This document shows positions 1 to 64,000 of a stretch of 64,000 bases of DNA, piece after piece. The stretch is from the IMG/VR virus record IMGVR_UViG_3300033148_003000; one strand, given 5' to 3'. The translations under genes were made by a program, and so were the position numbers. Source of the stretch: an uncultured virus (IMG/VR IMGVR_UViG_3300033148_003000). Taxonomy: Duplodnaviria > Heunggongvirae > Uroviricota > Caudoviricetes. Below the pieces are notes generated by a model that had not been told where the DNA came from, made no database searches, and saw only the letters and a list, made by a program, of their open reading frames with translations. How positions within the stretch are numbered: the first letter of the stretch is position 1; each line of letters starts with the position of its first letter.

Positions 1-114
1 AACAATCATTAGATGTTGATAAACAATCATTAGATGTTGATAAACAATCATTAGATGTTGATAAACAATCATTAGATGTTGATAAACAATCATTAGATGT
101 TGATAAACAATCAT
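1..114. repeat. 21-bp tandem repeat (AACAATCATTAGATGTTGATA), 5 full copies plus a partial, truncated by window edge
   Basis: Directly visible; reads DCLSTSN per unit in the tdk frame. Confidence 0.97.
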
Positions 115-622
115 CAATATCACCAACCAAGTATTGAGGAGAATCGTAAGGAGCAATTTTACCGTGGATTAAACGTTGTGTTCTACATGCATATTCAGAT
201 CGACAGAGATTACATACAGAAGTTAATTTGTCAACATGATTGGCAATTGCTAACAATTGTGGGACTTGACCAAAAGGTTCACCACGAAAATCTAAATCCA
301 AACCTGACGCAATTATATTAACATCTTTTTCGATTAATTCATTAACAACTCTTAATATATCTTTATCAAAAAACTGAACCTCATCTATAAATATCAATTC
401 ACAATGATGTTCATCTACAAAAGTTAATATTTCGGACGGATTTCGTATTTTTAAAACCTCATATGTCATTCCAGTTCTGGATTTAATTTCTTCTTTGTCT
501 CTTGTGTTTAAAGTTGGTGTAAATACCAACAGGTTTTTATATGCGATCTTTGCCCTGATTATATACCTAATAAGAATATCAGATTTACCCGACATCATAG
601 GTCCGACTATCATTCTAAACAT
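1..622 (-). CDS. tdk: Thymidine kinase (TK1 family), 3' end runs off window
   Basis: Manual translation from ATG at 622: MFRMIVGPMMSGKS (P-loop), IFIDEVQFF, SGLDLDFRGEPF, CNLC zinc half-site; AAGGT RBS upstream. Not in the ORF track because no stop is in the window. Confidence 0.93.
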   Translation of the reverse strand, partial: MFRMIVGPMMSGKSDILIRYIIRAKIAYKNLLVFTPTLNTRDKEEIKSRTGMTYEVLKIRNPSEILTFVDEHHCELIFIDEVQFFDKDILRVVNELIEKDVNIIASGLDLDFRGEPFGQVPQLLAIANHVDKLTSVCNLCRSEYACRTQRLIHGKIAPYDSPQYLVGDIDDCLSTSNDCLSTSNDCLSTSNDCLSTSNDCLSTSNDC

Positions 623-682
623 TTATTTACCTTTAATCTACTTTATCAACCCATGAATATGTAAAATAACCTTTCTTAAAAA

Positions 683-1396
683 CTATTTTAATAAAATTTC
701 TTTTACATGTATTTCGATTTGAGTATTTTTAGGTACAATTAATTTTTCAGTGTATATTATTACCTTATTTACACCATAATCAGTGGGATTTTCTTGAATA
801 TCAATTTGATATGTTTGCATCAAAATCTCAGTCATTACCGTATTGATTTGTCGGTATCTTTCGTTGAACTTTTTAAGTTGTCGATATTTTGTAACTTTAA
901 ATACCCGATCTTTGAGAAATGGGATTAATATACCACCAACAACACTACTAGTTGGTGATCCCTTGTCTAAAATAAATTCACCAATTGTTAAACCAACGTT
1001 AATAATCGTGTCTCTTTTACTTGAACGATATTTCACGTAGAAATAATAACCGTTTATTATTTCGTCTTTTTTAAACAACTTTTTAATTTTTTGTTTTTCT
1101 TCTTCTGTGATTGTTTCATTGAAAAATTTAATACCTCTTTTACTGTCGTATTGAAAAGGTTGTAATTCCACCTTTTGGTCTTTAGCAATTTCTTGCAGAA
1201 TTGATTGAATCTCAAGATTAGTCATCAATGTTTTAACAAACCTTTGCGACAATCTTTCACTACTTTGAGATGATCGAGTTAAAACCTTGGTATTTGGTAT
1301 CACCAATTTTTGGTGTAAAGTAACCGCTTCGATTGGTGTTGTAAATGTGAATAACATAAAAATTGTTAAAACTTTAATAAAATAATTTTTAATCAT
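683..1396 (-). CDS. Hypothetical exported/membrane protein
   Basis: N-terminal basic-hydrophobic signal-like segment ending IEA; internal hydrophobic stretch. Confidence 0.5.
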   Translation of the reverse strand: MIKNYFIKVLTIFMLFTFTTPIEAVTLHQKLVIPNTKVLTRSSQSSERLSQRFVKTLMTNLEIQSILQEIAKDQKVELQPFQYDSKRGIKFFNETITEEEKQKIKKLFKKDEIINGYYFYVKYRSSKRDTIINVGLTIGEFILDKGSPTSSVVGGILIPFLKDRVFKVTKYRQLKKFNERYRQINTVMTEILMQTYQIDIQENPTDYGVNKVIIYTEKLIVPKNTQIEIHVKEILLK

Positions 1397-1575
1397 TTGT
1401 TTTCCTTTCTTATTTAAGAGGATTTATCATACCTACAATATCATTATTTTCCATAATTATTATTTGTTTGTTTTCTACTAACATGTTACATAATTCTATT
1501 TTTGATATTTCTAAATAAGCACCTTCAAGTTGTTTTTGTATAAATTCATCTTGTTTTATTCTCATATCAATATAT

Positions 1576-2217
1576 TTAATCATAATAAATCTTCCAATCA
1601 TCATTTTGCAGTAAATCTTCTTCTGTATACTCTCTTTCAATATTATTCATGTGTTTGTTGTCTTTTTTAATTAATACATAATAATGAGCATCTTTTAGTT
1701 TTTGTTTTGTTGTTTGAACATACTCAAAAATCCCTTGCATAAATCTACACTCTAAAATTCGTCTAATAGAACGATTAACAATTTTTAAATGTAGTCGTTT
1801 ATAATGTTCTTTTGAAACATGGTAACTCAAAACATAAGGAAAAATCAACTCTTCATAGACACGTTCTCGATTAAATTCTTTTAATTTTATTTGAACTTTT
1901 GATAATAAAACATTTTGATTATTACTTTGTAAATTATCATCTAAAATATAAAATAAAGATAAATAAACATAATTTTTGTATTGATGATATAAAAGATAAT
2001 ACTCATTAGAAGAATGTTTATAAATATTTACAAATTCATTAAAATTCAAAATCTTACAATTATGCAAAAAATTAAATTCCAACCCATATAGAGTCTTTTC
2101 ATGTTCTTTAAATTCCTTAAAATAAGGTTTATTTTCAATTATAACATATCTCACACTACCTATTTTAATTTCATTATTCATCATAATATATTTTATTACC
2201 TTTATTTTGTAGTACAT
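1576..2217 (-). CDS. Hypothetical protein
   Basis: 213-aa ORF co-oriented and overlapping neighbours. Confidence 0.55.
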   Translation of the reverse strand: MYYKIKVIKYIMMNNEIKIGSVRYVIIENKPYFKEFKEHEKTLYGLEFNFLHNCKILNFNEFVNIYKHSSNEYYLLYHQYKNYVYLSLFYILDDNLQSNNQNVLLSKVQIKLKEFNRERVYEELIFPYVLSYHVSKEHYKRLHLKIVNRSIRRILECRFMQGIFEYVQTTKQKLKDAHYYVLIKKDNKHMNNIEREYTEEDLLQNDDWKIYYD

Positions 2218-2572
2218 TTTTTAATAATTCATTATGTTCTTTGGTTTGCAGTGAACCTCTTTCATATCTATTTAAAGTTTCAGGTGTTATTCCTAAAAGT
2301 TCACTAAATTTTCTTTGGGTAAGTCCTAACATTTCTCTTTGCAATTTGATTTCTTCTGGTTGTATATAATCAAACATCTCACGATATTTTCTATAAACTT
2401 CTTTATATGGATCATTATCAGAAGTTGTAAATTCTTCTTTACAATTAGAACATTTGTGATAATCACTTGTAACTTCTATTGGAATATTTCTTATATTAAA
2501 TTCAACAGTTTTAGTTTCAATATAAACACTTTCATTATCACATAATGGGCAATATTTAATTTTTAATTTCAT
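2174..2572 (-). CDS. MqsA-family antitoxin-like protein (zinc ribbon plus XRE HTH)
   Basis: CPLC...CSNC zinc ligands, then PEEIKLQREMLGLTQRKFSELLGITPETLNRYERG HTH. Confidence 0.85.
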   Translation of the reverse strand: MKLKIKYCPLCDNESVYIETKTVEFNIRNIPIEVTSDYHKCSNCKEEFTTSDNDPYKEVYRKYREMFDYIQPEEIKLQREMLGLTQRKFSELLGITPETLNRYERGSLQTKEHNELLKNVLQNKGNKIYYDE

Positions 2573-2996
2573 ATCTTGTCACTTTCTCATATTCTTCTTT
2601 AGTATATCCTTTACCACCACATAATTCACAATTTTTATTTTCACTATAATAATCAATCCTATGTTGATTACATTTAAGACAAGGATATTTATAACCTTCG
2701 CCTCTTGATTTAAAATCCTCTAAACAATGACCATGATATGTTTTACCTTCATGTATTTTAGGTGTATAATCACTGATGTGAAATATTTCATGACAATAAT
2801 GACAATAAAAATTGTGATTTTGTTTGACATAATTGTTAATTTTTAATATTTCTTTAAATACTAATAGTAAATCATCTAATGTAAATTCAACTACCGAACC
2901 TTGATCATTTAATGATACAGATATCTTTCTTTTATAATCAAAAAATACATTTATTTCACAATCACTACCAATTGTTTTAGGATATCTTAAAAACAT
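2556..2996 (-). CDS. Hypothetical Cys/His-rich zinc-binding protein
   Basis: CHYC, HGHC, CLKC and CELCGGKG motifs. Confidence 0.55.
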   Translation of the reverse strand: MFLRYPKTIGSDCEINVFFDYKRKISVSLNDQGSVVEFTLDDLLLVFKEILKINNYVKQNHNFYCHYCHEIFHISDYTPKIHEGKTYHGHCLEDFKSRGEGYKYPCLKCNQHRIDYYSENKNCELCGGKGYTKEEYEKVTRYEIKN

Positions 2997-3006
2997 TTTA
3001 ACTCCT

Positions 3007-3474
3007 TTATATTTCTTTTTGAAATTTAATCAAAGAAATTTTCTCATGTTCAATCTCATTTAATCTTTTTTTAGTTTTTTTCTTTAGATGTTCTCTTATT
3101 TTACTATTAATATTTAAATCTTTACAAAATCCAAATTCATGAGAACCTAATTCCGATGTTTTTACTTCAACTTGAAAGTTTTCACTAATTTCTCCATATG
3201 GATAACATTTAAATATCTGTTCTATATTATTATAATCATTCGTTAATATTATTTTAACATCATATATATCATCTTCTCTATCATTATATTCTTCCTCATT
3301 TAAACTATCTGGATTAATTATTATAGATATATTTATTCCTCTATCTTTAAATAAAAATTTATAAAGACTAACTAATCTCGAAATTGAGAAAGAATATTCA
3401 AATGTATATTCACTTTTAGTAAAAACTTCATTAAGACTTACTATTTGATTTTCACTATTATACTCAATTATCAT
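3007..3474 (-). CDS. Hypothetical protein
   Basis: ORF with AGGAG RBS. Confidence 0.6.
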   Translation of the reverse strand: MIIEYNSENQIVSLNEVFTKSEYTFEYSFSISRLVSLYKFLFKDRGINISIIINPDSLNEEEYNDREDDIYDVKIILTNDYNNIEQIFKCYPYGEISENFQVEVKTSELGSHEFGFCKDLNINSKIREHLKKKTKKRLNEIEHEKISLIKFQKEI

Positions 3475-3488
3475 TAATTTAACTCCTT

Positions 3489-4859
3489 TTATATACTGTC
3501 TATTGAAACATCAACTAAATCTTTGGTTCTAAATCCTTTAAATGCTGGTTCAGTTAATGATTTACCACCTTTATTATTTGTTGACAGTTTCCTATAACTA
3601 ACTTTTACCAATAAATCTTTTCTTTCCAATAATTGTTCTTGTTTTGCCCAAATTTGATTTCTGGTATAATCATCAAATCCTGTACCAACTCTTACTTCGT
3701 TATCATCATCCAACTTAATTACAATTTTACCCAAATTATTTTCGTATTTCCCTTTACCTTCTTCGAATCCTTTTATTCGAAATTCGCTATCATGACGTGG
3801 TTTATATCTAAGAATATTTTTAGTTCTTTTATATTCGTATGGTTTTGAACCATCTCTAAGAATTAAACCTTCCCAACCTTCTTTATGACATAATTTCACT
3901 AGTTCTTTATATCTTTCATCGTTGCATTTCATATTTTCAGCAATTTTTATTCTTGGATAAGATGTCACCATATACATATCAGTTAAAAAACCCAAACCTG
4001 ATTTTATATCACCATTAACATCTAACTCTGTATCAATATCTTCAATACGATGAATAAAATTTCGGCCACATTCTTGTTTAAAAAATTCTTCTTGATCTAA
4101 CATGTCAAATATCACAAATGAACACTCTTCAAAAAACTCTTCTGTTGATGTTTTATGTTGATCATCAATCCCAGTGTTTTCATCTATCCAAACTATCTCA
4201 CCACAAAATACCAATCTGTCAACTGGTAATTTTTCCAACTGTTGTCTGATATTTATATAACGATCTTCAGGAATTAACTTACCAGATCTACCAATAAGTA
4301 AAAGTTTATCGTTAGGTTTGGTTACCGTTACGTTAATTCCATCAAATTTGCGTCCTACATAGGTGGATTGAAATGGAACTTTGTCACCATTTTTATCATA
4401 ATTACTTAACCGAGTTACAACAAATTTCTCAGTTAAATCCATAGATGTTGGTATTGAATCTTTCCAAACTTTGTTGATTGATGTTTTACCCATACCTAAT
4501 CTTAGGTCTTTAAAAAGAATTTGTAACATGAACTTTCGATCTTCTAGATAAAAATCATCTAAAAATCTTTGAATCTCTTGAATATCACCATTTGTAGAAC
4601 CTTTTTGTTCACCCAATTTGTTGAGTATTTCTTTATATTCATTCCAATTATATTCTAAACGTTTTCTTGGATTATTAATCGTGCGTTTCCATACAACTTT
4701 ATTATAACCTTTTTCAGCAATTTTAAATTTTAAATGGGGATTATACGTGTAGTATAAAATTTCTTTTAATAATTGATTGTGTTTAAAACTCTTTAACAAA
4801 TCCAACTGTTGATTTCCTGAACAATTTCTCAATTTTTCTAATTGTTGTAGTAGATTCAT
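3489..4859 (-). CDS. lig: ATP-dependent DNA ligase
   Basis: KFDG (motif I), CGEIV, FVIFD, EGLILR, LRYK, OB-fold VGTGF; N-terminal DNA-binding domain. Confidence 0.93.
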   Translation of the reverse strand: MNLLQQLEKLRNCSGNQQLDLLKSFKHNQLLKEILYYTYNPHLKFKIAEKGYNKVVWKRTINNPRKRLEYNWNEYKEILNKLGEQKGSTNGDIQEIQRFLDDFYLEDRKFMLQILFKDLRLGMGKTSINKVWKDSIPTSMDLTEKFVVTRLSNYDKNGDKVPFQSTYVGRKFDGINVTVTKPNDKLLLIGRSGKLIPEDRYINIRQQLEKLPVDRLVFCGEIVWIDENTGIDDQHKTSTEEFFEECSFVIFDMLDQEEFFKQECGRNFIHRIEDIDTELDVNGDIKSGLGFLTDMYMVTSYPRIKIAENMKCNDERYKELVKLCHKEGWEGLILRDGSKPYEYKRTKNILRYKPRHDSEFRIKGFEEGKGKYENNLGKIVIKLDDDNEVRVGTGFDDYTRNQIWAKQEQLLERKDLLVKVSYRKLSTNNKGGKSLTEPAFKGFRTKDLVDVSIDSI

Positions 4860-4861
4860 GA

Positions 4862-5875
4862 TTATTTCCTTTCTTGTATATTTGATGGTGAAAATCCAAC
4901 AAAATCAATAGTATTGTCAATTTTATTTTCTATTGAAGTAATAGAATTAACAACTTTTTGAGTTAAGTTATTGTATTTGTGACAGTCAGAATCAATGTAA
5001 TCTAAGTGATTTAACACTAAATGAGTTGGTCTATTATACATAATAGCTTGTTTAACAATTTCAGGATCAAAACGACCTACACGTCTCTTTAATTTTGTAA
5101 CAGAAGTGTATTCAACAATATCTTTATCACTTTTAGATTCCTTAGTTAATGTTTCCCAATCAATTTCATTTTTTAAAGGACCAGAATTTCCAGCAACTCT
5201 AATAGGATAAGTTCTTAAGACAAGCACAATTTCAGTTATATCTAAAGGGTTTAAACCAACTTCAGTAACAAAACCTGATGCAGTAGTGTCTCTGCTAGTC
5301 ACATATGGATAATGCGGAGAATGTAATAAAGATAAGCCAAAACCTTGGGTACCTTCAATTACAGCTTTATGTCCTTTATCAAGTTTTTCTCTTAGAAAAG
5401 GAATAACAGGTTTAACAAATCTTTTTAAAGTCACATCATCTTTTGCTAAAATATTGTTATTTCTTCTTATCCTTCTCATAACTGCTGCACCAGTTCCACT
5501 TAACGTAGAACCAATGTTATTTCTTAAATCACTATTTTTTTCATTAATTAAATCATTTTCAGAAATTATCATTGCATTAGGATCAATAATCAATTTTTCA
5601 GGCGTTAATTTTGTAAGTTCTAACTCCTTTAGTAAAATTTTTACATCTATATAACTTCCAGCAGGTAATATACAATAAACATCTTCTAAAATTGCTGCAG
5701 TAGGTAATTGCCTCAAAACAACAGTTTTTCCATAATTGTCAACAACTGTATGACCAGAATTACTACCACCCACCCTAATGACGATATCAGCATTATTTCT
5801 TTTTACCCAAAAATGAGTAACCTTACCTTTACCTTCTGAACCGTATTGACCACCAACTACAACCGTAACACTCAT
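4862..5875 (-). CDS. purZ: Adenylosuccinate synthetase homologue with PurZ/PurZ0 signature (candidate N6-succino-2-amino-dAMP synthase)
   Basis: GGQYGSEGKG (Ser at the PurA Asp13 position), NSGHT, GSTLSG, EGTQG, YPYVTSRD, RTYPIRVAGNSGP, TSVTKLKRR, NHLDY; short 337-aa form. Confidence 0.8.
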   Translation of the reverse strand: MSVTVVVGGQYGSEGKGKVTHFWVKRNNADIVIRVGGSNSGHTVVDNYGKTVVLRQLPTAAILEDVYCILPAGSYIDVKILLKELELTKLTPEKLIIDPNAMIISENDLINEKNSDLRNNIGSTLSGTGAAVMRRIRRNNNILAKDDVTLKRFVKPVIPFLREKLDKGHKAVIEGTQGFGLSLLHSPHYPYVTSRDTTASGFVTEVGLNPLDITEIVLVLRTYPIRVAGNSGPLKNEIDWETLTKESKSDKDIVEYTSVTKLKRRVGRFDPEIVKQAIMYNRPTHLVLNHLDYIDSDCHKYNNLTQKVVNSITSIENKIDNTIDFVGFSPSNIQERK

Positions 5876-5893
5876 TTTATAATTAATCCTTTC

Positions 5894-6016
5894 TCACATT
5901 TTCTTAATGTTATTCCAAATTTCTATACATTGACAAATAACCATACCTAGAATTGTACCCAATCCAACTCCATAAATTCCTATTATAAATACTAATGATA
6001 AAACGTTACTTAACAT
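5894..6016 (-). CDS. Small membrane protein (40 aa)
   Basis: Manual translation MLSNVLSLVFIIGIYGVGLGTILGMVICQCIEIWNNIKKM; AAGGA RBS. Confidence 0.5.
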   Translation of the reverse strand: MLSNVLSLVFIIGIYGVGLGTILGMVICQCIEIWNNIKKM

Positions 6017-6961
6017 TTTTATTATCCTTTAAAAACTTTATAAACTCCTGTGTCTTTCTATTACATTTTTCTACAATATTCTTGACAATTTTTTTTATTT
6101 TTAATAATTTTAATTAAATTATCTTTATAAATATTTCCCATTAAAATCTTATCATACATTAAACAATCTTTAAATATTTCACATGGAATTACATCCCCAT
6201 TAACTTTTATAACCAATTTTTCATGTTTTAAACATTCACATTCTCTAGTTAATTTCCAGCCTAATTTTCTTTGTAATCCTAATCCTACTTTAATGTTTTC
6301 TAAACTATCTAATTTAGCTAATTCTATTCTTAAATCTTCTATATCATATTCCAATTTATTTTTGTTTTTTAATGCTCTACCTTGATACACCAAATTTAAT
6401 AATCTAATTTGATCTACGCCCATTATTTGAAGATTTTTAATTTTTTTACTCATATTGATCATATTGATTTTACATGGTACAATATGAACTTCTACATTAT
6501 ATCCATAATATAAAGCTTTTAATATCATATCTCTAGTTGTATTAAAACCACTAGCTACATTAGGTAAATAATGAAATACTAAATTAATATTTCTATCAAT
6601 ATATTTATCTAAAAAAATATCTGTACATCCTGATGTATAAATTGTTAAATTAATATTTTTCTTTATTATTTCATTAATAATTTCAAAAATATTTGGATGA
6701 TTAAATGATTCTCCACCGGATAAATTAATATTTTTTATTCCAATTTTATTTATTTCTTTTATCAATGATTTTATTTTATCGATGGAAATATTATTATAAT
6801 ATTCCCACACAGTACTTTCTGATGAACAATATATACAATCCATTTGACAATGATTGGTTATTTCTAATGTAATTTCTTTATATGTTGACATTATATAAGA
6901 TCCTTCATTTAACATTTTTATTATCCTTTAATAATTTTTGAAAAACTTTATAAACTCCTGT
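6010..6961. repeat. Direct repeat pair (6010-6051 and 6909-6961) flanking the radical SAM gene
   Basis: TTAACATTTTTATTATCCTTT plus AAAAACTTTATAAACTCCTGT in both copies; the second has an 11-nt insertion between the halves. Confidence 0.9.
6061..6915 (-). CDS. Radical SAM protein with SPASM/twitch domain
   Basis: CQMDCIYC (CxxxCxxC), SGGE, C-terminal C...GDVIPC...GNI...C. Confidence 0.9.
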   Translation of the reverse strand: MLNEGSYIMSTYKEITLEITNHCQMDCIYCSSESTVWEYYNNISIDKIKSLIKEINKIGIKNINLSGGESFNHPNIFEIINEIIKKNINLTIYTSGCTDIFLDKYIDRNINLVFHYLPNVASGFNTTRDMILKALYYGYNVEVHIVPCKINMINMSKKIKNLQIMGVDQIRLLNLVYQGRALKNKNKLEYDIEDLRIELAKLDSLENIKVGLGLQRKLGWKLTRECECLKHEKLVIKVNGDVIPCEIFKDCLMYDKILMGNIYKDNLIKIIKNKKNCQEYCRKM

Positions 6962-7080
6962 ATCTTCTTTATTTCCATTTAAAAACCCACATGGATATTC
7001 TTCTTTTATTTTATGAGATAACATATCCAAATCATTCACATTATCAGATTCTAGAATAAAAGGCATATGGTTCTAAAATT

Positions 7081-7386
7081 TTATTTAACATGATTTGACC
7101 TTTCAGGTAATAGGTGGTAATATTTACTCACCAAATTATTGTAAAGAACACGATCACTATCAGCTAATTCAGGAAAATATCCTTCATTATCCTTGGCTTT
7201 ATACCAGAACCATTCTAAAACAGTTTCCAATTCTTCTCCAGTTAGAAACACATCTTGTACACTTTGACGCAGTAGATCTTTTTGTTGTTTAATAACACCC
7301 TTTTTATTTTCATTTTGATATTCACGTTTTTCTCGTACTCTATCAACTCTTTCTTTACGTCGTTGTGGGTTTTGTCTTTTAGTCAT
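7081..7386 (-). CDS. Hypothetical basic protein
   Basis: ORF coupled to the upstream gene; Arg/Lys-rich N-terminus. Confidence 0.55.
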   Translation of the reverse strand: MTKRQNPQRRKERVDRVREKREYQNENKKGVIKQQKDLLRQSVQDVFLTGEELETVLEWFWYKAKDNEGYFPELADSDRVLYNNLVSKYYHLLPERSNHVK

Positions 7387-8131
7387 TGTTCAACTCACTA
7401 AACCCCAAATGTTCTTCATAAATATCAATTACCAATTTGTTAGCTAATTTTCGACATGATTTCTTTGAAAATGGGTGTAATTCATTATTTTCAAAATTTT
7501 CCATCAACAGATTAAACTTATTTAATTTTGTGTCAAGTAAATTGTCGATTTCATCATGTAATAAACTACCGTTTTTTATTTCTTTAATTACATCTCGTTC
7601 TTGTAGTGGAAATGTAATCCGACCTGTTGTTATTAATTCTTCACATTCAGACATCAACCTGTATACATGTGAGGCTTTTTTTACTTCTTTATAACAAGTT
7701 CGATTTGGATTGTTATATTTATCCCATTCACTTCTCATATAACCGTCGAAATGTCCAATAAAACTTTTACTGATGAGTTTTTTAATATTGGTCATTAAAT
7801 ATTCACCTAAAGAAGATATTTGTACAATATTAGATTTATTTACAAAACACAATTCGATAATATTTGGATTACCTTTCATAACTAAATTTACAAATTTGCG
7901 TAATTCATAAAACTTTCTATCAATTGCGTGTTTTGTATTACGACCATTTTCATCTTTAGAAACTTCATTACAGTTCCACTCTTCAGTTCTCTCAATCCCT
8001 AAGATATATTCTTTAGAAGGTAAAAATACACCTTGATAATCAACATCAGATTCAGACGTATTTGTACCATAAAGATGGGAACCTGATTTTATTTCTAAAA
8101 TAATTTCGTTATTTGTTTTATTATCTTTCAA
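7379..8131 (-). CDS. Pol-beta-superfamily nucleotidyltransferase
   Basis: GSHLYG...SDVD.QGVF, KGNPNIIE, KKASHVYRL motifs. Confidence 0.88.
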   Translation of the reverse strand: MKDNKTNNEIILEIKSGSHLYGTNTSESDVDYQGVFLPSKEYILGIERTEEWNCNEVSKDENGRNTKHAIDRKFYELRKFVNLVMKGNPNIIELCFVNKSNIVQISSLGEYLMTNIKKLISKSFIGHFDGYMRSEWDKYNNPNRTCYKEVKKASHVYRLMSECEELITTGRITFPLQERDVIKEIKNGSLLHDEIDNLLDTKLNKFNLLMENFENNELHPFSKKSCRKLANKLVIDIYEEHLGFSELNND

Positions 8132-8485
8132 TTAACTATTCCTCTTTACTCACCTAAATATTCAAAATACTCTTGTCTAAACTGTTTCAGAAATTGAATC
8201 ACCTTATTAACTGTTTGTAATGACCAAACACTATCATAAAAACCACAAACATTGTGAAATGTTTTAACTCCAACCGTTGAGTCTAACCATGAATGTCTAC
8301 AATTAAATACGTACACTGTCGCTAAATATAAACGTTGTATAAAATTCAAATTGTTATCCAAAACCGCATCAATATTTAAAACATCAGGTGTATCAACCCA
8401 ATATCCAAATCTTAAGAAATGGGTTGGATTATGACATTCACAATCGCAATATAAAGTTTTCAATTTGTCTTCATTAATCATTTTC

Positions 8486-8827
8486 TTAACCTTCTCTTTT
8501 AGACAATACTTCCTGACACCATTTTGAAAATTCTTTAATATCCTTAAATTCATAAACAGTATAACCATCATTTATAACTTGTCGAATTATATCTTCTGGA
8601 TACATATAATTAGTTATTTTGTGTCCATAAAATGTATATTGTGAATGTTCAATACTTACAAACATACATTGGTTTATACGTTGATAATCATTACTCATAT
8701 ATTTTTGTAATTTATATATTTGTCCACAACCACAATATCTTTCAGTAAAAAATGCATAAATATTATCTAAATATATATCATTTATATCAACTTCTTTAGA
8801 ATTATTTTTAATTACAACTTTTTTCAT
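8486..8827 (-). CDS. Hypothetical protein, MKKVV paralog family
   Basis: Shares MKKVV..., IYAF, YKLQK, VYEF..IKEF..WC with paralogs. Confidence 0.75.
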   Translation of the reverse strand: MKKVVIKNNSKEVDINDIYLDNIYAFFTERYCGCGQIYKLQKYMSNDYQRINQCMFVSIEHSQYTFYGHKITNYMYPEDIIRQVINDGYTVYEFKDIKEFSKWCQEVLSKREG

Positions 8828-9008
8828 TTTTTTAAACTTTCTAACTTATTCGTAAACCCATTTTCCGTCTTTATAAATAATCCACTTTTCACTTTCACTA
8901 TCAAAAATTTGCAAAATTTTAGCAATGTCAATATCAATATTAGTCCAATCTTCTTCATTTAATTTTACAATTATTGAAGATTCTTTGTATTTCATATTTA
9001 TCTCTCTT

Positions 9009-9542
9009 TTAACCACATGCCGACCACGCACATGCATCATCACTACAGGATTTACACTTTTCTTTGTAAATCAGCTTAGATCCACATTCAGGACATTGAC
9101 CATTTGCTATTGATTCTTCTTGAGTGGGTTTAACAACTTCATTATCTTCTTGAAATAAAGATTTATCATTATCAAGTTTTTTAATTTTAGGAAATTTTAA
9201 TAACTCATCACGATATTCTTCAGTTTTTTCATATTCTTTTTTCAATATATCTTGCCATAATTTCTTTGAATATTTTTTTCCTTTTTTTACTTTAATTAAA
9301 GTTTTAATATGTGCAGATTCAATATAATTAATACCTGAAATCAATACATTGTCTGAATTTTTAATAGAAACTTGTTTTACTATTTCAGCAAAAATATCTA
9401 ATAAACCCATCTCAATACCTGTAAAGTCAATTTCGATTTTATTTTGAGATAATTCGGGTAAATCTCTTATTAATTGTTTAACATCGTTTAATTCAACAAC
9501 ACAACTTCCGTTGGTGTAATTTTTAATTATAATTTTAACCAT
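9009..9542 (-). CDS. Protein with possible STAS-like N-terminus and C-terminal zinc ribbon resembling that of class II ribonucleotide reductases
   Basis: IEIDFTGIE; CPECGSKLIYKEKCKSC...CAWSACG. Confidence 0.55.
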   Translation of the reverse strand: MVKIIIKNYTNGSCVVELNDVKQLIRDLPELSQNKIEIDFTGIEMGLLDIFAEIVKQVSIKNSDNVLISGINYIESAHIKTLIKVKKGKKYSKKLWQDILKKEYEKTEEYRDELLKFPKIKKLDNDKSLFQEDNEVVKPTQEESIANGQCPECGSKLIYKEKCKSCSDDACAWSACG

Positions 9543-9552
9543 TTCATTTCCT

Positions 9553-9837
9553 TTAATCTTTTATTACTTCTTGACACCAATCTAAGAATTCTTTAAAATT
9601 GTCAAATTCAAATACTTCAATGTTAAAATCAATCATATCATTAATCACCTTTATATATGAATTATCAATATGTCCGAGATAATTATGAGAATTTGATAAT
9701 ATTACAAATTGATAATAGTTATTAATTTTTTGTAATTTATGTATCCCACCGTAATCAAAAAAAGCATAAATTTTATTTATATCAACATCTTTCAAATTAA
9801 CACTCTTATATTCACTATTAACTACAACTTTTTTCAT
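9553..9837 (-). CDS. Hypothetical protein, MKKVV paralog family
   Basis: Family motifs as above. Confidence 0.75.
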   Translation of the reverse strand: MKKVVVNSEYKSVNLKDVDINKIYAFFDYGGIHKLQKINNYYQFVILSNSHNYLGHIDNSYIKVINDMIDFNIEVFEFDNFKEFLDWCQEVIKD

Positions 9838-9844
9838 TTTTCTT

Positions 9845-10141
9845 TTATCCTTTTCTTTTATCCAATACTTCTCGACACCAATCTAGAAAATCATCTATAT
9901 TATCAAACTCATAAATAATATGATTACCAAAATTTATTTGATATTTTATTACATCTATTGGATTATAACCAACCTCAGCACCACGATAAAAAGTATTATT
10001 CATACCTAAAAAACAGTATTCTTTTCCATATTGATATAATTTATAAATAAATCCCACATTCTCAAAAGCATATATTTTATATCGATTATAATTAATAACA
10101 TCAAGTAATTTATCATTATCTATTATTACAACCTTTTTCAT
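9845..10141 (-). CDS. Hypothetical protein, MKKVV paralog family
   Basis: Family motifs as above. Confidence 0.75.
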   Translation of the reverse strand: MKKVVIIDNDKLLDVINYNRYKIYAFENVGFIYKLYQYGKEYCFLGMNNTFYRGAEVGYNPIDVIKYQINFGNHIIYEFDNIDDFLDWCREVLDKRKG

Positions 10142-10179
10142 TTTATTACCTTTCTTTGCTAATTTTCATCTTTTATTTT

Positions 10180-10208
10180 AGTATAACATCAACCCAATAA
10201 TAAATCAA
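10180..10208 (-). promoter_or_regulatory. Sigma70-like promoter
   Basis: TTGATT-17-TATACT with extended TG. Confidence 0.7.
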
Positions 10209-10261
10209 TATTAATTAATAAATATTTACATAATAATTAATAATTATTAATACTGTTTAAT

Positions 10262-10284
10262 AAAAAACCACCATTAAGGTGGTT
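10262..10284 (-). terminator. Intrinsic terminator
   Basis: AACCACC/GGTGGTT stem followed by T run on the minus strand, just after 10321..10605. Confidence 0.75.
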
Positions 10285-10320
10285 GTAATCCAAGGAATTA
10301 TCAATTACACATTTACTTAA

Positions 10321-10605
10321 TTACTCTCTTCCCATTAAAGTAGCTTTCGCGTTGATATCTGCAAGATTTGTTGTCACATATGTTTCCAACTCTGCAACTG
10401 TATCTACACCTGCCAAACTTTCAGTCAACGCAGTTGTCGTTCTGATTTCATGGTCAACACCTTTTAACAGTTTTACCATCGCTAAATAGGCATCCGCTAA
10501 AGTTGAACCACTATACACAACCTTATTGATTATCGATTTGTCACCGATGTTATGGTCGATCACCCTCTCATTACCATTTCCATCTACTAATTTTAATAAT
10601 GACAT
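10321..10605 (-). CDS. Hypothetical protein
   Basis: Strong AGGAG RBS, followed by a terminator. Confidence 0.7.
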   Translation of the reverse strand: MSLLKLVDGNGNERVIDHNIGDKSIINKVVYSGSTLADAYLAMVKLLKGVDHEIRTTTALTESLAGVDTVAELETYVTTNLADINAKATLMGRE

Positions 10606-10629
10606 TTTCTTCTCCTTTTAACTACTACA

Positions 10630-11193
10630 CTACACTTTTAATTGTATTGCTGTCAACACAACATTTTTTCCACATAAATATTTCAATAAGTTATTTTCAG
10701 TTAATTTAAAATCCAGAGTTATTACATTTTTACTTGTTGTCTCGTTTGTTTGTGATAATTCGTAAAATTTAGTAAACAACAACTCTTTAATCCTATGGGG
10801 TTCACCAATTGTTGATAAAATTGTGAAGTTTAATCTTACACTTTTTTTACCAATTGATAATCCCAGAATTTTCTGTAAAATTACATTATTCGACTTATTA
10901 TTGAAATCAATATCTTTTTCATGTATTGGAAAAGATATTTCCAAATCTTTTTTATCTTTGAATATTTTTTCACAACATTCAAAAAGATATTCTTTATCAT
11001 TATTTGAAATCAATGATAATGTGATCACATTATCATTATTTAAATTTTCAAGATCTTCTTTTGTGAACCATTCAGGAAAATCTTTTTTAGTAATTTTTGA
11101 AGCTTTTTTAACTTCTTCTTTTACATTTAAAGAAGATTCTTCTATTTGAAATCCAAAATTGTTATTTTCATTTAAATTTTCTTCTTGTTTCAT
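10630..11193 (-). CDS. Hypothetical protein
   Basis: GAGGT RBS, upstream promoter. Confidence 0.65.
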   Translation of the reverse strand: MKQEENLNENNNFGFQIEESSLNVKEEVKKASKITKKDFPEWFTKEDLENLNNDNVITLSLISNNDKEYLFECCEKIFKDKKDLEISFPIHEKDIDFNNKSNNVILQKILGLSIGKKSVRLNFTILSTIGEPHRIKELLFTKFYELSQTNETTSKNVITLDFKLTENNLLKYLCGKNVVLTAIQLKV

Positions 11194-11208
11194 ATTAACC
11201 TCTTTATT

Positions 11209-11238
11209 ATTATAACATATTTTTTTATATAATGTAAG
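11209..11238 (-). promoter_or_regulatory. Sigma70-like promoter
   Basis: CTTACA-18-TATAAT with extended TG. Confidence 0.55.
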
Positions 11239-11591
11239 ATAAATTATTTTAAATGTTACATTTATTTACAACATCTATCGATAGTTTACATTTCTAATAA
11301 TCTATCTACTAATTCAAGTTTATTTTTTAAATAATATTTAATATCATTCATGTACATTACTGTCATAATGATGTATCTCATACCAAATAAAAACCCTCTT
11401 ATAAATACATACATCTCTTCCCAATTTGATGATGAAAATCTATGAAATTTGTATTTATCATTACATCTAATTATTGGTATTTTTAATTCTCTACCTATTT
11501 TACAACATTTTTCTAAATATTTATTTTCACATATAGTCATTAATACAACCTTTTATATAATCATAATCCCTACCAAAAACTGTAATATAAC

Positions 11592-12272
11592 CTATAAAAT
11601 CACAATACCAGGATCAACTATTTCTCCGTTTTCTTGTCTTAAATAATTTCCTTCATCTGTTAAAAGAACATTGGCCAATCCTGTGTCAAATATTTCTTGA
11701 CCTTGTAATATTTCACCTTTTTTTATTTTTTCTTTCCAAAAATCTTCATCAAATTCTTGTAAACTCATTTTATTATAAAAATTTAACATTTTTTGATCTG
11801 TTTCAACCAATTTTTTATGATGATTTTCAATAAGCTCTTTATCACCACTTAACTCCACCAATGATGAATTATGAACCATCATCTCTGAATCTTTATAAAC
11901 AACTCTAACATTACCTGCTAAAAAAATCATAGATGCAGCACTCGATCCATCAGCAGTTATAATAGTTTTTATATCACATATCATATTATTTTTTAAATGA
12001 CTACAAATATTTAAACCCACGTTAATCATACCACCATTAGAATTAATAAAAACAGTCACGGGTTCGGGGATATAATCGACAACTGTTTCTTGTTGATTAA
12101 GATCAAAATAATTCACATTATTAAGATGTCTAATTACAGACGTTGCAAGTGGGTATTCTATAGATCCATAAATATTGATTGATCTTTCCGCTATAATTGG
12201 AAATGTGTGATCTTCTTCAAATTTACCTTCATAATTACACAATAATTTGGACATTTTCTTTAGATTGGACAT
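11592..12272 (-). CDS. clpP: ClpP-like serine protease (S14)
   Basis: INSNGG, SSAASMIF (Ser nucleophile region), MMVHN (His), GLAN. Confidence 0.85.
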   Translation of the reverse strand: MSNLKKMSKLLCNYEGKFEEDHTFPIIAERSINIYGSIEYPLATSVIRHLNNVNYFDLNQQETVVDYIPEPVTVFINSNGGMINVGLNICSHLKNNMICDIKTIITADGSSAASMIFLAGNVRVVYKDSEMMVHNSSLVELSGDKELIENHHKKLVETDQKMLNFYNKMSLQEFDEDFWKEKIKKGEILQGQEIFDTGLANVLLTDEGNYLRQENGEIVDPGIVIL

Positions 12273-15200
12273 CTTTGATTTCCTTTTCTATTTGATTATT
12301 ATCTTCTTCAATTTCATTAACTTCTTTAGATTTTTCACTTTCATCAATTTGGTCAATATTTTGATCGACTTGTTTCTTAACTTTTTTCTCAACTATAACA
12401 TGTTTTTGATAACCCGATTTAACATCTTCATTACTGGTTAATTTATTTAATGAAAAGGTTTTTTCAAAATCTTCTTCACTAAAACAACATTTAAATGGTC
12501 CAGCAATATTCTTTATAAATTGATCAACATAAAATGCAATATTGTAATCGGGTTTACCTTTCCCTTTACATTCAGGGCATTCTATTAATTGGTTGTTTTC
12601 AAAAATAACACCTTTATTGGAACAATGCAAACATTTGGGTGCATCTTCTAACAATTTACAGTTTATATGATACACAGTTTTAGTATCAACGACATAACCT
12701 GGTTTTGTAGTTGGTAATAATTCTTGTGTTCCTGTAACTTTTTTAACACATGTTCTACATGGACTCCATGAATTACCAATAACTTCAACACTTATTTTTA
12801 AATCATTTAGATTACCTTGAACAAAATTTTGAATATCTTCATTAGTATCATCTAAATAAATATTATCACTAACTTTCTTACCTGGAATAAAAAACCGTAA
12901 TTCTGTTATTTCGTAGAAATCTTCCAATTTTAATCCTTTAATGATTGATTCTTGTTCAGTTTTATCTGAAAAATGTAAAAGAATATCATCAATTTTATTA
13001 CTATCATTTAAATTCCACAAATAGTTTAACATATATAAATAATCTAATCTAGGTAATTTTTTTGTATTGGAGACATTTTTACGTTGAACTTTCTTTTTAG
13101 TTAATACTTCCCCTTTAGTTTGACATTTTGGGCAATTTTTATATTGATATACTTTACCTTCAATACACTCGGAACAACCTTTATTAACTTTCTCTTTACA
13201 TTCTAAACATTCTGTAAAAATCTTAACTTCTTCTTTAGGAACATAACTTCCTTTAATTTCTGTTCCTAATTTATAATAATGTATCTTATCCCCACTATTA
13301 TAACCATGATCTTTACCAGTTTGATCCTGTTTTTGACGTAATAATTCCATATGGGCTTGTCTACCCTTTAATTTTCTTTCAGTTTCCCAAAGATTTTTAA
13401 TTTTTTGATCATATGTCTCAACAGTTTGAGACAACCCAGTTCTAGTACACATTTTATCGATTGGCATTTGTCTTGATTGAATCTTCAAAATTGTATCACT
13501 ATATATTTTGTTAACTGAAAGGAAATCATCGAAAAATATCCATTTTAAAACATTTTCAAAATGTTGATTTATGTATTCAGATTTAGCCGATGATTTCAAT
13601 CCACCACCCTTGATGGTAATTTTATCATCATAATCTAAAAGACCATAATTTTTAGACTTATAACTCAACATTCTTTTCCAACTATCTTCATATTCTAACT
13701 CAATACCTTCTGTAAGTTTTGAAGATATTTCTTTGGTCATGTTTCCAATATCTAAATCCCTCGAAAGTGGTGTGAACACTACACCGTCAGTATCACAATT
13801 TATTGGAATACAATCTCTGTCTATTAATTCGTCTCTGACTTGTTTGATTAACCGCTGACCTTCAGTAGTTACAAATTCTGCACCTTTAGGATTGTTGAAA
13901 GAGAAAAATTCTGAACCAAAAGCTCCATATAAACTATTTATAACGATTTTTAATGCGCCCTGTAGACCGTCTATGTCTTTATATTCGGACGTATTTTTTA
14001 AACCTTTACTTGATAAATCGTTTTTCTTCTTCTTGGCGTCTAATCTAATGTTAGTCATGTTTCTTAACATTTCTAGACAAACATCTAAATCATCATTAAC
14101 GGGTTTAATCCCATGTATTAACATCTCACTAGGATAAAGTGAAGCTATATCTACCTTATGGACGTTATCAATGATTCCTTCTTGATAACATGCAACAAAC
14201 CCACCTGGATATTTGATTTTATCTAATGGAAGAGGAATTGAATGTCGGTAGTATTTCCCTTTCTCTCTATCGAATCTTGGTCTCAAATATTCTCTAACCA
14301 TCAAAAGTTCCCAAATTGTTGCAGAACCACAATGTGAAAGTTTTTGAAATGTTGATGGTACAATTTGTGCCAATGCAAATGTTGATGTAATCAAGATCTT
14401 GAATATTTCATGAGTTTCCCACGTATCTTCATACGCATATTTAAGAACCTTATCACGATCTTCTAACCAAGTTTGGTATATTTTGTTGCCTTCTATATAT
14501 GTACGTTCTTCATTACCTTGAGAGTTATCATATAAATGAAAATAATCTCTCGCTAAGTCTTTTAATTTAAAATTTTTCATGTCTCTTTTGATAGCATTGG
14601 CACGTTTAACTAAATGAATAACATCTATGATTTGTCTACCTTTTATGTAAACAGGTTGAAAATGTTCAGATGTTTCACCGACTTTTAACACAGATGTATA
14701 ATCAGAATATTGAGTTTTCTCGTGATTTTCTTCAACAACACGACCATAATATGAACGTATATCATGTTCTTCTAAACGTCTACGAATAAACTGATTATCA
14801 AAGTTACTAGAATTATATCCCGAAATTACGTCTGGGTCAAGGTCTTGGATGAGTTCTTCTGTTCGTTGTAATATTTCAACTTCATTGTCTTCATTATTCC
14901 AAACCAACTCTTTTTCACCAAAATTAGTGTAAACAGAATTTAAAAATATCTGATTATCAAAGGGATCAAGTCCCGTACAATTGTGAACAAATATATTATT
15001 AGCTAAAAAATTATGATCTTCATCATCTATTTCTAAATCATAAACTTCTTCAAAAGAACCTTGATTAATAGATTTTATTTTTACAAAATTTACATCATTA
15101 TTTTCATAATAAATTCTTTTAGATTTGTGAATTTGATTTATTTTTTCAACTTTCTTTTCACCAAATTCACCTATAATATTATGAAATTTATAAGCTTGAA

Positions 15201-16599
15201 TACCATTTATATATAAAGTATACATATCTTTATAAGATTCTTTTCTATTATCTATATGTTTAGAATAACCAGAACGTATACCAAATTCTAACAACATATA
15301 TTGAACTTGTTTCATTAAAACAATAGATGTGGTATAATAAACATAACTTAATCTTTCCTCTGTATTTTTAATTGTACCATCACAATAAAATAATCTATTT
15401 AAAAATAATTTTCTATTATCTATAGTAGAATGTATAACTTTTTCTGGAATAAATTTTTCATATGAATATTTACCAAATAATCCATATTTTTTTAATAAAT
15501 CATTTAATGGATGTGTATTATATTCACCACCCTGTTTTCTTCCTATTTTATTAGTAGTTAATCTACAAGTATTATTACCTTTTATAATATTCAATTTTAA
15601 ATTATATTTTTCACATATTTCTTCTAATTCATTAATAACAAATTGAGAAACAGTTGAAATAATACAACTATCTTTTGACTTACACCCTTCAGTTATATAA
15701 TATGCTAAAAATTTTATTTCATTTTCATTTAAATTATATTTATTTGTATCTGTTAATATTTTTGTATTATTAGGTATACAAATATAATCATTTAATTTTA
15801 AATCTTTAACTTTTTTATAACCGTTTTTAGTTAATATTTCATGATTTTTAGTAGCTATTATTTTTTTATTAAATAATGATTTAATTTCAAAAGTTTCTTT
15901 TTTTCCTTTATTTATTTTTCTTTTAACTTTACAAATTTTAATTTTGTTATTTTTATCAACAGATAAAACATGATTATTTGAATCCATATTTTTAATTTTA
16001 ATATCTTTTTTTAATAATGGATCATATATATCTGTATCACCAGACAAACATTCAATATCAAACGTTAAAACTTTGATGTCATCAATTGTTAAACCTTTAA
16101 ACAGTGTAATACCAGTATCGATAAATACTTGTTCATGATACCCTAAACTATATATTTCTTTACCCTGGATGTCACAATTTTTAATATCCCAAATAGATTC
16201 ATGGTCTGTTTTAAAAACTTTATTAAAACAATAAACCACGTCTTTAGGGATTGTCCAAAAATGTGAATAACTATTAATAACTTTTATATAATATTGATAA
16301 TGTAAATTCCCTTTTAGAGGTTCAACATGAAAGATTTTGTTTCCAAAACGGTCTTTATGATTCAACAAAGTTTTTGCGAAGTCTTTAGAATGAACCAAAA
16401 ACCAAGAATTCCACCCGATGGTTTCACTAACAACAAAAGAATTTTTTAAATTTTTAACTGGATCATTACCGTAATTTTTAAAATAACGATAATAAACAAC
16501 TGCTTTAGTTGGTGTAACAGGTTCTAACGATACAACGTTGGTTCGTGGATCTGATCCTGTCAATGATGTAGGTAATTGTTCAGGTAATTGTTTAGTCAT
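12235..16599 (-). CDS. polB: Family B DNA polymerase with intein and Cys-rich C-terminal region
   Basis: ExoI FDIE|CTG, ExoII GYNSSNFD, ExoIII YAYED, motif A DIASLYPS, B KIVINSLYG, C DTDG. Confidence 0.95.
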   Translation of the reverse strand: MTKQLPEQLPTSLTGSDPRTNVVSLEPVTPTKAVVYYRYFKNYGNDPVKNLKNSFVVSETIGWNSWFLVHSKDFAKTLLNHKDRFGNKIFHVEPLKGNLHYQYYIKVINSYSHFWTIPKDVVYCFNKVFKTDHESIWDIKNCDIQGKEIYSLGYHEQVFIDTGITLFKGLTIDDIKVLTFDIECLSGDTDIYDPLLKKDIKIKNMDSNNHVLSVDKNNKIKICKVKRKINKGKKETFEIKSLFNKKIIATKNHEILTKNGYKKVKDLKLNDYICIPNNTKILTDTNKYNLNENEIKFLAYYITEGCKSKDSCIISTVSQFVINELEEICEKYNLKLNIIKGNNTCRLTTNKIGRKQGGEYNTHPLNDLLKKYGLFGKYSYEKFIPEKVIHSTIDNRKLFLNRLFYCDGTIKNTEERLSYVYYTTSIVLMKQVQYMLLEFGIRSGYSKHIDNRKESYKDMYTLYINGIQAYKFHNIIGEFGEKKVEKINQIHKSKRIYYENNDVNFVKIKSINQGSFEEVYDLEIDDEDHNFLANNIFVHNCTGLDPFDNQIFLNSVYTNFGEKELVWNNEDNEVEILQRTEELIQDLDPDVISGYNSSNFDNQFIRRRLEEHDIRSYYGRVVEENHEKTQYSDYTSVLKVGETSEHFQPVYIKGRQIIDVIHLVKRANAIKRDMKNFKLKDLARDYFHLYDNSQGNEERTYIEGNKIYQTWLEDRDKVLKYAYEDTWETHEIFKILITSTFALAQIVPSTFQKLSHCGSATIWELLMVREYLRPRFDREKGKYYRHSIPLPLDKIKYPGGFVACYQEGIIDNVHKVDIASLYPSEMLIHGIKPVNDDLDVCLEMLRNMTNIRLDAKKKKNDLSSKGLKNTSEYKDIDGLQGALKIVINSLYGAFGSEFFSFNNPKGAEFVTTEGQRLIKQVRDELIDRDCIPINCDTDGVVFTPLSRDLDIGNMTKEISSKLTEGIELEYEDSWKRMLSYKSKNYGLLDYDDKITIKGGGLKSSAKSEYINQHFENVLKWIFFDDFLSVNKIYSDTILKIQSRQMPIDKMCTRTGLSQTVETYDQKIKNLWETERKLKGRQAHMELLRQKQDQTGKDHGYNSGDKIHYYKLGTEIKGSYVPKEEVKIFTECLECKEKVNKGCSECIEGKVYQYKNCPKCQTKGEVLTKKKVQRKNVSNTKKLPRLDYLYMLNYLWNLNDSNKIDDILLHFSDKTEQESIIKGLKLEDFYEITELRFFIPGKKVSDNIYLDDTNEDIQNFVQGNLNDLKISVEVIGNSWSPCRTCVKKVTGTQELLPTTKPGYVVDTKTVYHINCKLLEDAPKCLHCSNKGVIFENNQLIECPECKGKGKPDYNIAFYVDQFIKNIAGPFKCCFSEEDFEKTFSLNKLTSNEDVKSGYQKHVIVEKKVKKQVDQNIDQIDESEKSKEVNEIEEDNNQIEKEIKDVQSKENVQIIV
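14980..16050 (-). mobile_element. Intein with LAGLIDADG homing endonuclease (357 aa)
   Basis: Starts CLSGDT, block B TKNH, LAYYITEG and LNRLFYCDG, ends VYDL...FVHN then Cys+1; visibly more AT-rich than the exteins. Confidence 0.93.
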
Positions 16600-16618
16600 T
16601 TAATAGATTATTCCTTTA

Positions 16619-16933
16619 TTATTCTTGGATAAATTCAATTATATCTTTCATCATATTTAATGATATAATTACTTTTTTGTCTGTTCCCAATTGTTCAAAT
16701 GATACAAAATCATAACCTGCATCATTAATTATTTTAACCTGAATAGAAAAATGAGGATTTTCATAATCAGTAAATATTTCTATATTTCTTTTAGAAGATA
16801 AAAAATTCACTTCTTTTTCAATTTGTTCTTTTTCTTTTTGTTTCATTTTATAATTATCTTCTTTTAATTTTATTTTTATATAGGATAAAGGAACCTTACG
16901 ATATTTAAAAGATTCACTGTCTTTAATCATCAA
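16619..16933 (-). CDS. Hypothetical protein
   Basis: Co-oriented ORF. Confidence 0.5.
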   Translation of the reverse strand: MMIKDSESFKYRKVPLSYIKIKLKEDNYKMKQKEKEQIEKEVNFLSSKRNIEIFTDYENPHFSIQVKIINDAGYDFVSFEQLGTDKKVIISLNMMKDIIEFIQE

Positions 16934-17308
16934 TTAGTTTCACTTCTTTATTTGAATTAAATTGTTCAAATCCAGGAGGTCTAAATAGATATATTTAGAT
17001 CGGTTCCAAATTTGATACGAAATTCCACACTATCATTTACATTCTTCTATTAATTTTTCTAAATCATCTTTATCTATCAACTTTGATTTATCTTTATTTT
17101 TATCTTTATTATCTATTCTTTTTAATATTTCCATAATACCAATAAAATTTGGATTATAAATATATTCGATGATTTTAATTGCAACATCACATGCTCCACA
17201 TGAATCTTCAACGGAATTAATATACATGTGTTCTGGACAATATTTCATGATACAATTTGCTAAACGATTGGTTTGACTTTCTAAACTTTCTGACATTTTA
17301 ATTATTCC

Positions 17309-17593
17309 TTAATCTTTTATTACTTTTAAACACCATTTTGAGAATTCTTTAATATTGTCAAATTCATAAACTTTAATATAAGTATGAATCATATCCTTAA
17401 TTACTTTTATATATGATTCATGACTAAAACCAAAGGAATTTTTGGAATTGAGTAAATTTACAAATTGATAACATACATCAATCTTTTGTAATTTATATAT
17501 ATTCTCATGTGTAAAAAATACATAAATTTTATTTTCATCAACATCTTCTAAATTAACTTCTTTAGGTTCATTTTTAATTACAACTTTTTTCAT
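17309..17593 (-). CDS. Hypothetical protein, MKKVV paralog family
   Basis: Closest to 9553..9837. Confidence 0.75.
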   Translation of the reverse strand: MKKVVIKNEPKEVNLEDVDENKIYVFFTHENIYKLQKIDVCYQFVNLLNSKNSFGFSHESYIKVIKDMIHTYIKVYEFDNIKEFSKWCLKVIKD

Positions 17594-17855
17594 TATTCAC
17601 CTTTAAACAAAAGACTAGTTAACTAGATCCCAAACAAATTAGTCTAATTTCTTCTTGATAAAATAAAATTACACATATTACATATTGTCTCAAATTCTAT
17701 ATCTAACGACTTCCCAAGTTTTTCATTTCTTATATTAACACTTGTAAAATTGTCATCATATACTTCAACTTTCCAATATGAATCTGTAGAATCTTCATGA
17801 AATTCTCGTATATCAGGATCTGTATAATTTATTTCTTTCATGTTATAACCTTTCT

Positions 17856-17899
17856 AAAAAAAAAAATAATTAAGTCTAATAATGCAAGATTAGACTTAA
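17856..17899 (-). terminator. Intrinsic terminator
   Basis: TTAAGTCTAAT/ATTAGACTTAA stem plus T run after the SSB-like gene. Confidence 0.65.
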
Positions 17900-17937
17900 C
17901 TAACCAAATTAAATGTTAAACCAATTACACATTCTTA

Positions 17938-18672
17938 TTAATCAACTGTGTCTAATTCTTCTTCTTCTCTATCACCATAATCAAAATCTTCTGAGTTATC
18001 TTTAACGAAATTACCATCCCAATATTTGGTGAGATAATTATCATTAGGATTATCATCATCAAATTGTAAATCTTCAAGTGTAAAATCATTTTCATTCTCA
18101 AATTCTTGATCTAGTTGTTCGAGATCCTTGATGATATCTTTGGACCATCTTGCCCTAACTGTTGACATCTCTGTACCACCCACATTAATCTTTCCAACGT
18201 ACAACTCAATCCATTTATTTCTTTTGGTTGTTGATTTTAATTCCATGATATTATCTGCTAAAGTTGGTTTAGCCAAATTAACAATTTTAGGTTTATTATT
18301 TTGATCTATAACATACCCAACAAGATGTTTTTTACGTCTAAGAGTAAAACAACCTTTTAACATTTGTTTGCACCATACACAGTTGTTCTGTGCATCTTGT
18401 GCTTTGTCGGCATCCTGACCACCACAACTTGTTGTATATTTTAATGGATGTAATTCAATCGCTTGTTCATCTGAAACTTCACTTGTTCCAGGTTGATCAT
18501 ATTTGTCATACGCCTGACCAGGTTTGTATAACTGATCTTTACCCAAATGTTTAAATACTTTCTTTAATGTATACCCAGGCATAAATCTGAATTTAGGTAA
18601 TTTAGCACCTTTTTTCACCTTTGTTAAAGATGGTACTTGTAAATATTCATTAATTTTTCTATCTGTAGTCAT
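17938..18672 (-). CDS. Putative single-stranded DNA-binding protein
   Basis: FRFMP, His/Cys ligands (CVWC), acidic C-terminal tail, next to primase/helicase, strong GAGGAG RBS. Confidence 0.55.
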   Translation of the reverse strand: MTTDRKINEYLQVPSLTKVKKGAKLPKFRFMPGYTLKKVFKHLGKDQLYKPGQAYDKYDQPGTSEVSDEQAIELHPLKYTTSCGGQDADKAQDAQNNCVWCKQMLKGCFTLRRKKHLVGYVIDQNNKPKIVNLAKPTLADNIMELKSTTKRNKWIELYVGKINVGGTEMSTVRARWSKDIIKDLEQLDQEFENENDFTLEDLQFDDDNPNDNYLTKYWDGNFVKDNSEDFDYGDREEEELDTVD

Positions 18673-18727
18673 TAATTTCTCCTCTTTTGTTGTTCTACTT
18701 TATTATTGTTGTTGTTCTTCTTAATAA

Positions 18728-18823
18728 TTATTTTATCATTTCTAAAGACCATTCTAGAAATTCTTTTAAATTGTCGAATTCATAAACAGTATTAATATTA
18801 TTTTGAATTATATCTTTATTTAC
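18728..18823 (-). pseudogene. Remnant 3' end of an MKKVV-family gene
   Basis: Reads ...DIIQNNINTVYEFDNLKEFLEWSLEMIK* with no upstream ATG in frame. Confidence 0.65.
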
Positions 18824-18824
18824 C

Positions 18825-19844
18825 TCATTTACCTAAAACTTTTTCAATTCTTTTAATCAATTCTTGAGATTTACCCAATTTTAACAAATCATTTGCGTCA
18901 TAATCTTTGGAAAATCTAAAATCAATAATATTTTTTCCTCTTACCAAACCTTTTAATTTATTATAACATAATTCACCAACAATGTCAAGATCAAAATTTA
19001 CAATTTTTAACATATGATGAAAATGATATAATTGTTGTTTTTCAACAGTTGTTCCCAATATTGCAACTGCATTATATCCCAATGATAACCAAGTTAACGC
19101 ATTAAATGGTCCTTCACATAATATCACATAACTACCCTTATTTAGATGATCTAAACCCCAAACAACACTCTTTTTATCTGCAACATCATTAAAAAACCTC
19201 GGACCTTTACCACTGATATTACGTCTTTGTATAAATCGACATTTTCCACCAATTATACATGGAAAGACAACACATGGATATTTATTTCCCTTTTTTGTTT
19301 TATATAATTCATATCCCACGTTGAATTTCGTTAATTGATCTAAATCTGTAAACCCTCTTGATTTAAGATATTTTAATGACTGTTTACAGTGTTGATAATC
19401 ATCTTGTTTATATTCATGAAAATTTTGTGTTGTAACTTTTTTAGACTGTAATTCATTTAATTTATAATCAATCGACATTTTAGACATTTTTTTCTTATAG
19501 TCAATAACCTCAATTTGTGTGTTATAACCGTTGATTTCATAATCATCATAACAATTAAAATCAATTACATCTCCACAATTAGTTTCACAATCAGTTTCAC
19601 AATCTTCAATTTCACCTTCAAGATCAATCCCTAAACATTGAAATAATCTGTTTAAACTAAACCCATCACATCGTGTTTTACATACACCAACTTGTTTTAA
19701 ACAATTAAAAAAGAAATTAGGATGGGAACTATCAGAATGTTCTGGATTAGGACACATTGATCTAATCTCATAATTACCTAAATCTTGAGCTTGATTCAAT
19801 TTAGACATCAAAATATTTTTCAATACTAAAGGATCAATTTCCAT
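18825..19844 (-). CDS. DNA primase (zinc finger plus TOPRIM)
   Basis: CPNPEH...C...C zinc finger; ILCEGPFNAL, AILGT, FDLD, YDAND. Confidence 0.9.
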   Translation of the reverse strand: MEIDPLVLKNILMSKLNQAQDLGNYEIRSMCPNPEHSDSSHPNFFFNCLKQVGVCKTRCDGFSLNRLFQCLGIDLEGEIEDCETDCETNCGDVIDFNCYDDYEINGYNTQIEVIDYKKKMSKMSIDYKLNELQSKKVTTQNFHEYKQDDYQHCKQSLKYLKSRGFTDLDQLTKFNVGYELYKTKKGNKYPCVVFPCIIGGKCRFIQRRNISGKGPRFFNDVADKKSVVWGLDHLNKGSYVILCEGPFNALTWLSLGYNAVAILGTTVEKQQLYHFHHMLKIVNFDLDIVGELCYNKLKGLVRGKNIIDFRFSKDYDANDLLKLGKSQELIKRIEKVLGK

Positions 19845-19868
19845 TAATTAGTCTTTCACTTCAAAGTT

Positions 19869-21152
19869 TCACTTTTTATCACATCTACAAAATACACCAT
19901 TATCATAATTGATAATATAAGGATAAGGACATTTTTGACTTTTAGTCCCTTGACGACCTTTTCTTGACATAAAATTAAAGATCGTTTCATTTGTATCATG
20001 AAGATTTTTTGATTTTCCTGATAAAAACCAATCACAATCGTTTGGCATAGACTTACATTTCTCAATATGTCGATAATCAGGGAACCCATCACCAAATCCA
20101 TCTTTTATTGAATCCCATAATGAATTATTATTAGCCTGGGCACCAACAATTATGTTTACACCAAATATATTACAAAAAAGTTTTAAATCTTTTGTTACAG
20201 GATTTGCCCAATCTTCAACACCTTTAATTTGTTGAACATAATCAATGATAACTGTTTTAGGTTTAATTTCTTTGATAAGTTTTTTAACAATCGGTAAAGT
20301 CATCCCTCCACACATTTCTTTAGGTCCTACTAAATGGAGATTATCGCCGTGTTTTTCAATTAGGGATTTTCTTAATTTTTTATATTCTAGAGATTCACCA
20401 TTAACGATCATATCTTTAGTTATTTTACCACAAGTTAAAAATGGTAAAAATCTACCATTAACTTCACCTAAAGACATTTCTCCACGAATAACTAAAGTTT
20501 TATTTCCTTCCCTTAAACTCGCCAATGCCATTATCATCAGTAAACTACTCTTACCATGTCCGGTTGGCATTAATACCATTCCTAGGGACTCTGGATAATT
20601 AAAACGTTTTTTCCCTGTATCGTAATAATCAATACCAATTGGTAAAAACTCCCCGTTCTCATAATCATACGCTGATGTGAATTCTTCACAATCATCTTTA
20701 AAGAAATTGGTATTGATTATTTTAGAAGAGAATTGTTTTTTATCAGCAACATCTTCTAAACCTGTAATTAATTCCTTTAACAAGTCTTCTTTATATTTAC
20801 TCGAATCGACATTATTCAAATAGTCTTGGATTTTATCTAAAGTTTCTTTTTCTCGCATGATATCGAGATACATTTCTTTTGTTGTTGCGAAATCCAATTC
20901 CAACTCTGGTCTTTGAAAATCATAATGTGATTCAACATATGTAACTGAATGTTTATTTTCTTTAATATCATAATAAATCTCAGTTTGTAAATCAGACATC
21001 ATAACTCTAGAAAAAGGTAATTCATCTATGTTGGAATCATCTTCGCAACAATATACCAATACTTGATCAACCAATTCTTTTACATTTATTTTACATTCTT
21101 TAAAATTATTGATGAACGAAGTGTTTTTTCTTATTTTATTAAAATTGTTCAT
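19869..21152 (-). CDS. DnaB-like (SF4) replicative helicase
   Basis: PTGHGKS Walker A, GEM, IIDYVQ, GAQAN, KGR. Confidence 0.85.
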   Translation of the reverse strand: MNNFNKIRKNTSFINNFKECKINVKELVDQVLVYCCEDDSNIDELPFSRVMMSDLQTEIYYDIKENKHSVTYVESHYDFQRPELELDFATTKEMYLDIMREKETLDKIQDYLNNVDSSKYKEDLLKELITGLEDVADKKQFSSKIINTNFFKDDCEEFTSAYDYENGEFLPIGIDYYDTGKKRFNYPESLGMVLMPTGHGKSSLLMIMALASLREGNKTLVIRGEMSLGEVNGRFLPFLTCGKITKDMIVNGESLEYKKLRKSLIEKHGDNLHLVGPKEMCGGMTLPIVKKLIKEIKPKTVIIDYVQQIKGVEDWANPVTKDLKLFCNIFGVNIIVGAQANNNSLWDSIKDGFGDGFPDYRHIEKCKSMPNDCDWFLSGKSKNLHDTNETIFNFMSRKGRQGTKSQKCPYPYIINYDNGVFCRCDKK

Positions 21153-21166
21153 TTATATTTCTCTTT

Positions 21167-21646
21167 TTATTTATTATTATTCTCACTTAATGTAAAATCT
21201 CGGTTGTATTCAGATATCAACGTACAAATTTTATCAACTATAACATTTAATTTAACATCAGAATGCCCTTTTACGTGATGAAAATATAACTTAACAGGAT
21301 AATGTTCATAAATATTGGCGATGATTTCATCAACATCTTTTTTTAATTGTAATAATATTGGATCTCTGACTATGTTTTTGTTTGTTACATAATTAACACA
21401 ATTTTGCGAATCTGTATACATATCTATAGATTCTACATCACAACCATTTTGTAAATAATTTTTTACAACATTTTTTAAACCATATTTAATTGCAGTAAAT
21501 TCCAAACAATTACTTTTAATACCAAAAGTTGTTTTACAAAATTGATGTGATATTCTTCCATTGATTAAAACAATAAAAGAATAACTACCGTCACCAGTTT
21601 TATGTCTATAACTGGCATCGGTGTAAATTTGAATTGATTTACCCAT
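21167..21646 (-). CDS. rnhA: Ribonuclease HI
   Basis: IYTDAS, SNCLEFTA, YTDSQ, HVKGH, NVIVD. Confidence 0.9.
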   Translation of the reverse strand: MGKSIQIYTDASYRHKTGDGSYSFIVLINGRISHQFCKTTFGIKSNCLEFTAIKYGLKNVVKNYLQNGCDVESIDMYTDSQNCVNYVTNKNIVRDPILLQLKKDVDEIIANIYEHYPVKLYFHHVKGHSDVKLNVIVDKICTLISEYNRDFTLSENNNK

Positions 21647-22307
21647 TTATTTTACGCATATGAAGATGAATTAATACATCATCAATGTTTTTATAAAACT
21701 GTTCTAATGTTGAGGTATTTTCCACTGTATAATTGAAACTATGTTTGTCTAATTCTGTTTCTAAACTATCATCAGATAATTTATAACCATCTTTAACCAA
21801 ACGATCTAGGTTGGGTTCTATCCTTATGGTAATAACTTTTTTCTGAGTAAATTTGTTGAGAATTTTTTCTTCAATTATTTTTCGCCAATCATCAATAACT
21901 AAATTTTTTGATTCATTTTGTAGCAATTCTTTATTTTCTAAAGTAAATCTATTTACCCAATAATCATCACCATGAATATTTTTCATATCTGTTGAAATTT
22001 CAACTAAACCCTGGTTTTTATAATCCAATGGTAATTCTGACCATTCATCATCAAAATTTTCATTTTCAAAATGTTTAAATATATTAATGTCAACTTTTTT
22101 TAATTCACTCATTGACCATTCATAACGAAAGAAATTTTTATATTTTTCTAATTGTTCTTGAGTAATGTTATGGATATTACAAAACATTTCTTTCAATTGT
22201 TTCACAATAGTTAAAGTTTTTGTTGAATATTTTTCAGCTAAATAGTTAGCCATTGTTGTTTTACCAGAACCATTTTTTCCACTTATCATCAATAAATAAT
22301 TCATCAT
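21639..22307 (-). CDS. Deoxynucleoside monophosphate kinase
   Basis: ISGKNGSGKTT, DYWV, VIDDWR, SLETELD. Confidence 0.8.
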   Translation of the reverse strand: MMNYLLMISGKNGSGKTTMANYLAEKYSTKTLTIVKQLKEMFCNIHNITQEQLEKYKNFFRYEWSMSELKKVDINIFKHFENENFDDEWSELPLDYKNQGLVEISTDMKNIHGDDYWVNRFTLENKELLQNESKNLVIDDWRKIIEEKILNKFTQKKVITIRIEPNLDRLVKDGYKLSDDSLETELDKHSFNYTVENTSTLEQFYKNIDDVLIHLHMRKING

Positions 22308-22336
22308 TACGTGTCCTTGTATTAATTACCTAAAAC

Positions 22337-22669
22337 TTACCTAAACATTTCCACTTTACCTTCTAAAGATCCTAAACGCACCAGTTTATATTTTCTACCA
22401 CCTTCTGGATCATCAGGGTTCCAATTTCCACCAACTCTCAGAATTGAAAATTGTTTGGCCATTACACGACCTTTAAATTTATCGTAAAGCTTATCAACCT
22501 TATGGGTTAAAACAAAATCGATTTCGTAATATTCATCAACCCTTTTGTTGTCTATAAATACATGATCATACCTAGCAACCATTTTAGCTTCACTTCGTGT
22601 ACGACATTCTCCAACCTGAACTAAAATATCGCAAATATTTGTGTATCTATCAACTATAAATTTGGACAT
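22337..22669 (-). CDS. Stand-alone S4-like RNA-binding domain (TyrRS C-terminal-like)
   Basis: ICDILVQVG..RTRSEAK.V....VFIDNKRV...ILRVG. Confidence 0.65.
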   Translation of the reverse strand: MSKFIVDRYTNICDILVQVGECRTRSEAKMVARYDHVFIDNKRVDEYYEIDFVLTHKVDKLYDKFKGRVMAKQFSILRVGGNWNPDDPEGGRKYKLVRLGSLEGKVEMFR

Positions 22670-23219
22670 ATTGACCTTTCTTTAATATTTCATACATACT
22701 AGTATTGTAACCTTGACCAAAATCGTTAAATCTATAATTTGTATTATTATAAATTATAGAATCTAAACCAATAATCACTTGACATTTATTTAAATCAGGG
22801 TCTAATAACTCACGTAGATCATCTGACATAACATCGTCAATGATAATTACACCATTAGTAAATCCAATTAATTGTTTAGGATTTGATATAAATCTAACTA
22901 TATTATCACTATATCTAATTTGAGTTTTAGTAAAAGTAAATAAACGTTTTAATTTATCAGGAATAAATTCTTGTATTTGGTCAATAACTAATTGTATATT
23001 AATTTTAGTATTACATATATAAATAATATTTTGTTTATCATTTACCAACAATAATAACATTTTTTGCAATAATGTTGTTGTTAATCCAACTTGTCGATCA
23101 TGTTTTTTAATTAAAATAACTTGGTTACTATCTTTAACAATTTGTGGATAAAACACTTCGTTGTTATTTTCGTCTAATTTTAATTCAATATTAAACATGG
23201 TTAACCTTTCTTTGTACAC
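22650..23219 (-). CDS. Truncated terminase-like ATPase domain protein
   Basis: FYPQ, DRQVGLTT (degenerate RQxGKT), IIIDD. Confidence 0.5.
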   Translation of the reverse strand: MYKERLTMFNIELKLDENNNEVFYPQIVKDSNQVILIKKHDRQVGLTTTLLQKMLLLLVNDKQNIIYICNTKINIQLVIDQIQEFIPDKLKRLFTFTKTQIRYSDNIVRFISNPKQLIGFTNGVIIIDDVMSDDLRELLDPDLNKCQVIIGLDSIIYNNTNYRFNDFGQGYNTSMYEILKKGQYVQIYS

Positions 23220-23824
23220 CCGAATTCAACATCAGATGATAATGTAAGTTCAACTTTCCATTTATCTTCTGAATATATTTTAACTAAATATTCTTCTTTT
23301 TGATTATATGGTAAATTATAACCACATATACCCCAATGATCCTGATTCCAATTAAATTGAATATCATTATCATCATCTAAAATAGATAATATTGTTCCAA
23401 CTTTATCTTCAAAATCTTCTATGATAATATTATTATTTTTATCTAACATATTATTCATAATTTCTAAACATATTTTAGCATATAATTCTTTTTTATCTTC
23501 AGTCACCATCTTCTCCTTTTTCAAAATATACATATTGTGTAGATCTTGGATGTTTTCTACCATCAATCCATGTAGCCTTTATATCCCATTTTAACATTAA
23601 TTTAGTTATTAAATTAACATCTTTATAATGTTCTATATCATTATTTTTCATATTATTACCTTTTATGTTAAAATAATTCATCTTTACCAAAATATGAACA
23701 TATACTAACAGGATTATCTTGACTACCAATATTTATTTGTTGAATATTCCATTTTAACATTAAATCAATAATTAAATTATAATCAAAAGTTTCTTCAACA
23801 GAGATGTAATTATTATCATCTTCT

Positions 23825-24715
23825 TTACTTACCACTACTACCAAATCCTCCTGATCCTCTTGTTGTTGAAGATAATTCATCAACTTCAACAGTTTCAAAT
23901 ATTTCATCTTTTTTTATCAACAATTGTGTGAATCTTTCACCCACACTTGGGCCATATCCTGTCAAATTTCCTACATTAACCAATTGTACCAAAATTTCAC
24001 CACGATAATCGTTATCTATTACACCAACACCGTTGGTTAACATTACTTTACATCGGAGTTCGCTATTATCTTGGTTATTTCTACCATCTTTAAACAATCC
24101 AGACCTAACATAAAGTTCGCAATGATACCCATCGGGTAATTCCACAGCAATACCAGTTCCATATGTTTTACTCTCAAATGGCCCTAATTCAACCATGTTT
24201 TTGGTTAAACCAATCGATTCATCGGAAATACAACTATCTAAATACAAATCATATCCAACACTAAACTCACTCGATCTTTTCAATAAATACTTTCCTCGAC
24301 CAACATTTTTATATTTCATAAGTTTTGTATCTATATTACATTCATCTAAATGGTTGTTAATCTTGATAGTATCAAATACTGTTAATATATCTGATTGAGT
24401 AGGTGCAAATTTTACATTACTACATATTGATTTATCATCAACAATTTCTTCATTATCTACATCTTGTTCAGGATTTTTATATTCATCTTTAACTCTTTTA
24501 GCCAAAATATTTACAACTTCTGTTGTCACATCTTCACCTTGTTCGATACGTTCCATTAATCTAGTATATAAATCACATATTGTTATTTTATTTGTTACAT
24601 TTAATTTATGTAAAGACAACTTAATATCAAATGAACCCAACAATTCATTCATATTGTCTATCATTTTATTTTTTGGCAATTTACTGAATTCTTCTTTTGA
24701 TATATATTTATCCAT
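23825..24715 (-). CDS. dut: Trimeric dUTPase with N-terminal extension
   Basis: All five motifs: GYDL, RSGL, GVIDNDYRGE, GERFTQ, RGSGGFGSSG. Confidence 0.93.
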   Translation of the reverse strand: MDKYISKEEFSKLPKNKMIDNMNELLGSFDIKLSLHKLNVTNKITICDLYTRLMERIEQGEDVTTEVVNILAKRVKDEYKNPEQDVDNEEIVDDKSICSNVKFAPTQSDILTVFDTIKINNHLDECNIDTKLMKYKNVGRGKYLLKRSSEFSVGYDLYLDSCISDESIGLTKNMVELGPFESKTYGTGIAVELPDGYHCELYVRSGLFKDGRNNQDNSELRCKVMLTNGVGVIDNDYRGEILVQLVNVGNLTGYGPSVGERFTQLLIKKDEIFETVEVDELSSTTRGSGGFGSSGK

Positions 24716-25475
24716 GTTTGTTCTCCTTTAATTAGTTTAACAATTTATTTAACAATTTATTTAACTATTAACATTTTTAAATGATAACAACAGTCACTTT
24801 AAAATCCTTTTAAATGATGTTTCCAGACCTCTCATACAACTTTAACCAATTTTAGGTATGTTAGTATACCTAAATTATTCAAAACCTCTTAAATCGTCTT
24901 AAAATTAACTATCTAAATTAATTAATATATTTTTAACATCTTTCATAGCATATTCATATCCTCTTTCAATACCATAAAGATATTCTTTGTTTGCAAACAA
25001 TTTTAAACCATCAATTAACAATAATAATTTATATCTCATTAATGATTCTAATATTTCAATTAATATTTTTTTATATGTAAAATACATTATTTCCTTTCAA
25101 TTATCTCATTCCATTAATTTTCTTTTAACATCTTCCATCGCAGATTCATAACCCTCTTTAACACCATCAATATAAATATAATCATAATATAGGTTAGAAT
25201 CATTTATTTGATGAAATTTATCTGGTATTAATACATCATCAATATATTCCGTAAGTGATATTTTAAATCCATCAATCATCTTTTTAATCTTCCTCTTTTA
25301 ATTCTAATAATCTTTTTCTTACTATTTTTAGATCTCTGTTTATATATTTTCTATTATTCTCAAGAGTTCGAATACTACTCAATAATGACTCTATGAAACG
25401 TTCCCTTTTTAATGTACCGACTTCATAACCTGCATTTAAATACATTAACCCTGTTTTTATACTCATTATTTACCT

Positions 25476-25682
25476 TTAACAATTTAATAAATTATCAACA
25501 TTTAATAATGTAAATATTGAGAATGGATCAACACCCATCATACTTAAAACCCATAATACTCCAAAAACAACAACTGCTATTATAACAATTTTAATAGTTA
25601 AAAATACCACTGAAAGTATTAATGCTAATAATCCCATAAAACCCATTTCATATAATTTCATTTTATTCTCCTTCATCCTCAA
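25476..25682 (-). CDS. Small membrane protein
   Basis: Long hydrophobic segment. Confidence 0.55.
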   Translation of the reverse strand: MRMKENKMKLYEMGFMGLLALILSVVFLTIKIVIIAVVVFGVLWVLSMMGVDPFSIFTLLNVDNLLNC

Positions 25683-26463
25683 CTTCGTCTTCGACGTCTT
25701 CTTTTAACATTTCACCTAGATAATTATATTGATAATCTTTAACCCATTTTTCCCAATATTGTTTTAAATTTTCATATCTGAACATGGATTTATCTAAATT
25801 CAAATGATAAAGATGAATAGCATAAACATCTGATTCATCATTGGTTTCAGGAATTCGTCCAAAATCATGTATAAAAAGATCAACAAAAACTTTTTTATTA
25901 TCAGGTTTAATTACCCTTTTATAGTTTTTTAATTCTTCTTTATTAAATGTTGAAATTTTGTCATTGATATATTCATCAACATTATCAAATTTAGACATAT
26001 CTTCAATAAAAGATTTTATACGATTTCTCCATTGTTGTGGATAATACACAACAGTTGGAATGTCCAAAGTGTTGATAATACCATGTGACTCTGCTAAATC
26101 TAACCCAGTTCTATCGTCAAATACCATAATGGGCATTTCTTTAACAATATAACGAGGTTTATATTCCAACAACAACTTTTTTAGTTGATCGTGTTTATGG
26201 ATTAAACGATTATGTAGTTTGTCTTCTCTCACTTTCGTGTCTCTTTTTTTAACAAGTTTACCTTTTTTCTTTACCCATAACTCTTTTTCAGATCTACCTT
26301 CACCTGATGGAATCCATGTATTGTCATAAGGATTACCGTTTATAACACCTGTAGTTATAGTTTTAGTAGTATTACCACCATATATTAACCAACCACTGGT
26401 TTTGGTAGCAATATCTAAAACCATATAATCTGATTTAAATTCAACAACTTGTTTATTTTCCAT
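25663..26463 (-). CDS. RuvC-like Holliday junction resolvase
   Basis: VLDIATKTSGW, IVKE, LAESHG, YPQQWR, NDESDVYAI. Confidence 0.75.
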   Translation of the reverse strand: MENKQVVEFKSDYMVLDIATKTSGWLIYGGNTTKTITTGVINGNPYDNTWIPSGEGRSEKELWVKKKGKLVKKRDTKVREDKLHNRLIHKHDQLKKLLLEYKPRYIVKEMPIMVFDDRTGLDLAESHGIINTLDIPTVVYYPQQWRNRIKSFIEDMSKFDNVDEYINDKISTFNKEELKNYKRVIKPDNKKVFVDLFIHDFGRIPETNDESDVYAIHLYHLNLDKSMFRYENLKQYWEKWVKDYQYNYLGEMLKEDVEDEVEDEGE

Positions 26464-26887
26464 AATTTATTCTTGTTAAACCTAAACTAACTCTAACTAA
26501 ATCAAGATCATTATCATTTATAAACAAATTATCACCTTTTTGACATAAATAACATAAACTCCATCTAAGAAATTCCAATTGATTATCAAACATGAATATC
26601 TCATTTATTTCTTCATTATCCAAAGACCATTTAATGAATTTATGAAATGTATCACTATCTTTAACATATGTAATATATCGATTAAATGTTGAATTAATTG
26701 ATTGCCAATTATATAAATAATCTTTTTCAATTTCTCTATAATGACTAGTTAATATAAAAATATCATCACTATTGTCTACACATGCAAAAATTCTATCGTG
26801 TTGATTTTTTTTAGAAATATCACAAAAATCTATTTCTTTAACTAATTTACGTTTTAATTGAATTATCTTTCTCATAATTAACCTCAA
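26453..26887 (-). CDS. Hypothetical protein, distant MKKVV family member
   Basis: IFMFDNQLEFLRW matches the family C-terminal motif. Confidence 0.55.
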   Translation of the reverse strand: MRLIMRKIIQLKRKLVKEIDFCDISKKNQHDRIFACVDNSDDIFILTSHYREIEKDYLYNWQSINSTFNRYITYVKDSDTFHKFIKWSLDNEEINEIFMFDNQLEFLRWSLCYLCQKGDNLFINDNDLDLVRVSLGLTRINYGK

Positions 26888-26972
26888 ATTTTACAATTGT
26901 ATCCAATCTTAAAATTCTTCGAATTTACAGTTCTTCGAATCTTAAAGTTTTTCAAATCCTGTTGTGTCCAAT

Positions 26973-27491
26973 CTAAAGTTCTTCAAATCCATCAACAGAA
27001 TCAATAACAGTATTCACGTCAATAACCATATCACCAAAATCATCATCTACACTTAGGTTGATTATTTTAGTTTCAATTTTTTCTTTCAGTTCTGCTAATT
27101 CACTTTTTGTTAATTTAATTCTGTTAATTGTATCATCAACAATCTGATCCAATGATTGTGTGACTTTTTTTGCGGCACTCATTGCTAAAACAAACGCTTC
27201 TTCTTTCAACCCATCATCGTTCATTTTATCTGCAAATCTGTAAAATGTATCTCTTAAACGGTCATCGATAAAACTTAAATCTTGAATTTTTTTTCTTAAA
27301 TCTCTAGGAACAAACCTGTCCATAATCATTTCAACTACAAATTTTTTGGAACCTCTTGCAATATAATCCAAAGACTTATTGGTTAAAATTTGTAAACCAA
27401 TATTTTGAATTGATGATTGATCACCATCTTTGTTAATTTTTTGATTTAGAACTTTCTTTACTAAATCAACTACAAATTTCTTAATGTTCAT
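26973..27491 (-). CDS. Hypothetical protein
   Basis: GAGGT RBS, 172 aa. Confidence 0.65.
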   Translation of the reverse strand: MNIKKFVVDLVKKVLNQKINKDGDQSSIQNIGLQILTNKSLDYIARGSKKFVVEMIMDRFVPRDLRKKIQDLSFIDDRLRDTFYRFADKMNDDGLKEEAFVLAMSAAKKVTQSLDQIVDDTINRIKLTKSELAELKEKIETKIINLSVDDDFGDMVIDVNTVIDSVDGFEEL

Positions 27492-27510
27492 ATTTTTACC
27501 TCTTATTTAA

Positions 27511-28239
27511 CTAACTAATATAATAACAACTTTTACTAAATTTATTTACGTCTCTCGATAAAACTATTCCATTTAACATAACCAACGATAGATTACTATC
27601 GTCATACACTTTTACAGTATTTATATTTATTTCTTCGTTTAACAATTCATCACACACCAATGGTTCTTTAATTGATAGATAAATTTTTGGAAAAAATAAT
27701 TCTCTAAGTTTAAATTCATATTTTTTAATCAGGATAAAATTACACCTATTTTTAAATTCGACTTGTTTAGGTAATATTAATGTATTAATATCGGTAAAAT
27801 ACATACATCTACAACATGATTTGGTATACATTAACTGTTGTTTACTTGTTATCAAATAATAATCTTCAAAATCTTTAAAATCTCTAATATTAAAATCATC
27901 AATATTAAACTTTTTTCCTTGTAATAATTCCAACAAACCATTTATTTCATTTGGTTCATTATTTTCACCATTTATTACAAAATCTGTTATTGCAATCCCT
28001 AAACATTTCATTGTTTGGTTAATTTTTCGTTTTATTTGGTTTATACTTGTATTATGGTCAATATTTAATTTACATCCAACACCTATTTTCATTGACGAAT
28101 TAACTAATTCGTCATCAACTTCTTCAAAATCCACTACATCCGAATTTTTCATCAACATTTCCAATACTAGATTTTCTTTACATAATAAATGTTTATAATT
28201 ATCTTTCAAATATTGCACCGCATCAAAGTTATTTAACAT
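27511..28239 (-). CDS. Hypothetical protein, possible degenerate major-capsid paralog
   Basis: MKCLGIAITDFVINGENNEPNEINGL resembles the INGD..NEFDGL segment of HK97-fold capsid proteins. Confidence 0.35.
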   Translation of the reverse strand: MLNNFDAVQYLKDNYKHLLCKENLVLEMLMKNSDVVDFEEVDDELVNSSMKIGVGCKLNIDHNTSINQIKRKINQTMKCLGIAITDFVINGENNEPNEINGLLELLQGKKFNIDDFNIRDFKDFEDYYLITSKQQLMYTKSCCRCMYFTDINTLILPKQVEFKNRCNFILIKKYEFKLRELFFPKIYLSIKEPLVCDELLNEEININTVKVYDDSNLSLVMLNGIVLSRDVNKFSKSCYYIS

Positions 28240-28537
28240 CTTTATTTTTCCTTTTACTAACTTTTCTATAAACCTTTTTATGACATTTTTCCAACTTTGT
28301 AATTTTCTTTTTATTTTCTTTATACAAATAATTTAGATAATTTAATTTTGATTCATTATCCGATGATAAATCAACAACTATTTCACATTTATCAACAAGA
28401 AATGGTTCTACTTCAAATAAATATTGACTTAAAATATGTAACCATGTTTGTCGAAATTCAATATCTAATATTTCTGATTCTTCTTTCAGAAATCCAACCA
28501 AACATTGTGGAACATCTTTTAAAGTTTTACTTAACAT
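28229..28537 (-). CDS. Hypothetical protein
   Basis: Co-oriented, coupled ORF. Confidence 0.55.
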   Translation of the reverse strand: MLSKTLKDVPQCLVGFLKEESEILDIEFRQTWLHILSQYLFEVEPFLVDKCEIVVDLSSDNESKLNYLNYLYKENKKKITKLEKCHKKVYRKVSKRKNKDVK

Positions 28538-28551
28538 TTACTTAACATTTA

Positions 28552-29496
28552 CTAAACATTTAGTCCACAAATTTTATCAATATCTTTAATAGTGAGTAAT
28601 TTATCACAAACACTTACATATCTACAATATTTACATCTGTCTTGTGATTTTGATTTTGGTGTTGGTAAAGTTTTTTTAATGTAGTGTTTTTTCAAAGTTG
28701 TTAATTTGGTTTTAATTTGTTGTACCAACTTTCGGGATTTTTTAACCAAATACGCAACCTCTAAATTGGTATTCCCACGGTCTGTGTAGTAAAACATTTG
28801 ATAATCAATCCCTAATTCAGACATGTATAGATTACCTTGAGGTAAATGCTCTAAAACAGGATAACCTTGATTTACTATTTTATCAATCTTATGGAAATGT
28901 TCATTAGAGTAATCCAACTGATAACTTCCAGTTGTTTTAATTTCACCAACAAACTTTAAATCCAACCCATAAATATTAAAAAAATTACCCACAAAATCAG
29001 CATGACCAGTGAAAAACATTTTATCATTTTTGATTTCGGTTTCTAGTTGATATTCTCCATTTTCATCCTTTTCAACAATACCAAACAGAGATAAATCTCT
29101 TTGTAACATACCATGTAAAAATGTTCCCAAATTTGCAGCATTTTTCCAATTATGATTTTCTTTAGGATTTTTTGGGATTTTCAGATCTCGTTGACCATCA
29201 TGATAGTCTAAAAATATAAATTTTGGGCATCTTCCAATCATAGATGCTCTAACAGGATATTTTCTTTCAGATTGTTCATAAATCGACTCAGTAAATGGTT
29301 TACCTTGATAAAACATTTTTGGGTGATAGTTCCACATTTCAGTTCTAAATTCACCAAATAATTCAGTAAATGTTGGTAATTTAATGCAATCACCATCTTT
29401 AGAATACTTCACGAAGTCTTCTATCAACTCTTTTTCATCTAAAATTTCTCTAGTATTATTACTAAAACAATTAAAATCAACCATATCAAACACCAT
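28552..29496 (-). CDS. Cas4-like PD-(D/E)XK exonuclease
   Basis: RASMIGRCP, GTFLH, GHAD, EIKT, QGNLYM, CKYCRYVSVC (four-Cys Fe-S pattern). Confidence 0.85.
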   Translation of the reverse strand: MVFDMVDFNCFSNNTREILDEKELIEDFVKYSKDGDCIKLPTFTELFGEFRTEMWNYHPKMFYQGKPFTESIYEQSERKYPVRASMIGRCPKFIFLDYHDGQRDLKIPKNPKENHNWKNAANLGTFLHGMLQRDLSLFGIVEKDENGEYQLETEIKNDKMFFTGHADFVGNFFNIYGLDLKFVGEIKTTGSYQLDYSNEHFHKIDKIVNQGYPVLEHLPQGNLYMSELGIDYQMFYYTDRGNTNLEVAYLVKKSRKLVQQIKTKLTTLKKHYIKKTLPTPKSKSQDRCKYCRYVSVCDKLLTIKDIDKICGLNV

Positions 29497-29519
29497 TCTT
29501 ATGTCGAACTATTTTGTTA

Positions 29520-29912
29520 TATTCAATTAATCATCAATTAGAAAAGGTGAACTTAGTGTGTTATTTAGTTCTAAACTATTCTTTTAAGATTTTCCCTTTT
29601 AAGATTTACCATCGTACTTCGCTCAGATGAACTACATTTATTAAAATACCAAAAATCGATATAAAATAATTGTTCTCTTTTGCTGTGGACTAAACGGCGT
29701 GGGTTGGGACTTAATACTCCAAATTCAATTTAATATTATGTTAATATTATATCGAAATCTTCGTCGGCTGATCCATACATAAGGACTTACGTTGTTTACA
29801 ACCTTTAGACATTAACCTTTAAATGTTGTTAGTCTAACTGTGTAAACATTCGGCTCGTCTGCAAATAATCAAGGGGAGAAGTTCTAAAGATACCTCATAC
29901 CACAATTTCTAT
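29520..29912 (-). ncRNA. Candidate structured non-coding RNA / long leader
   Basis: No ORF in the track, locally GC-richer, several complementary stems, directly downstream of a near-consensus promoter. Confidence 0.4.
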
Positions 29913-29919
29913 TATACTC

Positions 29920-29948
29920 AGTATAACATAACTAGATATTAATGTCAA
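29920..29948 (-). promoter_or_regulatory. Near-consensus sigma70 promoter for the replication arm
   Basis: TTGACA-17-TATACT with extended TG. Confidence 0.85.
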
Positions 29949-30112
29949 TCCCTATTGTTACAATTCTTAATAATACATATGTGTTCTTTTAAATTTTTGT
30001 TTTTAAACCTGTTCTAAAAGAAGGATTATGTGCTAAATTTTTAGTTTAATAATCATTAAAATTATTTTTTTTTTATTTTAATTTTGAGACTATAGAGTAA
30101 ATATTACGTATT

Positions 30113-30420
30113 ATCTTTTTTTTAATTATTTATTTAGTAATTTATATTAATAAATAATATATTAATAAATAATATATTAATAAATAATATATTAATAAAT
30201 AATATATTAGTAAATAATATATTAATAAATAATATATTAATAAATAATTTATATTTTCTTTTTTTTTAATTATTTATTTAGTAATTTATATTAATAAATA
30301 ATATATTAATAAATAATATATTAGTAAATAATATATTAATAAATAATATATTAATAAATAATTTATATTTTCTTTTTTTTTTTAATTATTTATTTAGTAA
30401 TTTATATTTAGTAATTTATT
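30113..30420. repeat. AT-rich hierarchical repeat array (15-bp TAATAAATAATATAT units in two blocks); candidate origin
   Basis: About 7 plus 5 units; leader TTAATTATTTATTTAGTAATTTATA occurs three times; at the strand switch. Confidence 0.9.
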
Positions 30421-30476
30421 AAACTAATAGGCCAAATTTTAAAAAAAAATAATTTCAATTATTAAAAATTGAGGGG

Positions 30477-30505
30477 TTTACAAAACTTAATAATTGTGTT
30501 ATAAT
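30477..30505 (+). promoter_or_regulatory. Sigma70-like promoter for the packaging operon
   Basis: TTTACA-17-TATAAT with extended TG. Confidence 0.75.
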
Positions 30506-30532
30506 AAAAATATAATAAATAAAAGGTGTATC

Positions 30533-30889
30533 ATGAAAAAAATAAAAAAGAAAAAAATGTTTGGTAATGAATTGTTAATTGAATATGAAAAATTAGCAGA
30601 AGATGCTAGAACAAAAAAAAGAAAAAATGATCTAAAATTAGCCATTAAATGGATAAAAATAAATCGAGTTAAATTAAATAAAACTGAACAATCTATTTTA
30701 ATGAGTACAGATATTACAAATATTCATTATAATGAAATAATATGTGATGTATGTAAAAATACAAACATTGTAACTAATGAATTAAATCCTCAAGAATATC
30801 ATGAACTTGATAAAGAAATAGATAAAGAAATTAAAACTAAACAGGTAATAACTTTACAAAATATTTTGGATAAAAATAATAATGATTAA
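30533..30889 (+). CDS. Hypothetical protein (likely ATG start at 30533)
   Basis: AAGGTG RBS; the track start at 30494 lies inside the promoter. Confidence 0.55.
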   Translation: MKKIKKKKMFGNELLIEYEKLAEDARTKKRKNDLKLAIKWIKINRVKLNKTEQSILMSTDITNIHYNEIICDVCKNTNIVTNELNPQEYHELDKEIDKEIKTKQVITLQNILDKNNND

Positions 30890-31589
30890 TAAACCAAATA
30901 AAAAAACCCCTAATTCATTAGAATTAATACCAGATATATCATATGATACAATCCCAGAAGGTAAAATGCAATTAATGCAACGTAGTGACAGTGTTGCACA
31001 ATTATTAAACACATTACCTTCACTTGAATATGAGGTTTTATTATTAGCAAGTAAAGGTTTATCTTCACAACGCATCACTAAATATATTATGGAAATAATT
31101 GAAGATATTGACGAACCCTATTTTTTAGATAAAAATATTGAAAATATTAGCAATACTGAAATGGAATATGGAATTGAAGAATTTTTACATAAAGGTGAAA
31201 TTAAAGATTATTTATTATTCCTAAAGGAATCAACATCAAATAAAACATACCGAAAATTACAACTAGAAACAATCACATTTGAAGTCTATTCGACAATTAT
31301 AAAGAAAATTAAAAAGGGTGAAATTGAAAATTGGACAATTAATCAATTAATTTCCTTAAGTGATAAAATGTTAAAATCATTACATCTAGAAGAAGACCGA
31401 AATAAAGAAATAACCATGGATGGTATTAAAATAATTGCTAATCATTATAAAAACATCAATATTAATCCAATCATTACTAGTGAAGAAGGTTTTAATTTTC
31501 TTGATGTGAAATATTTTGGTGATAAATTAAGTAATAAAACACCATTCACAAAACCTGAAGATGCCGAAATTATTACACATGATGATTAG
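30882..31589 (+). CDS. Possible terminase small subunit
   Basis: Directly upstream of TerL; HTH-like KGLSSQRIT segment; positional inference. Confidence 0.4.
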   Translation: MINKPNKKTPNSLELIPDISYDTIPEGKMQLMQRSDSVAQLLNTLPSLEYEVLLLASKGLSSQRITKYIMEIIEDIDEPYFLDKNIENISNTEMEYGIEEFLHKGEIKDYLLFLKESTSNKTYRKLQLETITFEVYSTIIKKIKKGEIENWTINQLISLSDKMLKSLHLEEDRNKEITMDGIKIIANHYKNININPIITSEEGFNFLDVKYFGDKLSNKTPFTKPEDAEIITHDD

Positions 31590-31628
31590 TTAAATAGAAT
31601 TATTAAAAATTTTTAGAAGATTGGATTT

Positions 31629-33032
31629 ATGAAAACTTTCAGAAGAAATGTTAAATTAATAGACAAAAATAACCTATCAATACCAGAATATATAGCTTTA
31701 TACAAGGCTAATCCTGCATTATGGGGTTACGAACAAACTACAATCTTCTATGATGAAAATTTGGGAATTGTTAATAAACCTCATTATTACCAATGTTTGG
31801 TAATGAATGGAACATATTCAAACAAGATGACTGTTGTACTTAAGTGTAGACAGTGTTTAGAAGGATCGACATCTATAGATTTACCTTTAAATGAATCAAT
31901 ATCTATAAAAGAGTTATATAAATTATATAAAAATGAAGATTGGTTACCAACAATACTTTCTTTAGACAAAAATAACAAATTGGTAACTGATGAAATAGTT
32001 GATATATGGAAAGTTGGAACAAGATCAGTATTTAAATTATCCTTTGATAATAAATCATATGATTCTATTTCAACACTGGAACATAAATATAACACATCCC
32101 AAGGATATTTAGAATTATCCAAATTAAGAAAAGGTGATTTGGTTATTTGTAAACAAAATAACCAAATGGTTTATAAACCCGTGAAATCAATTGAATATTA
32201 TGGGGAAGAAGAATGTTATGATTTAACTACCAAAATTCATCATAATTACATCGCTAATGGTGTATCAACACATAATTCAGGATTTTCTACAGCGTTGACA
32301 ACTTTATTTGCACATGATGTTCTTTTTGGTCTAATCAAAGGAATTCTTTTTGTATCTATTAGTAAATTTCACGCAGAAGAATTAATGGATAAATTCTATA
32401 AAGTATTAGATTCTATAATAGATCCACGTTTTAAGGTTAGTTATGTGCGTAAAACAAAAACTGAATGTGAATTTGTCAATGGTGTAAAGGCTAGATCTTT
32501 ATCTAGTAATCCAAAAACCATGATAGGGTTTACTGGATCTGTATTATGGGATGAAGCAGGTCAATTTGATAAACAATTGAGTGAAGAAGTTGCAATAAAT
32601 CTTTTCCCATCAATTACAAAACCTGGAACTCGTATGTATGTTGTTTCAACACCATTTGGTAAGAACAACGTATTTCATAAATTATGTACAGAATCAAAAG
32701 AATTATGTAGAAATTTAGATTTAGATGATGTAGGACCTAAACTAATCAAAGTACATTGGAAAGATGTACCTCATGTTATGAAAGAAGCTCATAATTTACG
32801 TGCTCATTGTCCAACGGAAACAGCATGGGATATGGGTTATTGTTTAAAATTTGGTGATGGTACGTTGGATTCATTATTTCCATATGAATTTATGCGTGAT
32901 TATGCATATAGTAATGTTGAAGAAATATTACCATTTAATTTGGAACAATTGGTTTTAATGGATAATTCAAAAGATTATTTAATAAAAGAATCACCTTTGT
33001 ATTTACCAACTTTACAATATCAAGGATTTTAA
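31629..33032 (+). CDS. terL: Terminase large subunit, ATPase part, with mini-intein
   Basis: YYQ, KCRQ|SGFST Walker A after splicing, VLWDEA Walker B, VSTPFG coupling motif. Confidence 0.9.
   Translation: MKTFRRNVKLIDKNNLSIPEYIALYKANPALWGYEQTTIFYDENLGIVNKPHYYQCLVMNGTYSNKMTVVLKCRQCLEGSTSIDLPLNESISIKELYKLYKNEDWLPTILSLDKNNKLVTDEIVDIWKVGTRSVFKLSFDNKSYDSISTLEHKYNTSQGYLELSKLRKGDLVICKQNNQMVYKPVKSIEYYGEEECYDLTTKIHHNYIANGVSTHNSGFSTALTTLFAHDVLFGLIKGILFVSISKFHAEELMDKFYKVLDSIIDPRFKVSYVRKTKTECEFVNGVKARSLSSNPKTMIGFTGSVLWDEAGQFDKQLSEEVAINLFPSITKPGTRMYVVSTPFGKNNVFHKLCTESKELCRNLDLDDVGPKLIKVHWKDVPHVMKEAHNLRAHCPTETAWDMGYCLKFGDGTLDSLFPYEFMRDYAYSNVEEILPFNLEQLVLMDNSKDYLIKESPLYLPTLQYQGF
31854..32276 (+). mobile_element. 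Mini-intein (141 aa, no endonuclease)
   Basis: CLEG start, STLEHK block B, CYDLT...THN then Ser+1; interrupts Walker A. Confidence 0.92.
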
Positions 33033-33067
33033 GAAAAACAAAAGTTTAAGGTTTTAAGAAAAAAAAA

Positions 33068-33739
33068 ATGGGTAAAAGAAATAGTGAAATATTTGAAATA
33101 GTTTATAATGAAGATAATCAACCTTATGAAAAGTCGTACACGGGAAGATATGTCAAAACCGATAATGGGTGGGAAAAACCCTATATTACTCGTGTAATTG
33201 GTTGGGATCCTGGAAAAAAACGTGATATGGCGAGTTTATGTATCCTTGATAAATGTCATGATAACATTTACCGTATTGTTGGTATAATTGAATGGAAAAA
33301 TATGTTTTGGCCATTACAATATCAACATATAGAAAGATTATCAAAAATATTAGAAGTTGATGTTTTTGCATTTGATGCAAACGGACCAGGTAATACATGT
33401 GAAGATACATTTCTCAATTTAGATCATGACGGTAAACCAATTTATCCATATTTAAGTAAAATTAATATGATCCCTGTTTATGCACATAATAGACAATTTA
33501 AATTAGATGCATATGGTGATATCAAAAATTTAATGGTAAAACATAGATTTAAATTTCCAAGAAATTTTAAAGGTTTAGAAGATCAATTTGCTGCGTTAAC
33601 AATATCTAACGAAGGTAAAATATCACACCCTAAAGGAACTTTTATAGATACACCTTCTGCTATTATGATTGCAGCGAGTGTATTTTTAACTAAAAGAGGT
33701 AATGTAAAACATAAAAAATTTAGAATATTAGGTCATTAA
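33068..33739 (+). CDS. terL: Terminase large subunit, RNase H-like nuclease part
   Basis: IGWDPGKKRD, FDANGPG, DTPSAIMIA; between ATPase and portal. Confidence 0.85.
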   Translation: MGKRNSEIFEIVYNEDNQPYEKSYTGRYVKTDNGWEKPYITRVIGWDPGKKRDMASLCILDKCHDNIYRIVGIIEWKNMFWPLQYQHIERLSKILEVDVFAFDANGPGNTCEDTFLNLDHDGKPIYPYLSKINMIPVYAHNRQFKLDAYGDIKNLMVKHRFKFPRNFKGLEDQFAALTISNEGKISHPKGTFIDTPSAIMIAASVFLTKRGNVKHKKFRILGH

Positions 33740-33756
33740 AATTAAAGGAAAATAAA

Positions 33757-35424
33757 ATGGGAATGTTAGAAGAAATTACTCAAATATTTAAATCACCTAT
33801 TGAGAGGTCATCTAAAGATATTTCTGATAATTATCAAATTAAAGGTGGATTTAAAAGAAATAAATATTTAAAAGGTTTACAACCAACTTCATCTAAAAGA
33901 GTTGATACATTTATTTTAGATGATAATTATATCGAAGGTTTACAATTTGATCAAAGAATCGATTTATATAAAAAAATGTATTTGAGTTCAGGTTGGGTAC
34001 AAAGGGGTATAGATGCAATCGTTGCAGATTGTTTAAACACATTTCCTTTGGTTGATATTGTATTTGACGAAGATCGCATGAATAAAGATGTAGATTATGG
34101 TAAAAAGATTTTAAATCTTAAATCTTTGATGGAAAATCCATCTAATGAAATGGGTAAACGTCAATTATTTAGGTTAACATATATGGAATTATTAGCTTAC
34201 GGTAATTCATTTTGGCAAAAGATATGGAATAAATCAAAAAATGAAATATTAAGTTTTGTAAAATTAAGACCTGAAACAATGAGAATTATTCCCAAATTAG
34301 ATAAAATAACTGGTATGACTCAATATTTTTATTTGCAAGAGTTGGGTGAAGACGAAAAAGGGATATTACAATATAAAGTATTTAATCAAGATGATGTGAT
34401 TCACTTTAAAGTTGATAATATCGTTAACCCGTTATACGGAAAATCAAAACTTGATGGTTTAATGTATACAGTATATATGGATCTTCAAGCACAAAAATAT
34501 CAATCAAAATTCTTTAAATATGGGGTTTCACCAGGTTGTATTATCAATATTGATGACACAGGAATGAATGAAGATGAATTAGATTATATCAATGATGTTG
34601 TAAAACAAAAATACAACAATATGAAGGAACCTCATTCACCAATGATTTTAATGGGTAAGAGTATGAAGATCGTTAACGATAAAGATACTCTTTCTGATTT
34701 AGGATTACGTGATTTGAGAGAAGCAGATATACATGAAATTCTCAATATTTTAGGTATTCCACCATTATTATTATCAATAGGTAAATTACAAATACAAAGA
34801 CAAGACACAGCGGTAGATAACTATGTGAAACAAACTGTTGCACCTTTACAAAATTGTTTTTGTGATACAATCAATGAACAACTTATTAAACGTCACTACG
34901 ATGAACCTTCAATTATTTTGACAACAGGTAGTCAAATTGTACCAGGAACAAACGATGCAGCAGACTTCGTAAAGACAGTTATGCAAGTTGTTCCAATGAC
35001 GTTTAACGAAGTTAGAGAAAGAGTTGGTTTAACACTCTTAGAAGAAGGTGGATCAGAATTCTTAATATATACACCAAATGGAGTTGTTCCACTTAATTAT
35101 CACTTTAATTTTGAAGATGATCAGGATGACCCAGAACGTAAATATACTTTAGATGCTAAAGGAAGAGCCATAGATCCTAAAAAAATGGTTTCGACTATTA
35201 ATCTAAAACTGGGACAAAAAATTAAAAGAGAACAATTTAAATTGTCTTCATGTAATAATAGAACATCATCTTTAAATTTTAATAAACAAATAATCAAACT
35301 TGGTGAAATACAACGTGAAAGAGATAATACAAATGAAAAAGATTATTATCAAAATAGTTTAGATAATTTAAAATTACAAACCAACAAAATTGGTAATTCA
35401 AGATCTAGAAAAGTGTGTGTGTGA
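33757..35424 (+). CDS. Portal protein
   Basis: YGNSF, LRPETM, DVIHFK, LYGKS, FFKYGVSPG, LGIPP, TFNEVRE. Confidence 0.9.
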   Translation: MGMLEEITQIFKSPIERSSKDISDNYQIKGGFKRNKYLKGLQPTSSKRVDTFILDDNYIEGLQFDQRIDLYKKMYLSSGWVQRGIDAIVADCLNTFPLVDIVFDEDRMNKDVDYGKKILNLKSLMENPSNEMGKRQLFRLTYMELLAYGNSFWQKIWNKSKNEILSFVKLRPETMRIIPKLDKITGMTQYFYLQELGEDEKGILQYKVFNQDDVIHFKVDNIVNPLYGKSKLDGLMYTVYMDLQAQKYQSKFFKYGVSPGCIINIDDTGMNEDELDYINDVVKQKYNNMKEPHSPMILMGKSMKIVNDKDTLSDLGLRDLREADIHEILNILGIPPLLLSIGKLQIQRQDTAVDNYVKQTVAPLQNCFCDTINEQLIKRHYDEPSIILTTGSQIVPGTNDAADFVKTVMQVVPMTFNEVRERVGLTLLEEGGSEFLIYTPNGVVPLNYHFNFEDDQDDPERKYTLDAKGRAIDPKKMVSTINLKLGQKIKREQFKLSSCNNRTSSLNFNKQIIKLGEIQRERDNTNEKDYYQNSLDNLKLQTNKIGNSRSRKVCV

Positions 35425-35487
35425 TTTTACCAATAATTAATATTTATAAATATTTATAAATATTTGTAAATTTTTGTAACATTCATG

Positions 35488-35516
35488 TTGCAATTTTTAT
35501 TAATATGTGTTATGAT
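35488..35516 (+). promoter_or_regulatory. Sigma70-like promoter
   Basis: TTGCAA-17-TATGAT with extended TG; preceded by 10-bp TATTTATAAA tandem repeats. Confidence 0.7.
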
Positions 35517-35545
35517 GAAATAAATATCAAAGGAGAAATTAACAA

Positions 35546-35880
35546 ATGTTTAATGAAGGAACTGCACCTTGGGATTAAATTGTTAATAAAAATGAAAGAT
35601 TTTAAATTATGAAAAAGTAAAATGTGAAGAAATAATTAACATTGAAAGTATACTTAATATTGAATTACATACACTTGAACCATTCGGGTATGATAAACTA
35701 TTACATGCTATAGTTGTTAATTATAAATTACAATATAGTCTTGAACCATCTGAATTATATTTTACTACTGAAGAATTAAGAGATGAAGTATATAAAGATA
35801 TTGTTGAACAATTAATCTATAAAAATAAATCAACTAAATTTTTATTTATAGGAGTTGAGAAAAATGAATATCAAATTTGA
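35546..35880 (+). pseudogene. Frameshifted gene, or 10-codon leader plus start-less ORF
   Basis: AAGGAG RBS, MFNEGTAPWD*, then a 94-codon open frame (35596-35880) without ATG. Confidence 0.45.
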
Positions 35881-36537
35881 TTATAAAAATAAATCATATA
35901 TGTATAATTCAGAAAATAACAATTTTGAAGAAATGATTAAATCTATTTTAATTAATTTAATAAATTTAAATATACCAATACCTATTAATTTATCAGATTC
36001 TTCAGAATGGGAATCTCTTATGATGGAATATAGAAGTTCAATTGTAGAACAAAGTGATTTACTTAACATATTATTTTATTAGGAGAATAATAAATGATAG
36101 TATCATCAACAAATTTAGAAACATTATTAAATCATCTTAAAATATTGTTAGAAAAACATTATGATTTACATAAAGATAGATTAATTGAAAAGTATCATCC
36201 TGATACTGTATTAAATGAATTTATTGAAGTAAATGTTAATATTAATGCTAAAGGTGTGTATGATTTAACTTCAAATAAACAAATTGTACAATATTCATTT
36301 AATGATTGTTATGATGAAGCTGTTAAAATATTATCAAAGAAGTAATAAAAAATGTTAATAAATGACAAATTTTTACAAATTTCTTTAAATCCAAATGAAT
36401 CAGAGTTTAAAAAATATCAACAAGAAATAAACAATAAAATATTTAAAATTTTAACTATACCTTATAATTTTATATTAGGATATCTAAAACAAAATCAAAT
36501 GACACTTTATCAACATTATAATAAAGAGGAGATATAA

Positions 36538-37578
36538 ATGATAAAAGATTCCCAAAAAGATGATTGGTTAGTATGGAAAGATCTAGAAGATCAAGTAAAA
36601 CAACCTAATAAAGAATTTATCAAGATAAAAGTTAATATACCTAAAGAAAAAAAGAACAAGTCTGGACGGTATTTCTTTGATTCTGAGGATAAAGTAATTA
36701 AAACTGTTGATATACCTTTAAATTCACCTTGGTCTAAAACAATCGCTGGAATTTCATTTAGAGAAGGTTATACAGTTTATGAATCAGATGTGGGAAAAGA
36801 TCTTGAATTAGTAACTGATTATAACAACAAATGGGATGAAGATGCAATACAGATTCATTTCAATAACCAAAATTTAGGGTTTTGTTGTCAAGGAGTTTAC
36901 AAACAATGGACTGCAACAAAAGTTAAAAAATTGTTAGAGATGGGCTACCAAATAAAAGCCCGAATTTTAAGTGTAAATGGTGGTATCCCAGAATTTGAAA
37001 AATTGGTAAATGAACCCGATAAATTGTTGGAATTATTTGCAGACAAATATGTTTTGAATTTTGAAAAAACATTTGATGTAGTACTGAAGTATCCCAATAA
37101 TCCAACTAAACCCATCGACAAGGTGAGTGATTTAAGAGAAAAACTAAATAAAGAAATTGATAAAGACATTGATATTAATGAATTACTTTTACCTTTACAA
37201 AATGAATGGAATTTATATAAAATATTACTAGAAGAAATAAAAAAACTGCAAAAAGAAGTAAACAAAGAAGAAGTTAAAAATATTATAAAAAATCAACCCC
37301 AAAAAGTTGAAGAACTAGTAGAGTTGATTAAATTAAATAAATACACCAAAATAAAAAAATTAACAGGGTTAAATATTCAACAAAAAGGAGTTAATTATAG
37401 TTTGTTGGTGATTCCAACAAAAGACGTTAATCAAAATACCAACCAAGTTGATCAATGTGAAGACGACGAAGTTGATCAAAGTGAAGTTGATCAAAATAAC
37501 CAAACACAATCTTCAAAAAAAAGACAATTTGTATCAACTCAAACAATAAATTCTAAAATGGGATTTTACATGGAATAA
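36538..37578 (+). CDS. HIRAN-domain protein
   Basis: IAGISFR...LELVTDYNNKWDEDAIQI...LGF. Confidence 0.7.
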   Translation: MIKDSQKDDWLVWKDLEDQVKQPNKEFIKIKVNIPKEKKNKSGRYFFDSEDKVIKTVDIPLNSPWSKTIAGISFREGYTVYESDVGKDLELVTDYNNKWDEDAIQIHFNNQNLGFCCQGVYKQWTATKVKKLLEMGYQIKARILSVNGGIPEFEKLVNEPDKLLELFADKYVLNFEKTFDVVLKYPNNPTKPIDKVSDLREKLNKEIDKDIDINELLLPLQNEWNLYKILLEEIKKLQKEVNKEEVKNIIKNQPQKVEELVELIKLNKYTKIKKLTGLNIQQKGVNYSLLVIPTKDVNQNTNQVDQCEDDEVDQSEVDQNNQTQSSKKRQFVSTQTINSKMGFYME

Positions 37579-39718
37579 GTTAAATAATTAATAAAAAATA
37601 GACAGACAGACAGATAGATATTGAGTAAAATAGTTAGTTAGTTAGTTAGTAAAGAGGTAATAAAATGAATTTAAAGTTTAAACGTAATAATGAATTAATA
37701 GAATGGTCTTATTTATTTGATGTAAAAAATATTAATGTACATAAGTCAGGAAATTTTCATATAGATGAAATAAATAGGGATAGAAGTATATATCATAGAT
37801 ATATATTTATAGATAATGTTAAAAGTTACAAAGATATTAAAAATGCTGTTTTTCATGAAGTTTTACAAAATATAATTCATGCTAAAAGAATATATGGATC
37901 TTTTAAAAATGGTGATGAATTTGTGTGTTATTTTGATCAATGTGTATATGTTATGAATGATAAAGGTGAAACAATTGATACACATTTTTACACTGGTTAA
38001 AGATTAAAGATTCTGTCTGTTTATTTTTATTACAATAAAAGGATAATTAAAATATGAAAGCTGAAACTATAACATATACATATAAATCAAAACCTTCATT
38101 CTTAGAAGATATATTTTATGCGGTGGGATTAGAACCACCGTCTACAGTATTAGAGGATAACAAGTTATATATTATAGATCCTTGTCATGGTGTTGTGCCA
38201 GTAGGAGAATGGACAGGTGATGAATACATCTGGGATTATACTTTTTATAATGAATTAAAAAGTTTTAAATAAAGTTTAAATGTCCACGGAAATGAACCTC
38301 ACGTCGTCTCTATTGTATATGAAATATAAATTAGGTGTGTTGGTGTCTATGTTATATAAATAGTTAGTGTGGAGCCTTAAAAGGAGAATTAAAATGAGTA
38401 AAGAAGAAAAAGGTGATAAAGGGAAATTATTTACGTTTGATGAATTAAGATCAAGATATAAAGAAATGGTTGAGAAAAGAAACATAAATAATCCACCTAG
38501 TTGGACTGAAATGGAATTGATGGGTGTTAATTTAAATTGTTTACCTAAAGAATATATGACACGTCGTTTACAAGATGTTGAATTAACAGGAAATAAAACA
38601 TCTAATGAATAATACTCTTATTGAAATTAGAAATAATAAAAATGAAATACTTTGTTATAATTATCAATCTTGTAGAGAAATTTGTAAAGGTGATTACATA
38701 TATGATAATGTAAGTAATCAACCTAATTGGAAAGTAACACATATTTGTCATAGATGTACTTCAGATCATTTAATAATATACGTTAAAGATTATAGAATGA
38801 AATTCAAAGAGGTTAAATAAATGTCAATGTATTTTTGTAAAACATGTGAGTCTATATTTGAATTTTCAATAATTTGTATAAGTGAAGATTATAAATATAA
38901 AATAGGATGTTATTGTCCAGTTTGTAATGAACAAAATATTAAACTTTTAGAAGAGGAGTAAAAATGATAGTTAAAGAAGTATGTGATGATGAATAATAAC
39001 TTAAATATCGAATGGACACCTGATAAAATTAAACACTATAATTGGTGTTTTCAAACAACAATGTTAGCACCTAAGTTTTTACGAAGACCATGGGGTTATG
39101 TGGTATTATTTGTTGCCAATATATTTAAAGAAGAAGTTTGGGATAAACTACTTAAACATGGATGTTTTGAAGAAGAAGATAAATTAGCTAATAAATTGGG
39201 TGTTGAAGATGCAATTAAATGCGACGTATCATTTTGGTGGGGTTTGTAATGATTTGTAAAACGATTTGTAAAGAATACGACACAATTAAAGGTTTTATTT
39301 ATAAACAGTTAATAGGCTTAATAAATAAAATTAACAAATATTTAGAATTTAAAATTAAAAAAATACAAGAAAATACATGGTTATTAAAACATAAAAATGT
39401 TAATTTTGGTATTGATTCTAGTATACAAACAAAATTTACATATACTAGATATTTAGAATGTGGTATTGAACCAGGAATGTTTGACAGTGAATCGATTGCA
39501 ACGTTTTCAACATTTAACGGTATTTCTACATCTATATTTGTTGATAAACGATTAATAATTGATGATATAATTAATGATAATTTTACAACATATTTAAAAG
39601 TTGAAGAATTAATATCAGATGGTTGTTTTTCTGTAATTAGATTACCTGTTGAATCAAATAACTTAGGTAGTGTTATAAAAGTCGGAATAAATCAATTGAA
39701 ACCATTTAAGGATTAAAA

Positions 39719-40081
39719 ATGTTAAACAATGTTAGTATATATGATATAAATCAAGAAGATTTGTTTTGTTTAAATAAACAAATAGATTTTGTGGATTATT
39801 TATCAAATTTATTTGGTAAAGAACATTATTTAATAAATACTTCAGAATATGAAAAAATTATTAAATACGTTACATTTGTAAGTAAAAGATATGAACCCAA
39901 AGTTGATGTGAGTAGATGTAGAATTAATTTTAAAGATTTTTATAAAAATCTTGATATATTTTCTACAAAATATCCTCATCATAATAAAAATAAAGAAATT
40001 ATTTCGTTTAATGAACTTTCTAAAAAATGGCAACAAATTTTTATTAATTCTAGTAAATTTAAAAGGAGTAAAAATGTCTAA
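39719..40081 (+). CDS. Hypothetical protein
   Basis: Co-oriented ORF with AAGGA RBS. Confidence 0.5.
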   Translation: MLNNVSIYDINQEDLFCLNKQIDFVDYLSNLFGKEHYLINTSEYEKIIKYVTFVSKRYEPKVDVSRCRINFKDFYKNLDIFSTKYPHHNKNKEIISFNELSKKWQQIFINSSKFKRSKNV

Positions 40082-41156
40082 TAAACCTAAAAGGGGTAGA
40101 CCTGCTAAAATTACCCACGAAATGTTAATGAAAATAGTGTACCTGAAAAACAGATATAAGGAAAATGGTATCAAATATTCCCAAATAGCTAAAATTTTAC
40201 AAAAAGACTTCCAGTTGTTGACAATAGTTGGTTGGGAATCTTGTAAGCTGGCTTATGAACAATATTTACAAGGGGAAGAACAAAAACAACAAAAAGACCA
40301 AAACTATGATATATCACACAATCCAAAATCAAAAAAGATTTATCAAGACTTGTCAAAGTTGGAAACAATCAAAATTGAGTTGATAAAAAAACCCAATTTA
40401 TTGGGTTTATTTGATGAAGATGAAATACCTAAGAATTTAAAATGGTTAATATGTGGTGATTTTCAGATTCCATTTCATGATCGTAAATGTGTTGATGAGT
40501 TGGTGAAATTTGTGGAAAGAGAAAGACCACATTTGGTAATATTTAATGGGGATATAACTGATTTTTATTCATTGAGTAAATACACAAAAAATCCACAAAT
40601 GAAACAAGAAACCCAATTATATGATGAGTTGAAACTTGAAGCACAGATATATGAAAGAATAAATCGGGCTAGTCCAACCACAAAAATTGTCAAAAAAGTT
40701 CGTGGTGGTAATCATGAATATCGTCTATTTAGTAGAACCTACACACAAGTTCCTGAGATTTCAGATTTCGTGTATTTAGAAAAAATGCTTCATAATGTAT
40801 GTTATGAAGAAAATATCCCAATCAATATATTGATCAGTGAAAACATCAACGATTATTTAGGTAAATTATCAATCAAACATGTTGGATCATTGACAAAATA
40901 TGGTGCAAATAAAAATATAGAAAATACATCATATTCACAAGCTGTTAATCATTCTCATAGATTGGTAATTATTGTTACAAAACATAAAGATAGTGGAGAA
41001 GTGATATTCTCATTGGAGTGTGGATGTATGTGTAAAGACCCACAAGGATATAGATCAGATGTTGGTGTTCATAGAGGATTTATGTATGGAATATTAAATA
41101 CAAAAACATTTTTATTGCAACCTCATATGAAAGTGTTAGAATACTTGGATTATTAA
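40074..41156 (+). CDS. Calcineurin-like metallophosphoesterase with N-terminal DNA-binding region (likely start 40074)
   Basis: GDFQIPFHD, NGDITD, GNHE, NHSH; KRGRP and HTH-like N-terminus; AAGGAG RBS. Confidence 0.85.
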   Translation: MSNKPKRGRPAKITHEMLMKIVYLKNRYKENGIKYSQIAKILQKDFQLLTIVGWESCKLAYEQYLQGEEQKQQKDQNYDISHNPKSKKIYQDLSKLETIKIELIKKPNLLGLFDEDEIPKNLKWLICGDFQIPFHDRKCVDELVKFVERERPHLVIFNGDITDFYSLSKYTKNPQMKQETQLYDELKLEAQIYERINRASPTTKIVKKVRGGNHEYRLFSRTYTQVPEISDFVYLEKMLHNVCYEENIPINILISENINDYLGKLSIKHVGSLTKYGANKNIENTSYSQAVNHSHRLVIIVTKHKDSGEVIFSLECGCMCKDPQGYRSDVGVHRGFMYGILNTKTFLLQPHMKVLEYLDY

Positions 41157-41384
41157 GAAGTATAATAAATGTTTAAATTGATTTACAAAAATAAATTATA
41201 TACAATAGAAGGTTATGAAATTGAAAACATAGATGTTTTAATTGAAACAACCCAAAATAATAAAATTACGACACGTTTTATTCCAAATGTTGAATTACAA
41301 GGACATGGTATATTTATGGATTATAAATTAAAAAAAATATCTATTATAGATAAATTTAATTTATAATATTAAAAAGGTTAAAAA

Positions 41385-42581
41385 ATGGTTCTAGAAAATA
41401 AAGATTTAGAATACGGTTTATTACCAGTTGATGCACATCAAGGTTCTTTATTTACACTTGTTAGTTCTCCAACTGGTTTGTTGACTTTTGATCAAAAGTT
41501 GGGTGATTATCGTGAACTAAAGGATGGTGAATTACCTAAAAATAGTGATGGTTTGATTTTGATACAAAAAGAATCCAACAATAACAGTCAAACTCAAGTA
41601 TCATTATCAACAGGTTATACAAAAAATTGCTACCCACATGTTTATAGTACAACAATTATAAAGGGTTCATTATCATCTTTATCAACTGATGGTTATATTT
41701 TAATGACTGATCAATGGGTAGAATGTGGTTATTCATGGAAATTGATTCTTTATCCTGATAAGTTAGAATTACGAAAATTTGATCTTGTAAACTGGTCTCC
41801 AGCGGATTTTGATTATACAAAAGACAAGTATATATCTATAAATATTCCACATAATTTTGTGGTTGGTGATGAGTTGGTCTGCGGTTTACGATTCACAGAA
41901 AATAATGACATTGTTGGTAATCCTACCAATTTTATGGAGTTGGATTTAAAAGTAAACGATGAGTTAAAAACTTCGGTTTCAAGATCATTCAATTGTAATA
42001 TGACTTCAATAGGTATATTGAATTTCTACGATCTTGATAACCAATTTGAAAGTGAATTTCTACTAAGGTCATGTACTAGAGTATTTGAAAGATTGACAGA
42101 TCCCGAAATGGAAACTTTATTTACTGACACGACAGAAATAGACACGAAGGTGGAAGAAAATACTCAAGAAAGATCACAATCGTTTTCACTGAAACGTAAA
42201 ACTGTGTGCTTAAAAATGGGAACAACTGGAACTGATTTGATACACAATAATGAAGTTCCAGATGATAAACAGGTGTTTTTACATGGGATGCAGGTGAGAT
42301 CAAAAATGAGTGTTGGTGGAGAACTGTTCACCAAAACAATGATTTTAAGAAATAATAATTCTGTTATTTTGTTTACTTTTAAAGGTCTATATAATGGTTC
42401 AAATTATGTAATACCTAATGGTGGGTTTTGGGATTTAAATACTTCAAATATGGGACCTGAAGGTTATGGACCATGGGGTTTTAATGAAGATGGTAATTTA
42501 CAAGGTATTGGGTTGAATTTTCACATCGATGTAGTACATAATCAAGATTTATTAATTACTTTATATTACACAATAGAATAG
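41385..42581 (+). CDS. Hypothetical beta-rich protein, possibly virion-associated
   Basis: 398-aa ORF with AAGGT RBS. Confidence 0.55.
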   Translation: MVLENKDLEYGLLPVDAHQGSLFTLVSSPTGLLTFDQKLGDYRELKDGELPKNSDGLILIQKESNNNSQTQVSLSTGYTKNCYPHVYSTTIIKGSLSSLSTDGYILMTDQWVECGYSWKLILYPDKLELRKFDLVNWSPADFDYTKDKYISINIPHNFVVGDELVCGLRFTENNDIVGNPTNFMELDLKVNDELKTSVSRSFNCNMTSIGILNFYDLDNQFESEFLLRSCTRVFERLTDPEMETLFTDTTEIDTKVEENTQERSQSFSLKRKTVCLKMGTTGTDLIHNNEVPDDKQVFLHGMQVRSKMSVGGELFTKTMILRNNNSVILFTFKGLYNGSNYVIPNGGFWDLNTSNMGPEGYGPWGFNEDGNLQGIGLNFHIDVVHNQDLLITLYYTIE

Positions 42582-42873
42582 GAGAAACAACATGGATTTA
42601 AAATCATACGAAATCAAACTAATTATAGAAAATTTAAAAAAAGAAATTCATTTAATAAATGTAGAAATAGATTGTTTAACTGATAAAGATAGAAATAATA
42701 TGTTTAAAATAAAAGATATATTAGAATAAATAAATTAGAAAATGACGAATACTATTTACAATTAAAATAAAAACACTCTTAGAAGTAAATCTGGTACAAA
42801 ATTTTACAGTAAACACCTTAGAACTATAGGTGATACCAAAATTTTTTAATAATTTAAAATTTATTTATTTTTT

Positions 42874-42900
42874 AAAAAAAAAAAGACCCGTTATGGGTCA
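42874..42900 (-). terminator. Intrinsic terminator at the convergence point
   Basis: GACCC/GGGTC stem followed by 11 T on the minus strand. Confidence 0.8.
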
Positions 42901-42970
42901 TAGAGGAGAGGAAATTTAGTTTTAATTAAAATAATTAACTAAATAATTAACTAAATAAGTTTATTTTTAG

Positions 42971-43618
42971 TTAAAACAAATCGGAAATATTAATAGAACT
43001 TGCAGAATATGTTAGTTCTATTTTTGTCAATATTTTATATACTTGATGATAAATATTTAAAAATTCAAAGGTATAATAAATAGGTAATTTACCTTTAAAT
43101 TTAACTTGATTTGTTGTTGATCCACCGGTAAGACTGGTTACAACTTGATTTGTTGGTAAGGTGTCATCTTCTGGTGCGCTAACACGGGTAACTGAAACAA
43201 GCGATGAGTTAGATGTTATATAATCTACAATATAAGTTCCTGATTGATCTTCATTCATGTCTAAATTATCGTAAGGTTCTTCGTTGGTTAAACCTGCATT
43301 GATAGTTATTTTAGAACCAGTATTAGTCCCATCTTCGATAGTAACAGTAATATCATTTCCTCCAACTCCATCTACTAATGAAGTAAATGTAATAATACTA
43401 CCAAGATCGGTTAAATTTGCAGTTGTTAAAGTATTTTTAATTGTTGCAGGTAAAAAGATTGAAAATTCACCTTCAGTTATATCATCACTAAATGGAATAT
43501 TTGAGATGTGAAATTCTCCGTTGGAGTCTGTAAAATTTTTATTTGCTGAGCATCTTATTGTTCCTGATAATTCTTCTTCACCTGCATTTTTAATTATACC
43601 AATTATATTAACAGTCAT
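42971..43618 (-). CDS. Virion structural protein with sheath-like domain
   Basis: GVGGNDITVTIEDG...SLTGG module; similar module in 58544..60649. Confidence 0.55.
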   Translation of the reverse strand: MTVNIIGIIKNAGEEELSGTIRCSANKNFTDSNGEFHISNIPFSDDITEGEFSIFLPATIKNTLTTANLTDLGSIITFTSLVDGVGGNDITVTIEDGTNTGSKITINAGLTNEEPYDNLDMNEDQSGTYIVDYITSNSSLVSVTRVSAPEDDTLPTNQVVTSLTGGSTTNQVKFKGKLPIYYTFEFLNIYHQVYKILTKIELTYSASSINISDLF

Positions 43619-43647
43619 TTTTATCCCTCTTATTATAAAGTATAAAG

Positions 43648-43676
43648 GGTATAGTATATATGATATATACTATACC
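43648..43676. terminator. Perfect 13-bp hairpin between genes
   Basis: GGTATAGTATATA-TGA-TATATACTATACC. Confidence 0.55.
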
Positions 43677-43689
43677 TTTATAAAATATT

Positions 43690-44328
43690 TTAGTTCATAA
43701 TCATATAGTTAAACGTTTTATCTACATTTGCATCATTGGCGTGGGTTATCGTAAACCCTACACCAGCATTTAAAGATGAGATATACAAACCACCATCGCC
43801 AAAGTTAGCTGATGCATTAACACTTGTTGGAGTTAATACAATAATACTAGATGCTGTAACACCTGTATTAGCAATATCAGATGTTGCAGAATTTTCAGTT
43901 AATGTTAAAGTTCCTGCTGTTTCAAGACCTACAGTAACATGACCAGTTGTTACTAAATTACCTACTGTTGCAGAATCACAAGCTAATGCGGTCATAGCAA
44001 TAATATTACCACCATTAATTGTAATAGTATCAGTTTCTAATGTAGTAATGTTTGCTGTGGTTGCAGTTAAATCTGAAACATTTACAGTACCTGAACCGTC
44101 AGGTGTAATATTAATATCGCCATTGGTATCAGATGAAATTATAGTATTACCACTGAAATTTAAATTATCAACGTCTAATTCACCTGTTAATGTAAGATCT
44201 CCAACATCTAAAGTTGTAACTTCAATTGTTGGTGCTATGAGTTTCGAAATAACATCTACTTGATTAATAAGTATAATATGTCCACCATTGTCTGATTCTA
44301 ATTTGTTGTTGTTACTAAATCTTAACAT
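43690..44328 (-). CDS. Tail fibre-like protein
   Basis: LDVDNLNFSGNTI..TNGDINITPDGSG repeat typical of fibre shafts. Confidence 0.6.
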   Translation of the reverse strand: MLRFSNNNKLESDNGGHIILINQVDVISKLIAPTIEVTTLDVGDLTLTGELDVDNLNFSGNTIISSDTNGDINITPDGSGTVNVSDLTATTANITTLETDTITINGGNIIAMTALACDSATVGNLVTTGHVTVGLETAGTLTLTENSATSDIANTGVTASSIIVLTPTSVNASANFGDGGLYISSLNAGVGFTITHANDANVDKTFNYMIMN

Positions 44329-44652
44329 TTGTTTCTCCTTAAATAAAATACACTTTTTTAACTGTTTTATTGATTAAATTTTAATCATTATTTTCTAATT
44401 GTTCTTTTAGTTTTTGAATTTCATTTTGTAATTCTTGAATGTTTTGATTAACAATATCTTGACGATAGTAATTAACAAACATATCACTTGCGTCTTTGAT
44501 TTGTAAAATTTCAAATTCACAAACATAAACATTATTTATTTTAAGTTTTAAAGGTTGTGGTTGTTGATTATTTTCAACATTTTGATTATTTACAACATCT
44601 TTATGATTCATTATTCTCTCCTCTTACAATTCTTTATCAACCATTTTAATAA

Positions 44653-44982
44653 TTATTCACTACTTAATAAATCTACACCTTGTGTTCCCCATTTGGTTGT
44701 TTGGTCTGGATGGATTGGAAATTCTGAGTTGGTTAATTGACCAGCACTTGAACTCATATAACCTATAAATTCACCTAAAGTTGTTTCATTTAACCAAATC
44801 GTTGCTGGAATACTAAATAATTGACCGTATTTTTCACCTTCTATTTTAGCTCTAAGGGTTGGTAGATCAAATTCTTCTTCACCATCTAAAACTGCTTTGA
44901 CATTAAACTCTGCTTCCATTACAGAATTTTCAACATTAAAATTTATCCATTTAATTGAATATTGTTTTTCGTAAGTTCCCAT
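44653..44982 (-). CDS. Hypothetical tail-region protein
   Basis: GAGG RBS; located among fibre genes. Confidence 0.5.
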   Translation of the reverse strand: MGTYEKQYSIKWINFNVENSVMEAEFNVKAVLDGEEEFDLPTLRAKIEGEKYGQLFSIPATIWLNETTLGEFIGYMSSSAGQLTNSEFPIHPDQTTKWGTQGVDLLSSE

Positions 44983-45019
44983 TTTTTATTCCTCATAAAA
45001 TATTTCTATTATCTTTTTA

Positions 45020-45691
45020 TTATGTTCCAATTACACCATGACCTGCTGTATTATGAAAATCATCTATCAATGCTTTTACATGCTGTGCCAAAACTTCTGT
45101 TGTTACAGTACTAGTTGCAAAACCTGTTCTTGTAGCTGTCCCCGTTGCAACTGTCCATCCTGTTTTACGTGTTGATAAAACTTGTGTACTATTAATTTTT
45201 AATCCATTATTAGTTATATTAATATAACCAGTACCATGTGATGTTAAATTAATGTTTGCATTAGTTGTTGAAGTTTGTATAGTTGGAGTGGTTCCACTAA
45301 GATTTACATCACCTTTAATATCCAAAGTTGTTAATGGTGTATCATTATTAATACCAACTCTTAATTCACTATCATCCCAATATATACCTTGATTAGTTCC
45401 AGTTGTTCCAAGTTTTAAATCACACACGTTAGAAGTTGTATGATTATAACTATATATTTTACCAACATTAGCATTGGGAATTAATACAACAGAAGTTTTA
45501 TTAACTGTTTCATTATCTGCCTTAATATATAATCCAAATCCGTGAGTTTTTGAATCAATTGTACATGACCCAGAAGGTGGTGTTATTTTATATGAATTTA
45601 TATTTCTATCAGAATCGACAAACGTATTATTATTTATTTTCAAATTTAAAAAATTTGGAATGTTTGATCCTGCATCAATATTAAACCCCAT
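45020..45691 (-). CDS. Tail fibre/spike protein
   Basis: RVGINNDTP.TTLDI repeat; C-terminal TGWT..TGT...LAQHVKALIDD..HG.IG. Confidence 0.65.
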   Translation of the reverse strand: MGFNIDAGSNIPNFLNLKINNNTFVDSDRNINSYKITPPSGSCTIDSKTHGFGLYIKADNETVNKTSVVLIPNANVGKIYSYNHTTSNVCDLKLGTTGTNQGIYWDDSELRVGINNDTPLTTLDIKGDVNLSGTTPTIQTSTTNANINLTSHGTGYINITNNGLKINSTQVLSTRKTGWTVATGTATRTGFATSTVTTEVLAQHVKALIDDFHNTAGHGVIGT

Positions 45692-45779
45692 AATTTACTC
45701 TCCTTTATTAAAAAAAAAATAAGGGATAAGAATAGTTTTATAATTAAAAAATTATCCCTTACTTAATTATTATTATTAT

Positions 45780-47342
45780 TTATGATAAAACAGCGTTGTT
45801 ACATTTAATTGACCAAATGTCATCTGCAACTGCTGTTACATCGATCCTAGTTTTAGCTACATCAACTGTAGCAGTAACATCAACACCATCATCATATTTA
45901 TTATCACCAGCACATACAACTGTAAGATCATTACCGGCAGTTTCTAAATATATAATATAGGAATGACCTAAATGTGCAGTTGCATCAGGTAAAGTAATTG
46001 CAACAGCACCACCAGATGTATCAACGTTGAGAACAACATCTTCACCATCTAGAGTTTTTGCACTTGTGATTGCTTCGTAGGTTGAAGTCACAGCACCAGA
46101 AATGTTGGTAAACGAACCAGCAGCAGGTGTTGTTCCACCTATAGTTGTTCCATCAATTACACCAGAGTCTATATCAACTTTAGAAATATCAACTTCACCA
46201 GTACCAGCAGGTGTAAGTGTAATATTTGCATTACCTGTAGTTGTAAGATTTAAGTCAGTACTATTAGATTCATTAATAGTAGAACCATTAAGATTAATGT
46301 AATCAATTTGTGCTTCAGTAACAACACTATTTGTACCCAGGGTAATTGCATCAACTACACCACCATTAACATCAATACCTGTAAATGGGGTTGTACCATC
46401 TACTAAATTACTAATAAAAGTATCTACTTCAGATTCAGTATAATAATCATTATCATGTATGTGAAGAGAAGATGCATCACTTGCAGCACCACCAGTTAAA
46501 GTTTGTGCTTCAGCACCAGTCATATCTGTTGCAGCGAAAAATGTTGAGATTTCAGTGTGTTCTGCATTTGTAAGGTGATAATATTCATCAACCGTACCAC
46601 CTTGTAAACCAGTAGTTTGGTTATGAGTTGTAGTTGATGATCTAACAACCCATGCACCTGTATCTAATGGCCCATTATAAGTTACTTCAAGATCTTCATC
46701 GTCGACACCACAAGTGAAGTTTTGATTTGGATCTATTGTATCCCAAGAAGAACCATTATATACTGCAATTTTATCAACACCAATTGTTGACCATGCACCT
46801 GTTGAATAATAAATATCACCATCTACTGTATCATCAGAAACAACTTCAGATACAACAATATCAGTATGATCAGTATCAAAAGTATCACTAACTACTGTAT
46901 AATATTTGTCATTTCCAGTTGAACCTTTTATTTTCACGATATCATCAGGAGCATATAATGCGGTTTGATCTCCAGCTACTGTAAAGGTTTTTGTACCTAT
47001 AACTACAGCAGTAATTGCATCACTACCAGTTGCCTCAATAATGTACCTATAACCTAATGTTTCAGTACCAACAGCACTTTGACGTGCTAACACAGAATTT
47101 TGCCAATCCAAACCATCTAAAAGATTATCTACGTATGATTTAATCGCAAAATCATTATCACCAACAGGTGATAAACCTCTACCGATGATAAACGCATTAT
47201 CTGCTGAATTTTTAAATTCCAATACGCCTGAATTGTTTTTTAATTTTGGACCAGTATTATCATCATCCAGTTGAAAAACTGCTTGTGATGTTCCTGAACC
47301 TTTTGCGAGTTCTAATATTCCCCATAATGGATTACCTGCCAT
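45780..47342 (-). CDS. Tail fibre-like structural protein
   Basis: KSYVD..L.GLDWQ, GLQGG..EYYHL, IDGTTIGGTTPAAG, C-terminal VDTSGGAVAITLP domain. Confidence 0.7.
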   Translation of the reverse strand: MAGNPLWGILELAKGSGTSQAVFQLDDDNTGPKLKNNSGVLEFKNSADNAFIIGRGLSPVGDNDFAIKSYVDNLLDGLDWQNSVLARQSAVGTETLGYRYIIEATGSDAITAVVIGTKTFTVAGDQTALYAPDDIVKIKGSTGNDKYYTVVSDTFDTDHTDIVVSEVVSDDTVDGDIYYSTGAWSTIGVDKIAVYNGSSWDTIDPNQNFTCGVDDEDLEVTYNGPLDTGAWVVRSSTTTHNQTTGLQGGTVDEYYHLTNAEHTEISTFFAATDMTGAEAQTLTGGAASDASSLHIHDNDYYTESEVDTFISNLVDGTTPFTGIDVNGGVVDAITLGTNSVVTEAQIDYINLNGSTINESNSTDLNLTTTGNANITLTPAGTGEVDISKVDIDSGVIDGTTIGGTTPAAGSFTNISGAVTSTYEAITSAKTLDGEDVVLNVDTSGGAVAITLPDATAHLGHSYIIYLETAGNDLTVVCAGDNKYDDGVDVTATVDVAKTRIDVTAVADDIWSIKCNNAVLS

Positions 47343-47367
47343 GTCATTTCTCCTTTAAATTACTTAT

Positions 47368-47829
47368 CTAACTATAAACTATGGTTTGACCATTTGCCAA
47401 CCATCTATTGTCCTCTACGGGACGTAATTCTACAAAATCTCCTTGTTCGTCACAAGTTATTGTAGTAAATCCACCACCAAATGTGTCACCACCAATACAA
47501 TTGATTATTGTACTATTTGAACCTGCCAATTGATATACAAATAATTCTTCAGTTCTTGTAAATGTTGATGAATCGGGTAAATCAATGATTACATTTCCAG
47601 TAGAAGTATTTGTTCTAACAACTCCAACAGTTATTAGTGGTGTGTAATTATTATCTATTGGATCTATATCTTTCGTTAATAAAGAAGTTCCACCACCCCC
47701 ACCAGCAGCGAGTTCATCGAGTGCATCTTTTACATTATCAGCAGTTAAACCAGACAACTCGTTGTCATAATCAATATAACTTGAATTGTAAGATTCACCA
47801 ATTGGTCTACTTTTACCTATTAATCCCAT
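47368..47829 (-). CDS. Tail fibre-associated protein
   Basis: YDNELSGLTADNVKDALDEL trimer motif; NTSTGNVIIDLP domain. Confidence 0.65.
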   Translation of the reverse strand: MGLIGKSRPIGESYNSSYIDYDNELSGLTADNVKDALDELAAGGGGGTSLLTKDIDPIDNNYTPLITVGVVRTNTSTGNVIIDLPDSSTFTRTEELFVYQLAGSNSTIINCIGGDTFGGGFTTITCDEQGDFVELRPVEDNRWLANGQTIVYS

Positions 47830-47844
47830 TATTATTTCCTCTAC

Positions 47845-48234
47845 CTAATTACTAATATGTAAATGATTACTACTAAGTAAAATATCAACAGTACCTAGAG
47901 TTACTTCTATTGCAATACCTTTTGCGCCTGTTCCATTAATTTCATGAGATTCAAAATTAGTTTGTGAAACAATCTCAACTTCAAAAGGTTGTTCAACAAA
48001 AAGATCATTACAGGATAAACCCAAATCATCTTTAGCATCATTATCAATTTGATAACATAACCAATATTTAACTTTGGAAGTTCCAGCGATTTTACTTTTT
48101 GCTAGCATTATATATCTATCAGTATTATCAAAAAAAAGAAAATCACTTACGGTTGTTGGAGTCCCTTGATTTGGTACATAAGGTGCAACACGATCTTGAT
48201 GAACTAATTGAAATACATTTATATTATTATACAT
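47845..48234 (-). CDS. Hypothetical protein
   Basis: AAGGAG RBS. Confidence 0.6.
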   Translation of the reverse strand: MYNNINVFQLVHQDRVAPYVPNQGTPTTVSDFLFFDNTDRYIMLAKSKIAGTSKVKYWLCYQIDNDAKDDLGLSCNDLFVEQPFEVEIVSQTNFESHEINGTGAKGIAIEVTLGTVDILLSSNHLHISN

Positions 48235-48279
48235 TTTATCTCCTTAATTATTTTGTTGAGTCTTTTCTTAATTACAAAT

Positions 48280-49308
48280 CTAATTATTATAATATTCATT
48301 TAGTTGGAATTCATCTATTCTTATAACTAAACTGTTACCAATTCCACCCATTTTTACATTAAAGAATATTTCTTGTGAAGAATTCAGCAAAAATTCATCA
48401 TCTGTAACTGTAATAATAGATGCGTAATAATACCATCCATTGTTATCTTCATCAAACGATACATTATCAAAGGTAATCAAATTACCGTTTGTATTATCCA
48501 CCGACAACTCAATATCTGACAATGGTGTACCACTTACAAGTTTAAAATAACCTCTTAGAATCATATTTTGATTTGGAATTAATACACGAGGTAATAACTT
48601 TTGTGGTAGTACAATATCATCAATACTTGAACCTGAATCCATTATTTCCAATGAAAGTGATCTAGAACCTTCTAAAATTGAATATTCATTATCATTACTA
48701 ACAACATCAAAAGGTACATCTCCATTGTATGTCACGTTGACGTCAGCACCATTTGAAAGTGTTAAAGTGTTGAACGTGTAATCTTCATCAATCAGGTTAT
48801 ACTCAAATGAATTATTGTTAAGTAAACCACCACGAGGAAACATTTGACTAACAGTTTTTTGTCTTGTATACGATAAATCTCTTACAACCAAATTTTCATT
48901 TTCGATTCTTAAATAATAAGGTGAGTTGTTTTCTAAAAATCTTGCGTAGGTTATATCATTTTGTTGCAATAAAGGTGAAAAATTAGTTACACTAAAAGAA
49001 AATAAGTCATATTCAACAGTGTCATCAACTATATCAGGGATTTCTAAATTAAATGTTACATTGTTTCTTTTCCCTGTTGTTCCCGATTGAGGTTGACTTT
49101 CAATTGTTATTTCATAGTTAGATCCTTTAAGAAGTTTAAAATTATAATTACCTGATTGAACTAACTTGATGACTCTAGTGATAGGTAGTTGATTATAAAA
49201 ACCAAATTGTGAAGAAGTTATTGTAATAGTTGTTTTAGGAAAATGTTGATCGGTTTTATCAATGGGATCTTTCAAAGTTCCTGTAATTGTTACATAAGAT
49301 TCTGTCAT
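48280..49308 (-). CDS. Putative structural protein
   Basis: VTITGTLKDP N-terminus typical of fibre adaptors; beta-sandwich-like C-terminus. Confidence 0.5.
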   Translation of the reverse strand: MTESYVTITGTLKDPIDKTDQHFPKTTITITSSQFGFYNQLPITRVIKLVQSGNYNFKLLKGSNYEITIESQPQSGTTGKRNNVTFNLEIPDIVDDTVEYDLFSFSVTNFSPLLQQNDITYARFLENNSPYYLRIENENLVVRDLSYTRQKTVSQMFPRGGLLNNNSFEYNLIDEDYTFNTLTLSNGADVNVTYNGDVPFDVVSNDNEYSILEGSRSLSLEIMDSGSSIDDIVLPQKLLPRVLIPNQNMILRGYFKLVSGTPLSDIELSVDNTNGNLITFDNVSFDEDNNGWYYYASIITVTDDEFLLNSSQEIFFNVKMGGIGNSLVIRIDEFQLNEYYNN

Positions 49309-49332
49309 TTATTTTACCTTTATTTTCCTCTC

Positions 49333-49803
49333 TTATTTATAAATTGCGCTAAATACTTCTTTTTGTATCATTGGAAGATGTTTATAGATGTTATCACCTG
49401 GACATGCGCTTGCACCAACATCTCTATGTCCTACTACAATTAAAGGATTTGTCGGTTCATAACGTTTTCCCATAATTACAAAATCATTAATAAGATGTTC
49501 CAAATCTTTAGAAGTTAATTCATTATTGATGGGGTAATGATAATACCCAATCACACAATAATGTATCGTTGTCCTATTATATCCATAAACACCAGCACCT
49601 ACTTCGTAGTCATCTAAATATGGATCATTGTCTAAAGGTCTGTCTGTTATGTGGGTTGTTCCAGTTTTTGGATTGTAGATTCGATGATATCCACATGCTC
49701 TCCATTTATTACGGTATTTATGATAATTGATAATATCTTGTATACTATCATTAAGTGAACCAGCCGTGTGATGTAAAACGATTTCTGTAATTTTTCTTTT
49801 CAT
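49333..49803 (-). CDS. N-acetylmuramoyl-L-alanine amidase (Amidase_2), probable endolysin
   Basis: LHHTA, GYH, GAGV.GYN, GHRD...ACPG zinc ligands. Confidence 0.9.
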   Translation of the reverse strand: MKRKITEIVLHHTAGSLNDSIQDIINYHKYRNKWRACGYHRIYNPKTGTTHITDRPLDNDPYLDDYEVGAGVYGYNRTTIHYCVIGYYHYPINNELTSKDLEHLINDFVIMGKRYEPTNPLIVVGHRDVGASACPGDNIYKHLPMIQKEVFSAIYK

Positions 49804-49841
49804 TTTAACTACCTTTAATTTTCATTTTTATAATACATAAA

Positions 49842-50927
49842 CTAATTTTTAGATGATGTTATTTTTTTAATATTTAAATCGGCACACCAAAAATAAGAAC
49901 CATCCCAATACACACTATAGAAAAATTCACCATTTTGTGTAGGATCAACAGTCTCATAAAAATTTGACCATGTTAAACAATCAAGTGATGTCCAAATCGC
50001 AGGTCTATTGTTAGTGTTACGACCTAAAAGAAACACAACACCATCAATTACCTCAACTTTGTGGATTTCATCTAAATCAACAGGTACAAATTGTTTTGTC
50101 CAATTTACACCATTTGGAGATGTTGCAACTTCAAATTGACTACTAGCAACATATTCATTTCCACATTTAACTATATTTCTTACATGATTTAGAGTAATTA
50201 TACCAGGATTAAAATCGAATAATGGTGCGACACCACCGTTGGAATCACCCCAAATTTGACCCCATGATGTACCCCAAAAAAGTTGTCCGTCTATACCATT
50301 AATTGTATGTACTCCAGGTGTTGTATATTTAGAATCGCCCGGATCTAAATGATCTACAATAGACCAATAATAAGGGTTAATAAATGTATTATGTCCTCCT
50401 GAAATTGATCTTACAATACGTGCATAAGTACTTACTCCCTTACCACCAACATATAAATAACCATCAAATCCTTCACTGCTATTACATGTTTGTAAACCAT
50501 TTGCAATAATATTACTAATATTAGAAGGATCACTATCATTCCATGTACTTATTCCATCATCGGGTGTGCCAGGTAATCTATAGATGTAATCTACACCACC
50601 ATAAAACCACAAAATCCCATTTTCAACACCATTGTTGAATTGATCACCCCATGTATTATATTGAATAAATTCATCAGTTGCATCATCATAATAACTAATT
50701 GCCCATCGTCCTGTAGGACCAGGATAATGCTGATAAAGTAATTTAAGATTACCTTTATAATTTAATATGGAATGTACACCAGAACATTGATAATAAACAA
50801 AATAATCTTTTTCTAAAATACCTGTTCCATATATACCACCACCACCAGATGACGAACTATTTCCAAAATAGTAATTCAGTGAAGTTTGATTTAATTGTGA
50901 ATTAAAATGATTGTTAAATTTTAACAT
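49842..50927 (-). CDS. Beta-propeller protein with Asp-box-like repeats
   Basis: TSPNGVNW, TSLDCLTW; Gly/Tyr/Trp-rich. Confidence 0.6.
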   Translation of the reverse strand: MLKFNNHFNSQLNQTSLNYYFGNSSSSGGGGIYGTGILEKDYFVYYQCSGVHSILNYKGNLKLLYQHYPGPTGRWAISYYDDATDEFIQYNTWGDQFNNGVENGILWFYGGVDYIYRLPGTPDDGISTWNDSDPSNISNIIANGLQTCNSSEGFDGYLYVGGKGVSTYARIVRSISGGHNTFINPYYWSIVDHLDPGDSKYTTPGVHTINGIDGQLFWGTSWGQIWGDSNGGVAPLFDFNPGIITLNHVRNIVKCGNEYVASSQFEVATSPNGVNWTKQFVPVDLDEIHKVEVIDGVVFLLGRNTNNRPAIWTSLDCLTWSNFYETVDPTQNGEFFYSVYWDGSYFWCADLNIKKITSSKN

Positions 50928-51901
50928 TAAATAAGTTCTCTTTTCATTCTATATATTTCAATTTGATCTGTTGTTCCATTACGTGTAAATGCGTAAATAT
51001 ATCCATCGTTGTGTTTTACAATTGTATAAATATGTGAACCCGAACCACCAACTGTTGGTAATGTTTTATGATATATTTCACTATCAGTGAGTGGATTATA
51101 ATGCATTATAATACCATTACTTCCACCTAATATAATCAAACCTCCATAATTAACAGAACATAAACCATCTTCTGTTAAATCATATGTTTTTATAGGAGAA
51201 TCTATTCCATTATATTTATATATAGTTTTTTCATCATAAGTAATATACATATATTCATTATTATAATTTAATAATGATCCTATGGCTGCTGGACCATCAT
51301 ATATATGTGTATAATTTCCAATATTTACTTTATATAAATCAGTAGCATCATTACCAATATAAATATTATCTTTAAATGATACTAATTTTGATGGTCCCCA
51401 ATAAGATACACCTACTTCTCCAGCGACTTCTTCCCAATTGATACCATCAGGACTTCTTTTTATACCACCATCTTTTCTAAAAGATCCATATATATAATCA
51501 ACCCCACCATTATTATGTTCGATAATAGAATATATATAATCATTACTAAATGTTGCAGATGTGATATATGATGAACCATTATTTATTGATTTTCTAATTG
51601 GCATATTAGATGTTTGATATCCACCATAAAAAACATTATTATTAATATTAGGAAAATTATTGATACAATAACAACGAGTAATCATATCACTTTCAATAAG
51701 TTGATGTGTACCACCAGGTTGATATTGATAAATATCTGGAGTTCCTGCTCCACCATCTATATAATTAATATAATCACCTGAAGAACAACTTCCTTTTGCA
51801 AGAATACCTAATCCATCACAAACATATTCCCATGGTACTGTTTCAGTCCATACCTTTTCAGTTGATATTCTTTTTTGTTTGTTGAAACTTAAATGACGCA
51901 T
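50927..51901 (-). CDS. Beta-propeller protein with Asp-box-like repeats
   Basis: KSINNGSSY, RSPDGINW, FKDNIYIG. Confidence 0.6.
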   Translation of the reverse strand: MRHLSFNKQKRISTEKVWTETVPWEYVCDGLGILAKGSCSSGDYINYIDGGAGTPDIYQYQPGGTHQLIESDMITRCYCINNFPNINNNVFYGGYQTSNMPIRKSINNGSSYITSATFSNDYIYSIIEHNNGGVDYIYGSFRKDGGIKRSPDGINWEEVAGEVGVSYWGPSKLVSFKDNIYIGNDATDLYKVNIGNYTHIYDGPAAIGSLLNYNNEYMYITYDEKTIYKYNGIDSPIKTYDLTEDGLCSVNYGGLIILGGSNGIIMHYNPLTDSEIYHKTLPTVGGSGSHIYTIVKHNDGYIYAFTRNGTTDQIEIYRMKRELI

Positions 51902-51935
51902 TGATAAACCTGTTAATCTTTATTATATATTTCTA

Positions 51936-52415
51936 CTACTTAACTTCAGTTACACTAACTTTTACTGTTTTTCCCGTTTCTTCAATTATACCCCATATTG
52001 AAATATCACCATCAAACACAAACCTTTCACCAGGTTCTAAAACATCACCTGTCAGATGCGTAACACCTGAAGTAAATCCGTAATATAACAAATATTCATC
52101 CGAGTCTTGAAAACTAGTTAAATGTGAAAGATTTTTAACCGATATTGATCTTCGATCTGTAAGAGAATCGGTTTTTATTTCCACTGAGGTGTCACCAATA
52201 CTCAACTGTTTAGTATCACCCAGAACACCAATTTTTTCCACCTCAGACTGTATACTGGATAATGTCCCTTCTGTAGATGGGCTGATGGGTTGAGGATCAG
52301 AAATATTCCCGTTTGTTATAACAATCATTTGATGGTGTTCATTTGATGCATTTTTAATAGTTGCTATTTTAGGGCCACTAGAATCTTGATTGACCGGAAT
52401 AGTTGATTTACTCAT
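51936..52415 (-). CDS. Hypothetical virion-associated protein
   Basis: RRSISVKN...G.VLEPGE jelly-roll-like pattern. Confidence 0.5.
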   Translation of the reverse strand: MSKSTIPVNQDSSGPKIATIKNASNEHHQMIVITNGNISDPQPISPSTEGTLSSIQSEVEKIGVLGDTKQLSIGDTSVEIKTDSLTDRRSISVKNLSHLTSFQDSDEYLLYYGFTSGVTHLTGDVLEPGERFVFDGDISIWGIIEETGKTVKVSVTEVK

Positions 52416-52920
52416 TTGTTATACTCCTTTGAGCAGTTTGTTTAATTTCACCCAATTCGTTTAGAACAACTTCACCATTTTTTTTACAGTTGGGACATTG
52501 TAAAATAACTTGGGTTTCATTTTCTGCGTTGGTAACATGTTTTACAATCTTAAATCGATGTTGTGTGTTTTTTATTACAATATCTTTTATTAATTGATCT
52601 TTTTCTTGAACATCTTCTCGAAGATTACGTGTTGTATGAACACTTTCTTTTAGTGCAAGTGTTACTTGTTCAGTCATATCACGGTGTTTATCTTCACGTT
52701 TATGATTTTCTAATTCTTGTTTCTCTTTTTGTTTTATTTTAATTTTTTCAATTTCTAAATCTTTTTCAACATCTTTAATTTTAAGATTTTCACGATGTTT
52801 GGTAAATTTCGCATACATAAAATATACAAAAATAAAAAGAAGAAATATCGCAAAAACCAATACACCATTTTCAGCGATTTTTGTAACTATTTCTGGAGTT
52901 ATAATTGTTGTAAAATCCAT
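52408..52920 (-). CDS. Single-TM coiled-coil protein, possible holin
   Basis: ENGVLVFAIFLLFIFVYFMY TM segment then charged coiled coil; near the amidase. Confidence 0.45.
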   Translation of the reverse strand: MDFTTIITPEIVTKIAENGVLVFAIFLLFIFVYFMYAKFTKHRENLKIKDVEKDLEIEKIKIKQKEKQELENHKREDKHRDMTEQVTLALKESVHTTRNLREDVQEKDQLIKDIVIKNTQHRFKIVKHVTNAENETQVILQCPNCKKNGEVVLNELGEIKQTAQRSITNE

Positions 52921-52931
52921 AATATCAACCT

Positions 52932-53741
52932 TTATGTGTATAATTTTCTATAATGTATAAATATATTAACTATATCTACATTTGTAGGTGTTGAAGGTTC
53001 TGGTGATCCTTCTAATTGTATAATCAATCCTTCACCATTTGTACCATCGATGATATTTTCGCCAGACCAATAATTTGTAAAATCATTAGTGTTAAATGTT
53101 AAATGTGTATTATCACCCCATAAACTACTAACAGTTGGATTATAACTACGATCATCTCCACCAGTTCTAACACCATCAATTATTTGATTACCTGTTGAGT
53201 TAGAATCAATACCTATATTTTCTAATTGTAATAATGAAAATTTACAACCATCACCCTTTTTTACACGTATTAATTTTAATAGAATATCTGGATTAACTCC
53301 AGAAGCAAGAAAATCACAGTGATAACTTAACAATTCAAATTTTATTTGAAATAAATTTAAAGCATGAATTAAACCAATGTTGTAATTTATAACAGTTATA
53401 CCAGAACCAATTGCAATATTGGTTATTTCCCACCATTGTTTCACAGTTTTATAATATTGTACTACAGAACCATCGATACTGATTACTTCAGTGTCAGATG
53501 TTGTTGGTAATCCTGTATTTTTATCTATAGATGTACCAGTTATCGTGACATTTCCACTACCAGTTATACTATTAATTAATAAAAATACATGATTATTAGA
53601 TATTGCAGTAGTTGTTGTATAATTTCCTGTTTCACCTGTAGCAAATGTTGAATGATTTCCACATATAAAAATAGGTGAAGTATCTGTATCTTTAATAGAA
53701 AGAGTAAATTTATATGTTTTGTTTGTATAAATGTGACTCAT
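52932..53741 (-). CDS. Hypothetical structural protein
   Basis: Thr/Gly/Asn-rich beta composition, tail region. Confidence 0.5.
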   Translation of the reverse strand: MSHIYTNKTYKFTLSIKDTDTSPIFICGNHSTFATGETGNYTTTTAISNNHVFLLINSITGSGNVTITGTSIDKNTGLPTTSDTEVISIDGSVVQYYKTVKQWWEITNIAIGSGITVINYNIGLIHALNLFQIKFELLSYHCDFLASGVNPDILLKLIRVKKGDGCKFSLLQLENIGIDSNSTGNQIIDGVRTGGDDRSYNPTVSSLWGDNTHLTFNTNDFTNYWSGENIIDGTNGEGLIIQLEGSPEPSTPTNVDIVNIFIHYRKLYT

Positions 53742-53769
53742 AATATCCCCAAATTTTTAACTAAGAATT

Positions 53770-56331
53770 TTAAATTATAAACCAATTTGTACTATCACTA
53801 CAAATAGTAATTGATGTATAATTACTATTAATAAGAAAGGTCCCCTGACCATCAATTGTGGTTGATCCTTCAGGATCAATTGTAATATTATATAAATTAG
53901 CACTACCACTTCCATCTTTTATTATCCATTTTTGGTCTAATGAAAGTAAACTATTTGGAATTGTTATAGTTCTACCAAGTGATAAATTAGTATATAATAT
54001 CACATAATCAGATGATAATAGAGTATAATTTGTATTATTAATATATTTTTTACATATCTTATTTGGTTGTGTACAACACACTTCACCTGTAGAATTTTTA
54101 TAAACTAAACAGTTGTGATCTGTTGAATAATAAAATGAATTATTAGATGCAGAAGAATCTGCTAGAGATGGTGGATTAAATGATCTATCAGATCTTATTG
54201 TAGTTAAACCACCCATTTCAAGATCATTAACAGGAATGTTTATATTCCCAGTTCCAGATACTGTTAAATCTAAATCTTGATTAATTAAAGATGTAAGAAT
54301 AATTTGCCCATTTTCAGCAAGTTTTATAAATCCTTGTTGTGTAGAATCTTTATAATTAGAAATTAGGGATTCACCAGCACCACCAACAGTTAAAACTGTT
54401 TTAAATGTATCTATACCTATAGTTCGTGCAATTGCAATTTCAGAATAACTTGTACTATTTGAAATTAACAATCCTGTACCATAAAAAATACCTGCATTAT
54501 CTATACGTGTTATACTATCTAATTCTAAATCCCCTGATTGTATATCAAAATTACCATTTTTAAGATCTAAATCACCTGCTGTATCAAGAATTAATTGTAA
54601 TGTCCCATTACTAACACTTGGGTGAGTATAAAAATGAATATTACCAGCTTGATAATTTTTCATTTCAAAATCATTGTTTAAGATGCCTAAAAATACACCT
54701 TGATTGGTACCTACATTATTAAGTATTTCTATACATGTTTTATTTGTGTTGGTTTGAAATGATACCAAATTAGATGTTGAATAAATTACAGGATCATTAT
54801 TAACAATTAAACTACCCGATGTTCCTGGTATTAATGATAAATCACCTGTACCTGTGGACTTTATTGTAAGAGGTGTATTAACATTAAATGGTTGAATTAC
54901 AGGCAAAGTATTATTAAATAAATATTCTTGTGATGCAGAATTCAATACCAACGGTTGACTATTGGTTGAAATTAAAGTTGTTGTTCCATCATCATTCAAA
55001 TCTAAATAATTATTTTGAGTTACATTATTAACAGTATTAGTGTTTATAACTAAATTATCAACATCTAAACGGGTAAAATCGGTTGTTCCATCTAAAACAT
55101 TTGCAAATAGTGAATCGGTTTCAGTTTCTGTGTAGTATAAAGATCCGTGATTATGTTGAGTAGAACCATCAATACCTGTTGTTAAATCAACATGTTGTGT
55201 ACTTGTTAAGTGATAATATTCGTCGGTTGTTCCACCTTGTAAACCTTTAGTATTGTTGTGGGTTGTTACAGAACCAAAACTAACCCATTGATTTGTGTCA
55301 TTATAGTTGTAATACTCATCTAAGGTTTCATTCCAAACACTCCAACTTTCTACAGGTGTATATTCATCCCATGTAGCACCGTTATATTCGTAGATTCGGT
55401 GGATCGTCCAAGTATTTGCGGTTGCAGATGATATATATCTGTCACCTAAAGTAGGACCAAGTGGTAGGTTGGGAGTTGGATCATAAAAATCCAGTACCGG
55501 GTCTCTCCAAACTGTTCCAAATGATAAATCTGCAACTGTTGCGAAAGGATTTAAACCAGTTGGTGTTGATGCGTTTGTCATTGCTGCTTTTTCACTAGAT
55601 GTTGGAAATCTGAAGTCATCTCCAGCAGCAACTGTGTTTGCAACCAAACCCACATCTGAATTACCATCTAACGCTTCATATGTTACACGACCATCTGCTG
55701 AAGTATTGAAATCGGTTATACCAGTCGATGTGTGTACATGTAAACTGTCTGAGTTGGTTCCATCTGTGAGATCATCTAGATTGGCAATCGTTGCTGTAGT
55801 TCCAATTTTTCCTAGAACATTATCACCAGTAAAACTTGTTAAATTAGCACTATCACCAATGATAAATACACCATTGTTTGGAGTAATCAAGGAAACTTCA
55901 TCTAATTGTTCGTCGTAAGCTTGAACATCGGAACCAATACTTAAACCCAAATTGGTTCTCGCAACACCTGCGGTATCCCCACCTGTTCCACCATCTACGA
56001 CTGCCAATGGAGATGACAAACCATTTATTGTTCCACCATTTACATCAATATTAGTAAATGGAGTTGTACCATCTAAGTGATTGTTTAATTGGTCTTGAAT
56101 TGACCCTGTGAGACCCGTGGTAAAGTTTAATTCATTTGTGGTAGCTAATATCCCATCTAGAGTATTAACTTCGGTAAAAGACGCTGTAACGTCAGAAATA
56201 TTTGATAATGGATGAGTGTGTAATTGGTCTGCATCACTATTACCACATAATCTATTAAGATTAACAGTGTTGACTAAAGAATGACAATCTTTTAAAATAT
56301 CAACTCTAATTTTATTGGTAAATCCACTCAT
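53770..56331 (-). CDS. Large tail fibre protein
   Basis: DGGTGG...ARTNLGL.IG.DVQAYD, GLQGG..EYYHL, C-terminal IIKDGSGSA...ITI..IDG...WFII. Confidence 0.75.
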   Translation of the reverse strand: MSGFTNKIRVDILKDCHSLVNTVNLNRLCGNSDADQLHTHPLSNISDVTASFTEVNTLDGILATTNELNFTTGLTGSIQDQLNNHLDGTTPFTNIDVNGGTINGLSSPLAVVDGGTGGDTAGVARTNLGLSIGSDVQAYDEQLDEVSLITPNNGVFIIGDSANLTSFTGDNVLGKIGTTATIANLDDLTDGTNSDSLHVHTSTGITDFNTSADGRVTYEALDGNSDVGLVANTVAAGDDFRFPTSSEKAAMTNASTPTGLNPFATVADLSFGTVWRDPVLDFYDPTPNLPLGPTLGDRYISSATANTWTIHRIYEYNGATWDEYTPVESWSVWNETLDEYYNYNDTNQWVSFGSVTTHNNTKGLQGGTTDEYYHLTSTQHVDLTTGIDGSTQHNHGSLYYTETETDSLFANVLDGTTDFTRLDVDNLVINTNTVNNVTQNNYLDLNDDGTTTLISTNSQPLVLNSASQEYLFNNTLPVIQPFNVNTPLTIKSTGTGDLSLIPGTSGSLIVNNDPVIYSTSNLVSFQTNTNKTCIEILNNVGTNQGVFLGILNNDFEMKNYQAGNIHFYTHPSVSNGTLQLILDTAGDLDLKNGNFDIQSGDLELDSITRIDNAGIFYGTGLLISNSTSYSEIAIARTIGIDTFKTVLTVGGAGESLISNYKDSTQQGFIKLAENGQIILTSLINQDLDLTVSGTGNINIPVNDLEMGGLTTIRSDRSFNPPSLADSSASNNSFYYSTDHNCLVYKNSTGEVCCTQPNKICKKYINNTNYTLLSSDYVILYTNLSLGRTITIPNSLLSLDQKWIIKDGSGSANLYNITIDPEGSTTIDGQGTFLINSNYTSITICSDSTNWFII

Positions 56332-56349
56332 GGTATATTCCTTTATTGA

Positions 56350-56550
56350 TTAATTATTATTGAGGTTACGATTATTGTTGTGGTTATTAAAATTGTAATT
56401 ACAGTTATTATTGCGATTATAATTTCGACCTCTACCATTTTGTTGTTGTTGTTGTGGAGAACATCCACCACGACCTTTGTTGACTTTCCAACCCAAACCG
56501 TTATGTAAAGGTATTCCTTGATTATTTACAATATTATTATTATTATTCAT
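56350..56550 (-). CDS. Small Asn/Gln-rich low-complexity protein
   Basis: AAGGA RBS, fills the intergenic gap. Confidence 0.55.
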   Translation of the reverse strand: MNNNNNIVNNQGIPLHNGLGWKVNKGRGGCSPQQQQQNGRGRNYNRNNNCNYNFNNHNNNRNLNNN

Positions 56551-56579
56551 AATTTATTTTTCCTTTATTTATTTTTATA

Positions 56580-58514
56580 CTAATCTAATAAAGTATAAAA
56601 TACTTTCATTGTAAGATATGCGGAATCGTTAAGATGATTTGTAACTTGTAAACCAAATCCTGGTACATCAAATGATGACATTACAGAATAATTATCAAAA
56701 TCTGGATTGTACATATTAGCAGGAACAGGATACACTGCATCACCTAAAGAGAAATAAAATAATGATTCATCAGGTAAAACATAAGGAATACCTTCAATTG
56801 TATATCCTGTAAGAGATAAATCGGTTTTTTTAGCAGGATCATTTATTTGTAAATCACCTGGAGGTGTAGAATGAAATCCTGCGGTTCTATTCATAATAGG
56901 AGACCATCCACCTTGTTTTTTAATATAGTCTGAATATCCCAAAGTACTTAGATAAGTAATATGTGTACCATCAGTATATTCTAAACGAAATTCTTGAAAA
57001 TATGTATATGTATTCATTTCTAAACCAATCCAAGAAAAAATTTTTAAAATTTGTAATTTTTTACTTCCTGTAATAGATGAAGGTATAATATTATGTGTTG
57101 CATGACCTAATATTAAAGTACGTGGAAATGTTGCAACTCTTGTTTCACCCATACCAGTATGTGTATGTAACAAATCTGCATTTGAACCATTGTATAATTC
57201 AGGTTTAATATTTATAAGAATATTGGCATTGTCAGCAGGGGATTCTGAAACACTAACACTTTCAATACCACCACCACCAGTAAATGTTAACGATGTTGCA
57301 GCAGTTGCACTTCCTACAGTACCAGCAACATCAATCCCTGTCAATGCAGATGAACCTACATCACCGTAGTGAACAAATGTCACCGTGTTACTTGTACCTG
57401 GATCATTTAAAAGATCGACTATAGAACCTGTAATTTCGGTATAATCGATACCCTTTCTCAATAGATTTCCACCCCAAAATACTACAAGTTTATCATCACC
57501 TGGTACGTAGGTGATTTCAAGAAGGGTAAATCTCCATACTTCAGGTGGCCCAGTATCATGTACCCCGTTGCTACCAATTTGGTATTCACGATCATACTCT
57601 AAAAACCCGCCACCACTTGCACCACCAGATGCATTAAATGTGATAACAGCATCACCACTATCATTTGTTACAACAATACTTGTCATACTGGTTCCTGCTA
57701 CCAATCTAAGAGTATCAGTGTTTGTTACAGTCCCGAATGTCCCCGTAACTGTGGATATAGTTCCTGATGCAGAACCATCTATGGTAATTTTTGCCCTACC
57801 TGAAGGTTCTTCAATTGCAGTTAAGGATATATTATCCCCACCTATAAGATTGATGCTATCTAAATCTGATCCAACCGCAGCACTATCAACAAAAATGTTC
57901 AAGTTTTTTAGATATCCTTGTGCCAATAACCACGCTTCAATATCTGCTAAAAAATCTTTGGTTTCAACTGCGTTGGAATAATCAATAACTGAAGTGTCTA
58001 AAGTTAAAGTAGATGTGGTTACTTCAATTTTAGCAAGTAAAACCCAACCTGTTGGTGTTGCAGGTGGTGTTGTTGGTGTTGCAGTATCACCTTCTACAAC
58101 TTGAAAGTTAACTCTTTGTACTTCTTCTATAAATGTATCTTTAGTCAACAATGAACCACTATCAGGACTTGTAAGAAATGTTCTTGGTACTTCTTTTTCA
58201 ACTGCTAGTGCAACTTGACCAACCAAGATATCGGTACGACTTCCAGAAGCAGGTTTTACAACAACCTGTGACCATGATAATGATGTCCCCACAATACCAT
58301 CTTGTATTAAACGACCATCAGCAGCAATGTAGACTGCGTTGTCATCTTCTGTTGCAACCAAACCTGAAATTACACCATCTTCAAATCCCAAAACGTCATT
58401 TAATATAACTTGAAATCCTTGTTGATAATAATCACCAATTTTATCAATATCTTGTTCAAGTATTTGTTGTAACGCAGATACATCTAATCGTATAAATTTC
58501 CCTGTAGTAGTCAT
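56580..58514 (-). CDS. Baseplate/tail-fibre attachment protein
   Basis: DGVISGL, RTDILV, PATPTGWVLLAKI N-terminal pattern; follows baseplate genes. Confidence 0.6.
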   Translation of the reverse strand: MTTTGKFIRLDVSALQQILEQDIDKIGDYYQQGFQVILNDVLGFEDGVISGLVATEDDNAVYIAADGRLIQDGIVGTSLSWSQVVVKPASGSRTDILVGQVALAVEKEVPRTFLTSPDSGSLLTKDTFIEEVQRVNFQVVEGDTATPTTPPATPTGWVLLAKIEVTTSTLTLDTSVIDYSNAVETKDFLADIEAWLLAQGYLKNLNIFVDSAAVGSDLDSINLIGGDNISLTAIEEPSGRAKITIDGSASGTISTVTGTFGTVTNTDTLRLVAGTSMTSIVVTNDSGDAVITFNASGGASGGGFLEYDREYQIGSNGVHDTGPPEVWRFTLLEITYVPGDDKLVVFWGGNLLRKGIDYTEITGSIVDLLNDPGTSNTVTFVHYGDVGSSALTGIDVAGTVGSATAATSLTFTGGGGIESVSVSESPADNANILINIKPELYNGSNADLLHTHTGMGETRVATFPRTLILGHATHNIIPSSITGSKKLQILKIFSWIGLEMNTYTYFQEFRLEYTDGTHITYLSTLGYSDYIKKQGGWSPIMNRTAGFHSTPPGDLQINDPAKKTDLSLTGYTIEGIPYVLPDESLFYFSLGDAVYPVPANMYNPDFDNYSVMSSFDVPGFGLQVTNHLNDSAYLTMKVFYTLLD

Positions 58515-58543
58515 GTTTATTATTCCTTTATTTCCATATTCCT

Positions 58544-60649
58544 CTAAACCGTATTTACATAACGGTTTTCTCTATATTGTAATTCCAACGGATGTAATTC
58601 ATATATTGGGTGAACACCAACTGGTTTTGAAAATGTTACTTCTTTCATCAGGTTGTCTAATTCACTGTTTTTGGTTATTCCGTTTAAATGTACCAAATGA
58701 TCAATACCATAGAATGCTAATCCTGGTTGTGATATTGGGTCTTCATCACCCTCGTAATATGAATCACGATTTAAATCCAAAGGTGTTGTACCTAATAAGT
58801 TTGGTAATATGTCTGTTTCCAACGGGACTAAACGTTCAACAGTTACTAAAAAACTGGCATTATTGATTACATCTACTAGATATGTTGAAGGTAAAGTGTT
58901 GTTCATGTGAACATCATTGTAAACTTCTTCATTACCTTGATTTTCGTTTATGATCACTTTTCTTAATTGGGGAGTTGAACCATTTTGTATTGTAACTGTT
59001 GTGTCGGTTGGTAATATTCCAGGTACTTGTGAAACAATTTTTATACAATGTTCTTGAAGATTATGTGAATTGGTTCCTAAAATACCCAGAGACTCATAAT
59101 TAGAACCGTAAAATGCAGTTTGTGGATTATAATTATAGAATTCAGCACCAAAATCCACGGCGTTTTTAATGATTATGTATATTACCCCAGGTTTGTTGAA
59201 TTTTCCGGTTGGTGAGTTGTAAAATGTGAAAACTTCTGGGATTCCAACACCTAATGAAGAATCTAAAAGTATTTCATGTTCGTCGATTACTTCACCTATA
59301 ATTTGAACTAAATCAGGTGGTGTTGGAGGTGTTGCAGTTATTCCACCATTAACGGTATCTAAATACAACGTTGTTCCAACTGCCCAATTCCAAACAAAAG
59401 ATCTGTCACTGTTTCTTAAACGATTTATTATTGAACCTGTTGATTTCACCGTGTAATAAGGTTGATCAACTGAACCCACTACATCGTTTACTACACCCAT
59501 TGTTGGGATATTCACTGTTGACAACCCGTTGGCATATTCTGCAACTTTTTCAATTGGATCAAAATTAACCAGATCACCAACCTCTAAAGAGTCATTAGAC
59601 ATACATAAATAACTTGCACCACCGTAAAATCCGTAATCTTTTTGTTCAAGAATTCGATGATCACATGTAAACATATGATATCCTTCAGATTGAGAATGAC
59701 CAAGTATTTCAAATAAATATTTATCCGCAACTTCAGGTTGTTCATATATGTAAACGACTTGACTACTCGATGATTCTTCACCAACTTCTAAATAATCGTC
59801 AAATCTTTTTAACATTGAACCGTTTTTGTAGACTCTTAGATTGATATCTTCAACACTTCCAACTAAATATTTATGTGAAACTGGTAAAACAAATCTGTAG
59901 ATGTTAATTGGTGTCAAATTGTCACCAGTTGTTTCCGTTTCTTTATGTGGAGAATGATTCAATACAACAAATTTTAAGTCATCATAATTATAAACAGGTT
60001 TTAAAAAGTCAACTATGCGTGAACGTCTACCTTTTTTACCAACTTCTTGATAATCATAATCTCTGATGAGTAATTCACCATTTTTATAGACCTTAAGGTC
60101 TTTATAATATTGATCATAAACATAATAATGATAAGTTTCTGGTAAAGTAAATCTTTGAACTGTGTGCATAAAATCAGCACTAGAACCATTTTGAGTAACA
60201 GAACCAACACCTAACCATTTGATAACAAGTCTGTCAAGATTATTTCGTGTTGGTTTCATTTTAAAAATCATTTCAAAGATGCGATATCTAAAATGCCAAT
60301 CATGTTCACCAACTCTGGGATATATTAAAGTGTACTCTAAACCCAACTGATACAGACCTTGTAAAACCGCAGATCCTAAAAAACAATCATTGATGAGAAT
60401 TTTTAGTTGATTAAATAAAAATTTTAAACCTGATGAATCATCACCAACTACACTTTGGATCAATTTTTCAGTATTGGAACCTGGTTCACAGTTGATCCAT
60501 GAAGGAACGAAGTGTTTGATACGATCAACAATATCTACACTTGACCAATTTTTAAGGATACCAAAATCAAAACCGTAATCTTGTTCAAAATACAACGGAT
60601 CTGCGATATTTCCTTGACCATAATTAAATATTGTTGTTAAACCTGGCAT
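58544..60649 (-). CDS. Baseplate wedge protein with inserted domains
   Basis: LGSA...L..LG...R.GE.D..FRYRI N-terminus and C-terminal KPVG, directly after baseplate J. Confidence 0.65.
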   Translation of the reverse strand: MPGLTTIFNYGQGNIADPLYFEQDYGFDFGILKNWSSVDIVDRIKHFVPSWINCEPGSNTEKLIQSVVGDDSSGLKFLFNQLKILINDCFLGSAVLQGLYQLGLEYTLIYPRVGEHDWHFRYRIFEMIFKMKPTRNNLDRLVIKWLGVGSVTQNGSSADFMHTVQRFTLPETYHYYVYDQYYKDLKVYKNGELLIRDYDYQEVGKKGRRSRIVDFLKPVYNYDDLKFVVLNHSPHKETETTGDNLTPINIYRFVLPVSHKYLVGSVEDINLRVYKNGSMLKRFDDYLEVGEESSSSQVVYIYEQPEVADKYLFEILGHSQSEGYHMFTCDHRILEQKDYGFYGGASYLCMSNDSLEVGDLVNFDPIEKVAEYANGLSTVNIPTMGVVNDVVGSVDQPYYTVKSTGSIINRLRNSDRSFVWNWAVGTTLYLDTVNGGITATPPTPPDLVQIIGEVIDEHEILLDSSLGVGIPEVFTFYNSPTGKFNKPGVIYIIIKNAVDFGAEFYNYNPQTAFYGSNYESLGILGTNSHNLQEHCIKIVSQVPGILPTDTTVTIQNGSTPQLRKVIINENQGNEEVYNDVHMNNTLPSTYLVDVINNASFLVTVERLVPLETDILPNLLGTTPLDLNRDSYYEGDEDPISQPGLAFYGIDHLVHLNGITKNSELDNLMKEVTFSKPVGVHPIYELHPLELQYRENRYVNTV

Positions 60650-61777
60650 TTAGTCCTCTATTACAACTTCTATAATATCTGTAGATGTTCTGATCATTTC
60701 TATTGCATCAACATCTAAAATACTTTCGGATGAATTATTTATTTTAAATTGTAATCCACCTTGTGAAGTATCATTAACTATATAATCAACTGCTGGATGT
60801 TGTTCTATAAAACCAACCAAATCACTTAAATGTAAACTCTGAGATGGTTTAAGAGAATTAACAAAGTTTTCTAATTGTACTTTTATATCTGATGATACGT
60901 TTGAATCAATAAAAGTAGATCTTAATTTCACCTTTAACCACAAAGATACATTATTAACAGGAGATCTTGCGATGTTGATGATAATACCCATTGAACGAAC
61001 TTCTTCAACTTTTTCTCTTACTTGATCAATAATTGAACTATCGATGTCACCTGATTGATTATTTACAAAGAGGTATGCTATACCTGGGATATTTCTATCA
61101 TCTACTATAAATGTAAACACAACGCCTGCAACTTCAAGTGCAGCAGATCTTACAACTCTTGCGTTACCGCCTAAAAGTGATAATATTTTAAGAAATATAC
61201 GAGATCTTAATTCTTCATCTTTTTCAACATCAACACCGTTGGTGATGTCATCATCGTTAGTAACTGAAAGAATACCAATTGTGTCATTTTTTATAAATGT
61301 GATTGTGTTAGATAACGTATTACCTACAACACCGACACGTTCTGCCTGTATAACACCTTGCATCTCACTTACGCCAGCAGGAAACATCAACTGTTCCTGA
61401 AGAATGTAACGTTTTTGATAACTAAATGTTGAATCTTCTGTTGTTAATAAAGTCCCCGCAGGTAAATATTGTTTATTTGAATCATTTTCTCTAACAATTG
61501 AAACAAATCCTGTTGCAAATGTTGCACGTTTTCTTTCTACCAAAAAGTTTTTTGCGATTGCGTCAAGAAATAAACCCATCGCCTTACTGATATACAAACC
61601 TTTATACACTTTTTTGATCATTGTTTGCACAAAGAAATGAATCGTTGAAACCGCTTCCATCAAGGATCTAATAACTGATCCTGCAACTGGGTTAGATATT
61701 TTTCCACTAGTACGACTAACCAGTTCTCTTAAACAGTCATCTACAAATGTTTTAATTGTTTTGAATTGTTCTATCAT
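60650..61777 (-). CDS. Baseplate J-like protein
   Basis: GSVIRSLMEA, A.G.FLD, AERVGVVGN, NGVDVEKDEELRSR, ALEVAGV. Confidence 0.93.
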   Translation of the reverse strand: MIEQFKTIKTFVDDCLRELVSRTSGKISNPVAGSVIRSLMEAVSTIHFFVQTMIKKVYKGLYISKAMGLFLDAIAKNFLVERKRATFATGFVSIVRENDSNKQYLPAGTLLTTEDSTFSYQKRYILQEQLMFPAGVSEMQGVIQAERVGVVGNTLSNTITFIKNDTIGILSVTNDDDITNGVDVEKDEELRSRIFLKILSLLGGNARVVRSAALEVAGVVFTFIVDDRNIPGIAYLFVNNQSGDIDSSIIDQVREKVEEVRSMGIIINIARSPVNNVSLWLKVKLRSTFIDSNVSSDIKVQLENFVNSLKPSQSLHLSDLVGFIEQHPAVDYIVNDTSQGGLQFKINNSSESILDVDAIEMIRTSTDIIEVVIED

Positions 61778-61819
61778 ATTTACCTATAATATTTAGTTTA
61801 AATTATTTTTTTAATTATT

Positions 61820-62233
61820 CTAAAACTCAACATTTAAAGTTGATTTAATGTTTTCTATATCTAAATCGGTAACAAATTGTACCTGAGAATCTACCTCTAA
61901 TAAGTGGACATGTGGATGTGCGGTTACATTAAACCTTTTAACTTCCAGAACTTCGGGTTCTTCTGTGAATTCTTGTATACCCCTTGATCTAGCTTCATTC
62001 ACCAAAGATGATGACATGTTTTTACTTACCAAACCTTGAAAAAAACCTCCCCATAAAGGGTGCGCAAACAGGGATTGAAAGAATGATTTTAACTTGTTCA
62101 GCAGTCTTTGTACTACACCTTGAGTTCCCACCGTGACAACTAAATCATTGTTGTCGAAGATTATATCACCAGTGGAGTCTTGTAACAAATCTTTACCTAA
62201 AATTCCTTCTTTTTCTTTATAATTTTGAGTCAT
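61820..62233 (-). CDS. gp25-like baseplate wedge / sheath initiator
   Basis: GDIIF..NDL..G...VQRL, HPLWG, EPEV; upstream of baseplate J. Confidence 0.75.
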   Translation of the reverse strand: MTQNYKEKEGILGKDLLQDSTGDIIFDNNDLVVTVGTQGVVQRLLNKLKSFFQSLFAHPLWGGFFQGLVSKNMSSSLVNEARSRGIQEFTEEPEVLEVKRFNVTAHPHVHLLEVDSQVQFVTDLDIENIKSTLNVEF

Positions 62234-62264
62234 TTTTAACTTTCATTTTTATTTTTAACTTTTA

Positions 62265-63023
62265 TTATATTGGCGATTCTGCATATTCATAATCATAATC
62301 ATATACATTAAGATATTTATCTATTGTAATCAACGATGGTGTAAAATGGGCAAATGTCGAACGATTTTCTTTTGTATATTGTCTATTTTTCTTTTGTATT
62401 AATTTAGCGGTAACATCATCCCAAGTATCTAATATAGGTGGCATTCTAAAAACAAATGGATTTGCACGAGTCATAAAACTTCCATGTTGTTTTCCACTAA
62501 TTATTCGATGTTTTGATACAGTTCTTGTTTTTAGAGATATTGTTCCTAATCTTCCAGATCCTACTATTGATGTGTCTTGTTCATTATGTGCAATAACCCA
62601 AGATCCATCATATATTGTGTTGTGAATCAACCCAATATGCGATGCTGGTTGATGAGTTCTATATCCTTGACCATAACTAGTACTTCCACCTCTCCAACCA
62701 ATAACATCCCCAGGTCTTACACGTAGATTGGTTTCAACAACATTTGATGGTTCTACAAACAAATCAGACCCTTTAGTATCAGGATTATTATCAATGATAA
62801 ATTTCCCACCTGGTAAGTTTATTAATGATTGGTATAATAAATATGAAACACTTTGATTGTAAATATCTGGGTTGTAACCTGATCTACATAATACTGTTGA
62901 AACACATCTTGCACAACCATCTCGTCTAAAACATTCACCTACTCCATCATTAGCGTTGACTGAATAATTGATGGATTCAACGATGGTTTTATTTTGTTCA
63001 GGTATAAATATTTCACTAAACAT
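62265..63023 (-). CDS. NlpC/P60- or CHAP-like cysteine hydrolase (baseplate-associated)
   Basis: CARCVS, PGDVI, HIGL, AHN. Confidence 0.65.
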   Translation of the reverse strand: MFSEIFIPEQNKTIVESINYSVNANDGVGECFRRDGCARCVSTVLCRSGYNPDIYNQSVSYLLYQSLINLPGGKFIIDNNPDTKGSDLFVEPSNVVETNLRVRPGDVIGWRGGSTSYGQGYRTHQPASHIGLIHNTIYDGSWVIAHNEQDTSIVGSGRLGTISLKTRTVSKHRIISGKQHGSFMTRANPFVFRMPPILDTWDDVTAKLIQKKNRQYTKENRSTFAHFTPSLITIDKYLNVYDYDYEYAESPI

Positions 63024-63038
63024 ATTTCATATGATTCC

Positions 63039-64000
63039 TTAACAAGACATTGTGTTTTCACTTGGAGTTACTGATTTTACTCCAAAATCACCTACTAATC
63101 CGTCTGTTTTATCTCTTTTAAAATATGCTGAATTAGTGATTCGATCATATTGTTTTTTAACAATTTCATAATAATATAACGCTTTTTTAATGTAATTGGT
63201 CATTTTATTGACTGTTTTTTTAGCTTTATTTTTTGTGTCTTTAAATTGTGGTAAATTTTGTATAATTAAAGGGCCATAATCTTTAATATCACCTTTGATA
63301 ACACTTTCAACATCAAAATCCAAGTAGTTTAAATATTCACTTACATCACCACCAATGTTTATAGTCGATGTGATTTTTGAGATTTCATTTTTAACACCTT
63401 TTAAACCTTGAGATTTAATTTTTTCACCTATGGATTTAACTTTGGATGTTAATCCAGATGTTAAACTGTCTAAATTAAAAAGTTGGATTGCTTTCATGTC
63501 AGTCATTGATGATTTAAAAAACTTCATAAAGGGGTTACCAGACAGCGCAGGGTAAAGATTGTAGATATTGATTACTTTAAATGGTGATAATCCGATGATT
63601 TTAACTGCCCATGTTAATAATTGTGTTAATTTTCCCAACTTTTCAGTTTGTTGTTTGTTTGCATCTGCAAGAGATGTTACTTGGGCAAGTTTATTATTAA
63701 GATCATCGAATTTTTGGTCGATTTGTTCAACTATTTCTTCAATGTTTGTTGGTAAGTTGATATTTAAATCACCAATTTGGTTGATATGATTACTCATTGT
63801 TGAGATTGGTTTAGGTGATACCAAGTTAATAAAACTTGAAGAATTAAACATTAAACCTTTTACATCATTCATAAGAAGAATATTTTGTTTAGTTGTTAAC
63901 AAGAAATCCTTTAGAGGGTCAAGTATTTTACCAACAAGTTTACCATATTTTTCTCTTGATCCTTCTGTTGTCGGTGGTTTTTCGGTACGAGTATAAAATG
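63039..64000 (-). CDS. Baseplate-region protein, 5' end beyond window
   Basis: Frame remains open from 63902 to the window edge. Confidence 0.6.
   Translation of the reverse strand, partial: FYTRTEKPPTTEGSREKYGKLVGKILDPLKDFLLTTKQNILLMNDVKGLMFNSSSFINLVSPKPISTMSNHINQIGDLNINLPTNIEEIVEQIDQKFDDLNNKLAQVTSLADANKQQTEKLGKLTQLLTWAVKIIGLSPFKVINIYNLYPALSGNPFMKFFKSSMTDMKAIQLFNLDSLTSGLTSKVKSIGEKIKSQGLKGVKNEISKITSTINIGGDVSEYLNYLDFDVESVIKGDIKDYGPLIIQNLPQFKDTKNKAKKTVNKMTNYIKKALYYYEIVKKQYDRITNSAYFKRDKTDGLVGDFGVKSVTPSENTMSC

Follow-up and report, generated by a model that had tools for sequence, protein, structure and literature searches.

A PurZ0-like synthetase of the adenylosuccinate synthetase family in an AT-rich myophage and its relatives in a bacterial nucleotide-enzyme operon

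Results

The gene and its surroundings

The window, by which we mean the whole stretch of DNA analysed, is 64,000 nucleotides (64 kb) long and derives from an uncultured Caudoviricetes virus (IMG/VR record IMGVR_UViG_3300033148_003000). Exactly at 4862..5875 on the minus strand, the coordinates including the stop codon, lies a single open reading frame with an ATG start. It encodes a PurZ0-like short enzyme of the PurA family with 337 amino acids, characterised by Ser13, Leu303, a VAGNSG loop insertion and an H-L-D GTP motif. The translation includes GGQYGSEGKGK, EYTSVTKLKRRVGRF, RTYPIRVAGNSGP and LNHLDY, and so contains every motif from which an earlier note, made by reading the sequence by eye, had started (GSEGKG, EYTSVTKLKRRVGRF, RTYPIRVAGNSGP and NHLD). 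A Shine–Dalgarno-like GAGAAAGGA is found upstream. The gene is located within the phage replication module. Its stop codon is followed after 2 nt by the start codon (ATG) of a gene for an ATP-dependent DNA ligase (3489..4859, minus strand), so that the two genes are probably co-transcribed. On the other side, a small ORF of 40 amino acids (5894..6016, minus strand), hydrophobic as read from the sequence, separates it from a gene for a radical SAM/SPASM enzyme (6061..6915, minus strand; PF04055 and PF13186) immediately upstream on the same strand. The profile matches of the latter are weak and generic. In a consensus scan promoter-like sites were no more frequent than in shuffled sequence, and no terminator was seen.

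The earlier note described the phage as very AT-rich, replicated by a family B polymerase and a myophage, and all of this is borne out. The GC content is 0.20–0.35 per 2 kb of the window and about 27% for the phage. The gene for the DNA polymerase, of family B, spans 12235..16599 on the minus strand and contains an intein that carries a LAGLIDADG endonuclease, and portal, baseplate J and wedge genes are present. The window also encodes a primase, a DnaB-type helicase, an RNase H, a Cas4-like nuclease and an amidase. About 16–19 kb from the PurZ-like gene are two further genes of nucleotide metabolism: a T4 gp1-like dNMP kinase (21639..22307, minus strand; phrog_139, PF21448), which is a candidate for the phosphorylation of dZMP (Z being 2-aminoadenine), and a protein of 296 residues with an orphan N-terminal part of ~130 residues followed by a trimeric dUTPase domain (23825..24715, minus strand). 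An identical 337-residue protein is on record in a contig of 165,479 bases, from which it follows that the window amounts to roughly 39% of the genome. Searches of the GenBank phages gave no match to phage DNA by megablast and none to the portal protein by tblastn, and the highest identity of the polymerase, 28.7%, is to the PolB of a Salinibacter phage. An exact 50-base pattern, meant to lengthen the window, had no match in collections of metagenomic and viral contigs. Judged by these comparisons, the phage appears to have no close relative in GenBank.

Family assignment

The protein matches Pfam PF00709 (adenylosuccinate synthetase, 5.4e-50) and PHROG 1211 ("2-aminooxy adenylosuccinate synthetase", 9e-76). 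The curated NCBIfam models place it less readily. It scores 250.0 bits on the PurZ model NF038379, under the cut-off of 300, 275.8 bits on the archaeal-type PurA model NF003295 against a cut-off of 368, and 196.9 bits on TIGR00184 against a cut-off of 395.55, and so lies below every PurA equivalog cut-off. The reference proteins score 367 (Wayne) and 325 (Archimedes) for PurZ0 and 396 (VP2) and 418 (Bhz20) for PurZ on the PurZ model, while two representatives with Asp13, P0267 and P0260, exceed the cut-off for archaeal PurA with 540 and 377.5 bits. Among sequences in the PDB the best match is to Pyrococcus horikoshii PurA (3.5e-48), followed by 7VF6 (1.2e-43), phiVC8 PurZ (1.5e-32) and S-2L PurZ (1.3e-24). 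7VF6, entitled "crystal structure of PurZ0", is the enzyme of Gordonia phage Archimedes according to the available text of PMC12884076. A model of the synthetase built from an alignment (pLDDT 68, pTM 0.74) returned PurA, PurZ0 and PurZ together in a fold search, without discriminating between them.

Active-site residues

Residues were mapped with MAFFT alignments against E. coli PurA, which are gap-free around the sites discussed, and are numbered as in the mature E. coli protein. The GSEGKG of the window protein aligns with GDEGKG, putting a Ser at Asp13. Residues 302–304 read K-L-K as opposed to G-R-R in E. coli, with Leu at Arg303 and Lys at Arg304, and residues 331–333 are H-L-D, aligned to K331-L332-D333. 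The Leu at Arg303 and the retained Asp of the GTP motif, which had been assigned by eye, thus hold in the alignments. The loop after Val273 is two residues longer than in E. coli (VAGNSGPLKN versus VGAGPFPT) and nearly the same as in Wayne PurZ0 (VAGNSGPMKN). Lys16, Asn38, His41, Thr129, Arg143, Gln224, Val273, Thr301 and Arg305 are all kept, the catalytic core being intact. P. horikoshii PurA has GDEGKG, G-R-R-R-R and neither of the two inserted residues.

The differences can be read against what has been described for PurZ. In the available text of PMC8342488 the Ser adjoins the 2-amino group of dGMP, Arg303 of PurA balances O2' of IMP with its counterparts in S-2L (R244) and phiVC8 (K267) being far away, and the insertion pulls the conserved Val toward C2' of the sugar; the Ser, the Arg303 region and the loop insertion are together tied to selectivity for dGMP and deoxyribose. 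PMC12884076, in the part available, has Ser in all 147 phage PurZ and PurZ0 sequences, whereas 99% of the PurA group have Asp. Of the two changes that had been proposed to distinguish PurZ from PurA, the loss of Arg303 is a weak marker: it is not diagnostic by itself because S-2L PurZ has an Arg there, and an Arg also occupies this column in 9 of the 34 rows of the clade to which the window protein belongs (see below). The loop insertion and the Ser are the better markers, and the window protein has both. Of these 34 rows, 32 carry a Ser at position 13 and 2 a Gly, and 33 have H-x-D at 331–333.

An Asp occupies position 333 in PurA, in 5 PurZ0 rows and in every one of the 34 rows of the clade, but the ATP-using PurZ of VP2 and Bhz20 have Asn. 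The titles of the PDB entries for PurZ name ATP or dATP as the bound nucleotide. PurZ0 reportedly uses GTP, as is attributed to Tong et al. 2023. The available text of PMC12884076 prints "ATP and GTP, respectively" for PurZ0 and PurZ, an order that looks inverted, and a shift to ATP or dATP is given as an adaptation of PurZ in the accessible part of bioRxiv 10.1101/2025.10.22.683976. The kept Asp333 is consistent with a donor site for GTP like that of PurZ0, and overall the residue pattern matches that of PurZ0. In terms of residue signature the PurZ/PurZ0 identity put forward in the earlier note is upheld; on the curated model it is not, with 250 bits against a cut-off of 300 that the references (325–418) exceed.

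Phylogeny

Two trees were built. The FastTree set had 209 rows, from which representatives shorter than 300 residues had been dropped, with every third bacterial operon member and a subsample of the viral loci, and included a wrongly extracted outgroup ORF ("PurA_Bradyrhizobium", branch length 3.18). This was removed from the 83 rows of a quick IQ-TREE tree under LG+C20+F+G4. In both trees canonical PurA is the outgroup (100), the short sequences with Asp13 (archaeal-type PurA) form a basal grade and all sequences with Ser13 follow. The window protein lies inside this Ser13 superclade together with PurZ and PurZ0 (76 rows, SH-aLRT 96 in IQ-TREE), in a large clade that it shares with operon genes of bacteria and with some viral contigs (78 rows, 99 in FastTree; 34 rows, 95 in IQ-TREE). 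Within the latter it belongs to a subclade of 11 rows (SH-aLRT 97) with eight bacterial operon rows and two viral contigs.

IQ-TREE has PurZ0 as sister to the clade of the window protein (SH-aLRT 90), which itself stands outside the six-row PurZ0 clade (100), while FastTree has a different clade, of 79 rows (95), that unites PurZ0 with PurZ. Since the two disagree over PurZ0, the phylogenetic bracket of the window protein depends on the topology. Constraining it to a clade with the six PurZ0 rows, a group named after the tree had been seen, cost 5.38 log-likelihood units in the AU test, and with a p of 0.425 this grouping is not rejected. The protein is therefore a member of the Ser13 superclade and is probably close to PurZ0. 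The reading as PurZ or PurZ0 is supported in so far as it sets the protein apart from the Asp13 PurA; the clade into which the protein falls is a large and separate one.

It could be thought that the gene encodes an ordinary auxiliary PurA, which would boost AMP formation from IMP during infection. The family is PF00709, P. horikoshii PurA is the best match in the PDB both by sequence and by fold, and the Asp of the GTP site is kept. However, the catalytic base Asp13, present in 99% of PurA in the available text of PMC12884076, is a Ser, the score is below every PurA equivalog cut-off and both trees separate the protein from the short PurA with Asp13. We regard an auxiliary PurA as very improbable.

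Relatives of the enzyme

Among GenBank phages 219 records match, all at less than 60% identity, and the closest proteins, at about 38.7%, are from Arthrobacter and Gordonia PurZ0 phages. The nearest proteins in a collection of 5.8 billion are 56–63% identical, about 345 residues long and found on contigs of up to 698 kb, with source names that include Nostoc, Microcoleus, Aetokthonos, Nitrospirae, Latescibacteria and Thermodesulfobacteriota adenylosuccinate synthetase. Ten of these were fetched, and eight have GSEGKG and two GGEGKG. A HMMER search of 1.84 billion representatives gave 7466 matches at E ≤0.001 and 719 at ≤1e-30. In the best 150 of the 7466 the motif was GSE in 109, GGE in 4, GDE in 4 and had other residues in 7; the regular expression failed on the other 26, many of them fragments.

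When one genome per bacterial species was scanned, at least 562 relatives were found among at least 600 pattern matches, and the best 80 of the 562 or more span many phyla. Three genomes with a relative also have a full-length canonical PurA (565–621 bits), implying that the short gene is a paralogue with a role outside Z genomes. The clade of the window protein is mostly made up of bacterial chromosomal genes, and to our knowledge the bacteria concerned do not have Z genomes. On its own, then, the presence of the enzyme is no predictor of a Z genome. Literature searches found no characterised member of the clade.

The other viral contigs that carry an enzyme of the clade have quite different neighbourhoods, with no partner gene seen in common. 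The neighbours are PolA-UDG in two (L085 and L086), a ligase, PolX and an amino-acid:DNA transferase in a third (L087), GTP cyclohydrolase I, dCMP deaminase and Acb1 in a fourth (L095) and RtcB in a fifth (L082). The enzyme might instead aminate another 6-oxopurine nucleotide, converting dIMP to dAMP or acting on XMP or dXMP or on a 7-deazaguanine nucleotide, the Ser13 clade having diverged in substrate. Consistent with this, the protein is below both curated cut-offs and in a clade of its own, position 303 varies in that clade (Arg in 9/34), the L095 member lies ~6.6 kb from the gene for GTP cyclohydrolase I, the first step of 7-deazaguanine synthesis, and in the window a radical SAM gene is immediately upstream. 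On the other hand, the residue at position 13 is small and the Val273 loop carries an insertion, features of the base pocket and the ribose side that PurZ0 and PurZ have in common, the matches of the radical SAM protein are generic and far under the cut-offs, and Pfam found no QueC, QueD, QueE or TGT-type gene in the window, on which ground a 7-deazaguanine pathway encoded there was rejected. Such a change of substrate seems to us quite unlikely.

A bacterial operon

The ORFs of the 80 best bacterial loci, several of which are short contigs, were clustered. A synthetase ORF was recovered in 76, a protein of ~690 residues upstream of it in 71 and one of ~346 residues downstream in 70, followed by a protein of ~203 residues in 36 loci or by an unrelated one of ~252 residues in 18. 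By Pfam, the upstream protein (XK) has an RNase_H_2 exonuclease-like domain and a P-loop kinase, the downstream one (DCD) is dCTP-deaminase-like (PF22769) and the fourth (dNK) is a deoxynucleoside kinase (PF01712). With Z for the synthetase, the arrangement met most often is XK-Z-DCD-dNK, in 29 loci, followed by XK-Z-DCD, in 16. The DCD-fold protein has weak matches in the PDB to dCTP deaminases, and a hydrophobic, predicted membrane segment near 240–310 in 61 of the 62 full-length members.

The same association is seen in other forms. One protein, P0122 (644 residues), is a natural fusion of the synthetase with the DCD domain, and in another Ser13 clade a P-loop kinase is fused N-terminally (P0231, P0219 and P0233; 493–536 residues). 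In 23 of 80 viral loci, none of which belongs to the clade of the window protein, a DCD-like ORF (mostly ~145 residues, 26–35% identity to the bacterial DCD-fold cluster) is found just downstream of the PurZ-type gene. This recurrent coupling of the superfamily to proteins of the dUTPase/DCD fold and to P-loop kinases points to deoxynucleotide metabolism. Neither the dUTPase-fold protein of the phage nor Archimedes gp53 proved similar to the bacterial DCD-fold protein on sequence comparison, and a relationship was rejected in both cases.

In 10 of 13 loci sampled (68 of 99 selected ORFs scanned) the operon is flanked by restriction-modification, nuclease, toxin or mobile genes. These include Type I or MmeI-like restriction-modification systems, a D12 methylase, McrB-like, NERD and YhcG nucleases and MazF, and among the mobile genes integrases or recombinases, IS200, and DDE or TnpB genes. 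PADLOC gave no meaningful match for the synthetase or the other operon genes, and literature searches returned nothing describing the operon or PurA-like defence genes. The operon may represent an undescribed defence-island module. In a BLAST of the operon genes against the window only the synthetase matched, the partner genes being absent. The gene has probably been exchanged between phage and bacteria, where its closest relatives form this nucleotide-enzyme operon.

Search for partners of the Z pathway in the window

Known phages with Z genomes have helper sets, either DatZ/MazZ or DutZ/DmtZ. The window was compared with DatZ of VP2 and Bhz20, the DUF5664/DUF550 pyrophosphatase of Bhz20, gp50, gp51 and DmtZ-DutZ of Wayne, and gp49, gp51, gp52, gp53 and gp55 of Archimedes. 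Using Pfam, tblastn and phmmer, no DatZ, MazZ/DUF550, DmtZ, DUF5664 or NDT-like protein was found in the 64 kb, and Pfam over the 84 ORFs of the window gave no HD, MazG, DUF550, DUF5664 or lyase domain. The absence of DatZ, MazZ and DUF550 reported in the earlier note is therefore correct over all 84 ORFs; the list itself was incomplete, as PurZ0 phages use DutZ, DmtZ and DUF5664 (PMC12884076, available text).

The sole match of the partner references in the window is to the Dut domain (E 0.003–0.006). This canonical dUTPase domain makes up residues 131–296 of the 296-residue protein, with 8y1q as the best match in the PDB (66.8 bits). The protein scores 87 bits on TIGR00576 against a cut-off of 102.55, and 47 bits against the Dut part of Wayne DmtZ-DutZ, so that by sequence it would seem to resemble an ordinary Dut more than the DutZ of Wayne. 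No homologues of its N-terminal ~130 residues were found other than itself. As the N-terminal NDT-like domain of Wayne is also invisible to sequence searches (PMC12884076, in the part available), structure was tried for this region, and gave TM ≤0.35 in an Atlas search and a single-sequence AlphaFold2 model with a mean pLDDT of 35, which is unusable. With no dATP-clearing enzyme visible, any replacement of adenine might be partial at best.

The phage might carry out the same chemistry without a Z genome, a synthetase acquired from the bacterial operon reshaping the dG and dA pools or countering a host system, the operon then being a candidate defence or signalling system. The nearest relatives are operon genes at 56–63% identity, the window protein is nested with eight operon rows in the 11-row subclade (97), restriction, nuclease, toxin or mobile genes flank 10 of 13 operon loci, a membrane segment is predicted for 61 of the 62 DCD-fold proteins, and the known dATP-clearing genes are all absent from the 64 kb. 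Yet PADLOC has no meaningful model for the operon genes and a defence role is putative, no other protein in the window resembles an operon partner, and the gene lies among replication genes beside the ligase, as expected of an enzyme making DNA precursors. A use of the enzyme apart from a Z genome strikes us as unlikely on balance.

Discussion

At the level of the enzyme, the best-supported reading is a GTP-dependent PurZ0-type synthetase acting on dGMP, where we infer both substrate and donor from the residues. It is plausible that Z is then found in the genome. That an active enzyme of this kind feeds 2-aminoadenine into the phage DNA is the reading we favour, with a probability of about 0.45. 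The enzyme would attach a phosphate to the 6-oxo group of dGMP and displace it with L-aspartate, to give N6-succino-2-amino-2'-deoxyadenylate, from which the adenylosuccinate lyase of the host would produce dZMP. The steps on to dZTP would fall to kinases, the phage dNMP kinase (21639–22307) perhaps among them, and the family B polymerase would insert the dZTP opposite T such that at least part of the adenine is replaced by 2-aminoadenine.

The Z-genome phages known to us are small siphophages or podophages with family A polymerases or PrimPol. A literature search for PurZ with PolB, a myovirus or a jumbo phage showed no PurZ among the matches listed, which is not proof of absence. Were the pathway at work in a large myophage with a family B polymerase and 27% GC, the range of replication machineries able to handle Z would be wider, and guanine nucleotides would have to be drawn into Z on a very large scale.

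The bacterial relatives show that the chemistry of the enzyme also serves another purpose. The uncharacterised Ser13 clade, which is large (at least 562 bacterial matches) and whose operon is conserved and often adjoins restriction and mobile genes, suggests that bacteria use PurZ-like chemistry, and if they do the picture of the origin of the Z pathway would change and new GTP-dependent enzymes for the production of Z-DNA would become available. Tentatively, and with the feeling that it is somewhat unlikely, we can envisage a third lineage of PurZ-type enzymes shared by bacteria and phages, which here would support a Z genome in the absence of the known dATP-clearing partners and in bacteria would form the core of an anti-phage defence-island operon. 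That operon, with its membrane-anchored protein of the dCTP-deaminase fold and two kinases, would turn the chemistry of the dZ pathway against phages.

Among characterised enzymes, PurZ0 of Wayne and Archimedes shares with the window protein Ser13, the V-A-G-N-S-G insertion after Val273, the replacement of Arg303 and Asp333 (x-x-D). Both have the short archaeal-type scaffold of ~340–380 residues, and PurZ0 is the sister clade in the IQ-TREE tree. The identity, however, is 36–39%, Wayne and Archimedes pass the PurZ cut-off where the window protein fails, and PurZ0 has Met rather than His at position 331. Unlike in the PurZ0 phages, the gene has no adjacent DutZ, DmtZ or DUF5664, and whereas those phages are siphophages of ~44 kb with a family A polymerase, this one has a family B polymerase, a baseplate of the myophage type and a contig no shorter than 165 kb.

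The PurZ of phiVC8/VP2 and S-2L (6FM1 and 7ODX) have in common with it the Ser13, the longer Val273 loop, the fold and the superclade. They are 27–28% identical, have F-x-N at 331–333 and use ATP or dATP, while the window protein keeps Asp333, and their genes adjoin DatZ, which is absent from the window. The short PurA of P. horikoshii (2D7U/5K7X, NF003295) is alike in length and fold and is the best PDB match by sequence and fold, but Asp13 and, at 302–306, G-R-R-R-R are found in the archaeal enzyme, which has no loop insertion, and in the trees the window protein is not part of the Asp13 grade. In the bacterial operon (for example L001, 5917–10718) the synthetase is 56–63% identical to that of the phage and its signature residues are the same.

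Bacterial operons and fusion proteins containing Ser13 PurZ-like enzymes

By examining the bacterial loci that hold relatives of the synthetase (L001-L080) we found that the PurZ-like gene lies in an operon that is conserved in bacteria of many phyla, being present in 70 or more of these loci (e.g. L001:5917-10718). The operon encodes a protein of ~690 residues combining an RNase_H_2 exonuclease-like region with a P-loop kinase, the Ser13 PurZ-like synthetase itself, a deoxynucleoside kinase, and a dCTP-deaminase-fold protein of ~346 residues for which a membrane segment is predicted. Its neighbours frequently include genes for restriction-modification, nucleases or toxins, or mobile genes. 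The search of PADLOC gave no model for the operon, and the literature searches gave no description of it.

Natural fusions of the Ser13 PurZ-like enzyme were also observed among the representative proteins from the homologue search. In P0122 (644 residues) it carries a C-terminal DCD domain, while in P0231, P0219 and P0233 (493-536 residues) a P-loop nucleotide kinase is fused to its N-terminus. In the tree, the wider group to which these three belong has lengths of about 480-560 residues.

As printed, section 24 of PMC12884076 states that PurZ0 prefers ATP and PurZ prefers GTP. The titles of PDB entries describe PurZ with ATP/dATP. Together with the pattern of Asn and Asp at position 333 of the GTP motif, this suggests that the order of ATP and GTP in that section is inverted.

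Gene neighbourhood in the phages

On viral contigs carrying an enzyme of the same clade, other DNA-modification genes are seen near the PurZ-like gene, namely a GTP cyclohydrolase I (L095:2705-3400) and an amino acid:DNA transferase (L087:13648-14709). In the window, the early-gene block near the synthetase also encodes an MqsA-like HTH protein, a radical SAM/SPASM enzyme and a nucleotidyltransferase of the RlaP family (PF10127), the genes lying at 6061-8131 and 2174-2572.

The window starts with a perfect 21-nt tandem repeat of 5.4 copies (1-114). An AT-only array of fifteen 15-nt copies (30143-30408) marks the exact place where coding changes strand and the GC skew reverses; this array can alternatively be read with a 114-nt period and may be an origin or divergent promoter region. 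An intein that carries a LAGLIDADG endonuclease splits the family B polymerase (12235-16599), and directly upstream of the portal gene a 467-residue open reading frame (31629-33032) matches an intein splicing domain over the C-terminal portion of that domain.

The dUTPase-fold protein (23825-24715) has an orphan N-terminal extension of ~130 residues, for which no homologue was found among 5.8 billion proteins. With this extension, the protein is reminiscent of the fusion of DmtZ and DutZ in phage Wayne.

Follow-up and report, generated by a model that had tools for sequence, protein, structure and literature searches.

Adjacent genes for the ATPase and nuclease halves of a phage large terminase point to a conserved two-chain enzyme

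The stretch of DNA analysed here (the window; 64,000 nt of an uncultured Caudoviricetes virus) is densely coding phage DNA from a large, AT-rich source. Its large terminase (TerL) region comprises two open reading frames, ORF1 and ORF2, followed by a portal gene, with these features:

31629..33032, + strand: ORF1, gene for the putative TerL ATPase chain (precursor of 467 aa; 326 aa without the intein)
31854..32276, + strand: putative mini-intein in the ATPase P-loop (aa 76–216, 141 aa)
32865..33005, + strand: C-terminal tail of the ATPase (aa 413–459), with the invariant block DSLFPYEFMRDYAY; predicted to dock on the nuclease
33006..33029, + strand: eight window-specific C-terminal codons of ORF1 (aa 460–467), with no counterpart in the related locus L001
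33027..33043, + strand: near-repeat, copy 1, containing TTT TAA, the end of ORF1
33033..33067, + strand: ORF1/ORF2 spacer, 35 nt, with TAA at 33047 and 33055
33048..33051, + strand: Shine-Dalgarno (SD)-like AAGG, ending 16 nt before the ORF2 ATG
33052..33068, + strand: near-repeat, copy 2, including a run of ten A (33059–33068) that leads into the ATG
33068..33739, + strand: ORF2, gene for the putative TerL nuclease chain (223 aa, predicted RNase H-like fold)
33757..35424, + strand: portal protein gene directly downstream of ORF2 (Pfam Phage_portal, 1e-35; phrog_12, 1.1e-38)

By tblastn, ORF1 matched 22 phage records (E ≤ 1e-3); among the 15 matches listed, 13 fell under features named as terminase and two lay in unannotated records. 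Matches to PHROG TerL profiles were weak (2.6e-4 and 3.6e-4), and ORF1 itself gave no Pfam terminase match. A metagenome scan returned a single related locus, L001, whose ATPase product (P0013) matched Pfam Terminase_6N at 4.4e-6 and is 64% identical to ORF1 in the C-extein (275 aa compared). The Walker B motif of ORF1 (LWDEAG, aa 306–311) is invariant with respect to P0013, as are the flanks of the P-loop between the window and L001. Walker A can be read as K72-C-R-Q joined to S217-G-F-S-T after splicing, and the residues between them carry the expected intein termini (C76 first, H215-N216 last, S217 next). The Pfam Intein_splicing profile scored ORF1 at 1.4e-8 (35.1 bits, 0.7 bits below the 35.8 cut-off), inteins in the PDB matched it with E values down to 1.9e-6, and in the alignment P0013 carries a larger, LAGLIDADG-bearing intein at the identical insertion site. 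These sequence features identify ORF1 as the ATPase of a TerL, its P-loop interrupted by a mini-intein; the intein probably splices, and the product appears to have the N-terminal ASCE ATPase, Walker A and Walker B motifs included, expected of a TerL.

ORF2 was recognised mainly through its predicted structure. The AF2 model (pLDDT 79.6) gave 44 Foldseek matches in the PDB at E ≤ 1e-3 with TerL nuclease domains on top, consistent with the RNase H-like nuclease of a TerL. At the sequence level, ORF2 produced no tblastn match among isolated phages, nothing meaningful in a PDB sequence search and no match to Pfam Terminase_6C at E ≤ 0.01, and four of its five scanned homologues (P0002, P0004, P0005 and P0006) did match that family. 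Two acidic residues, D47 and D103, are invariant in 7/7 aligned rows, and a C-terminal Asp (in the motif I/D-D-x-P) is present in all six full-length rows. With motifs, predicted fold and acidic residues retained, both halves of the TerL look functional.

Printing the frames bore out how the original prediction had described the junction. ORF1 ends CAA GGA TTT TAA (stop at 33030–33032), and GGT TTT AAG AAA AAA AAA ATG at 33050–33070 is in frame with ORF2, whose ATG is at 33068 and whose frame is −1 relative to ORF1. All three frames are blocked by TAA, at 33030 (ORF1 frame), 33047 (ORF2 frame) and 33055 (third frame), so that, as had been claimed, neither a single indel nor a simple frameshift can fuse the two ORFs, and a single frameshift was rejected as the joining event. 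Leaving out the 26 nt at 33026–33051 does preserve the frame (33068 − 33021 − 26 is divisible by 3), with no stop among the remaining codons. Reassignment of the stop codon was also ruled out, as TAA is the commonest stop in the window (TAA 36, TAG 16 and TGA 4 across 56 ORFs) and there is no sign of reassignment. The boundary is reproducible across records: the 467-aa ORF1 product is recorded as two variants, 466/467 identical and with the same final residue, on one and two contigs, and the exact ORF2 product is recorded on three.

The two copies of the near-repeat (33027–33043 and 33052–33068) are identical at 16 of 17 nt and spaced 25 nt apart. The 12-mer core occurs in the 64 kb only in these two copies (expected number 0.25; two or more matches in 3 of 100 shuffles). 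The repeat brings with it the matched TTT codons. Recurrence of the last sense codon in the frame of the next gene before its ATG was seen in 2 of 28 same-strand neighbour pairs, namely ORF1/ORF2 and one of the 27 others, and shuffling the 35-nt spacer produced an in-frame TTT open to the ATG in 733 of 20,000 cases (3.7%). The matched TTT codon by itself is only mildly unusual.

The sole SD-like element is the AAGG 16 nt from the nuclease ATG, exactly as originally described. Among the 56 ORFs of at least 120 aa, such cores end 4–9 nt upstream of the start in 32 and are missing within 30 nt in 19; ORF2 alone has one at 16 nt. With no well-spaced SD, and a start 35 nt past the preceding stop with no overlap of the kind found in L001, efficient separate initiation of ORF2 is not obvious. 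A consensus scan detected no terminator-like site between 30000 and 36000, which fits co-transcription. The promoter scan gave 47 matches, fewer than the shuffle mean of 56.9, and so is uninformative as to whether ORF2 has a promoter. Neither Rfam at gathering thresholds nor ARAGORN returned anything in the window.

The original prediction had named comparison with the TerL of relatives as a check. L001 has the same gene order as the window (two small genes, ATPase with intein, nuclease, portal), with 55% identity in the nuclease and 57% in the portal protein, and its TerL is split at the same point. In the protein alignment, the L001 ATPase ends at the residue aligned to L459 of ORF1. Its junction is of a different kind: the ATPase ORF closes with TTA TGA and shares 4 nt (ATGA) with the start of the nuclease ORF, with no gap and no matched codons. 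The junction DNA of the window and L001 is too diverged to be read by alignment. A HMMER search with ORF2 against 1.84 billion representative proteins gave 10 matches (E ≤ 1e-3). Leaving aside the protein of the window itself, the top five were stand-alone proteins with 31–55% identity and lengths of 159 (a fragment on an 874-bp contig), 217, 221, 253 and 225 aa (these four of nuclease size), aligning from their own residues 3–18 onward. The start Met falls within a few columns in 7/7 aligned nuclease chains. Only two of the 10 matches were fused TerLs according to Pfam (439 aa, E 3.8e-4, matched at 252–428 and 264–341). In its DNA context the split is thus seen in one relative, L001, the other stand-alone homologues being known as proteins only; scans of viral_contigs and genome_contigs gave no further relatives with DNA context. 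A word-index search, by its nature a weak test, found no fused, longer relatives of ORF2, and tblastn of the portal protein against isolated phages gave no match. A second candidate locus (L002) was discarded as a chance word match in a sigma-factor-like ORF beside an unrelated, full-length T4-like TerL.

Since homologues down to 31% identity share the split, it predates the repeat specific to the window, and since relatives are also split, the 35-nt gap most probably marks an ordinary boundary between genes, as opposed to a site of ribosome hopping. With stops in three frames, the split in L001 and the stand-alone homologues, the window TerL most likely does not have both domains on one polypeptide. 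We therefore favour, with a probability of roughly 0.8, the reading that phages of this clade encode and produce their large terminase as two separate chains, the boundary between them being ordinary and the repeat a later local duplication. Under this two-chain reading, ORF1 would give the ATPase chain, matured by protein splicing of the P-loop mini-intein, and ORF2 the nuclease chain from its own ATG at 33068, the two chains probably being translated separately. ORF2 might be started by independent initiation, with an A-rich leader and a poorly placed SD, or by re-initiation after termination 35 nt upstream. The near-repeat and its matched TTT codons would have arisen by a small local tandem duplication at the boundary of the already split gene. 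The earlier suggestion of a two-subunit TerL created by duplication accordingly holds in part: L001 and the stand-alone homologues back a natural two-chain enzyme, and the greater age of the split speaks against duplication as its cause.

We also modelled the complex of ORF1 residues 217–467 with ORF2. The model scored 0.80 (best of three controls, 0.00), passing a mark that 116 of 157 solved complexes attain, against 2 of 215 mismatched pairs, although full-length TerL structures have been solved and the pass may reflect their known intramolecular domain packing. Runs shared at least 68% of contacts, with a partner pLDDT of at least 77. The modelled interface is formed by ORF1 residues 413–453 and coincides with the block conserved in L001, so that the conserved ATPase tail is predicted to dock on the nuclease chain. 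The two chains may thus be held together non-covalently, with the C-terminal tail of the ATPase packing on the nuclease domain, and the docked chains would rebuild a TerL-like unit acting with the portal encoded next door.

Several other readings were weighed against separate translation of two chains. A working recoding site might overlie the split, with either a 26-nt hop or two +1 shifts giving some fused TerL beside the separate chains. This seems very improbable; if it were true, the phage would own two forms of its packaging enzyme. For the hop from TTT to TTT put forward in the original prediction, peptidyl-tRNA-Phe would leave TTT at 33027–33029, the ribosome would slide over 26 nt, and the tRNA would re-pair with TTT at 33053–33055, producing some fused TerL, possibly beside separate chains. 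The junction does share with T4 gene 60, as far as the published accounts considered here describe it, matched take-off and landing codons (TTT at 33027, and TTT at 33053 in the ORF2 frame), a stop directly after the take-off codon (TAA at 33030) and an AU-rich gap. Given the three blocked frames, only a hop or a multi-step shift could join the ORFs; the low frequency of an in-frame TTT among shuffled spacers also speaks for it, and the portion of the Manning and Atkins preprint considered here reports a 20-nt bypass from an Aeromonas phage clade in which the stem-loop is reduced. Against this, L001 is equally split with its ATGA overlap and has none of the bypass elements, and the nearest homologues are stand-alone with a common start Met, so that the downstream part, unlike that of gene 60 in the same accounts, has its own conserved ATG. 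The take-off stem-loop of gene 60 also has no equivalent: 33021–33058 folds at −2.8 kcal/mol (z −0.58; 51 of 200 shuffles were as good), 33027–33052 at only −0.4 kcal/mol, and the z-score of 33000–33100 is −0.06. The AAGG that would serve as mini-SD is misplaced, ending 1 nt before the landing TTT as opposed to 5–7 nt in the gene-60-type cassettes of the same part of the Manning and Atkins preprint. No nascent-peptide signal resembling the basic KKYK-like one reported for gene 60 is recognisable in the final 30 residues of ORF1, though a signal of another kind may be present. There is no mobile-element context as in gene 60. Moreover, the matched codons sit in a local repeat and are accounted for by tandem duplication, and the same recurrence is found in another gene pair of the window. 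The hop was thus not borne out, and we consider it highly improbable.

Another route to a fused TerL, here with a short extra linker, would be one +1 shift after the other at the two copies of the shifty stop T TTT AAG, both of which follow an AAGG(A). On this path tRNA-Phe would slip from TTT at 33027 to 33028, translation would continue for eight +1-frame codons as far as TTT TAA at 33052–33057, and a second slip would enter the frame of ORF2. The +1 frame indeed has no stop between 33022 and the TAA at 33055, both repeat copies contain four T's followed by AAG with the SD-like AAGG(A) just upstream, and the path gives a role to both copies, which a hop does not need. In the +1 shift of prfB, the SD-like element is spaced about 3 nt from the shift site. 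At our junction TTT TAA occurs twice, with four T's, and AAGG(A) directly abuts the shift codon, a spacing unlike the prfB optimum. Two rare events in succession are required, the motif is absent from L001, and the start Met and the stand-alone homologues point to separate translation, leaving this path with hardly any probability.

Alternatively, a recent tandem duplication of 25–26 nt would have interrupted a TerL that was previously fused in this lineage, giving rise to the two-chain enzyme. In favour of this, the repeat exists and is local, and skipping 26 nt restores a continuous frame. This reading is nonetheless very improbable: L001 is split at the same aligned position with no repeat, and with stand-alone homologues down to 31% identity the split must be older, barring several independent origins at one and the same residue. 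An artefact or decay, i.e. an assembly or sequencing error in low-complexity A/T sequence or a TerL pseudogene in a defective element, fits the low-complexity junction with its 10-A run, and an assembly problem is one cause that the authors of the phage phiPDS1 paper, in the part considered here, name for their own two-CDS TerL; it is most unlikely here, given that a single indel cannot join the ORFs, the same protein ends recur on several contigs (a one-residue variant included), the split is common to L001 and other stand-alone homologues, both ORFs are open with catalytic motifs retained at 55–64% identity, and the DNA around them is densely coding.

The canonical TerL is a single chain (Terminase_6N plus Terminase_6C), and solved examples were among the Foldseek matches (T4 gp17, 3cpe; D6E, 5oee; Sf6 gp2, 4iee; HK97, 6z6d). 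The window shares with it an ATPase half with P-loop and Walker B DE, an RNase H-like acidic nuclease half and a neighbouring portal gene, and differs in that the halves are separate genes and the ATPase half holds an intein. About 92 residues lie between the Pfam cores in the window, with the break in mid-stretch, compared with roughly 10–20 in the fused P0010 and P0011. Parabacteroides phage phiPDS1 (MN929097) has two CDS named 'terminase large subunit' (23502–24515 and 24608–25054); the second, unlike ORF2, is only 148 aa long, the gap is 92 nt, and the tblastn search with ORF2, which matched no phage, gives no detectable sequence relation. In the text of the phiPDS1 paper considered here, the cause is left open between another codon table and an assembly issue, and no conservation of the split in relatives is reported. 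Beyond this unexplained remark and cases split by introns, the main texts covered describe no two-chain TerL.

Selfish elements often insert in the terL gene of phages. In the part of the report on Jug jumbo phages considered here (PMC12880540), terL is interrupted by group I introns or inteins and the TerL fragments are rejoined through RNA splicing. The TerLs of the window and L001 are likewise intein-bearing; unlike in the Jug phages, the boundary between the TerL domains holds only 35 nt (window) or a 4-nt overlap (L001), and no Rfam intron was found in the window. Another phage enzyme, also essential, is retained in the form of two pieces with separate genes, whose conserved terminal extensions are thought to be functionally important (preprint, section 8). 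Its pieces lie apart in the genome and their split is attributed there to a past MobA insertion, whereas the TerL halves adjoin. No trace of a mobile element was seen between the TerL halves of the window. Genes in pieces through a free-standing homing endonuclease were rejected, with no endonuclease ORF and only 35 nt between the halves, or the 4-nt overlap in L001.

The hop-like junction, most likely ordinary, counsels caution against over-calling recoding in AT-rich phage DNA. TerL is usually taken to be a single polypeptide whose ATPase motor and headful or cos nuclease communicate via a covalent linker. A clade that retains separate halves down to 31% identity offers a natural test of the need for such a link, for which docking of the conserved ATPase tail on the nuclease, as modelled here, may be a substitute. 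Neither half of the window TerL reached the Pfam terminase threshold alone, and annotation pipelines that expect one long TerL, or that take TerL as their phylogenetic marker, will overlook the enzyme in phages of this kind or get its size wrong.

The terminase large subunit (TerL) of this phage is most plausibly a natural two-chain enzyme (probability about 0.8), with the ATPase chain encoded by an intein-containing gene (ORF1) and the nuclease chain by the gene directly downstream (ORF2), within the following arrangement:

30494-30889 and 30882-31589, + strand: two small genes without family match, upstream of ORF1, from ~30.5 kb
31629-33032, + strand: ORF1, 467 aa
31854-32276, + strand: mini-intein of 141 aa (residues 76-216 of ORF1; C76 first, H215-N216 last, then S217)
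33068-33739, + strand: ORF2, 223 aa
33757-35424, + strand: portal gene (Pfam Phage_portal, 1e-35), next after ORF2

The window is a piece of a large phage contig, its proteins being recorded on contigs of up to 165,479 bp. It has a GC content of ~20-35% and also encodes a DNA ligase, a ClpP-like protease, a primase-like Toprim protein, RNase H, dUTPase, Baseplate J and an amidase.

Re-reading of the sequence confirmed the junction as described in the original prediction: ORF1 ends in CAA GGA TTT TAA, GGT TTT AAG AAA AAA AAA ATG lies in the frame of ORF2 (-1 relative to ORF1), AAGG ends 16 nt ahead of the ORF2 ATG, and every frame between the ORFs is blocked by a TAA (33030, 33047 and 33055, one per frame). 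The near-repeat is real, spanning 17 nt (33027-33043 versus 33052-33068, 16/17 identical, spacing 25); its 12-mer core has no further copy in the 64 kb (expected count 0.25), and at least two core matches arose in 3 of 100 shuffles. The matched TTT by itself is only mildly unusual, as a last codon recurred in this way in 2 of the window's 28 neighbouring gene pairs (ORF1/ORF2 and one other), and 733 of 20,000 shuffled spacers contained a TTT in frame with, and open to, the ATG. The genetic code is standard, since TAA is the commonest stop among the 56 ORFs of at least 120 aa (36 TAA, 16 TAG, 4 TGA).

Judged by sequence comparison, the ORF1 exteins are those of a TerL ATPase. Between the C-extein and the ATPase ORF of L001, a related phage locus from metagenome DNA, identity is 64% and the Walker B motif (LWDEAG) is invariant. 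The L001 product (664 aa) matches Terminase_6N, LAGLIDADG_3 and Intein_splicing; its intein, at the same site, is larger and includes a LAGLIDADG domain. A tblastn search with the C-extein returned 22 phage records at E ≤ 1e-3; among the 15 matches listed, 13 fell under terminase-named features and two in unannotated records. ORF1 itself matched Pfam Intein_splicing at 1.4e-8, slightly below the curated cut-off, and PDB inteins with E values down to 1.9e-6. The P-loop site of the 141-aa mini-intein is exactly that of the much larger LAGLIDADG-bearing intein within L001 4010-6004, which would fit homing-endonuclease loss in the window lineage. A second intein is present in the same phage, as an Intein_splicing plus LAGLIDADG_3 insertion in a family B DNA polymerase ORF (12235-16599, - strand, 1454 aa).

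ORF2 itself had no Pfam match and only a weak match to PHROG TerL. Terminase_6C was matched by 4 of the 5 homologues scanned, and the RNase H-like site keeps its acidic residues across the aligned homologues. With an AlphaFold model based on 7 homologues (pLDDT 79.6), 44 solved structures matched at E ≤ 1e-3, with TerL nuclease domains as the best solved matches, including P74-26 (5tge), G20c (5m1f) and T4 gp17 (3cpe).

Comparing TerL in relatives, as the original prediction had proposed, provides the decisive evidence on the split. A word-index search with ORF2 found one relative (221 aa, 55% identical), whose DNA is L001. Gene order is the same there and TerL is likewise split, by a plain stop/start overlap: the ATPase ORF ends in TTA TGA, the nuclease ATG overlaps this stop by 4 nt, and the junction has no spacer, repeat or matched codons. 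The two ATPase proteins can be aligned up to the final L001 residue; because this pairs with L459, the window has the 35-nt spacer and eight additional ORF1 codons. Searched exhaustively with HMMER, 1.84 billion representatives yielded 10 matches to ORF2 at E ≤ 1e-3, the five best after the window's own protein being 159 (a fragment, cut by its 874-bp contig), 217, 221, 253 and 225 aa long, at 31-55% identity. In all five the match begins within the first 3-18 residues, and the start methionines of all seven aligned nuclease proteins lie within a few columns of one another. Two HMMER matches were fused according to Pfam (439 aa, E = 3.8e-4, nuclease match in the second half). The break falls mid-way in a stretch of ~92 residues between the two Pfam cores, versus roughly 10-20 in P0010 and P0011, relatives with a single-chain TerL. 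On the evidence of L001 and the stand-alone homologues with a common start methionine, both the split and the separate start of the nuclease chain are old and conserved in the clade, the window repeat being a later, local feature. As the split predates the repeat, the repeat did not cause it; of the suggestion that a duplication had created a two-subunit terminase, the two chains are supported and the duplication as cause is not.

The split is unlikely to be an artefact, or decay of TerL: with all three frames blocked, fusing the ORFs would take more than a single indel, as originally stated; the 467-aa ORF1 product occurs in two variants (466/467 identical, same end) on one and two contigs, and the exact ORF2 product on three; and both halves are open, with motifs intact, over 55-64% identity. 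A ribosome hop from TTT 33027 to TTT 33053 has a low probability. The matched codons and the stop directly after take-off are shared with T4 gene 60, but the stem-loop, basic signal and mini-Shine-Dalgarno spacing of that system (cassette criteria from PMC11194080 and the Manning and Atkins preprint, section 10) are not found at the junction. No stem-loop is conspicuous (folding energy of 33021-33058 -2.8 kcal/mol, z = -0.58, with 51/200 shuffles folding equally well; z = -0.06 for 33000-33100), AAGG ends 1 nt ahead of the landing codon versus 5-7 nt in those cassettes, the ORF1 end has no gene-60-like basic signal, and the element is absent from L001, leaving bypass unsupported. Two successive +1 slips, each at T TTT AAG after AAGG(A), one per repeat copy, would also fuse the ORFs according to the frame read-out, but are improbable, needing two rare events in succession at a motif likewise missing in L001. 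There is only a very slight chance that the junction additionally recodes.

We propose that the two chains are translated separately off one transcript, which would fit the lack of a terminator-like site within 30000-36000 in a consensus scan. Across the 56 ORFs, Shine-Dalgarno cores lay at 4-9 nt in 32 and were lacking in 19; that of ORF2 lies at 16 nt. Because ORF2 has no well-placed core, initiation would probably use the A-rich leader, or re-initiation by ribosomes terminating 35 nt upstream; the introduction of PMC11194080 describes how ribosomes slide and re-initiate on polycistronic mRNAs. The intein would have to splice out to complete the ATPase P-loop. ORF1 residues 217-467 and ORF2, modelled as a complex, scored 0.80 (best of three controls, 0.00), passing a mark reached by 116/157 solved complexes and 2/215 mismatched pairs; runs agreed in at least 68% of contacts, with partner pLDDT of at least 77. 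The confident interface covers ORF1 413-453, including the block DSLFPYEFMRDYAY, invariant versus L001, and leaves out the last eight, window-specific residues. The model indicates likeness, not binding, and as fused TerL structures have been solved, its pass may merely echo the intramolecular packing in them.

In phage annotation guides, the ATPase and nuclease domains of terminase are listed as separate genes for some actinophages, so two-gene TerL has probably been seen more often than described; a natural two-chain TerL that has been characterised did not turn up in the literature searched. For phiPDS1, two CDS are reported, covering the two TerL domains, and the authors do not settle on a cause (PMC10773633). 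The Parabacteroides phage PDS1 record (MN929097) has two 'terminase large subunit' CDS (23502-24515 and 24608-25054) 92 nt apart, the second of only 148 aa. In Jug phages, group I introns interrupt terL and RNA splicing rejoins the pieces (PMC12880540). The closest analogy in logic is the split topoisomerase of Firehammervirus phages, which has no bypass cassette (Manning and Atkins preprint, section 8).

The two small genes upstream of ORF1 are syntenic with L001 3012-3350 and 3343-4017 and have no Pfam match; the 30882-31589 product has only a weak PHROG match, to a family of unknown function. One of the two may be the small terminase, given their position. The phage replication block includes genes for an adenylosuccinate synthetase-like protein (4862-5875, - strand, 5.4e-50), a radical SAM protein (6061-6915, - strand) and the RNA-repair nucleotidyltransferase RlaP (7379-8131, - strand). 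A 132-aa protein (2174-2572, - strand) matches MqsA antitoxin and HTH_3. On the + strand, ORFs 39719-40081 and 39951-41156 (the longer, matching Metallophos) lie in different frames and overlap by ~130 nt if a TTG start is used, which may reflect a start further on, at the ATG at 40012, or else a frameshift. GC and AT skew change sign where gene strand switches (29497-30493 and ~42600-42970). AT content is highest in the divergent region near 30 kb (GC 0.199 over 30001-32000), which also contains the scan's top promoter-like match (30477-30505, 11/12 with TG).
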